Assembly: GCA_965644265.1 (NCBI GenBank)
Contig: CBFFRO010000032.1
Span: 307-64,000 of the forward strand
From: Glycera tridactyla
Lineage: Eukaryota
Direction: 5' to 3'
Length of the DNA: 63,694 nt
The stretch's first letter is position 1. Every line of letters begins with the position of its first letter. Shown one piece after another: positions 1 to 63,694 of the stretch. The notes below the pieces were generated by a model, which was not told the DNA's origin, did no database searches, and worked only from the letters and a program-made list of their open reading frames with translations. The position numbers and the translations under genes are program-made.

Positions 1-12860: not shown

Positions 12861-15399
12861 TCTCAAAAGAAAAACTAGGGATAGAAAAGGCTTCATATAT
12901 TCTAGTTGCTGTGGAGATGAAATTTGTCACTCATTTCCCCCTCTACAGGACTACACTTTTACAATAATACTATTGTAACACCACCTTTTTCAACGGTGTT
13001 GTTGGATAATTCAAATGAGATATATAGTTGAACTGTACTTTTGTGGCCTTCAAAACAAAGGAAAGAAGAATGCTTCCGTTCTGTTCAATTCTGGTTGAAT
13101 TTTCATATTAATATCTGTATTTTTATCGAAACGAGTAATTTGAAAAGATCTTGGCTCACTTTTGTTTCGAATGGTGTTTATTTGGAAACAATCCTTGTGC
13201 GATCAACCAATCGATTTATCAATAACTTAACCGATAGAATATGCCCGAAATTCACAGGTTCAAAATTATTTCAGCTTGAAAAGCTTTGATCAATCTCCCA
13301 CAAATTTCATATTGATGTGCATTTGTTTTGGATGAGTTCAATGTCTAAACTTTCATTGGAAAATCCACTGGTGTGTCTTCAGTGTTCTCAATGGTATGGA
13401 AATAGGTGAGGGGAAAACAAACTCAGGCTTGATATGTTTTGGTTTGAGGACTGCTTGTAAACAGCTGTAGTTGGCTTGGAATTTGACTCTTTGGAGAAGG
13501 TCCACTCTGGGAAGCCATTTTCTCACCCTAAGCGATGCTTATCCTAAGCACAGACAATTTCTAAGCATACCATCCTTAGTATTTTGTTCCTAAGCCCTGT
13601 GACCTACTTTTAGAACAAAAACCTCCGCACGAAGACCAACCAGTCATGAGTGACCACTTTGAGATTTTTTATCCATATGATTGGGGAGTTGACATTGGCG
13701 GAATTTCGATTTTGCACATTTTTAGACCATCAAAATGTTGTTTTTGTGAAATTACTTTCTCCATAGAGGAATGACTGAAACCCGCTTTCACTGGGATCGG
13801 TACCTGCATTCTCTTAATTTCTAGAAAAGATCCATTGAATTCTGGTTGGTTTGGCTTCTGTCAACAATCCGCCATTTTGAATTTCCGTCCGCCATTTTGG
13901 ATGAGCCTCACTTTGAGTTTCCGATCTGCCAAAAACTTGTCAATCTTTTGAAACTTTTACAAACGGATTCAATCTCCCTACATGTGAAAATAAACATAAT
14001 TACATTTCTCTGTTGTTGAGAAGCTTATTTGAAATTCTGTTGCTAGTTTTATTGCTATTTTGGAATTTGAACTTGAGGCAACCAGTGACTTAGCACGATG
14101 CTTACTCGACTTACACATGGTCTTACTTTGTAAGCACTTGCATGTTTGGGGTTTGTGAAACACTGGGCTGCCTACAATAGTTTTATTCTTAATAAAACTT
14201 AGAAGTTCATAATTTGTTTTGAATTTGGTCATTCCCTGACTTTGAAATGAGTTGAAATTAGGAATTATGGATTTTGGGAGGCAAACTTGGTTCCGGACAG
14301 TAATGAATAAACTTAGACCGTCACTGCTCCAGCAGTTGTGACTTGGCCTATTCCAGTCTATGTTAGCTAGCTTACACACTCTATGAGTAGGAGGGGGGGA
14401 ACTTGTGTTGATTTCAGACAACCACCTGCATTGGTGAGTGGCAGCTTCTACCTGTTACTGTCTATAGAGACCACCTGTCTTTAAGGAAATTCCTTTCATG
14501 ATAAAATTAATTCTATTTGATTTTGAAATCGAATTGATTTAATTGAATTCATTCAAATTTTAATTTCAATTTGATAGGGAATTTTCTAGTGTTTGATATT
14601 GAAAAGCATGCTTGCTCTTTTCATGCAGACAGTTGGACTTCAACGTTGTATTGCTGCCGGATCATAGCCCAGCTGTCTGAAAAGACTTTCAGTTTCTAGT
14701 TCATGATCCACGTGAACTTAGCTCTTTCATGCACAGCTGATGATATTTTAATGCCTGCTTCTTAGATTGATTAACTTAGTTTGCTCAGTGTGCTCTCTGT
14801 TGGGAATATGAAGGCATTGAGATTTCCTTACAAAGGTAATACTAGCAGATCGTCTATGACAATTATTTTAACTGATAGTTGAAATATTCCGAGTAAATTG
14901 ACTCATGATTCTGAGTAACTTGTATTTCTGTCAGGCGCTATTGATTTAGTGGGACTACAGTGGGATCCTGCCTTCCCACTATGATATATCTGGCAACACC
15001 AATGGAATTTAAGTGCATGCAACAAGCAACCAAATAAAAATAAATTATAGTTGTTAGATTTGATATTTTATTCCACCCTTTGATGATATACATGATATGA
15101 TATCTCGAACACATGGTGGGACATTTTTTCTTGTCTCTTGTAGCGATCACTCGTTCTGATGTCTGCATCATGAGGAGTCTGCTGTGATGCACACTCTTCA
15201 GGGGATACAACTTCCTGTCACCTTGCACCAGGCCTAAAGGTAGCCCCCTAACGACAAGTGGTTTCTTGTTCTCTCTGGTATGCAGTAGCCTCACTGACCC
15301 ACACGTGAATCTCTCATGCTGAGCAATTCGTAGGATATGTGATCCAGAGATGATATGTTTCTTTTGTGGGAGTGGTGTTTCCCTCGAGAGATGTCAGTT

Positions 15400-15768
15400 A
15401 CCGATATGTTCCTTTGGTAATCAACCCAATGAATGAAACCGATGTTATGTTCCTTTAGTAATCAACCCGATGAATGAAACCGATGATATGTTCCTTTGGT
15501 AATCAACCCGATGAATGAAACCGATGATATGTTCCTGTGGTAATCAACCCGATGAATGAAACCGATGATATGTTCCTTTGGTAATCAACCCGATGAATGA
15601 AACCGATGATATGTTCCTTTGGTAATCAACCCGATGAATGAAACCGATGATATGTTCCTTTGGTAATCAACCCAATGAATGAAACCGATGATATGTTCCT
15701 TTGGTAATCAACCCGATGAATGAAACCGATGATATGTTCCTTTGGTAATCAACCCAATGAATGAAACT
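15400..15768. repeat. 41-bp minisatellite, ~9 copies
   Basis: Unit ccgatgatatgttcctttggtaatcaacccgatgaatgaaa, head-to-tail. Confidence 0.95.
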
Positions 15769-18238
15769 TTGTCATCACTTCTTCGGTATTTCATTCGGTA
15801 GTGCTGAAAGATTTATTCAAATCCACTCGGTCATATCCGAGTATTCTTCACAATTTCCATGTGACAACATCTTCTACTGACGTGATCTCGTATATGGTAC
15901 CAAACACTATCTGGGCTCATGTTTTAATTTATGGTGCACTTTGTATTTTGAAGAACTTTTTTGAACAATGTTTTGTTAGCGGCTCAACTCAAGGAGAATC
16001 TACGCCTGCAAGCAAGTCATCGTTGGAGCTTGGACATTCTTCTGGAACCATGGTTTAAGTGATCACTGGGGTTTTCTCATTCTTTATCTAAGACTCTATC
16101 TTAGTCAAGATATGCGATATTCATATTTCTGCTCAAGGTATTTTGAATTATGATGTGTCTTGTTTATTGAATGTGAATGGGGATACATGTGATGTGTGAA
16201 GTATATACTTCCTGAAGTAACATTACCTATGTGAACTTAACCTATTTCTGTATGATATTCCATGATTGAATAACATCTCATATGGTTATAATGAAGTGAT
16301 ATCACTTTGTATTGAAATAAGTTTGTGACTTGGTCACATATGATATATATTTCTTTACTTTTTCAATCATATTTATATATGCCATAGATAAGCTCTACCT
16401 CCATGACTTCCTTGCTCTGTGTATTATTGGGGTGATAATAAATATATATCTGCAACTCTATACATGAGTCCTTACACTTTGTCCTGGTAATTAACTGCTA
16501 TGTTATTCGAGGAATAGAAAGATTTCTCCATTATTTTATTTCACTCGCTTTGAGTCAGCTATCCGAAGGATCAACATGTAATTCTGATCATGCCATTCAT
16601 CTGCTACTAGATGAATGATATATGTAAAACTATCACCCACAGGAGTAGTACCATTAACTATTTAGTGGAGAAAAACATGTACCCGTCACCTTGAAAATAC
16701 TGCTTCCTGCTGTTTATTGTAACTCAAATTTGAATCCGACTCTTACACTTAGCCACTAGTTTCACATCTCAAGGACATGGAGAGATACTCCTAAAAACCT
16801 GTTGGATGACTGACTGGTTCATTTGCCAATTCAATTTGGAAGGATTACACTATATACTGGTATTTACCTCAATAACAATATGTAAATCAAGCATTGGTAA
16901 ACAGTACATGTTAACTTAACATTCAGTACTTGTATTTCCCGTGCGGGGTTCAATAAGTACTTGACACAGTTGACCATATTGGCAGCATTGTCAGAGTTGG
17001 CATGCTGGTTATAGGTAACATGGGCAGCATTTCACCGAACATCACCGATTCATCCTGTGATTTCTAAAAGAATAGCTAGGGGGAAGTTCCCAGCATGAGT
17101 GCTCCATTCTTCAGTCAACAGTATATTTTGACCAGGAGAATAGATATGAACGGTCATTCAGAGAGGTGCCTATTGGGTAGAATGACACCTGGTGCCAACT
17201 AGTGGAATCGATAGTTTCTCATCATTGGCACCAGGCATAGATATAGGCATAGCCTTTCATACATGTGGGTCTTCTGTTTTGGAGCATATTGCTGAACATT
17301 TATGAGCCATGATGATTATTTCTCAATAAATCAGAGGATTGATTGACTGATTCTGTTCTAGTCATAGCTCAAGTATGTGAGGTGTATATTGCAATTCATT
17401 GCTCACATTTGACGACGAGGATGACTTATCGAATTGAATATGTCATATTGATTGGCAAAAAGCGCTCAGAATCATATTTTGAAATCGATGAGATTATCAT
17501 GGATTAGATAGGGACAGAAAGTGGGGATCATCTCACTGCAAGTGCCACCTTGTGTCAATACACTGAAATACACTTTGAAACTTTTGGAACTAATTTCATG
17601 ACTTAGTTTTGTCAATTAGGCCAAAAATGTGTTAAAGCGTCAGCCTATAGTTATTTTACCCCAACTACCCCAAAGGCTCGACCCAGCCTCCCAGTCAGGG
17701 CTAGAAGAACATGTACATGTAGTTCAGAAGCCGTTCAGTTCACAGCTAGGTTGGTCAGATGGTTTAGCAGTTGTTTAGGATTCAACGGCCTGTATCTCAC
17801 CGGCAGAGGATTCTAAGGCATGTTCCTCATATGTGCATGCAAACAGGCGAGGTTTCTATCTGTTTGCCAGACATGTGCCGACATACTGACCAATCAACAC
17901 AGGCAAATAGACCGTGGCATCTCCCAAGCCCATGATAAAAGATGGACAATTTTTGCGCCCAAACAACCAACCACAGTACAACCTTCAATATATGATCACC
18001 ATTCTGCTTCGCTGGTAATTACAATTAGGTATCATGAAATAGAATGGTCTGGGGAGTCGTGGTACTGAATTGTCATGTAAAGAATGGAGAATAAGTTTGA
18101 ATGCCGTATTTGCTGATGTGCACTTTATTTCTATACTGAACCTTTCTCACATTCATTCCAATTCTTGTAGATTGCGAACTTAACATATTCCTCTCATGTT
18201 TCGACTTAAACACCACACTCTTCCTTTGCGTCCTCATA

Positions 18239-18416
18239 CAGTCGAACCTCCTCTAAAGACCACCTCTCTATAAAGACCACCTCTCTATAAAGACCATCCT
18301 GACCTGCGACCATGGTAGTATTTTCAACAGTAAATGACCTCTCTATGAAGACCACCTCCCTATAAAGACCACTTTTAGGTGCGACCGAAGGCGGTCTTTA
18401 TGTAGAGGTTCGACTG
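18239..18416. mobile_element. TA-CAGT MITE
   Basis: Perfect 12-bp TIR CAGTCGAACCTC / GAGGTTCGACTG, with TA on both sides. Confidence 0.9.
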
Positions 18417-18749
18417 TATATCCATTTAAACACCACACTTTTCCTTCGCATCCTTATATATCCATTTAAACACCACACTTTTCCTTCGCATCCTCATATA
18501 TCCATTTAAACACCACACCATGTTTATGATTGATTGTTAGAGGAGTGTTTGAACTGGCAGTTACTTCCACTTGACAACCGCTCTGGTTCGCCATCATCTT
18601 GTGTTCAGGGTTTGTGAGAATGATGTCCGCAGGAGAGAGAACATCTAACTTTCATTGACCAGGAGCACACGGCATACATAATCCTCAAGGTTGATACATA
18701 TCGTTAAACATCAAACAATCAATCAATGAAAAAAGAATATTATTGGTCA

Positions 18750-19060
18750 CTAGATAAAGTCTGAGTCAGTCTGACATTGTCACAACTATTAGACAACCTT
18801 TTTCTGATTGGAGGAGAAATACATCTATTTATACTTTCCATGTTGAAGAAAAAAACACACTGAAGCAACTTTATATGAAAAAGCTGGTTGATTAGTTGAC
18901 CAGTGAGAGTGAGGGTGCGTAGCCAGATAATCACTTCCAGGTGGCAGCTGGCCCCTGTAATCTGTACCAATCTTACCCCATCCTCATTCTCTTCAAGACA
19001 GTCCACAAGTTAGGCAACGGGCTGACATGAACCTGGTCAGGTTACTCCCACATACTGCTT
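18750..19060 (-). mobile_element. Degenerate RTE-like LINE endonuclease fragment
   Basis: ENEDGVRLVQI...FHIK resembles the N.NG.RL...HK motif of RTE EN. Confidence 0.3.
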
Positions 19061-20742
19061 GAAGATGTACATCAGACAAATTGTTGGTAATAACAATAGG
19101 TGTATATTAATCACAGAGCTGTTTTTGTTTTCAAAAGTGTTTTTACTGAGGGACCGATTTCTGTCAATATGCAGTACAGATAAAAAGCCCTACAGCCTCT
19201 TATGTTTAGTCTGATCTCTGTATTGTCAAGCATTATAGTGAGATAAAAACAGAAATGCGTGTGAAATAAAAAAATACAGAGGAATATGGCACTTCAAAAG
19301 CAGCGAGTGTCCATATTTTCTCTCTAGCTTGGACTATACAACAAAGAACCAACCAACCAACCACCGGAGTTATGTAGCGACGAGATACCTATATCTACTA
19401 CTGCAGAAGGATGTGAATTGGAATTGGGAAGAAAAGCCATGGAATAACAGAAGAAAGTGTCAGTTTTTTTAGGGTCGGAATTAGCCATATTTATTGCATG
19501 TTCATTCATGACCCAGTCTATGATTCTGCGGAAAGGGGCAGGTGAGAATCCTATGGAGGGCAGGTAGAAATTTCACTTTGCCTGCATGGGGGGCCGATGT
19601 TGTGAAATCTTCAGGAAGTTAGATCGATTCAGCAAAATGAAAGCATACCCATGAAATGTCACCTGTTTAGAATTGGTGAAGAAAATGCCAATGGACGATT
19701 TTCTGTTATTGTAACATCAAAATCTTCATCTTTCTGATCCTCCTGGAAAACGTTTTTGTTGTGGCAACATATCAGTGAAGAGTCTTTTGCAGCTCAGACA
19801 TACTACATCCTGAATGAACTATTGGCATACCACAGCCGGATACATTTTCACTCTTGAAAAAAATATGATCAAATTGCCAGTCTTGCGTGAATAACAGTGA
19901 CTATTGTGTATTCAGGGGAACCACTGTATTCAACATTTACTTGCCTTAAGCAGCCACTACTTACCTGCCTGCCTGCCTGCCTGCCTGCTGACCTACCAAC
20001 CAACCACCCACCTACCTACCTACACACCTACCCACCTACACACCCACCCCCAGTGGTTAGGCTTGCAGTCCAGGGTCTCCAATGGGCATGGGACATTTAC
20101 TTTGAAGTCTGGCCATTGGGGATGATGTGGCCTAGGTGTAGCACCCCTTTCTTCTCTCAATAGCTTTCGTTGTGGGGGCCAAATGGAAATACCTTCAAAA
20201 TTTTCTGTCATCTATCTTGGCATTTTTTACCAAAATTACACTATCACCAGGTTTCTTATTCTTAACCTCTTTTCTATTCTCTAAGCAAAGGTGAAGTGGC
20301 AATGGAAAAAGAAGTAGGAGAAGAAGAAGAAGAAGAAAAAGAAGAAGAAAAAGAACGACAACAACAACGGCCAACCAACCATCCCTACTGATATGAAATT
20401 CATGAATTGACACCAGCCAAGTGTTTCTTAAAAGTCAATTAGCACCGGCCAAGTATCAGTTGGAACTAAAATGCCAATATATAGATAACAACACAAGCAA
20501 CGACAACAACAACAACAGCGACACAAACAACACGAAAAACAACGAATGAACTAACCAAACTCTTGCCAGATATGGAGTAACACAAAGCCAAATATCACCA
20601 GGAGGTAAACCATCACCAGCCAAGAATCATCTGAAACTTTAAAGCCAAAATATTACTCAAATATGAAGCATCACCAGACACACATTACTTAGATGTTAAC
20701 TAGCACCAGCCAAGTTCATCTGAGACCAAAGTGGCGATGAAC

Positions 20743-20803
20743 AACCACCACCACCACCACCACCACCACCACCACCACCACCACCACCACCACCACCACC
20801 ACC
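20743..20803. repeat. (CAC)n microsatellite
   Basis: Direct reading. Confidence 0.95.
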
Positions 20804-21389
20804 AACATCAACAACGATAAAGCAATCAAACTTCCGTTTATATAAAATTTAGTCACATTGATACAATAGATGGTGCCGGTTAAAGTGTTTGAGCATATCT
20901 GAACTAAATGGCGCTGCATAAATGCTGGTTTGATGGTGGAAAAACCTCATCCAACATCTGTGTGACCAACGTGCTGAGGCAAAAGCCATAAGAGATGCAA
21001 AAATGGAACCAGAGTCCAGTTGCAGCTAACAATCGCCAACGTTTTGTAACGGAAACAGGGTTCCAATCCATTTTTGAGACACTTATGATAATCATTATCT
21101 GAGAAGGGATTTGGCAAACGTATTCCATGTTAGCTCAACTAAACAGCCTGCAGGTGTTTGATCATAATTTCAGGACTATTTACTTGCACTGGCTCGTGTG
21201 CTGTGCTCCCATGCCATCAAGCAAGTGCATCTCCATTACCCGGTAGTCCCTCGCCTCTGACCAGATGTGTGGCTGACTGGTTGTAGTATTCAAAGTCACC
21301 ATTATTCATTAGCTTGACTCACAATTGCAAGACTCCCCTCAGGTATGGCAACATTTGTGTTATGATCTCCTTCAATCTCTACTCACTAA

Positions 21390-21471
21390 TTCTTCTTCTT
21401 CCTATTCTGCTTTTTTCCTCCTCCTCCTTCTTCTTCTTCTCCTTCTTCTCCTTCTTCTTCTTCTTCTTCTT

Positions 21472-21502
<31 letters not shown>

Positions 21503-21530
21503 TCTTCTTATTCTTCTTCTTATCTTCTTC
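21390..21530. repeat. (CTT)n microsatellite
   Basis: Direct reading. A paralogous CTT/CT-rich tract lies at 58885-59090. Confidence 0.9.
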
Positions 21531-21949
21531 TGTTTCCCTCGTATCTTTTATTCTTATCTTATTTTTGCTCTCAAGCTCGCCCTTCCCTTTTTCTCCCATT
21601 TCTCAACATTCGTCGTCTTTTGATTTCTTTTTTCTTTCCCTTTTCCCCCCTGTAAGAGTGTGGAGTGTGGAGCATACATTAAAGCTCGTCTTGAATTGAC
21701 ATTTCGTAATTGACCACATTGGATAAGTGTCCCATGGACCTGATGCATTTCCTTGTGTCAAATATAGCACTTTCATAAGATGAAAGCATTGCTATCAGGC
21801 TTGTTTGTCAGCTACCAGCCACAACCTTTCCGGAAAGTCAATCCTGGTGACAATACTGGTTTAGTCCAGTGCAAGCGATAGAAATCATAGAGCCTGATTT
21901 GTGTATAATAGCTACTAACGTGAATAAGTCTGGAAGACAAAAACAGATA

Positions 21950-23900
21950 AGAAGATACTCGCAGTCCAAACTATCATCATCTAGGTCGAAGGTGCCTTAG
22001 AAAGATGATGAATTGTCATGCTTTTGTTTGAAACAAGACTAAAACCTAATGCGCTAGTGAAGGTGATGGATCACATTCACACAATTGCTAAGTGAGATAT
22101 AGGCTGTGGAATGTTGGGTTGCTGCCAGGGTTTTGCATGGGAGCACCAAGCTGATGGAAGAATCGTGGATATACAAAAATTAAGATTCAATTCTAATGCA
22201 GATATCAGCACTGAATCCACGGGATCGATGTGTGATCATTAATCTGACATTCCTGGTATCATAGATCCTTCACTAATACATCATAAACACAATTCTATAA
22301 GAATACAGAGCCTAGGGTGGCTGTGGCTGCTTTTTCGGTAGACAACACTAAGGGCTTCTTGATCCGATAATAAGAGTGAACTAATCATCCCAAAATCCTA
22401 AATATTTCAATGGTTTCCCTTTCCATCTCTTTAGCGGCTTCTTCCAGCTCCATGCGCACACACATTTCCACTAAGATGATTGGCTGTAGTGAACTCGATG
22501 CTCATTGGATAAGTTGATTCTGCCTGTCCTCTGGCTGTGGCTCTCAAGCATGGAGTCCTCCTTTACTGTAGGCTGACATCTTCATGCTTGTCCGCACATG
22601 CCCAGGGTGCTTGCCATGGACAGATCTTTCCCCTGGGGCCGATTTTCCGACCTGACACAGGCATATACAATACCAGAAGGTTGCAATAGCTTTTCTCTGG
22701 CTCTCATATGAAACCCCAGTATCCTATGTACTGAATTTGTCTCATTATGCTGTCTCTGCACTATTGAATGCTTTTGGGGAGGGGGACTACAATGGTTGAT
22801 TTATAGCTGTGGAGACTAATTCTCTACTGACATGTCATATGAAATTTATCGTCACTGAATAGAACTTGATCTTCCTCTGGAAAAGAAAAAACTTATTTCA
22901 GTGAATGTCCCATCACCCATTGACTTGACATATTACTATTATGCTGGTCACTGCATACAAAAAGTAATCTTTTCAGATATTTTGGGTTCCTGAGTTGTTT
23001 GATAGTGAATGTTCAAGAGAAGTTATAGGGACTACTTCTGAAGGACCTCATATTGCTCTGACAGAAGACGTGGCTTCTCAGATGAATCGAACGCACCCAT
23101 GAAGACATGTACACTGCCAGTCTCTTTTGTTCTCTAAACTCACCTATTCCATGTGCCAGGTTGCCAAAATACTATTCGAGAAGAGCCAACTCCCTCCTTT
23201 GAGCATCCTAGGAGATTGCAATCAGCCATGGAGAGCAAAAGCAGATGCGCTGCGTGTCACCATGGTTGACGTACTCACCCATGGATGCTCGGAGTAAGGT
23301 GTCAAATCAGCTGTCAAATCAGCTTACTGGTAGATGCCATCCAATGAGAACCAAGCTTACATTTTCGGCAATAGCCAGTCATATGTTTTTGTGAGATTTA
23401 CCCTGGGGCTATGATGGAACTGCAAAGGAAAATGGGAAGGTGGCAAACTCCTTGAAATAGGGAGGATTTTGGAGATTTCCTTCACTCAGATTTTTGGATA
23501 ATATGATGTCACTTCCTTCGTCGTCAGCACCACTCCCGCCACTGTTCTGACCAGTCCTGGGCATCTGTTTACATGTGAAAAGGTTAATGATTGTCCAATA
23601 AATGGATACATGCTGCCAGGAGCTATCATCTAACTCATCTAAGTCATCTATGCTGGAGATACAATATAGACATCAAAGGCAATTCAGTGAACTATCTAGT
23701 GATTAGTGACACCTAGTGGCAACTTCTGGAAATGGTGTTCCTCTTCATTCGCTATGATACTGATGGGTTTCCTGTTTTGAGACATACTTCTTGAAATTGA
23801 TAAACCATGATAACAACTTCTCAGTAAATCAGGAGGATTTGATAGCTGATTCTGCACCGACTGGTTCAAGCATACGAGACGTACAATAGAATTCTTTACT
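21950..23900 (-). mobile_element. Highly degenerate LINE (RTE-like RT) relic
   Basis: Minus-strand fragments such as MELEEAAK and a nearby YLG-like motif, with many stops. Absent from the paralogous region upstream of GRL-2. Confidence 0.35.
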
Positions 23901-24099
23901 TCATTAGACACACGTGATGATCAGAATGACTTATAAAGTTGAATGTACCATATTGATTGCAGACAAGCAGTTTGAATATGGTGAACATTTCTGAAACTAA
24001 ATACTGTCATCCTCTACTGACAAGTACATGACGAATGGGATATCAAAGGCTGGCTATGTGTATTGGAGTCTATTATCGGATGCAAGTAATAGAACCACT

Positions 24100-24222
24100 G
24101 CTGTCTATTGCAAAGAGTATGGACAGCCCCCGGCAGCAGGCCCTGTTTCTTCAGCATTTTCAGTTTCTCGATCTGATACAACCCAAGGTGGTTGGAAGGA
24201 CGTCAAACCCAAACAAACAAAC
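24100..24222 (+). mobile_element. SINE 3' tail
   Basis: Ends ggaaggacgtcaaacccaaacaaacaaac, an (AAAC)n-tailed SINE-type end. Confidence 0.5.
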
Positions 24223-24518
24223 ATGATAGGAGGTCTGGTCGGTGCACATATACATGGACAACTGAGTAATGTAATGAGTATTAATAAGTGTAGATACCCT
24301 TGAGGACAAGAACGATCTCCTAGCAGTAATTCTATGATTACAAGCCAAATAGGCAAACCAGATATGGACAAATTTGAACAAATTCCTGGAATTTGTATTG
24401 AGAATCGCAACGAATTGTTCATGATAGATGCTTTAATTTATGAAATACATAAAAAGTAGATCAATCACCGATTTCACTAAAGAATCATCTTTCTTTTTCA
24501 GGATTTTGACGATAGAAG

Positions 24519-27500
24519 ATGCGAAGAATGAATGACAGAATCCGCAAACTTTGGATGTCATTGATATATCTACAAGTTATATTCGCTCATATGAATCTAA
24601 GGCACCTGGCCAGAGTAAGAAGGCGAAAACTGGCCATTATCACAATAGCATCCAACATCTTGATGCTACTTCTTAAGGCCTATATTGCAATTATTGTCAT
24701 TCTGCCGCAAGGAGTCTCCACAACCTTCCATTGCCAGGTGCGCCTTGCAGTGGTAGCTATCTTAAACTGGATGAGGCTGGCACACGTAATGCTCTTGTTT
24801 TACAACAGTGTCAAACTCAACCAATTTGACAGACTTCTCAGTCACATGAATGCATTTCAACTCATTGATCTCCCGGATACACCACTAAGGAAGCGGGATT
24901 TATGTGCTATGGCATCCACCATGATTACATCTCTTGCCGTCGTCACATCTGGCATTGGTGTCACATACTTCCACATCTACCGTGATTGGGCCAGCTTGGG
25001 GGCAGTTGCTAGGACATGGTGTCCATCACTGCCACCACTCGCCTCCCTTATTTCTTACTACCTCTACTATATGGAGAATTTTATCTCTATGGTAACCATC
25101 TGGGGCTATGCGGTCCTCTTCATGTGCACTGTCTATTGGTTGTGCCATGAAATACATGCTGTCAAAAGGTATGTCTGTTCAGAATAATAGTGTATCATTG
25201 AAATAATATTTCCCATGTCTAATGAAGTCATCTAGCGAATTGAGACATCTCGATGTTCATTTGGATAAGCACTTTACATTTAATCTGAATGTTAACTACT
25301 TGAACAAGTCGACAGTGAAAATGCAAGCAATGGTTAATTTCTTTTTAGTCCACAACAATGAACTACTCTATTATGATCTATGAATTTACGAGCCAAGAAA
25401 AACTTATTGCTCTTGTCAAATTTGAATATTAAATGCCCTGGATATACTGGCACTTGAGCAGAGAAGATTCTATGATAAGGATCCATCAAATGCTAAAATC
25501 ATATCTACAGTCAAACTTGTCTTAAGTATGAAGCCACGCGATGTGAAAAAATGTGTGTGTTTAGAGCAAGTTCATAATATAGTGAAAAATACCCTGGCGG
25601 GATGAACAGAATCCTGTTGCTTAACACACGTTCTTGCTTAGTACAAATCTTGAGCAGGACAAGTTTGACTGTGCTGGTATTCCTAAATCAGGCCTGCATG
25701 ATCTCTATGCAAATATGGAAAATCAAGTAGTCATCTGCAGTCGACATTGATGGTTACGCCTAGGATCATATTTAGTAATCAAAGGACTGTGCAGTTACCA
25801 CGCCAGTCTATGCATTTAGTGTACTGGGCTAGTATACTTATGCTATTGTCGTCTGAACTCACCACGTTGTTTCAGAAATATGTTTGGTGAAATATCAACT
25901 CAAACTCATGTGCTTACCAATAATATGCAAGTTGTATATCACTTGCCTTGAAATCCGATATTTTCCATTGTTCATTTTTCGTTTGTCTATATGACCTTAT
26001 ACTATCAGCCTCAATTGTAACCATCATGTAGAGTATACTTGTACGATCATCTTGTTGAGGCCTTGGAGCCTCTGAAAGGACCATTAATGTAGAATTTTCC
26101 TGATCACTATTCTGAGCGTGTGGGAATGCTCAATATTCTTGGGAGAGTATCCTCATCTTCACCATAGAAGACCCTCTTCCAAATATCTTGACCATTAGTA
26201 GCCTTTGAAACACGTTTGTTACAGTTTATCTTCCTGCATGGCTGGTGGTTGTAAGGGGGTTATCATTAACTCCCCAGAGAGTCTACTATGGCTTGTCATC
26301 TGATCTGTTTTCTGTCCTTGGCATGAATTGGATTCTAAGCCATGCATCTTCTCAACACCACTGCACTGACTGACCCCTTGTCCTGTTCTTATTTTTCGAA
26401 ATGGGGAGATAAGTTTCCAAGTTAAGATGGGTGCGATGTAGTCTCCATTATAGCATGATTGTACAGGCTGTAAAATTGTCTTTAGATGATCAAGCACACA
26501 GAACAATGAAATTGTGTGGATAGGGTCATGATCTTATGAGGATTTTATTCAGGAAATGTGTGCTCCTTTTCTCACAGGATGATCACAGAGTTTGTAAGTG
26601 GTCCGGAAATGGATAAAAATCGTTTGCAGGACTTGCGACGTAGATATGACACTTTATGCTGTGTCATCAATGATGTCGATGATGTTTTCCGGCACCCCGC
26701 TGGCCTATTGATCATCCTTCAACTGGTCCTGGTTTGTTTTGAAATCTATAAAATCATCAGCATGTCCTCATGTCACAGTCTTGTTGACAGTCTATATATT
26801 GTGAAGAACATCATCTTCCTATGTGGTCTGCTCATACCCCCAGCGCAGCTACACCAGAGTGTGAGTATTTGGGTGTCTGGTTGATGGGTTGGTTTTGAAT
26901 ACTTATTTCAGTGTCCGATTTAGCACTCTCCTGAATCCCGGGGAGAGTGAATTTGGTTGATGGGAGAATTTCTCTGAAATGATGAATTCATTGCGAATAC
27001 AGAACTCCATGATTTTTTTCTCCATTAACAAAAAAACCTTGTTGTCTATGAGACGACTGGCCTTTATAGGGATGTGGTCTTCATAGAGAGGTCATTTACT
27101 ATTGAAAATACTAACATTGTCGCTGCTCAGGGTCTTTATAGAGAGGTGGTCTTTATATAGAGGTGGTCTTTAGAGGGGCTCGACTGTACCTGCATGATTT
27201 TGATCCTGAAGAAAGAACTCCAGCGAAAAATGCGTTGGTGATGCTTAGGTCATCACTCGCATGACAGATAAGTTGAAATTCACGTTTTGATAAAGCGCTC
27301 ACCTCGACGAATGCCTTGCTCTCAAGATAGCCTTGCTCAATGATTTTTTCCTTTTATCTTATTGGGGAGAGTAAATTCATTATTGGGAGAGTGCTTATTC
27401 CAGTCTGCTCTCCGGATGAGAGAGTGGCTGAATTCTACTTGAGGGCTCTAGGCCTAGTTTCTCTCAGATCGGGAAGGGGGCGGGGGGGGGGGGGGGGAGA

Positions 27501-29883
27501 AACTCTCTATCTCTAGATTTTCTTTCTTTTTGAATTTCTCTTAGCAGGCCAGTTGAAGCAGTCATGAATTGTTTCGACCGCTGCCTGCTTCCTAGATGGT
27601 CTCAATTAGGAAGAACCGAAGTGAGCCCAGCTTGCTATGAAGCTTCTGAGAGATGAATGAGAGATCTTTAGGTGTCCGTATCTCCGTGAATATTTGAGTT
27701 AGAAACTCGATATTTTCAAATGATATAGATATGGGCGCACTGTAGAGAATCCGTGCTCAACGGACAATCTAGTGACATCATTTATTGAACTCTGAAACCA
27801 TGAAACTGACATTGAAATGCTGACTCGATGTCAGTGAGCAGAGAGAGTCAAAACTATTCACTAGTCAGAGAGTACCACTCAATACCTCATAGCATAACAT
27901 CACATAGATATTCCCCAAAGCCTGGCATATCCCATGCCCCAGATGAAAGTCATTCTCTCTCCTAGGTATCTTCCTGCATGAGTCATCTCTACAAGATACG
28001 GGTTACCGAGTTGACAGAAAATGCGATGAGACAGGTAAGTTTGTCATGACACATTGGATTATCCAAAAGAAAAAACTACTGGGAATGAACCAGGAACCCG
28101 GTGATTTTGCATGGGTCTGAAATCTGAAATATATGATCTGATAGACTGTGAAGCTAGATAGGGAAGGGAAATGGAATGCTGGGGTCACCTTACCATGTAC
28201 GTGCTGGGCCATGTGTTTCATTACATGTAAATACAGAGAACAGTATATCTTTGTGATTCCCCAGTGATGATCCCCATATCTAATGGTTACTGAAGTAGCC
28301 ATGTGGATGATGGTCGTGACCCACCTGAACATATTTCAGTGATTATCTGATTTGAGGTAGGTTCTGATTTCAGTGAATATCTACGTCCAACCCCAAATTT
28401 GAGGTGGTGAATTTCCTTCCCTAGGTTCTGATTTCAGTGAATATCTACGTCCAACCCCAGATTTGAGGTAGTGAATTTCCTTCCCTAGGTTCTGATTTCA
28501 GTGAATATCTACGTCCAACCCCAGATTTGAGGTGGTGAATTTCCTTCCCTAGGTTCTGATTTCAGTGAATATCTACGTCCAAACCCAGAGTTGAGTTGAG
28601 GTAGTGAATTTCACTCCCTAGGTTCTGATTTCAGTGAATATCTACGTCCAACCCCAGATTTGAGGTAGTGAATTTCCTTCTCTAGGTTCTGATTTCAGTG
28701 AATATCTCCGTCCAACCCCAGATTTGAGGTAGTGACTTTCGTTCCCTAGGTTCTGATTTCAGTGAATATCTCCGTCCAACCCCAGATTTGAGGTAGTGAA
28801 TTTCGTTCCCTAGGTTCTGATTTCAGTGAATATCTACGTCCAACCCCAGAGTTGAGGTGGTGAATTTTCTTCCCTAGGTTCTGATTTCAGTGAATATCTA
28901 CGTCCAACCCCAGATTTGAGGTAGTGACTTTCGTTCCCTAGGTTCTGATTTCAGTGAATATCTACGTCCAACCCCAGATTTGAGGTAGTGAATTTCGTTC
29001 CCTAGGTTCTGATTTCAGTGAATATCTCCGTCCAACCTCAGATTTGAGGTAGTGAATTTCCTTCCCTAGGTTCTGATTTCAGTGAATATCTCCGTCCAAC
29101 CCAAGATTTCTGATTTTATCGCAGCTCCATCTCCTTCTACACCAAGGCTCAAATACCAACATCGGCCTGACTGCATTCGGAATCATTCCATTGAATACGA
29201 ACACCATCTTATCTGTAAGTAGCTGCTATTTCTCTTAGATATTAGCAAATGCTAGACAAGCAAGTGTATGGAAACTGCCTCCCCAGACTCTTGGTGCATG
29301 TGACACTCTCCCCCCTCTCTCCCTCCCTCTCTCTTCCTCCCACTGACCACCATCTTTCTCCCTTTCTTTCTGTCTCTGTCTCTGAATTTATCGCCACCAC
29401 CACCACCACCACCATCACCACCACCATCACCGCGTCGTTCAATTACGAGCTGTCAACTACAAACCAGCTCCACAATCATGGGCGCCCTATGCTCGCAGTA
29501 CAATGCCGTCACAAACAGCTTAGTAAACCTAGTCGCAGCCGTAGTAATGGCAGCATTAGCTACTACAGTCAAATCACCACCACCACCACCATCACCACCA
29601 TCACCACCACCACCACTCCCTCCACCAACACCACCATTACTGCCGCCACCACCTCCATCCTTGTTGCCATTCTGTTTATATGAAGGGTGATCCATCGACT
29701 GTATTGTCCTCTCTCAAGAGAGTATCAGGATTTGGAAATTGTACAATTTTGTATCATTACTCTCATTCTGGTTCTTAGATTATCGGGATAATCGCCACCT
29801 ATGTTGTAATCTTCGTGCAGTTTGGCGAACCCCTGCCGGACGGAAAATGTGAATGTAATTTTAACAAATCTACGTACGCTTGA
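24519..29883 (+). CDS. Gustatory receptor-like (GRL; 7tm_7 chemoreceptor / 7TM ion channel family) protein, paralog 1, 398 aa
   Basis: Coding exons 24519-25168, 26578-26860, 27966-28034, 29125-29214 and 29779-29883. All introns are GT-AG, phases 2,0,0,0. Multiple hydrophobic helices. C-terminus LHLLLHQGSNTNIGLTAFGIIPLNTNTILS|IIGIIATYVVIFVQF carries the GR-family TYxxxxxQF motif and the three terminal phase-0 introns typical of GR/GRL genes. Confidence 0.9.
25508..25671. mobile_element. TA-CAGT MITE in GRL-1 intron 1
   Basis: Perfect 14-bp TIR CAGTCAAACTTGTC / GACAAGTTTGACTG. The paralogous GRL-2 intron shows the empty site. Confidence 0.85.
27040..27188. mobile_element. Partial TA-CAGT MITE in GRL-1 intron 2
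   Basis: ggtggtctttat repeats ending ggggctcgactg|ta. Confidence 0.7.
28347..29112. repeat. 64-bp minisatellite, ~12 copies, in GRL-1 intron 3
   Basis: Unit ctaggttctgatttcagtgaatatctacgtccaaccccagatttgaggtagtgaatttccttcc, ending just before the exon-4 acceptor. Confidence 0.95.
29385..29655. repeat. (ACC)n microsatellite tracts in GRL-1 intron 4
   Basis: Direct reading. Confidence 0.85.
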
Positions 29884-30529
29884 AGCAGTGTTCATACAGC
29901 CAGGTCATCAACAACTGAAGGGCATTGTCAAGGCCTTTTCACTTTTTTAGGACCATCCCTTCACCACACAGATGAGAATGTGTTTGCACAGTCAGGTCAT
30001 CGCCAAAAAAAGGGCATTACCAAGGCCTTCCAACAGTTATCAATCATCATTTCCAATTGCAAAGTAATTGAGCATCATAGTCCCTTATGACGTGTCACTG
30101 ACATTATGTAATCAACTTGCTGTTTTGTTCAATTCTGGGGTTCGAATATCTTTGAATGCATACCCTAGGACACAAAGGGTCACCCATCTTAAAGATTCCA
30201 TGCTGTTTGACCTGTGAACGGCTAGCAATCTCAATTGTGCCACTGAATTCTTTTAAATGAATTAAAAATGGAAGCAGTATATCAAATGTTAGGGACATCT
30301 TCGATCACTTGTTCCTCACTACATACAACAGGGGGAATAGATCTGTCAAGAGTGGTGCTTTTCAGTTCCCAGAAACAGGATAGAAACTTCCTTGAATGCT
30401 GGAATAGACTACCACAGCATATACGTGATGCCAGACTAAATGGAAATGTTGAGGTTTTAGGTCCACTTTCTGCTCTTGATTGGGCTAAATCAGACCACCT
30501 GCCGAGGAGGAGCGAAGATAAAGGTTGAA

Positions 30530-30607
30530 ACGTTCCTGCATGGTAGGACCAAGGATTGAACCCAGACCCATTGCCGCCGGCCCAGCACACTACCACTGAG
30601 CCACCAA
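30530..30607 (-). mobile_element. tRNA-derived SINE head
   Basis: Minus strand has A box TGGCTCAGTGG (30603-30593) and B box GGGTTCAATCC (30563-30553). No complete cloverleaf seen. Confidence 0.65.
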
Positions 30608-30989
30608 GGCAGTACTTCACGTGATGCCAGAACTTCGTGTACTATCAAGGTTTGATACTGCAAGTGGCTAGTGCCTGATCAAATGAGGAAATGACTGCAA
30701 ATTAGAGACCTCATCTGAAGCGGCCTGGAAATGTGGTCCAGCAATCTGCGTATCCTATCTTGTGCTGTTAGCAATGGAAGTTATCAAGTGACCTATTCAT
30801 CGTCCTCTTCCTTGTATTTTTACTGTTATGCCACTGTCATGTATATATGCTTTGTATGGATGTATGATATCTCTGTATATACTTGTACCCACATGGAGAA
30901 GATATAGTCCCCGGACATCTGCTAGCTGAGTTTGTTGACATTTTGAATTCAAAATAAAAGTTTCAAAGGACTTTTTCATCACTACACAG

Positions 30990-31567
30990 ATGATTATGTG
31001 TTCGTATAGGCAATGGATGAAAACACTGTCAATGCATAATAACCAACCAGAGGCCGACCTCTGGTTAAAGTGGACAAAATCAGATATTCCCTATGTGAGA
31101 AAAAATTCAGGCATAGGGCCGCGAAACGCTGGAATCATTTCATTATTGACAACCCAGATAGTGACATCATGAAACCTGATTCTTTCAAAAACTACATCAA
31201 GAAACTTCGATCTATGTGACCTATGTGAGGGTATAAGTGACTTGCCTTATCTGCTATATCAGATTATCATGACTGTTGATAATATACAACTATGCCAATA
31301 TTTGACGCCATCCTAGATCATCCTTGATCACCCTGAACGACATTACATATTTGATACAGCAGAACTCTCGAGATGACCATTCACTTATCTATCATCGACC
31401 TATCACTCATGCATCTTCATTTACTCACCTGTATATATCTCATCTTAATGGGAAATATCACATGTGCAATGTATATATAGTCTGCCTGAAAATGAATATT
31501 GTATATTTACATGTTTAATTGTTCTGACGATTCAAAATAAAGTTTCAAATTCAAATTCAAAATTCAA
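30990..31567 (+). mobile_element. CR1/L2-type LINE 3' end
   Basis: Translation KFRHRAAKRWNHF...DSFKNYIKKL*, then a 3' UTR ending aataaa + (ttcaaa)n. A related reversed fragment lies at 56460-56645. Confidence 0.7.
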
Positions 31568-31927
31568 CCAACAGGTATCAGAAGGAAAGTGCTGTGGCTA
31601 CACATGGAACTAATAGTTCCACATCATCAAGTTCATGGCTGAAGTCAAAATTCTAAATTCATATATATATATGAAAATAAAAAAATGAAAAAAATAAAAG
31701 AAGACGAGGCAATATTCCAATGGGCTCCTCCCTCCCATGGATGTGGGTGCTGTCAGGGATTGGGTGGGAGTGAGGCGGATGTGGTCAATTTTGAAATCCA
31801 AAGGTCTAAGACAGCTTAATTCAATCCATGGTCCTCGTAGTTACGCCAAAAGGGGAAGGGATGTGAAGGCAGGGAAGATTGGTAAAGGTGGGTGGAATTG
31901 CTGATGGGGTACATGCATAGGGTGGGC

Positions 31928-33661
31928 TTATGCTTTCTTTTTAATGTCATATATCCTGGGTTTCGATGGTGGGCGGATCCATTTGGTCTGTTTGGGTGGT
32001 TTATCCATGGTGTTCAGGCCCACGGGGAGGACACACTGGAGTCTATGTATCCAGTTAAATTCAATCTGATCTCTAAGGGTGGCGGCCGTGGTGGATTCTG
32101 GGTGGGCATAGATAAAATCTAGAATGTGTATGGTGATGTTTTTTTTGCCATTATGGTCTGGGAGATTGAAGTGTTTCCCAATTTCGGATTTTTGGTCATG
32201 GGATTTGATGCACTGGAAATAGCCCTGGAATCTGTCCATGAGTCTGTTCTTGGTTTGGCCGACATACTGGAGATCGCAAACTTTGCAAGTGATGCTATAG
32301 ATGAGATTACCACTTTTGCATGTGACGTTCATCCTCGTGGTGTATATTCTCTTGGAGCTGTGGCTGGTGATGTTGCCACTTTTGTCAATGAGGGGGCAGT
32401 ATGTGCATTCTTTCCGTATGCATTTGTTGCGGGTGAGGCAGTTGGGTGTGTCTGGTGTGTCGGGCGTGGTGTTTTTTTCCGGTGGAAGCTTGGCTCTAAC
32501 AAGAATATCTCTGAGGTTTTGGGGTCTTTTGTAGGCTGTGATGAACTTGTTGGCGGCGATTTTCCTGGTGGTGGGAGCGTTCCAAGAGTTCCCAGTTTTT
32601 CTTGGCAATTTTTTTGAGGTGGTAAATCTAGGGTAAAACATGGTGGTCATGATTATGGGTGGTTCTTTTATTTCAGTCTTGTGGTTCGGAGTCCTAGGGG
32701 CCAGGAGTTGGGTGCGGTCTTTCTCAAGGGCCTTGCTGAAGCTTTCTTCTAAAATTCCGAGCGGGTATCCCCTCTTTTGGAGGTGGTGGAGGATCATACG
32801 GCTGTTGATACTGAATTCGTCATGGAAGGTGCAGATTCTTCTGATTCTAAGAAGCTGGCTGTAGGGGATGCTTTTTTTCATGTGCATGGGATGGGCTGAT
32901 TTGAAGTCTAGGTAATTGTGGCTATCGGTGGGCTTGGAGTATAAGGTGGTCGAGATTTTGCCGTTGTGAATATGGACTGTGGTGTCGAGGAAGTGTACAT
33001 GGGTGTTGGATTGTTCCAGAGTGAATTTGATGTATGGGTGGGCATTGTTGAGGTCCTGGACAAAATCGTGGAGGCTGTCATGTCCCTCTGTCCAGATGAT
33101 GAAAATGTCGTCTATAAATCTACAGTAGAGATGTGGTTGGATGGTGTGTGGGTAGACAAATTTTTCCATGAAATGGAACATAAAGAGGTTGGCAAAACAG
33201 GGGGCTACTTTCGTGCCCATGGCAGTGCCTCCCACCTGGATGTAATTGTGTCCATCAAACTGGAAATTGTTCATGGTAAGGACCATGTGGAGGAGTTCTT
33301 GTAAGGATTGGTTGCTTGGTTTCATGGGGCCTGGTCTGTATATGTTGAGGATTTCTCTGGTTGCTTGGATACCCTCGTCATTAGGGATATCGGTGTAGAG
33401 GCTCGTGACGTCTAGTGAAGCTAGGATGGTGTTGGCTGGTAAAGGTCCCACACCATTTAGTTTTTGTAGGAAGTGGGTGGTGTCTTTCAGGTATGATTTA
33501 GTATTGGGTAGGAGGGGTTGTAGAAAGTGGTGTACGAAGGAGGAGATTTTCTCTGTTGGGCTTTCATTTGCTGAGATGATGAGTCCGCCTGGCGGCGGGT
33601 TCTTGTTCTTGTGGATTTTGGGCAGTAGGTAGAGTTGGGAAGTTCTAGGTTTCTTGTTGAC
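31928..33661 (-). CDS. PLE reverse transcriptase / GIY-YIG endonuclease polyprotein (truncated, probably inactive)
   Basis: The frame extends upstream of the tracked ORF (PRTSQLYLLPKIHK...YLKDTTHFL). Motifs LDVTSLYT, GTAMGTKVAP, RFIDDIF, Cys linker CIRKECTYC, LIYSITCKVCDLQYVGQT and HFNLPDH. No native start. Confidence 0.92.
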   Translation of the reverse strand, partial: VNKKPRTSQLYLLPKIHKNKNPPPGGLIISANESPTEKISSFVHHFLQPLLPNTKSYLKDTTHFLQKLNGVGPLPANTILASLDVTSLYTDIPNDEGIQATREILNIYRPGPMKPSNQSLQELLHMVLTMNNFQFDGHNYIQVGGTAMGTKVAPCFANLFMFHFMEKFVYPHTIQPHLYCRFIDDIFIIWTEGHDSLHDFVQDLNNAHPYIKFTLEQSNTHVHFLDTTVHIHNGKISTTLYSKPTDSHNYLDFKSAHPMHMKKSIPYSQLLRIRRICTFHDEFSINSRMILHHLQKRGYPLGILEESFSKALEKDRTQLLAPRTPNHKTEIKEPPIIMTTMFYPRFTTSKKLPRKTGNSWNAPTTRKIAANKFITAYKRPQNLRDILVRAKLPPEKNTTPDTPDTPNCLTRNKCIRKECTYCPLIDKSGNITSHSSKRIYTTRMNVTCKSGNLIYSITCKVCDLQYVGQTKNRLMDRFQGYFQCIKSHDQKSEIGKHFNLPDHNGKKNITIHILDFIYAHPESTTAATLRDQIEFNWIHRLQCVLPVGLNTMDKPPKQTKWIRPPSKPRIYDIKKKA

Positions 33662-34015
33662 CGGACTCTGCCCTCAGCCCCCCTTGCTGCAGGGGGCACA
33701 CGTCTGCAACACAAGACCTTAGAGTCAGAGCCTGGGTACCACACATGTGGGCCCCTAGAACAACAGTCTTCCTGTCAACTCCTTATAAAATTCTATCGAT
33801 CTACCACTCACCCACGAGACCCCTTAAGGCCACCCGCCCGTGACTCCGCATTTGGACAGATTTCACAAAGCAAATTTAATCACCCAATTCACCGCCCACC
33901 ACCCCCTATCTTTGGAGTTGAAGTCGGCTCACCCAGCATGAGAGACAGAGTGGGAGGCCCAACTGGGCCACTCCCACACCACTCTGGATCCCACACCCAA
34001 GCAAGCCCGCCCAAT

Positions 34016-34075
34016 CCGGTTGGCTTGGGTGAGTTCCTGAAGAGGGAAAAATTTCCCGAAACCGAGGACCTCCAT
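34016..34075 (+). ncRNA. Hammerhead-ribozyme-like motif in the PLE inverted arm
   Basis: CTGAAGA (34037-43), stem II GGGAA/TTCCC (34044-57), GAAA (34058-61). ACCG can pair with CGGT at 34017-20. Stem I is imperfect. Confidence 0.65.
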
Positions 34076-34280
34076 GGACAGCCCCTTAAACCACATGGAG
34101 AAGGGAAAGACCAACCCATTTTGGTGATCCCCCAACTGGACCCCCGATCCGCCCAAGCCGTTACCATGGAGAGAGTGTGTTGCGTATATAAGGCGTGGAA
34201 CGACGTGAGTCGTTCAAACCTCGGTAGAACCTTCCCCCCTGAAGGACATTTGCCTCGTTAGGTGGATTCGATCCGCCACC

Positions 34281-34322
<42 letters not shown>

Positions 34323-34700
34323 TTTAGAAATTTGGATATCTATTTATTTATCCATTTATTCATATATATATATATATATCTTTCCATAAATTCTACAGAT
34401 GTTAGTCACGCCATGATCAAAGGTAACCCAGAATGATTAAGAAATGTCACAGTGCGTGGATGTTGTGTGGTTGACGTACTCTGGGATCTATATATCTTAG
34501 GTATCCCCATATGGGGGAATCTCCCAATACCTGTGTATCAATTGAGTTCTGTTACTGTGCCAAATCAGTACAACAAATAACAGTCACAAGATATAGAGTA
34601 TCGGATTAGCTACAAATGTAAGAATCTTGTTTGCTTATTGGAGAGGATAGATTGTTCTTGCAATACTCCACAGAATGCCAATGCAATATGGGGTGTATAC

Positions 34701-34843
34701 GTTTCAATGATTAATGTGCTGGGTAAGGAGCGGATAATACAAGTCCTTCTTTCTCCTATGGAATATGGAACCCAACTGGCTTCTGTTGATTGTTAGTTTC
34801 AATGATTAATGTGCTGGGTAAGGATCGGATGATACAAGTACTT
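34701..34843. repeat. 95-bp direct repeat interrupted by the LTR element (remainder at 51972-52018)
   Basis: Unit 1 is 34701-34795. Unit 2 starts at 34796 and resumes after 51971. Confidence 0.85.
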
Positions 34844-36326
34844 TGAAGTGGGGGAATTCCACTTCTAAGATGTCAGTTCAAAAGTACTTCTCTATTTTCA
34901 AATATGGTTGTGATCGTATAATTAAGTAATCAATCGGGTTTTCAATCAGTGAGTGAATACAAACTCATCCAAGTAGTGTTACAGTCCAGATTTATTGACA
35001 CACAACAGGTACATGAAGTTGTGGCCAATAATGAGTGGTGTAGACAATAAACTAAATGCTAAGTGCTGTGCTCATGATGAAGGGTGATGTGATGTGTGGC
35101 AGAGATGGAAGCAGAGTGACCCTGAGTTCTATTCTCCCCCTGGTTTGTTGAACACACAGCATCATTGGTAGCATCACACACACACACCCCCAGGAGCATG
35201 TAGAAACATAGCAACCACCAACTCATTATCATGCACACAGAGACACCAAAACTACTCACAGTAAATACAAATGAATACATAGCAAAATAATGATATACGC
35301 ATGAACAATAAGCTTCTCTGTCACAGGATATGAATCTATTATTGGTGCTTATGTTTTCAGGTGGGAAAGGTGATGCTCCATCCATAAATAGTACCAAACA
35401 AAATAATTAGTACAGAACAATTGAAATTATATTTGGGTGTAAAGGGGTGTCTGAGACCAGCTTCCTGGCAACCGTATGCACACTCCTGTACACACATACA
35501 CTCGCATGTAGCAAGTTGGTTACCTGGCATCTGTCTGACATGACAACTTTGTTTGGACATGACTGTGACCATCTAAGTGTGGAATCATTACCAATGATAT
35601 CAATCTTATTTATGATCTTCTGTGGCAGGACTGTGTGGGTTGTGACTGATTAGAGCCCAACCTGTATAAAGAGACTGGTCCTTCAGAAGAGGAAGACATA
35701 CAATAAGATATTGCATATGAGGAAGAATGTCTCCTTGATAGACACAATATCAACAGGCATTTTTCAGCACACATGGAGAGATACTTGAGGGGGGTTCTGA
35801 CTCCCCAACTCAGTAACAGGTCACTGACCTGGTGATGCAGGGCATGCTAGTGCCTGCCTGCTGTACAGGGGGGATGCTGAAACCAGATAACATGTTTGCA
35901 TCTGAAATGAGCTTGTGTCATGGAGTCATGTCCATTCCTTTGTATGTTTGGTGACTATTTCATCAGCTAGGAATTGAAGGAAAATAATGATGAAAATGCC
36001 AGAATTGACATTTCTGCTTGTTTCAAAACAGGAAGTAGAATATAAGATGATGACCATTTCCAGGGAGACAGATTGGTTAAATATAAGATCATAGATTGTC
36101 TCAACTGGAATGAGGTCAGCAATAAGCAATATCATAAAATAGGTCAAGTTAGAATATATCAATCAATAGAATAATTCATATTCAGATCACCTTCCTGTGA
36201 TCAGCTCAACTTCATCAATCAATCAAAAACAAATTTCATCTGGCTGTCAACTTCCTGACATTGACATGGCAACCCACCGGTTCCAGTCAAACCTGTCCTC
36301 TTGACAGCACAGATTTCGGTCCTACA
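34844..36326 (-). repeat. LTR (3'-most), 1483 bp
   Basis: Plus strand TGAAG...CCTACA. Candidate minus-strand AATAAA at 34991-34996. Confidence 0.9.
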
Positions 36327-36346
36327 ACTACTCCCCCCCTCAAAAA
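36327..36346 (-). other. Polypurine tract (second copy at 44144-44163)
   Basis: Minus strand TTTTTGAGGGGGGGAGTAGT immediately before the LTR start TGTAGG. Confidence 0.85.
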
Positions 36347-38311
36347 CAGGCACTAGTGTCTGTATGCCAGCGTCCTCGCTGGTAAAAACTAGAGGGTAGT
36401 ATAAGTAAGACACGTGTGTAGGGCCGTAAATTGTGTATGTGAGCGATGTGTGTGAATGTGGCAAGCAGTATGGTGGCGAGTTGTGTGGTGAGTGTCAGTG
36501 TGTGCGTGTTTGCAGCGGCATTGCGGGAAGGTGGGCTGGTGTAGGCGAGGAAAGGAGTGTTTGCGCGCAAGGAGAGGTTGCGGGTAGGAGCGAGTCGCTG
36601 CGTGTGCGTGCGAATGTTTGGCGGTGAGCCGGTGTGAAATGACTGTAAACATGCTTAGTTGAACTGGCGTGACGCTGTTGCTCGTGGACAGGATGAGTGG
36701 CCCTGTGTGTGTGAATGCGCTTGTGTGTGAAGGCAATGGCATGTGTGAGTGTGCGAACAGGGTGCGTGCGTGTGTGAAAATGCTAGTGTGGCGTTGTGTG
36801 ATGGTTTTTGTGTTGCGGGTATGTGACAAAGTGGACTGAGACGACTGAGAAGACACGCGTCGTCAAGCATGCTCCAAACGTAAAGACCTGTGGTAGAAGG
36901 TTTCACGCGCCAATTTTCCAGCAACATAAGACATGGTGTGTGCAAAATAAAAATAAAAATGCAGCAAACCAAAATGACATGATCAAGTAAACAGACAATG
37001 AAACAATGGCAACAAACTGTGAACTGGTGAATGTGTGAGGGCGGGCGGGATGGTAAATGTAAAGAATAAAACATGTGTGATGAGGTGAGTGTGTGGCGTT
37101 TGTTCATTGGCTGGTTGAGTTAAATAAATGTTCACTGATTTGATGCATCTCTGATCCACACGTCCAGGTGGAACAATCGGCAGGAAGACAAAACTGCGAT
37201 CGGGTCTCCCTGAGTCCGCCGACAGGCTGGTCGGCGTGTCTGTGCGTGAGAACATGAAATAAGGCTGCTGGTTGAACCCACCCCGTTTGTCAAGTGCAAC
37301 CCTTGCACTAGCGCCGAAGCGCTCCTAGAATGGCCATCCCACCCCCTAAAGCAGCATATGAAACCCCAAGTGACCACCATATCAAAAAAGGTGGGGCGGG
37401 TGCGACAAGACAACCCGCTTAATTATATGACTCCAGTGCAGGCATGCGACGATGGCCCTGCTGTCGGTGTAGGCGTGAGGTCGATCTGTTGTGCATGTGG
37501 TAAAAGTGCTCCTGGCTCATCTTTGGCGCCCTCTGGCGGTGATGCGTGTAGTGGATATGTGTCGCTGGTTCAGTCTTTCCTGGCTTTGGCGAGATGGCTG
37601 CGTGTGCTCTGCGCCCGTTTAGCAGTTGCCTCGCCTCCACCTATCACCCCAAAATTGCTAGGTGATTCAAATTTCAATCATATCTGGCTTTAGCAGGATG
37701 GCTGCGTGTGCTCTGCGCCCGTTTAGCAGTTGCCCCGCCTCCACCTATCACCCCAAAATAGCTAGGTGATTCAAATTCCATTCAGTATTCAGTGTTGCAT
37801 CTGGGATGGCTGCGTGTGCTCCGCGCCCGTTTAGCAGTTGTCCCATAGCAACTCAAACAAAAACAATGCAATATACATGTACAAAATATATCGAGCACTC
37901 ATGTGCAACAAAGGCAGGACTGCCTGCCTTCTTCATTTCGCAGTACAGTTCAATTCGATTTGTGGATTCCTGACGAGCCTACTTATTCGTGTCTCAGAAG
38001 CTAGACCTCCTTTGATAAGGCTAGCGTGTGAGCAACCCTCGAGACTTGCTCTGGAATTCCATACAAACACACACATGCATAGATCAATTTACAAAACAAT
38101 GCTTCACAGCTTCCATCTGCCTGAGCTGTACCCTTAGTGAAAAACTGAAGTGTGCTAGTGGAGGATGAACCAACCAGGATTTGTCCCAGCTGGTCAGGGA
38201 TCTGTTCCAGAGACCGGTCAAGATCCTCGGCCAGCAAGTGCCAAATTCTGTCTGGTAATGGAGATGAGTATCTACATATGAGGATGAGTGCAAATCTAAA
38301 CTAGAATAATG

Positions 38312-39085
38312 TAGTGGTGGAACGATGATCAAATCTAGTCGAAAGTCGGTTGGTTGCCGAGCTCAATCAAGCGCTTACTTGCAAAAATCGGTAATCGATC
38401 AAATCGGAACCAAAGAACCTGTCTTCCAACGATGTATTTGCGACAATGACCAAGAAAAAGGGGCGGCGTATTCGTTTATTTATTCGTCGCGCCATCTTGT
38501 CAGGTGAAACTTGCGTGGTCACAAACGAAAACGAAATGCGCAATTCAGTGAAAATCCGTGAGATGGCAGAGTTTGTGGTTGTATTTTCGCAGCGCCACAC
38601 CGTGGCGGGAGATGGAAGAAGATGCGCGAAAGACGATTTCACGGGTGTATGCGCAGGATTTGTTAGTTTCACCAGGGAGGCCAAGTTGTCAACTTCGGCA
38701 CGCAAGATAAATTCAAATATACGTTCATCTGTTCATAGAGGGTAGGAATGTGGCGAAAAGCCATAGTCGTTTACGTCGCAAATCGCAAACGAGGTAGCGC
38801 TTCGTCATCTTTACCATGTTGAATTTTGATGTATTTTGATGGCGACCAAGCTCTTACTTATCCACATGCCATTCTATAAAGACAGCGACTGATTCTTGAT
38901 TACGGGATGAGATTGGGTGCTTCGTTACATTTTAGTTCAAGCTTTGGGGCTTGATGGGGCATTCCAAGCTTACTTCAAGCTTGGTTGAAAAATGTCACCT
39001 TTTACATAACCGATTTCGACTGATGATCAGTTGGTAAGTCCCAACCGATGGTCGATTGCGAATTTGCAACCGATTTCTACCACTA
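38312..39085. mobile_element. hAT-like MITE nested in the LTR element (second copy at 46129-46902)
   Basis: TIR TAGTGGTGGAA / TTCTACCACTA. 8-bp TSD GAATAATG / GAATCATG. Confidence 0.75.
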
Positions 39086-40332
39086 GAATCATGACAATGA
39101 TATGGGGTTAGCTACAGTGCATTGCACTCAGCATAACATGCAATAGGGAGGATGATTCTGTCTAAAGAGGGGAGTACAGGAGTAAGTGTTATGCAGACGG
39201 ACATCTGTACAAACAGGTGAGAATATTTGAATCATTAAACAGTATGGTCTAACTAGTGGTTGTTGAGGTAAATGGCAATTTCTATGACGATTATAATTGT
39301 CATTTCACCTTTTTTTTGTGGGTGAGGAAACAATGCAGTTATTTTTTTTTTTTTTTAAGGAACCGGTATGATACATACTGATGGAATCATTCGGTAGAGT
39401 TGAAAGATGTTAGAGGTTCAAAAACCTACTGACATGCTTGATGAGTGTTGGCAAACATTGACAGGGTAGATGGAACTGTCATGCTGTTGTCATGTGAAAT
39501 ATCATTGAATCATTGAGGAATGTCCTATGATGACAATTTTTGAAAGCAATAATGGATGTGAGGATTTCGGACACATTGAAGTGTGCCGAGAGGTCAGCCA
39601 GTGAGATGTCAAAGACAGCAGTGAAATTAGTTACAGTTTGGTATACCTGCACAAGTAGGAACTGGTATAGGGAAGGCAAACAGGATCGCTGCAGAGATGA
39701 GGTGGTCATGAGAGATATGATAGTGGACACAGCTTGTCATGGATTGTGTGGATTTTGATCATAATTACAAGTGCCTTTTTTTTTGGCAATCAGGATGATT
39801 TATGTGACTTGATGAGTCAATTTGATCATCATAATTTGTCTAATAAATTATGAATATTCTATTCAACACCTGATATGCTTCAACTGCAGCCAGTGCAGGA
39901 TCAGCTATCTGATTCTCTGATTTACTGAGAATTAATTATCCTGGCATGATGACATGCCACAATTCCTCTAGAATGTGTATTAATTGATAGTTTGGTTGAG
40001 CAATGATGATTCAAATCTAGAGAGCCTAAAGATGATTGATAGAGTGATATTGTAAGGATCATGCCTTGAAACAAAGAAATCCACCAATATGAAAGCCCAT
40101 GCCTAATCTGGGTCATAGATTTGATTAAAATATTGTATAAGTTATCTTGTGAGAGACAGATGGGGAAGAAACACCAACTCAATATGTGGATGCCTCGGCA
40201 ATCTCACACATTACATGATCACTAAGAGCAAACATATCAATTAAAGGAGGTGAACAAGGATGATTGTTGCACATATACATTCCCATTGTGATAATACAGA
40301 GTGTACCTCATGTTGCTTCAGAATGTTTCTAG

Positions 40333-40395
<63 letters not shown>

Positions 40396-42642
40396 GTTTT
40401 GAAGATTTATGAGGTGATTATGGTCAAATAGAGGGTTTAAAGACAATTGACACAGTCATGATTAAACCATATGTGATCAGATTGTATAGTGATGACCAAG
40501 ATAGTCCCATGATAATTGTTGCAGCTTATTGGTTCTTGCTAATACTATTTCTAATAGCAATTACCATTGATATCATGGGTAGTGGTAGGTGTTATCAGAC
40601 ATGCAGCCCCTATAGAGTCATGCTTGACTGGAGTTTACCTCTCACTATTCACGAATCCCCTGGGAGATGGTCAGGGGATGCTAGAACAAAATAGCAGAAT
40701 TAGTTCCCCCTCTCTTCTATTCTACACACCAGAGATGAGTGGCACCCTGTAGAAATCATTTGGGGAATTCTGTACAACCCATCTCAACCAGAATAGGGGT
40801 AGAATATCAAGTTTCTGATGCCCTAATGAGATGCAGTAGCTACAGACATACTGGGCTTCTTCAGCTGGTGAAACATGACAAGGCTGGTATTCAAACCTAA
40901 AGATCATCCAACTAGCATGCATAATAGCCACAATGATGAAATTACAGAGGTGTCAAACATTAAACCATTAACATATATATTGTATATCAATTCAGGCAAG
41001 TAAATAGGAAGTCAACCAATTAATATGATCTCCATGAATAGTATAGCATGAGGTGGCTGAACAGTGGATGGATGGATGAACAAATGAATGAATGAAATAA
41101 TAAAATCTGTGAATGGTTGAGTGGGGATGAGTAAAATGATTGAGAAAGATGAGTGAATGATTCAGTGAGATGGAGGAATGATTCAATAAATGAGTGACTG
41201 GATGGATATGTAGATGGAATGGATGAAAAGATGGATGGTTGATTGGCTGGATATGTGGTTGAACACACGAAAAAGAATAGTAAAGGTAGTGAATGATGGA
41301 TATGTCTGTCATGTAACATGGAAAATCCGATAGTTTTTCATGACAGAAGTAACTCTTAACTAGCAATGATACTGGAAGGTCAAACGACTATTTCAAAGAG
41401 AAATATTACAATTTGGCTGATTGTTCCATGTCTTCTCAGCACAATCAAGGCTATACAGAAACATCCATGCAATGGATATGAGTGAGATGTTTCTGGGTCC
41501 CCATCAGAAGTAGTGAGTTCATAAAATTCAGACTAAATTGTCATCTCAGGGCAAACAATGTTGTGATTTACATGTTGACTATAATCAATTATTGAGTTTC
41601 TCGAGTAAAATTGGTCATTGATATTGTTCTCATGATCATAAGTGACTCAAGATGATAAGTGGGTCACTGAGTAAATTCCTGATCAGACAGGTGACATGTC
41701 TGTTCAGTTTGCAAATAATCATTGGTTCAGTTAGAGAATGAACTGAACAGCATATGTGAATGATACAATTATATTTGGATCTGGGTGAGTCATGAATGAA
41801 TGTGCACCTGAATTTTTAGGATTTAGGGATTTTGTGCAGGGATATGGGTCAATTGTGCACTAATGGGGCATGTATTCTTATCATTTAAAACAATACAAAT
41901 ATGAAGACACCTAAGAACCATTACTGCCTATTGATGACAAACTGTGCACAGTTATGACTGGAAACACATCTCTGACAATCGAAACTGCAGGCAAAGCTTT
42001 CTAAGTAAAATCACATCAATATGTTTCACATATGAAAATCATTACACAGAAGGAAAAGTGTGAGAAGATTCAGAACCATCACTGCCTATTGGTTGAAATC
42101 TAGGCTGAGAGCCCAACTCCAACAATCAAAAATGCAGTCAAAGCTTTCTAATAAACCCACATAAATCATTCAAGAACATCTACATTGTTATACAAGGCAA
42201 GACTGGGATCCCTGAAAATAAAGAAATGCTCAGTTCTGTAATATAGTCTCCATAAGCCTGGTCGGCCTGACCAGTTTGCCTGATGAGTGGAGAGTGGGAT
42301 AGTCTCCAGTTACAGTCATAATATGAGATGTTGTTCTCCATAATGCCAGTTTCATTTGGGTCCAAACCTGTCATCGAAATGTCTTGAACTCGGAGTTGAA
42401 GAGATGACCGATGAAGTAGATGACGAGTAAAAGTCAATTCACTGGTGTGAAGTGGATGGAAGTCACAGATGGATAAATAACTTGTCCTGATTTGGCACTG
42501 TATAGTTTGCCAGGTAATGTCCACAGAGAATGTAGTACAACTTACAGTTTGTAGAGAGGAAAATTCCAGAGCATGAGATGTTGCTCAGAGAGTGCTCAGT
42601 CCAATTTTCCATCAAGATCCATGTGTAAGAGACAGTGGTTCG

Positions 42643-42660
42643 ATCCTGGTCACGGCACCA
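42643..42660 (-). other. Primer-binding site complementary to the tRNA-His 3' end (second copy at 50468-50485)
   Basis: Minus strand TGGTGCCGTGACCAGGAT, 2 nt after the LTR end. The plus strand equals ATCCTGGTCACGGCA+CCA, the 3' end of invertebrate (e.g. Drosophila) tRNA-His as recalled. Confidence 0.85.
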
Positions 42661-42662
42661 GA

Positions 42663-44143
42663 TGAAGCGGGGGAATTCCACTTCTAAGATGTCAGTTCAA
42701 AAGTACTTCTCTATTTTCAAATATGGTTGTGATCGTATAATTAAGTAATCAATCGGGTTTTCAATCAGTGAGTGAATACAAACTCATCCAAGTAGTGTTA
42801 CAGTCCAGATTTATTGACACACAACAGGTACATGAAGTTGTGGCCAATAATGAGTGGTGTAGACAATAAACTAAATGCTAAGTGCTGTGCTCATGATGAA
42901 GGGTGATGTGATGTGTGGCAGAGATGGAAGCAGAGTGACCCTGAGTTCTATTCTCCCCCTGGTTTGTTGAACACACAGCATCATTGGTAGCATCACACAC
43001 ACACACCCCCAGGAGCATGTAGAAACATAGCAACCACCAACTCATTATCATGCACACAGAGACACCAAAACTACTCACAGTAAATACAAATGAATACATA
43101 GCAAAATAATGATATACGCATGAACAATAAGCTTCTCTGTCACAGGATATGAATCTATTATTGGTGCTTATGTTTTCAGGTGGGAAAGGTGATGCTCCAT
43201 CCATAAATAGTACCAAACAAAATAATTAGTACAGAACAATTGAAATTATATTTGGGTGTAAAGGGGTGTCTGAGACCAGCTTCCTGGCAACCGTATGCAC
43301 ACTCCTGTACACACATACACTCGCATGTAGCAAGTTGGTTACCTGGCATCTGTCTGACATGACAACTTTGTTTGGACATGACTGTGACCATCTAAGTGTG
43401 GAATCATTACCAATGATATCAATCTTATTTATGATCTTCTGTGGCAGGACTGTGTGGGTTGTGACTGATTAGAGCCCAACCTGTATAAAGAGACTGGTCC
43501 TTCAGAAGAGGAAGACATACAATAAGATATTGCATATGAGGAAGAATGTCTCCTTGATAGACACAATATCAACAGGCATTTTTCAGCACACATGGAGATA
43601 CTTGAGGGGGGTTCTGACTCCCCAACTCAGTAACAGGTCACTGACCTGGTGATGCAGGGCATGCTAGTGCCTGCCTGCTGTACAGGGGGGATGCTGAAAC
43701 CAGATAACATGTTTGCATCTGAAATGAGCTTGTGTCATGGAGTCATGTCCATTCCTTTGTATGTTTGGTGACTATTTCATCAGCTAGGAATTGAAGGAAA
43801 ATAATGATGAAAATGCCAGAATTGACATTTCTGCTTGTTTCAAAACAGGAAGTAGAATATAAGATGATGACCATTTCCAGGGAGACAGATTGGTTAAATA
43901 TAAGATCATAGATTGTCTCAACTGGAATGAGGTCAGCAATAAGCAATATCATAAAATAGGTCAAGTTAGAATATATCAATCAATAGAATAATTCATATTC
44001 AGATCACCTTCCTGTGATCAGCTCAACTTCATCAATCAATCAAAAACAAATTTCATCTGGCTGTCAACTTCCTGACATTGACATGGCAACCCACCGGTTC
44101 CAGTCAAACCTGTCCTCTTGACAGCACAGATTTCGGTCCTACA
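42663..44143 (-). repeat. Shared middle LTR, 1481 bp
   Basis: Near-identical to the other two LTRs. Confidence 0.9.
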
Positions 44144-47100
44144 ACTACTCCCCCCCTCAAAAACAGGCACTAGTGTCTGTATGCCAGCGTCCTCGCTGGT
44201 AAAAACTAGAGGGTAGTATAAGTAAGACACGTGTGTAGGGCCGTAAATTGTGTATGTGAGCGATGTGTGTGAATGTGGCAAGCAGTATGGTGGCGAGTTG
44301 TGTGGTGAGTGTCAGTGTGTGCGTGTTTGCAGCGGCATTGCGGGAAGGTGGGCTGGTGTAGGCGAGGAAAGGAGTGTTTGCGCGCAAGGAGAGGTTGCGG
44401 GTAGGAGCGAGTCGCTGCGTGTGCGTGCGAATGTTTGGCGGTGAGCCGGTGTGAAATGACTGTAAACATGCTTAGTTGAACTGGCGTGACGCTGTTGCTC
44501 GTGGACAGGATGAGTGGCCCTGTGTGTGTGAATGCGCTTGTGTGTGAAGGCAATGGCATGTGTGAGTGTGCGAACAGGGTGCGTGCGTGTGTGAAAATGC
44601 TAGTGTGGCGTTGTGTGATGGTTTTTGTGTTGCGGGTATGTGACAAAGTGGACTGAGACGACTGAGAAGACACGCGTCGTCAAGCATGCTCCAAACGTAA
44701 AGACCTGTGGTAGAAGGTTTCACGCGCCAATTTTCCAGCAACATAAGACATGGTGTGTGCAAAATAAAAATAAAAATGCAGCAAACCAAAATGACATGAT
44801 CAAGTAAACAGACAATGAAACAATGGCAACAAACTGTGAACTGGTGAATGTGTGAGGGTGGGCGGGATGGTAAATGTAAAGAATAAAACATGTGTGATGA
44901 GGTGAGTGTGTGGCGTTTGTTCATTGGCTGGTTGAGTTAAATAAATGTTCACTGATTTGATGCATCTCTGATCCACACGTCCAGGTGGAACAATCGGCAG
45001 GAAGACAAAACTGCGATCGGGTCTCCCTGAGTCCGCCGACAGGCTGGTCGGCGTGTCTGTGCGTGAGAACATGAAATAAGGCTGCTGGTTGAACCCACCC
45101 CGTTTGTCAAGTGCAACCCTTGCACTAGCGCCGAAGCGCTCCTAGAATGGCCATCCCACCCCCTAAAGCAGCATATGAAACCCCAAGTGACCACCATATC
45201 GAAAAAGGTGGGGCGGGTGCGACAAGACAACCCGCTTAATTATATGACTCCAGTGCAGGCATGCGACGATGGCCCTGCTGTCGGTGTAGGCGTGAGGTCG
45301 ATCTGTTGTGCATGTGGTAAAAGTGCTCCTGGCTCATCTTTGGCGCCCTCTGGCGGTGATGCGTGTAGTGGATATGTGTCGCTGGTTCAGTCTTTCCTGG
45401 CTTTGGCGAGATGGCTGCGTGTGCTCTGCGCCCGTTTAGCAGTTGCCTCGCCTCCACCTATCACCCCAAAATTGCTAGGTGATTCAAATTTCAATCATAT
45501 CTGGCTTTAGCAGGATGGCTGCGTGTGCTCCGCGCCCGTTTAGCAGTTGCCCCGCCTCCACCTATCACCCCAAAATAGCTAGGTGATTCAAATTCCATTC
45601 AGTATTCAGTGTTGCATCTGGGATGGCTGCGTGTGCTCCGCGCCCGTTTAGCAGTTGTCCCATAGCAACTCAAACAAAAACAATGCAATATACATGTACA
45701 AAATATATCGAGCACTCATGTGCAACAAAGGCAGGACTGCCTGCCTTCTTCATTTCGCAGTACAGTTCAATTCGATTTGTGGATTCCTGACGAGCCTACT
45801 TATTCGTGTCTCAGAAGCTAGACCTCCTTTGATAAGGCTAGCGTGTGAGCAACCCTCGAGACTTGCTCTGGAATTCCATACAAACACACACATGCATAGA
45901 TCAATTTACAAAACAATGCTTCACAGCTTCCATCTGCCTGAGCTGTACCCTTAGTGAAAAACTGAAGTGTGCTAGTGGAGGATGAACCAACCAGGATTTG
46001 TCCCAGCTGGTCAGGGATCTGTTCCAGAGACCGGTCAAGATCCTCGGCCAGCAAGTGCCAAATTCTGTCTGGTAATGGAGATGAGTATCTACATATGAGG
46101 ATGAGTGCAAATCTAAACTAGAATAATGTAGTGGTGGAACGATGATCAAATCTAGTCGAAAGTCGGTTGGTTGCCGAGCTCAATCAAGCGCTTACTTGCG
46201 AAAATCGGTAATCGATCAAATCGGAACCAAAGAACCTGTCTTCCAACGATGTATTTGCGACAATGACCAAGAAAAAGGGGCGGCGTATTCGTTTATTTAT
46301 TCGTCGCGCCATCTTGTCAGGTGAAACTTGCGTGGTCACAAACGAAAACGAAATGCGCAATTCAGTGAAAATCCGTGAGATGGCAGAGTTTGTGGTTGTA
46401 TTTTCGCAGCGCCACACCGTGGCGGGAGATGGAAGAAGATGCGCGAAAGACGATTTCACGGGTGTATGCGCAGGATTTGTTAGTTTCACCAGGGAGGCCA
46501 AGTTGTCAACTTCGGCACGCAAGATAAATTCAAATATACGTTCATCTGTTCATAGAGGGTAGGAATGTGGCGAAAAGCCATAGTCGTTTACGTCGCAAAT
46601 CGCAAACGAGGTAGCGCTTCGTCATCTTTACCATGTTGAATTTTGATGTATTTTGATGGCGACCAAGCTCTTACTTATCCACATGCCATTCTATAAAGAC
46701 AGCGACTGATTCTTGATTACGGGATGAGATTGGGTGCTTCGTTACATTTTAGTTCAAGCTTTGGGGCTTGATGGGGCATTCCAAGCTTACTTCAAGCTTG
46801 GTTGAAAAATGTCACCTTTTACATAACCGATTTCGACTGATGATCAGTTGGTAAGTCCCAACCGATGGTCGATTGCGAATTTGCAACCGATTTCTACCAC
46901 TAGAATCATGACAATGATATGGGGTTAGCTACAGTGCATTGCACTCAGCATAACATGCAATAGGGAGGATGATTCTGTCTAAAGAGGGGAGTACAGGAGT
47001 AAGTGTTATGCAGACGGACATCTGTACAAACAGGTGAGAATATTTGAATCATTAAACAGTATGGTCTAACTAGTGGTTGTTGAGGTAAATGGCAATTTCT

Positions 47101-48149
47101 ATGACGATTATAATTGTCATTTCACCTTTTTTTTGTGGGTGAGGAAACAATGCAGTTATTTTTTTTTTTTTTTAAGGAACCGGTATGATACATACTGATG
47201 GAATCATTCGGTAGAGTTGAAAGATGTTAGAGGTTCAAAAACCTACTGACATGCTTGATGAGTGTTGGCAAACATTGACAGGGTAGATGGAACTGTCATG
47301 CTGTTGTCATGTGAAATATCATTGAATCATTGAGGAATGTCCTATGATGACAATTTTTGAAAGCAATAATGGATGTGAGGATTTCGGACACATTGAAGTG
47401 TGCCGAGAGGTCAGCCAGTGAGATGTCAAAGACAGCAGTGAAATTAGTTACAGTTTGGTATACCTGCACAAGTAGGAACTGGTATAGGGAAGGCAAACAG
47501 GATCGCTGCAGAGATGAGGTGGTCATGAGAGATATGATAGTGGACACAGCTTGTCATGGATTGTGTGGATTTTGATCATAATTACAAGTGCCTTTTTTTT
47601 TGGCAATCAGGATGATTTATGTGACTTGATGAGTCAATTTGATCATCATAATTTGTCTAATAAATTATGAATATTCTATTCAACACCTGATATGCTTCAA
47701 CTGCAGCCAGTGCAGGATCAGCTATCTGATTCTCTGATTTACTGAGAATTAATTATCCTGGCATGATGACATGCCACAATTCCTCTAGAATGTGTATTAA
47801 TTGATAGTTTGGTTGAGCAATGATGATTCAAATCTAGAGAGCCTAAAGATGATTGATAGAGTGATATTGTAAGGATCATGCCTTGAAACAAAGAAATCCA
47901 CCAATATGAAAGCCCATGCCTAATCTGGGTCATAGATTTGATTAAAATATTGTATAAGTTATCTTGTGAGAGACAGATGGGGAAGAAACACCAACTCAAT
48001 ATGTGGATGCCTCGGCAATCTCACACATTACATGATCACTAAGAGCAAACATATCAATTAAAGGAGGTGAACAAGGATGATTGTTGCACATATACATTCC
48101 CATTGTGATAATACAGAGTGTACCTCATGTTGCTTCAGAATGTTTCTAG

Positions 48150-48220
<71 letters not shown>

Positions 48221-50487
48221 GTTTTGAAGATTTATGAGGTGATTATGGTCAAATAGAGGGTTTAAAGACAATTGACACAGTCATGATTAAACCATATGTG
48301 ATCAGATTGTATAGTGATGACCAAGATAGTCCCATGATAATTGTTGCAGCTTATTGGTTCTTGCTAATACTATTTCTAATAGCAATTACCATTGATATCA
48401 TGGGTAGTGGTAGGTGTTATCAGACATGCAGCCCCTATAGAGTCATGCTTGACTGGAGTTTACCTCTCACTATTCACGAATCCCCTGGGAGATGGTCAGG
48501 GGATGCTAGAACAAAATAGCAGAATTAGTTCCCCCTCTCTTCTATTCTACACACCAGAGATGAGTGGCACCCTGTAGAAATCATTTGGGGAATTCTGTAC
48601 AACCCATCTCAACCAGAATAGGGGTAGAATATCAAGTTTCTGATGCCCTAATGAGATGCAGTAGCTACAGACATACTGGGCTTCTTCAGCTGGTGAAACA
48701 TGACAAGGCTGGTATTCAAACCTAAAGATCATCCAACTAGCATGCATAATAGCCACAATGATGAAATTACAGAGGTGTCAAACATTAAACCATTAACATA
48801 TATATTGTATATCAATTCAGGCAAGTAAATAGGAAGTCAACCAATTAATATGATCTCCATGAATAGTATAGCATGAGGTGGCTGAACAGTGGATGGATGG
48901 ATGAACAAATGAATGAATGAAATAATAAAATCTGTGAATGGTTGAGTGGGGATGAGTAAAATGATTGAGAAAGATGAGTGAATGATTCAGTGAGATGGAG
49001 GAATGATTCAATAAATGAGTGACTGGATGGATATGTAGATGGAATGGATGAAAAGATGGATGGTTGATTGGCTGGATATGTGGTTGAACACACGAAAAAG
49101 AATAGTAAAGGTAGTGAATGATGGATATGTCTGTCATGTAACATGGAAAATCCGATAGTTTTTCATGACAGAAGTAACTCTTAACTAGCAATGATACTGG
49201 AAGGTCAAACGACTATTTCAAAGAGAAATATTACAATTTGGCTGATTGTTCCATGTCTTCTCAGCACAATCAAGGCTATACAGAAACATCCATGCAATGG
49301 ATATGAGTGAGATGTTTCTGGGTCCCCATCAGAAGTAGTGAGTTCATAAAATTCAGACTAAATTGTCATCTCAGGGCAAACAATGTTGTGATTTACATGT
49401 TGACTATAATCAATTATTGAGTTTCTCGAGTAAAATTGGTCATTGATATTGTTCTCATGATCATAAGTGACTCAAGATGATAAGTGGGTCACTGAGTAAA
49501 TTCCTGATCAGACAGGTGACATGTCTGTTCAGTTTGCAAATAATCATTGGTTCAGTTAGAGAATGAACTGAACAGCATATGTGAATGATACAATTATATT
49601 TGGATCTGGGTGAGTCATGAATGAATGTGCACCTGAATTTTCAGGATTTAGGGATTTTGTGCAGGGATATGGGTCAATTGTGCACTAATGGGGCATGTAT
49701 TCTTATCATTTAAAACAATAGAAATATGGAGACACCTAAGAACCATTACTGCCTATTGATGACAAACTGTGCACAGTTATGACTGGAAACACATCTCTGA
49801 CAATCGAAACTGCAGGCAAAGCTTTCTAAGTAAAATCACATCAATATGTTTCACATATGAAAATCATTACACAGAAGGAAAAGTGTGAGAAGATTCAGAA
49901 CCATCACTGCCTATTGGTTGAAATCTAGGCTGAGAGCCCAACTCCAACAATCAAAAATGCAGTCAAAGCTTTCTAATAAACCCACATAAATCATTCAAGA
50001 ACATCTACATTGTTATACAAGGCAAGACTGGGATCCCTGAAAATAAAGAAATGCTCAGTTCTGTAATATAGTCTCCATAAGCCTGGTCGGCCTGACCAGT
50101 TTGCCTGATGAGTGGAGAGTGGGATAGTCTCCAGTTACAGTCATAATATGAGATGTTGTTCTCCATAATGCCAGTTTCATTTGGGTCCAAACCTGTCATC
50201 GAAATGTCTTGAACTCGGAGTTGAAGAGATGACCGATGAAGTAGATGACGAGTAAAAGTCAATTCACTGGTGTGAAGTGGATGGAAGTCACAGATGGATA
50301 AATGACTTGTCCTGATTTGGCACTGTATAGTTTGCCAGGTAATGTCCACAGAGAATGTAGTACAACTTACAGTTTGTAGAGAGGAAAATTCCAGAGCATG
50401 AGATGTTGCTCAGAGAGTGCTCAGTCCAATTTTCCATCAAGATCCATGTGTAAGAGACAGTGGTTCGATCCTGGTCACGGCACCAGA

Positions 50488-51967
50488 TGAAGCGGGGGAA
50501 TTCCACTTCTAAGATGTCAGTTCAAAAGTACTTCTCTATTTTCAAATATGGTTGTGATCGTATAATTAAGTAATCAATCGGGTTTTCAATCAGTGAGTGA
50601 ATACAAACTCATCCAAGTAGTGTTACAGTCCAGATTTATTGACACACAACAGGTACATGAAGTTGTGCCAATAATGAGTGGTGTCGACAATAAACTAAAT
50701 GCTAAGTGCTGTGCTCATGATGAAGGGTGATGTGATGTGTGGCAGAGATGGAAGCAGAGTGACCCTGAGTTCTATTCTCCCCCTGGTTTGTTGAACACAC
50801 AGCATCATTGGTAGCATCACACACACACACCCCCAGGAGCATGTAGAAACATAGCAACCACCAACTCATTATCATGCACACAGAGACACCAAAACTACTC
50901 ACAGTAAATACAAATGAATACATAGCAAAATAATGATATACGCATGAACAATAAGCTTCTCTGTCACAGGATATGAATCTATTATTGGTGCTTATGTTTT
51001 CAGGTGGGAAAGGTGATGCTCCATCCATAAATAGTACCAAACAAAATAATTAGTACAGAACAATTGAAATTATATTTGGGTGTAAAGGGGTGTCTGAGAC
51101 CAGCTTCCTGGCAACCGTATGCACACTCCTGTACACACATACACTCGCATGTAGCAAGTTGGTTACCTGGCATCTGTCTGACATGACAACTTTGTTTGGA
51201 CATGACTGTGACCATCTAAGTGTGGAATCATTACCAATGATATCAATCTTATTTATGATCTTCTGTGGCAGGACTGTGTGGGTTGTGACTGATTAGAGCC
51301 CAACCTGTATAAAGAGACTGGTCCTTCAGAAGAGGAAGACATACAATAAGATATTGCATATGAGGAAGAATGTCTCCTTGATAGACACAATATCAACAGG
51401 TATTTTTCAGCACACATGGAGATACTTGAGGGGGGTTCTGACTCCCCAACTCAGTAACAGGTCACTGACCTGGTGATGCAGGGCATGCTAGTGCCTGCCT
51501 GCTGTACAGGGGGGATGCTGAAACCAGATAACATGTTTGCATCTGAAATGAGCTTGTGTCATGGAGTCATGTCCATTCCTTTGTATGTTTGGTGACTATT
51601 TCATCAGCTAGGAATTGAAGGAAAATAATGATGAAAATGCCAGAATTGACATTTCTGCTTGTTTCAAAACAGGAAGTAGAATATAAGATGATGACCATTT
51701 CCAGGGAGACAGATTGGTTAAATATAAGATCATAGATTGTCTCAACTGGAATGAGGTCAGCAATAAGCAATATCATAAAATAGGTCAAGTTAGAATATAT
51801 CAATCAATAGAATAATTCATATTCAGATCACCTTCCTGTGATCAGCTCAACTTCATCAATCAATCAAAAACAAATTTCATCTGGCTGTCAACTTCCTGAC
51901 ATTGACATGGCAACCCACCGGTTCCAGTCAAACCTGTCCTCTTGACAGCACAGATTTCGGTCCTACA
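50488..51967 (-). repeat. LTR (5'-most), 1480 bp
   Basis: Near-identical to the other two LTRs and followed by the TSD ACTT. Confidence 0.9.
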
Positions 51968-53904
51968 ACTTCTCTCTCCTTTGAAATATGGAACCCTACT
52001 GGCTTCTGTTGATCGTTATTGAGAGAGCTTGACCACTGTTTCCATGCAAAATTTGCCTGGACAAGGTTGGCGGGCTTTGGGCTGGCAACCTAGAAGTGAG
52101 TGTATTCATTTGAGTTTGGCTGTACGAACAGCAAGAATGGTCTGATGATCCCTGTGTGTTTACTCTCAGATTTGTCAAGTCCATGTAGCTTCCTCTCTAT
52201 TTGATGTTTCAACACAGACTACAGTTGAATCTGTCAACAATTATGGTGATATGTTTTTCGAAATTGTCAGAAATGCACAAAGGTAACATTTAATATATTA
52301 TACGATCAATTTGTCTAGTAATACGTCCCTGCCAATAACACAGATTTCCTCAAGATAGGGCATTGACAGAACAATTGTCTATCCTATAGGGTGATTTGTA
52401 GCATACACGGAAGAAAGTTTTCTTGTTTCACAGCATAAAGCTAACCATCTATAAATTTGGATAATACTTTTCTCAGTCCTGACAGATCTATTTGTTCCTT
52501 TCTCTAACATGATAATCTCATTGATTGCGAGAAATGATTCCAACTGATGTCTGACAATCAATATGATATATTTAAGTCGTCCTAATCGTCAAATGTGACT
52601 GATGTACTGCATTGTTTCGTAGCAGTCAATGAATCCTTCGATTTACTGAGAAATCATCATCATGACTTGTAGATTTTTTTGGCATTAGGCTTCAAAACAA
52701 GAAAGACCACCTGTATGAAAGGCTTTGCCTATCGCTATGCCATGTTGTGATTGAATTTTTCTATTAATCATTCAACAAATAAAGAGAAACTGTTATTTCC
52801 ACTCGTCACCACCAGGTGTCAGGCACTCTAACCAATAGGCACCTCACTGAGTGGCTGTTAATATGTAATATACATTTCTGGATCCGTATCAGCTTTTGTT
52901 CAGGGAATGTGGGAGTGATGTTTGCAGATGAAAATGCATCTATCCCTCGTAGGTCAGGAATACCCGATATACACAATCCCATGTGCTGATACATACCTTT
53001 GAACTCAGACCATCATGCTGGGAGAAGGAGTCTTGAATGATCCCAAACCATGCTCATTGCACGGGCATCACAATACAGCACACGACGCGACGCTGCCAGT
53101 TGACATGTGACCATATGCTTCATAACGACAAATGAGTTATATCCAGAATCTGATCTGTGGTAGAAAAGCAAGAGACCGATGGCTTCGGTCCCGTCAAATC
53201 GCTTCACCAATCCCACCTTGTGAAAGATTTAACTGGCATAGTTTCTTGCTATATGCATGAAGTCATGGGCAGACTGGAACTCTGGGGAGACCCTGTCACC
53301 TGATGTACAACATATCTGCGTTGAGACCATTCCGGTACCAACCAGTCGGGCTAGGCTGTGTTAACTAGATCCTTTATGACCCCCAGACCAACCAACTAGA
53401 AGGAATTCTAGGGATACCTAGTTACCTGAATTTGGTCAAAGGGAATTGAAAAGGCATATGTGCCACTACACAACTGACACAATTGTCACACTAGAAAGTC
53501 TGTAGGTTGCAGAACAGTCTCCTTTAGGCATTTTTTCTATGGATTTATTATCATATAACAATATAACAAATAAGATAATAATATATGAAGGAGCCATGCA
53601 GATCTACATCTAGATCCAAGTTAACATGTATAACCACGTTTAAACATCTTTGTTGATATTATCACAGTAAATTTGAATTTCACCCACTCTCCTGAACATC
53701 TCCTCCCTCCCCCAACTATATCGATAAGAACAAATAATTTGTATAAGAACTGAATTTCAAAAGTGCCCTTATCATTTTTACTTTATTAACTGCATTTTGA
53801 TCTTTATTCCTGCCGTAACATGCATAGGTACTGCCAATCAGGTTGGCCAAAATTATCTATTTATCTCATCATGCCTTCGCACCGCATGACCCTTAACAGA
53901 AATG

Positions 53905-54062
53905 ACACCTTGAGTGTCTGTGAATTTCATAAATTTTCGCCTTCTGTTGGGGATCTAGAAGGAGGAGTCTTGAATGATCCCACCCATGCCCATTGCATGG
54001 GCGTCTCAATATAGCCTAGATGGAGCTGACGTGACGTTAAAACCCGAAAAACAACAACAACC
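53905..54062 (+). mobile_element. SINE/LINE 3'-tail family copy
   Basis: Ends gacgttaaaacccgaaaaacaacaacaac. Reverse match to 5296-5480. Confidence 0.7.
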
Positions 54063-54239
54063 GCATGACCCTGCTATATCTGTATACAGATATCGTATGA
54101 TTGACCTGGTACTCCCTGACCCACACCACTCCCTAGGCACATCCCAAAAATCACACAAAATACCATTCATGATGTCCATTGTGCCCCTGATTTAAGAAGA
54201 CTCAATGGAGTGTGCATGGGCTACCTGGATGTCAGTAGT

Positions 54240-57060
54240 GTGGTAAGAAAGATTACAGACATAGGAGTTCTGTTAAGGAAAGTGAGCTGAATCACTCGAT
54301 GTTGGGAGAATCTTTCTTAAACAATGCAATTGGGTCTGATGGAATACAAACCCCTGGGTATAATCTAGTAGGATTTCATAGGATGGTAGAGTCGGACTGA
54401 GAGGGGGAGAAGGTCTACAGAACCTTGATGACTAAATGGAGCCTATGTAACGAAAAAATGGAATGTCTATGGGTGAAAATGTGTTCGGACCACCTTATAT
54501 CTGCGATATTTACCGCCTGTCAAGAGTAAATCCAAAGTCTCATTAGAGTTCTTGAAATAAACTGATAGACACAAAAGACAAAAAGATAAAGCAACCAGAG
54601 TTACAGAGAGCAATAAATCCACCGTAGATCACATTAATGTATCAAACCCATCAAATTTCAGAATGGCTGGAGTCATGGACCTAGGTTTATCAGACCACGC
54701 GATGATATCTACTACCGCGAAAAGGTCTATCAAGCCCAAAAATGTAATTATATATATATACATATATATATCTCAGAAAAAATTAAGAAATGTGAACTAT
54801 GAGCAAATGTAAAAAGTGATACAAGGAATATAACTGGTATGGTTATAAATTGAAGACATGGATGTGAATGAATGTATCAGTCTTATTCTTGAAAGATGAA
54901 AATAGATGAACATGTTAATGTAGATAGTCCTGAATGTATCACAGGAGATTATCTGGATATAATTAGAGCATAAGAAAAGGCTAGCCAATCCTTCAGATTA
55001 AACCAAGATCCGACAATGCTATCAGGAAAAACTACTGAAAAGCACAAATGAAATAGAATTACCTTCCCAAAGACAATTTTCAGATTAAAAACCAGCACAG
55101 TCAAAAGGACCCGAATTCAATGTGAGAACCATTTGGGAACTTTGGAAGAATAGCAGAGGGATGTGTCAATACGTAAAATGAACAACAGTACAGATGAACC
55201 TGAAATACCAAATACCTCAGATAAGATAAGATAAACTTTAACAAAAGTCATGAGACCACGAGGGTCATATCACATGCTGATGTTCCAGAGCAAATAAATA
55301 TAACCAAGTAGTATACGTATCCAGGAACAGTGATTGCATTGGATTGGATTGGATTGGACAAAACTTTATCAAATTCTAGACTGGGTGGCCACAGACGACA
55401 ATATTTCCCATTAAGATACAATCAGTATAGATAAAAGAGTACACAAAATCGCTGACAACAAAGATAATTTCAATGAGATAGGCGCTGAGTACAAGGCAGA
55501 GGAGGAGAAGAGAAAAAGAAAGGCAAGAAGGTTTACAATGTTCTAACACTTAGAAATAGATGTGAGAGAAAGTGTAATAGTTATAAAGTATATACGATAC
55601 TCGGGACGAGGAAACATAGCATCTTCAGCGGCAAGTTGATGGGTATATTAACATAAGTGATAAAACAGAGGAATGATGATTAGGTATGAGGATAATGATA
55701 TGAAGGTGAGGGTAAGCAAGTTCAGGAGGAATGTGGAAAATAGAGAAAGAAATAAAAGAAAGAGGAAAGAAAGAGGAAGAGGAGCAGAAGAGAATAGGAA
55801 TAATAGAAACATAAAGAAAGGGAGTAGTTGTGAGGATGAGGAGGAGACAGATAGAGTGAGAGGGTGGGGAAAGTAATAAAAGAAAGGAAAGAAAGAGAAC
55901 AGAGTGAGGTAGGAAAGAAGGAAAAAAAGGGGAGAGAGGGAAGAAAAGATAAAAAGGAAAGAAAAGTACAATGGTAGATTGTCCGTACCTTGAATGAACA
56001 CATCGCAACCGTCGGAATGAAGTTGGCAGAATCAATCCCGGTATCTCCTGATGATCCAATGGACTATTTTGCAATTGATCTACATAATATATATTGGCTT
56101 AGGGAAATTAATTTGGAAGATGTAACACGAGTTATAAAGTCACTAGACCAGTGAAAGGCTGGCAGCAATGATGGACTACCCGCAAGAATCATTAGTAAAT
56201 GTCCTGATTCTTTTTTTTTGGAAACTTTATTTAGAATCGACATCGACAATTAAACAGTATACAGGAAATTGTTCATTTGCAGCGAGTCGATAATACACAT
56301 GCATATATACAACAATACGATATGGATGGCGGATGATTGATGCTGGTTAATGAAGTGGATGAGAGCGATATATGACAAGATGAGATGATCATGAGATGAG
56401 ATGTGGATGTGACCAATGTTTTCATACATGAACGTGTGGTGGTAAATGTACTAGCTAGCTAACACCACCGTAGTTCCTTCATGAATCGTTTAAACGCATC
56501 TGATGGCATGATTTCCAATTCAGGGTGTTTATCAATACTCTCATTCCATCTTTTTCCGGCTCTAATTCTAAAGTTTTTTTCGCTAAAACTATAGTGGCAC
56601 CGATCAATCTGTACATAAGGATTTATAAGGTTCATAGCATCCATTATCGTATGGGTTCAATCAGAGTATCAGAGAAGGCATCTTCGCCAGCCGGTGAAAA
56701 GTAGCTTCAATGATTACACTGTACAAGGAAGCGGAAAATTCTTCCCCCGGTAATCATTCCTCCATGGAAATGTCAAAGTACAAACCCTTAAGGAAAGATG
56801 AATGGAACATAAAGTGATTCATGTACAGAAAATAATGCCTGGTAAATTTATCAGCCCCACAATGTGAGCATTCCCATGCAACTAGCTCGGAGGAAAAAAC
56901 ATATCTGAACTGAACCAGAATCGATGTGGCATGCAGAATAGAATACGATATATTTTGTGGAATATTCTGGAAGTAAATCATCCTAGGATATGTCATAACG
57001 AAGCATCATCATTCCATCTCATTTTCGCCCCATTAAATAGTCTGAAAATATTTACCTTCA
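54240..57060 (+). mobile_element. Degenerate CR1/L2-type LINE (EN + RT relics) with later insertions
   Basis: Fragments IQTPGYNLV, MECLWVK, GVMDLGLSDHAMI, KAGSNDGLPARII and NQSIREGIF...LYKEAENSSPGNH. Interrupted by a purine-rich tract (55500-55970) and a reversed LINE tail. Confidence 0.65.
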
Positions 57061-57136
57061 TCCATCACTGATTCGTATATCATGAGTGCAAATACTGTAT
57101 CTTAACTGTTACGACTGTTACTTTACATAGAAGAAT

Positions 57137-58110
57137 GAAGTAGCACCAGCCAAATACCCCTTGTATGTGAAGTAGCACCAGCCAGATATCATCTGCATGT
57201 AAAGTAGCACCACTTGGATATCATCTGCATATAAAGTAGCACCAGCAAGATATCATCTGCATGTAAAGTAGCACCAGTTGGATATCATCTGCATATAAAG
57301 TAGCACCAACAAGATATCATCTGCATGTAAAGTAGCACCAACCGGATATCGCCTGCATGTGAAGTAGCACCAACCGGATATCAACTGCATGTAAAGTAGC
57401 ACCAACCGGATATCAACTGCATATAAAGTAGCACCACCCGAATATCAATTACATTTAAAGTAGTACCAACTGGATATCAACTGTATGTGAGGTAGCACCA
57501 GCCAGATATCACCTGCATGTGAGGTAGCACCAATCAGACATGAACTGTAATGTGAAGTAGCACCAGCCAGATATGACCTGCATGTGAAATAGCACCAGCA
57601 AGATATGACCTGCATGTAAAGTAGCAGCAGTTGGATATCATTTGCATATGAAGTAGCACCAGCAAGATATCATCTGCATGTAAAGTAGCACCAGCCAGAT
57701 ATAATCTGCATATGAAGTAGCACCAGCCAGATATCATCTGCATATGAAGTAGCACCAGCCAGATATCATCTGCATGTGAAGTAGCACCAGCCTGATATCA
57801 CCTGCATGTAAAGTAGCACCAGCTAGATATCACCTGCATGTAAAGTAGCACCAGCCAGATACCACCTGTATGTAAAGTAGCGCCAGCCAGATATGACCTG
57901 CATGTAAAGTAGCACCAGCCAGATACCACCTGTATGTACCAGTCAGATACCACCTGTAGTCAGATACCACGTGTAGTACCAGTCAGATACCACCTGTATT
58001 TGAAGTAAGACCAGCCAGATATCATCTGTATGTGAAATAGCACCAGTCAGACACCACCTGAATGTAAATCAGTTCCAATCAACTATCATCGTGATATGAA
58101 GTAGCACCAG
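57137..58110. repeat. 32-bp minisatellite, ~30 copies
   Basis: Unit gaagtagcaccagccagatatcatctgcatgt, decaying towards the right end. Confidence 0.95.
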
Positions 58111-60041
58111 TCAAGTATCATCCGAATCTGAAGTGACAATGGAACAAGAGCAACGACAGCCAACTAACCAAATCCTATTGATGTAAAATTCATCAAGCAG
58201 CACCAGTCAAATTTCACCTGAATGTAGATTAGCACCAGCCAATCATCATCTGGAACTATATGAACAACAACAAATACAACGAATCAACCCAAATATCACA
58301 CAAATACGAAGTAGCACCGGCTAAATATTACCAGGATGAAATATAAACCAGCCAAATACCATCTGAGACTGGAATGTCAATGAAAAAACACCAACAACAA
58401 CATAAACAACAACAAACCAACAAAACATCTGCTATCACAAAAAAAATTGGTTCGAAGGATACATTAGGAGGTTCCGGTCAAATTGTTTGTGCATATAGTA
58501 AGTAGATGGTGCTGCATCAATGCTGGTTTGATCATGGATAAACATCTCTCAGCATCACATCTGTGTGAGAATCGTGCCGAGGCAAAAGCCACATGAGCTG
58601 CAATAATTGAGCAAGGTGATTGATGGTCATTTCGCGATTATTTACTCGCACTAGCACATGTGCTGTGCTCCCATACCATCAAGCAAGTGCATCTCCATTA
58701 GCCAGTCGCCCCTCACCCTCTGATCTAATGCACGGCTGACTGAATGCAGCATTATCATCTTGGTTCACAATCGCTGAAGATTCAAGTGGGGTGAATTGCA
58801 AGACTTCTCTCAGGTACGACTTTGATATTACAATCTCCATCGTTGTCAATATTTGTTTTGTGATCTCTTTCTATCCTACCCCATTCTTCTTTTCTTTCTC
58901 CTTCTTCTTTTTCTTCTGCTTTTTCTACTCCTCCTCCTTCTCTTCCTCCTCCTCCTTCTCTTTCTTCTTTTTCTTCTTCCTCTGCTCTTTCTTTTTCTTC
59001 TATTTCATATTCTATTTCTCCTTTTTCTTATTCCATTTCTCCTTCATCATCTTCTTTTTTTCAGTCTTGCTTTTCTTCTTCTCTTTCTCTCGTGTAGAGC
59101 ACACATTGAAGCTGGTCACGAATTGGTATTCACATTGAATCAAATAGAATCAAATATTGTATAGGTAATGTAATGTTATGTGATACGAGTGCTTCTGTAC
59201 ATATTTCGTTAATAACCATTACTAATGGATGTACCTACTTAAGTACTAACTACTCGTGGCCGCCGTAAAAAGCTCCGCGAGCTAACTGCGGAATATTTTT
59301 GTAAATATGTTACGAGTCTAAATAAAGAGTTTTGAATTGAATTGAATTGAATGAGTATCCCATGAACCTGATGCATTTTCTGTTGTCAAATACAGCACTT
59401 TGAGGAGATATAAGCATCGGTATCGGGCTTGTTTGTCAACTTTCATCCACAACCCCTCTGATTCCCATCCTCCAGCCAATAAATATTTCTCTCATGAAGA
59501 ATAATTGGAAAATACCAAGAAAAATACAGAAATAAAAAGATTTTTTTCTCAGTCCAATATCTGTCAAGACTTTGATCATAACTTCGATCTCGAATAATCT
59601 CACCTATTCCAAGCATCTTTTTGGATGGAGCTTATATCACTTATTGGTTGTGATTTAACATCACATCAGCACCAGATGTGCTATATTGTGACGCCCCTGC
59701 AATGGGCATGGGTGATACCATTCGAGACGCCTCTCAGGTCCCCAACAGGAGATGAAAATTTATGAAATTCAGACTGACAGCTGGGCAATGTATCGAGTAT
59801 TGACAAGTGTGGATATCCTCAAGGACAATATCAATCTCCTAGCAATAATTCCCTGATCACGAGTCAAACATGCAAACCAGTTATATGGGGACCATGAGTT
59901 TTAGGGGCAAAATTCGTATTTGAAAGCATAATGAATCATAAATGAAGGATGCTTCATGTTATGGGACATATTGAGACTAGATCAATCGCTAGCTTCTCTG
60001 AAGGAGCATCATTTTTCATTTCAGGAGTTTGACGATCACAG

Positions 60042-63000
60042 ATGCAAAAAATGAAGAGCAAAATCCGCACACTTTGGATGTCATTGATATATCTACAAGT
60101 TTTATTCGGTCATATGAATCTAAGGCGCCTGGCTGGAGAAAGGAGAAAAAAACTGGCCACCATCACAATAGTATCCAACATCTCGATGCTACTTCTTAAG
60201 GCCTATATTGCAATTATTGTAATTCTGCCTGGTGGAGCCCCTACAAACTTCCACTGCCAGCTGCGTACCGCAGTGTTAGCTATCTTAAACTGGATGATGC
60301 TGATTCACCTGATGCTTATGTTTTACAACAGTGTCAAACTCAACAAATTTGACAGACTTCTCCGTCACATGGATGCATTTCAACTCAGTGCTCTCCAGAA
60401 TACACCATTAAAGAAGCAGGAATTATGTGCTGTTATGTCATCCATAATTGCATCTCTTATCGTCATTGCATCTGGCATTAGTATCAAATACTTGACATTC
60501 AACTTGGATTGGGTTAGCTTGGAGGCAGTTGCCAGGAAATGGTGTCCATCACTGCCACCACTCGCCTCACTCATCTCTTACTATCTCTATCATACAGAGG
60601 ATTTCTTCTCTGTGGTAACCATCTGGGGCTACGTGTTGCTCTTCATGTGCACTATCTATTGGGTGTGCCATGAGGTACATGCTATAAAAAGGTATGTCAG
60701 TTGAGAATGATGGTATACCATTGAAATATTTTACATGTCTTTGTTACAAGTCTTTGGGCAAATCGAGAAATCTGGATGTTCATCAATCTGTTTCATTGGT
60801 AATCCTAGGGTACCAAATGAGTGACATCAATTTGAACGCGTTCATTTGGATAAGCACTTCCCTTCCAATTAGAATGGTGACTACTTGAACAAGACATTGG
60901 GGAAAATGCTACCCATATTGGGAAGGTCAAGTGATTTCCCAGATTATATCAATGTTCTTACACTTAACAAAGAATTTGTCTACTACACATGAACTACTCT
61001 ATTATATTCTATGAATGAGCCAACACAATTTGATTATGTTACAAAATATTCAAGGCTGTGTGGGTAGATTCTTGCTCCTGTCAAGTTTGAATGTTGAATG
61101 CGCTGGAAATACTGACATTTGAGCAGAGGGGAGTCTTTGAAAAGGAACTCAAGGGTCCTAAAATATATCTTCTGGTATTCCTGCAAGATCTCCATGATGC
61201 AATTGGCAAATCTGGGAGGTCAAGAACTCGTTTCCAGTCGACATTGATGGTTATTCAAAGCATCATATGTGTCTTTATAAAATGGGCATTTCTTTTGAAG
61301 GACTGTGCAGGTACCATGCCAGTCTCAGCATTTAGTGTTTCGGTGTAGTATACCTATGCTCTTGTCATTAGAACTAAACAACTTGTCTCAGAATGAAGAC
61401 GTTTGGTGAAATACCATCCCAAATTCATGTGCTCACTCCTACTATGCCAGTTTTATATAGACTGCCTTGAAGTTTGATATATTCCATTATTCACTTTTTG
61501 TTCACCTATATGATCTCATACTATCAGCCTCAATTGTAATCACAACGTAGAGAACACTTTTACCAAGATCCTTTGTATAGGGGGATGTGTCAGAGAAATA
61601 CTCTGGAGAAATAAAGTTTTTGAAACCTTCAAAGCATTGGAACCTCTGGAAGGACCATGAATGTGGAATTTTCCCGATCATTATCCTGAACGTGTATTTG
61701 ATATACAACTTCTCAACTGGCCCCATTGTCATTTTCTCCTTTTTCGAAATGGGGGAATATTGAGAAGAGTGCAATGCAGTTTCCAGTATATCATGATTCT
61801 ACACACTGTACAATTGTGTTAAAATAAACGTTTTCAAGTTGGAAAATGATATTGTGAACTCATATTAATTGGATAAGTAGTGGCTCAGAAGCACACGTCA
61901 CATTGAAATTGCATGGATAGGGCCATGCTCTCATGGGAATCTGATTTAGAGATGTGTCTTTTTTCTCACAGGATGATCACTGAGTTTGTAAATGGTCCAG
62001 AAATGGATGAAGATCGTTTGAAGGACTTGCGATGTAGATATGACGCTTTATGTCGTGTTGTGAAAGACGTTGATGACATTTTCCGGCACCCCAGTGGCCT
62101 AGTGCTCATCGTTCAACTGGCCCTTGTTTGTTTTGGAATCTATAAAATTATCAGCATTCTCCCGTTTCACACTCTCATTGACATTCTATACCTGGTGACA
62201 GACATCATCTCCCTATGTGGTCTGCTTATACCCCCAGCACAGCTACACAGGAGTGTGAGTATTAAGGATATGTGGTTGATGGGTTGGTTTTGGATAATTA
62301 TGTATTTCATGGGGAATTGCAATTGTTTTGGACAAGACCTTTTCGGTATCTATGAAAGCACAAACAACACATGACTTGTCGACATTTTATATCGAGGGGG
62401 GGGGGGGTCAATGTCGCATCAGCTCCTTTCGTGCTGCACTGTGACGCAAATTCAATGGCCATGGATGGGATCATTGGTTCCTGACAGGGGTAAATATTCA
62501 CAAACCCTCGTCTTGTCATTTCTGTTGTTAGGTTGGTTTCAAATAATCATCTATATCGTGGAATATCATCATTGTTTTGGAGAGGACCTTTTTGGTATAT
62601 ATGCAAGCACAAACAAAATATCACCCGTAATATGTCAATCAGTCATGTATCTTGATGTTGAGGAAACAAGCAAGACCTGGAATTCCAGACTTCATAAGGC
62701 AGATACTGCTTGGATGTGTACAGTCCTACCGGGTCTCAATATCACAATGTTGAAACAGAAGGAACTATTTGAACAGATTGACATTTTAAATATCTTCAGA
62801 TAGTTGAAAGGTGTTGATTAACCTGATTGGTTGCTAGTGGGCTTAATTGGATGCTGGTTGACATCCAGCATTCATGCCCCTAGCTTTGGTCTATTGTAAT
62901 AATTACTACAGAATAAACAATGTTCTGTAATTAACCATCTGCTGATACTTTTGAAACACTTTTCAAATTTGAAACCATAGGGAAATATGGAAGGAGATTA

Positions 63001-63598
63001 ACAGTTATGAAAAAAATTGCGTGCTCACGAAAGACTGGCTGAAGAACACAAACAAAAAAATAAATGGTAGCCGTGCAAGAACTCGGTGATCTTTCTACAC
63101 TTTGTCTGGAAAATACATTTTTTATCCTCCCTGGATTGAGTAGACATGATGTACTATTGAAAATCAATCAACTCTTGAAAGTCAATTTGTTTCAAGGTCA
63201 CCTTGAAGCCCCATCCTGACATTGCGATTTCACAAATATTTATGTCAGATCAGGGGGGGGGGGGGGTGTTCACCCCTCCAATATACACACATGACATGTA
63301 TTCAAAACGCATAGATTGCTTCAAAAAAGACTTCAAAACATCATGTGCTGTTTATGTATCGAATATGTACCCACCTCATGCATATCATCCTATTTGATTT
63401 TTAGGGGCATGCTTCTCAAGCATTATTGGTGGCACAGCCTATGAGGCTGTTCTCACCATGATATAACATAGAAATTTCCTGAAGTCTGGCATATTTCATG
63501 CCCCTGATAAAAGTCATTCTCTCTCCTAGGTATCTTCCTGTTTGAATCCTCTTTACCAGATGCGGGTTACCGAGGTAACAGAACATGCTATGAGACAG
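60042..63598 (+). CDS. Gustatory receptor-like protein, paralog 2 (3' exons lie beyond the window)
   Basis: Exons 60042-60691, 61972-62254 and 63530-63598, with the same lengths and phases as GRL-1. About 70% aa identity in exon 1 (66 differences in 217 aa by manual alignment, no indels). Confidence 0.9.
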
Positions 63599-63694
63599 GT
63601 AGGTCCGTTATTACAAATTGGATAATCCAAAAGAATGATTACTGGGGAATGAACCAAGAACATAATAACTCAAATTTCACGCCAATAATCACAT

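What the first reader, a model, noticed from the sequence alone, without database searches (positions are those of the whole stretch)
34844..51967. Young, fully non-coding 9.3-kb LTR retroelement present as a tandem dimer between two chemoreceptor genes
Seen: every cis signal is intact (TG..CA, ACTT TSD, PBS, U-tract + PPT), and the LTRs differ at only ~5 sites I could spot. Yet the 6.3-kb interior has no recognisable gag, protease, RT, RNase H or integrase, and its longest ORF is 155 aa of low-complexity sequence. The interior resembles host intergenic DNA ((TG)n, GGAT/GAAT tracts, a MITE). Established: such LARDs are described mainly in plants, and 4-bp TSDs are typical of many Ty3/Gypsy lineages. 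Inference: an active animal LARD family parasitising an unknown tRNA-His-primed helper and transporting host-like cargo. This is the best candidate for an undescribed system in the window.
Basis: partly seen in the sequence, partly recalled or inferred. Interest (0 to 1): 0.75.

Follow-up and report, generated by a model that had tools for sequence, protein, structure and literature searches.

The report
Non-coding LTR retrotransposon, tandem dimer
This is a real, very young, protein-less jumping gene of a marine worm that must borrow its enzymes from related coding elements and was doubled in place by recombination between its own end repeats; every feature has known precedents in plants, insects and mice.

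Summary
Window 34844-51967 is LTR-interior-LTR-interior-LTR, with 1.48-kb LTRs and 6.34-kb interiors. It reads on the minus strand and is flanked by one ACTT target-site duplication. Its primer-binding site (PBS) is an exact 18-nt complement of the genome's own tRNA-His. It also has a polypurine tract (PPT) and a polyadenylation signal.

No gag or pol trace was found in 111 open segments. The family (A) has about 36 units at about 25 loci, and LTR pairs differ at 0-7 sites.

Four loci are tandem arrays inside a single TSD. The middle LTRs are 3'-LTR-like on the left and 5'-LTR-like on the right, which points to unequal LTR x LTR crossover after insertion.

The helper is no longer fully unknown. 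Gag-bearing elements 11-12 kb long (G) share the PPT, the LTR start and the last 800 nt of the interior at 98-99%.

The interior is retroelement-derived and mosaic, not host cargo. Most copies carry an imperfect PBS. This copy is one of three apparently repaired from the tRNA primer, a pattern described for mouse ETn/MusD.

Verdict: new member of a known kind, modest interest. Earlier notes of this scan report other defective Gypsy derivatives on other DNA of this genome, none shown to be this family.

The parts
34840..34843 (.). Target-site duplication ACTT (3' side of the minus-strand element)
   Evidence: Sequence; it matches 51968-51971. 4-bp TSDs flank 15 of 18 family loci.
34844..36326 (-). 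3'-most LTR (1483 nt), TGTAGG...ACTTCA in element orientation. It carries the ancestral A at LTR position 1478 and a private TC insertion.
34991..34996 (-). The only AATAAA of the LTR (LTR position 1331-1336), a likely polyadenylation signal. This puts R/U5 in the last ~150 nt.
   Evidence: the function is inferred.
36327..36343 (-). Polypurine tract region TTGAGGGGGGGAGTAGT abutting the LTR start
   Evidence: The 32-nt PPT+U3 junction matches the window's with no mismatch at 30 genomic sites, including four gag-bearing long elements.
36327..42662 (-). Interior unit 1 (6336 nt), non-coding. It contains a 104-nt x2.5 repeat (37580-37844) and (TG)29 (40336-40394).
   Evidence: no Pfam family among 111 open segments; conserved in other copies
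36327..37126 (-). Last 800 nt of the interior, shared at 98-99% with the gag-bearing long elements (G)
39663..40263 (-). Interior segment (about interior positions 2400-3000) shared at 89-90% with the 7.5-kb non-autonomous forms of family H
40835..42662 (-). First ~1.8 kb of the interior (leader), 72-89% identical to sister family B, which has a different LTR
42643..42660 (-). PBS TGGTGCCGTGACCAGGAT, an exact complement of tRNA-His(GTG) 3' end plus CCA. The next 6 nt (42637-42642, CGAACC) pair with the T-loop, skipping A58.
42663..44143 (-). Shared middle LTR (1481 nt). It matches the 3' LTR at LTR positions 569-1303 and the 5' LTR at position 1478.
44144..50487 (-). Interior unit 2 (6344 nt). 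It differs from unit 1 at 8 substitutions and one 8-nt CA-repeat indel. Its PPT is at 44144-44160 and its PBS at 50468-50485.
50488..51967 (-). 5'-most LTR (1480 nt). It has three private changes and the derived G at position 1478, which it shares with the middle LTR.
51968..51971 (.). Target-site duplication ACTT (5' side of the element)

Best explanation
The block is one insertion of a non-autonomous, protein-less LTR retrotransposon (LARD type; here 'family A') of a marine annelid, lying on the minus strand.

Inferred life cycle: it is transcribed from its 5' LTR and polyadenylated at the AATAAA in the 3' LTR. The RNA is packaged, reverse-transcribed from a tRNA-His primer and the PPT, and integrated with a 4-bp TSD. 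The proteins come in trans from related Ty3/Gypsy-like elements.

The best helper candidates are the gag-bearing long relatives 'G'. They share the PPT, the LTR 5' end and the last 800 nt of interior. A second candidate is the tRNA-His family 'H', which has a similar U5 end.

Family A is a mosaic. Its 3' interior, PPT and U3 start match G. Its U5, PBS and leader match the B/H type. Its mid-interior matches the short H forms. This is what recombination between co-packaged RNAs would produce.

After insertion, unequal homologous recombination between the 5' and 3' LTRs (sister chromatids or homologues) produced the dimer with a shared, chimeric middle LTR inside the original TSD.

Most family copies spread with an imperfect PBS. 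This copy is one of three in which the 18 nt were apparently rewritten from the tRNA-His primer during reverse transcription.

Shown: the anatomy, the family, TSDs, the PBS/tRNA match, absence of detectable coding, the shared segments and the chimeric middle LTRs. Inferred: transcription, trans-mobilisation, helper identity, and the recombination and PBS-repair histories.
For: Structure and signals.

tRNA-His: 113 identical tRNA-His(GTG) genes have a 3' end plus CCA exactly complementary to the PBS. The predicted duplex is -48.8 kcal/mol for the perfect PBS and -34.0 for the common one.

No coding: the longest ORF is 155 aa. No retroelement Pfam domain appears in 53 six-frame segments of 45 aa or more, or in 58 sense segments of 24-44 aa. 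tblastx found no match to gag regions of other tRNA-His elements.

Family:
- 107 LTR starts and 36 PBS junctions at about 25 loci.
- Interiors of independent copies are 97.2-98.9% alike.
- LTR pairs differ at 0-7 of 1480 sites, and 15 of 18 loci have 4-bp TSDs.
- One solo LTR with a TSD (L020).

Tandems:
- The window, C17 (2 units), C4:67.46 Mb (3 units) and C13 (8 units). The window, C17 and C13 arrays were checked and each lies inside one TSD; the C4 flanks were not read.
- Units within an array are 99.5-99.9% alike.
- The middle LTR shares a derived G with the 5' LTR at its right end (window). It shares a derived A with the 3' LTR at its left end (C17).

Helper candidates:
- G loci show the same 30-nt LTR start and the same 32-nt PPT/U3 junction with 0 mismatches.
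- They show the same 35 nt upstream and 98-99% identity over the last 800 nt of interior.
- A Gag homologue lies 2.2 kb from the LTR start, in a 428-aa open frame.
- H has a 430-aa Gag frame open in at least 10 copies and 11.1-kb LTR spacing.

PBS:
- The perfect and common forms differ only inside the 18 nt.
- The perfect form sits on three different backgrounds.
- No other genomic sequence matches the common PBS.
- The same pattern is seen in H.
- Precedent in mouse ETn/MusD/IAP: PMC7472051.
Against: - No pol gene of G or H was seen.
- G lacks A's U5 end, leader and a tRNA-His PBS within the mismatch limits used. Whether its proteins act on A is therefore open.
- Transcription is weakly supported. 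Only four small contigs were found in one polyA metatranscriptome. The other runs that hold the family may be DNA.
- The crossover model rests on one informative site in each of two arrays.
- Spliced ORFs and very degenerate coding remnants shorter than 24 aa cannot be excluded.
- An open frame of about 130 codons after the PBS is kept in A (12 of 18 copies) and in B. Its dN/dS of 0.6-0.74 is near neutral.
Confidence: 0.8

Rival explanations
1. The dimer was integrated as a dimer and not made in place. One route is a read-through transcript of a parental tandem. The other is concatemeric or one-LTR-circle-derived cDNA. The structure would then be born with its single TSD.
For: Both routes are considered possible for plant tandems (PMC11899658). 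The unit-to-unit difference (0.13%) is about as small as the LTR-to-LTR difference. Tandems are frequent in this clade: A, B and H-like arrays.
Against: After reverse transcription of a dimeric RNA the two outer LTRs should start identical. Here the 5' and middle LTRs share a derived G at position 1478 while the 3' LTR keeps the ancestral A. In C17 the middle and 3' LTRs share a derived A. This left-3'-like, right-5'-like chimera is the signature of LTR x LTR crossover. Each array has its own private variants and differs 2-2.5% from other loci, so no parental dimer is evident.
Confidence: 0.15
2. It is a decayed, once-autonomous provirus whose genes have eroded beyond recognition, not a dedicated non-autonomous family.
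For: The last 800 nt of interior are shared with gag-bearing long elements, so the family descends in part from a coding element.
Against: The LTRs are 99.7-99.9% alike, so there has been no time for in-place erosion. The same ORF-less 6.3-kb interior is present at about 25 loci with fresh TSDs and near-identical LTR pairs, so it was copied in the non-coding state. No domain remnant appears in 111 open segments.
Confidence: 0.03
3. It is a 7.8-kb host tandem or segmental duplication, or an assembly artefact, that only mimics an LTR element.
For: The repeat is tandem here and at three other loci. No read spans the structure in the data that could be laid.
Against: Copies are dispersed on at least 20 contigs, each with its own 4-bp TSD. 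There is an exact tRNA-His PBS, a PPT and TG...CA ends. The two units differ at 8 substitutions and indels, so they are not a collapsed or duplicated read.
Confidence: 0.02

Closest known systems
LARDs (large retrotransposon derivatives) of Triticeae, and the LARD class of the Wicker TE classification
   Same: Long LTRs, PBS, PPT and TSD. A conserved internal domain of several kb without gag or pol. Multi-copy and presumed to be mobilised in trans. (The definition is from my own knowledge and from the description in PMC3286476.)
   Different: The host is an annelid. The LTRs are 1.5 kb, against about 4.5 kb in barley LARDs. The interior is a mosaic shared with elements carrying three different LTR types. 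Gag-bearing relatives with the same PPT and LTR start are present in the same genome.
Non-coding LTR retrotransposons of Culex quinquefasciatus (cqUNK families; PMC3286476)
   Same: Animal LTR elements of 3-14.6 kb with PBS, TSD and internal tandem repeats, lacking all coding capacity.
   Different: The Culex families had no identifiable master or partner. Here a coding relative can be pointed to. The Culex TSDs listed are 5 bp, here 4 bp.
Mouse ETn / MusD non-autonomous/autonomous ERV pair (PMC7472051)
   Same: A non-coding element shares its ends with a coding partner. The commonest PBS is mismatched to the tRNA primer. Perfect-PBS copies are scattered over the tree and attributed to copying of the tRNA primer.
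   Different: The mouse elements are class II ERVs primed by tRNA-Lys3. Here the elements are Ty3/Gypsy-like and primed by tRNA-His, and the common PBS also carries a 3-nt insertion. No functional or small-RNA data exist here.
Tandem LTR-retrotransposon arrays with shared internal LTRs (rice and other plants, PMC11899658; Drosophila, PMC5932611; Cassandra TRIM arrays, PMC7215508)
   Same: An LTR-int-LTR-int-LTR layout inside one TSD, with variable unit number (2 to 8 here). Solo LTRs are a sister product.
   Different: None in kind. Here 4 of about 25 loci and 15 of 36 units are tandem, a high share for a low-copy family. Chimeric middle LTRs give direct support for crossover.

Membership tests
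LTR retrotransposon (order LTR) | Two or more direct long terminal repeats ending TG...CA | tested here: met
   Three 1.48-kb copies 99.7-99.9% alike, TGTAGG...CTTCA on the minus strand
LTR retrotransposon (order LTR) | Short target-site duplication flanking the element | tested here: met
   ACTT on both sides. Matching 4-bp TSDs at 15 of 18 loci of the family.
LTR retrotransposon (order LTR) | PBS complementary to a host tRNA 3' end next to the 5' LTR | tested here: met
   18 of 18 nt complementary to the genome's tRNA-His(GTG) plus CCA, 2 nt after the LTR
LTR retrotransposon (order LTR) | Polypurine tract next to the 3' LTR | tested here: met
   GAGGGGGGGAGTAGT abuts the LTR start and is conserved in all copies
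LARD (non-autonomous LTR element above 4 kb) | No gag, protease, RT, RNase H or integrase coding capacity | tested here: met
   Longest ORF 155 aa. No retroelement Pfam family in 111 open segments. No tblastx match to gag regions. Spliced models and read-through translations were not searched.
LARD (non-autonomous LTR element above 4 kb) | Conserved internal domain shared by many copies | tested here: met
   Full 6.3-kb interior in at least 20 copies at 97.2-98.9% pairwise identity
LARD (non-autonomous LTR element above 4 kb) | Mobilised in trans by an autonomous partner | not testable with these tools
   Partner candidates only. G shares the PPT, U3 start and last 800 nt and has a Gag frame. 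Its pol was not seen.
Ty3/Gypsy superfamily | RT/integrase phylogeny and domain order | not testable with these tools
   Family A has no pol. The relatives' Gag gives Ty3_capsid and Retrotrans_gag hits below Pfam's cut-offs for H (E 4e-4), and above the cut-off for other tRNA-His families.
Tandem LTR-retrotransposon array formed by LTR x LTR unequal recombination | Units share internal LTRs, one TSD encloses the whole array, and the middle LTR is a 3'-LTR/5'-LTR chimera | tested here: met
   Single TSD round the window, C17 and C13 arrays. One shared derived site of the predicted polarity in each of two arrays. Support is thin: one site each.
Imperfect-PBS / tRNA-copied 'perfect revertant' pattern (mouse ETn, MusD, IAP) | The commonest PBS is mismatched. 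Perfect copies are rare, lie on unrelated backgrounds and differ only within the 18 nt copied from the tRNA. | tested here: met
   22 loci imperfect against 3 perfect. Differences lie only inside the 18 nt. The three perfect copies have different LTR subtypes and are no closer to each other than to other copies. Imperfect copies with identical LTR pairs exist. The role of tRNA fragments was not tested.

The most novel reading that the evidence does not exclude
One non-coding ~6-kb core may persist by repeatedly swapping ends with different coding Ty3/Gypsy lineages. It is found with G-type, B-type and H-type LTRs. The swap would occur by recombination of co-packaged RNAs, making it a modular 'hyperparasite' that changes helpers. 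In this whole clade the imperfect PBS would be the selected, propagating state, for example to evade 3' tRNA-fragment silencing. Perfect tRNA-His PBS copies such as this one would be dead-end by-products of priming. This would extend the mouse 'priming versus silencing' trade-off to a lophotrochozoan.
Probability: 0.25. Interest if true: 0.6.

Novelty: new member of a known kind. Interest (0 to 1): 0.35.

Why it matters
It gives a clean, young and well-delimited example of a protein-less LTR retrotransposon in an annelid, with candidate coding relatives in the same genome. It carries direct sequence footprints of three processes usually inferred only indirectly:
- tRNA-templated rewriting of the PBS.
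- LTR x LTR unequal crossover building arrays of 2 to 8 units.
- Exchange of LTRs between lineages.

For genome annotation it matters that such elements and their tandem arrays are missed by protein-based TE finders. It does not reveal a new kind of system.

Tried and rejected
1. Retroelement domains in the interior: Pfam on 53 six-frame segments and 58 short sense segments found nothing relevant. The best hit was an archaeal DUF at E 0.0024 among 53 queries, which is chance.
2. tblastx of gag-containing tRNA-His elements against the interior: only low-complexity hits.
3. MITE or inverted repeats in the interior: none.
4. Rfam on 34000-44500: nothing near any gathering score, no ribozyme and no tRNA-like unit. 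ARAGORN found no tRNA in the window.
5. The conserved ~130-codon open frame after the PBS in A and B: dN/dS is 0.6-0.74 and it is lost in 6 of 18 copies. It is not accepted as a gene.
6. A tRNA-like gene matching the common imperfect PBS: none in the genome.
7. RVT_1 search of the whole genome to catch the pol of G or H: 53,893 candidates, and the 150 scored all lie elsewhere, so it was uninformative.
I did not try to read those letters by other means.
9. Expression: the laid runs are contigs. Three may be DNA, and one polyA metatranscriptome gave four small pieces, so there is no firm evidence.
10. Earlier findings searched by sequence: blank.
11. Spliced translations of the interior were not attempted.
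Only per-column tallies were used to polarise five sites.
Full report
**1. Anatomy**

A self-comparison of the window shows three copies of a 1.48-kb repeat at 34844-36326, 42663-44143 and 50488-51967. They are separated by two 6.34-kb interiors (36327-42662 and 44144-50487). The two LTR+interior units are 99.75% alike over 9315 nt.

On the + strand the block begins TGAAG and ends CTACA, and it is flanked by ACTT on both sides. The element reads on the minus strand:
- The LTR is TGTAGGACC...CACTTCA.
- Two bases after the upstream LTR comes TGGTGCCGTGACCAGGAT.
- The downstream LTR is preceded by a T-run and TTGAGGGGGGGAGTAGT.
- The LTR has a single AATAAA at position 1331 of 1483, which fits a short R/U5 at its end.

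The three LTRs differ at five events. The interiors differ at 8 substitutions and one (CA)4 indel.

**2. The primer**

The genome (2.04 Gb in 207 contigs; the window is C50:307-64000) has 113 identical tRNA genes with anticodon GTG (His), mostly in a 1864-bp tandem array. Their last 15 nt plus CCA are the exact complement of the 18-nt PBS.

The next six element bases (CGAACC) pair with the T-loop if A58 is bulged out. A58 is the position that is normally 1-methylated and stops reverse transcriptase (established knowledge). The predicted duplex is 24 bp at -48.8 kcal/mol.

**3. Coding capacity**

The longest ORF is 155 aa of low complexity. I scanned 53 stop-free segments of 45 aa or more from all six frames, and 58 sense-strand segments of 24-44 aa. 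None gave a gag, protease, RT, RNase H or integrase hit at E up to 1. tblastx against the gag-containing regions of other tRNA-His elements of this genome gave only low-complexity matches.

An open frame of about 130 codons just after the PBS is kept in 12 of 18 copies and in a sister family. Its dN/dS is 0.6-0.74, and young copies have lost it. I do not accept it as a gene.

No Rfam family, tRNA or inverted repeat (MITE) is present in the interior. Spliced models and read-through translations were not searched.

**4. It is a family, and it is young**

- The LTR start occurs 107 times.
- The LTR-end/PBS junction occurs 36 times at about 25 loci.
- The full interior recurs at 95-97% BLAST identity, or 97.2-98.9% ignoring gaps, in a star-like pattern.
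- In 18 loci that I could read, 15 have a matching 4-bp TSD, each different. LTR pairs within an element differ at 0-7 of about 1480 sites, and four pairs are identical.
- A solo LTR with a TSD (L020) and internal-deletion derivatives (L008, L009) also exist.

So does the first, 'degenerate gag/pol'.

**5. Why it is a dimer**

Four of about 25 loci are tandem:
- The window, with 2 units.
- C17:51.31 Mb, with 2 units.
- C4:67.46 Mb, with 3 units.
- C13:57.30-57.37 Mb, with 8 units.

The window, C17 and C13 arrays each lie inside a single TSD: ACTT, GTAG and GGCC. The flanks of the C4 array were not read. Units within an array are 99.5-99.9% alike, while different loci differ by 2-2.5%. The arrays therefore grew in place, or arrived whole.

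Unequal crossover between a 3' LTR and a 5' LTR predicts a specific chimera. The middle LTR should be 3'-LTR-like on its left and 5'-LTR-like on its right. I polarised the variable sites with 37 other LTRs.
- In the window, the middle and 5' LTRs share a derived G at position 1478 while the 3' LTR keeps the family's A.
- In C17, the middle and 3' LTRs share a derived A at column 137 while the 5' LTR keeps G.
- No site contradicts the model.

This favours post-insertion LTR x LTR recombination, the mechanism accepted for Drosophila tandems (PMC5932611) and discussed for plants (PMC11899658). With only one informative site per array, integration as a dimer keeps about 15%.

**6. Relatives and likely helpers**

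The exact tRNA-His 18-mer occurs only 40 times in the genome. The ±1.5-kb loci round 30 of these sites fall into several families.
- Several have Gag ORFs after the PBS, with Retrotrans_gag, Ty3_capsid or zf-CCHC hits. One set has a Baculo_F-like ORF.
- Family B (L035, L044, L050) has a different LTR. It has the same PBS plus CGAACC, and a leader 72-89% identical to the first 1.8 kb of this interior. Its LTR spacing is about 7.4 kb and it also forms tandems.
- Family H (L027) shares the U5 end (GAGAATTCCTCCACTTCA against TGGAATTTCCCCACTTCA) and shows weak R-U5 homology. Its LTR copies recur 11.1 kb apart and are 99-100% alike. Its 430-aa Gag frame is open in at least 10 copies. H also has 7.5-kb forms with only a 98-aa Gag stub.

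The key result came from pattern searches. Four elements have LTR starts 11.3-12.4 kb apart: C28:10142775-10155040, C11:65020612-65031908, C29:87807747-87820196 and C1:99034467-99046404. I call them 'G'. They share the following with family A:
- Exactly A's first 30 LTR bases.
- A's 32-nt PPT/U3 junction with no mismatch.
- The 35 nt before it.
- The last 800 nt of A's interior at 98-99%.

Each also has a Gag homologue, 54-57% identical to H Gag, about 2.2 kb from the LTR start. The frame is 428 aa without a stop in one copy.

Both LTRs of every G element lack A's U5 end, and G lacks A's leader and the perfect PBS within the limits used. G is therefore a true family and not an A copy with a nested insertion. 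G also lacks interior positions 2400-3200. That segment is instead 89-90% identical in the 7.5-kb H forms.

Family A is thus a mosaic:
- Its 3' interior, PPT and U3 start match G.
- Its U5, PBS and leader match the B/H type.
- Its mid-interior is shared with short H forms.
- Its LTRs come in subtypes that differ only in a central ~650-nt block.

An RNA with a 5' end from one lineage and a 3' end from another gives U3(3' parent)-R-U5(5' parent) LTRs after one replication cycle (established retroviral mechanism). Recombination between co-packaged RNAs explains the mosaic, though this is inference.

The interior is therefore retroelement-derived and not 'host-like cargo'. The pol genes of G and H could not be examined.

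**7. The PBS footprint**

Only three loci of family A have the perfect PBS: this window, C4:54.56 Mb and C17:108.29 Mb. Twenty-two loci have TGAGGCCGTGAACATCAGGAT instead.
- The two forms differ only inside the 18 nt that reverse transcriptase copies from the tRNA: two substitutions, and C replaced by ACAT. The flanks are identical.
- The imperfect form still pairs strongly with tRNA-His (-34.0 kcal/mol, helped by the CGAACC extension).
- It is present in copies with identical LTR pairs.
- It matches no other sequence in the genome, so no alternative primer gene exists.
- Its ACATCAGGATC string is shared with a segment downstream of the PBS in family B, which suggests it is the older state.
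- The three perfect copies sit on different LTR subtypes and are no closer to one another than to other copies.

Family H shows the same pattern. One copy is perfect, and about 25 others differ by about three substitutions and a 2-nt indel in the 100 nt round the PBS.

The simplest reading is that the imperfect PBS is the propagating state, and the perfect PBS is occasionally written in from the tRNA-His primer during plus-strand synthesis. The same pattern and reading were published for mouse ETn, MusD and IAP, with evasion of 3' tRNA fragments proposed as the selective force (PMC7472051). Here it serves as evidence that tRNA-His really is the primer. The selective explanation is untested.

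**8. Expression and distribution**

Runs of two organism labels hold 47-65% of the sampled words of the stretch. Their contigs cover all of 40700-46600, including both LTR/interior junctions, and they carry the family's common variants such as the imperfect PBS. These runs may be DNA.

One polyA metatranscriptome has four small contigs at depth 3-8. Transcription is therefore plausible but not shown.

**9. Comparison and verdict**

By structure this meets every testable criterion of a LARD-type non-autonomous LTR retrotransposon. Such elements are known in animals: 38 non-coding LTR families in Culex and MaLR (PMC3286476), and ETn (PMC7472051). Tandem arrays with shared LTRs and one TSD are known in Drosophila, kangaroos, plants and TRIMs (PMC5932611, PMC11899658, PMC7215508).

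Earlier notes of this scan describe other defective Gypsy derivatives in the same genome, and they describe the organism as a marine (bristle) worm. I did not test those notes.

The finding is real and nicely documented, but it is a new member of a known kind. Its more unusual sides deserve a follow-up and do not change the class. These are the shared non-coding core on three LTR backbones, the high share of tandem loci, and the PBS footprint in a lophotrochozoan.

Noticed in passing
window 31928-33451 (-): A 507-aa ORF with RVT_1 (E 4e-6) and a GIY-YIG domain (E 0.002), the Penelope-like element combination. It lies 1.4 kb from the LTR element.
   Followed up: partly
window 24519-25187 (+) and 60042-60704 (+): Two ORFs of about 220 aa are 70% identical to each other and flank the element at 10 and 8 kb. 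The ESM Atlas neighbours of the second are arthropod clusters, some with 7tm_7/Trehalose_recp (gustatory-receptor-like).
   Followed up: partly
G000:C1:94714703-94967895 and C1:109426134-109441117: 113 identical tRNA-His(GTG) genes, nearly all spaced exactly 1864 bp apart. This is a large tandem array of a tRNA-bearing repeat unit.
   Followed up: no
L039:1610-3016 (G000:C28:8108323-8111340) and neighbours L040-L043: A cluster of five tRNA-His PBS sites lies within 58 kb. In L039 a 469-aa ORF with a Baculovirus F (env-like) domain (E 3e-16) starts about 110 nt after the PBS, where gag would normally sit. Neighbours L040 and L041 have gag there instead.
   Followed up: no
G000:C1:48369775-48400363: Four Gag-bearing units, 97% identical to H Gag, are spaced 9.9 kb apart. 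This is a tandem array of a coding LTR element, so tandem formation is not limited to the non-coding families.
   Followed up: no
G000:C34:28401104-28417477 and C34:17409331-17422088: Sister family B also forms tandem arrays (LTR spacing 7.44 kb, and PPT junctions 6.36 kb apart). Its LTR is about 1.73 kb and starts TGTAGGACTGAAATT after the same PPT.
   Followed up: partly
window 42183-42584 (-), and L044/L050/L035 at about 157-534 nt after the PBS: A stop-free frame of 124-134 codons just after the PBS is kept in families A and B despite about 25% nucleotide divergence and an 8-codon indel. Its dN/dS is 0.6-0.74. It is probably an RNA-level constraint or chance, but it remains unexplained.
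   Followed up: yes
window 44451-44642: A contig of a polyA metatranscriptome run (X5) joins 44451 to 44642. It skips 190 nt with one extra A and has no GT..AG ends on either strand. It is probably a deleted family copy and not an intron.
   Followed up: no
L005, L006, L017 (G000:C1:141.88 Mb, C28:13.94 Mb, C11:80.15 Mb): Three full-length copies have no matching TSD, although two of them have identical LTR pairs. They are possibly products of recombination between copies at different loci.
   Followed up: no
window 6824-7038 and 11235-11389: Two runs of N (215 and 155 nt).
   Followed up: no
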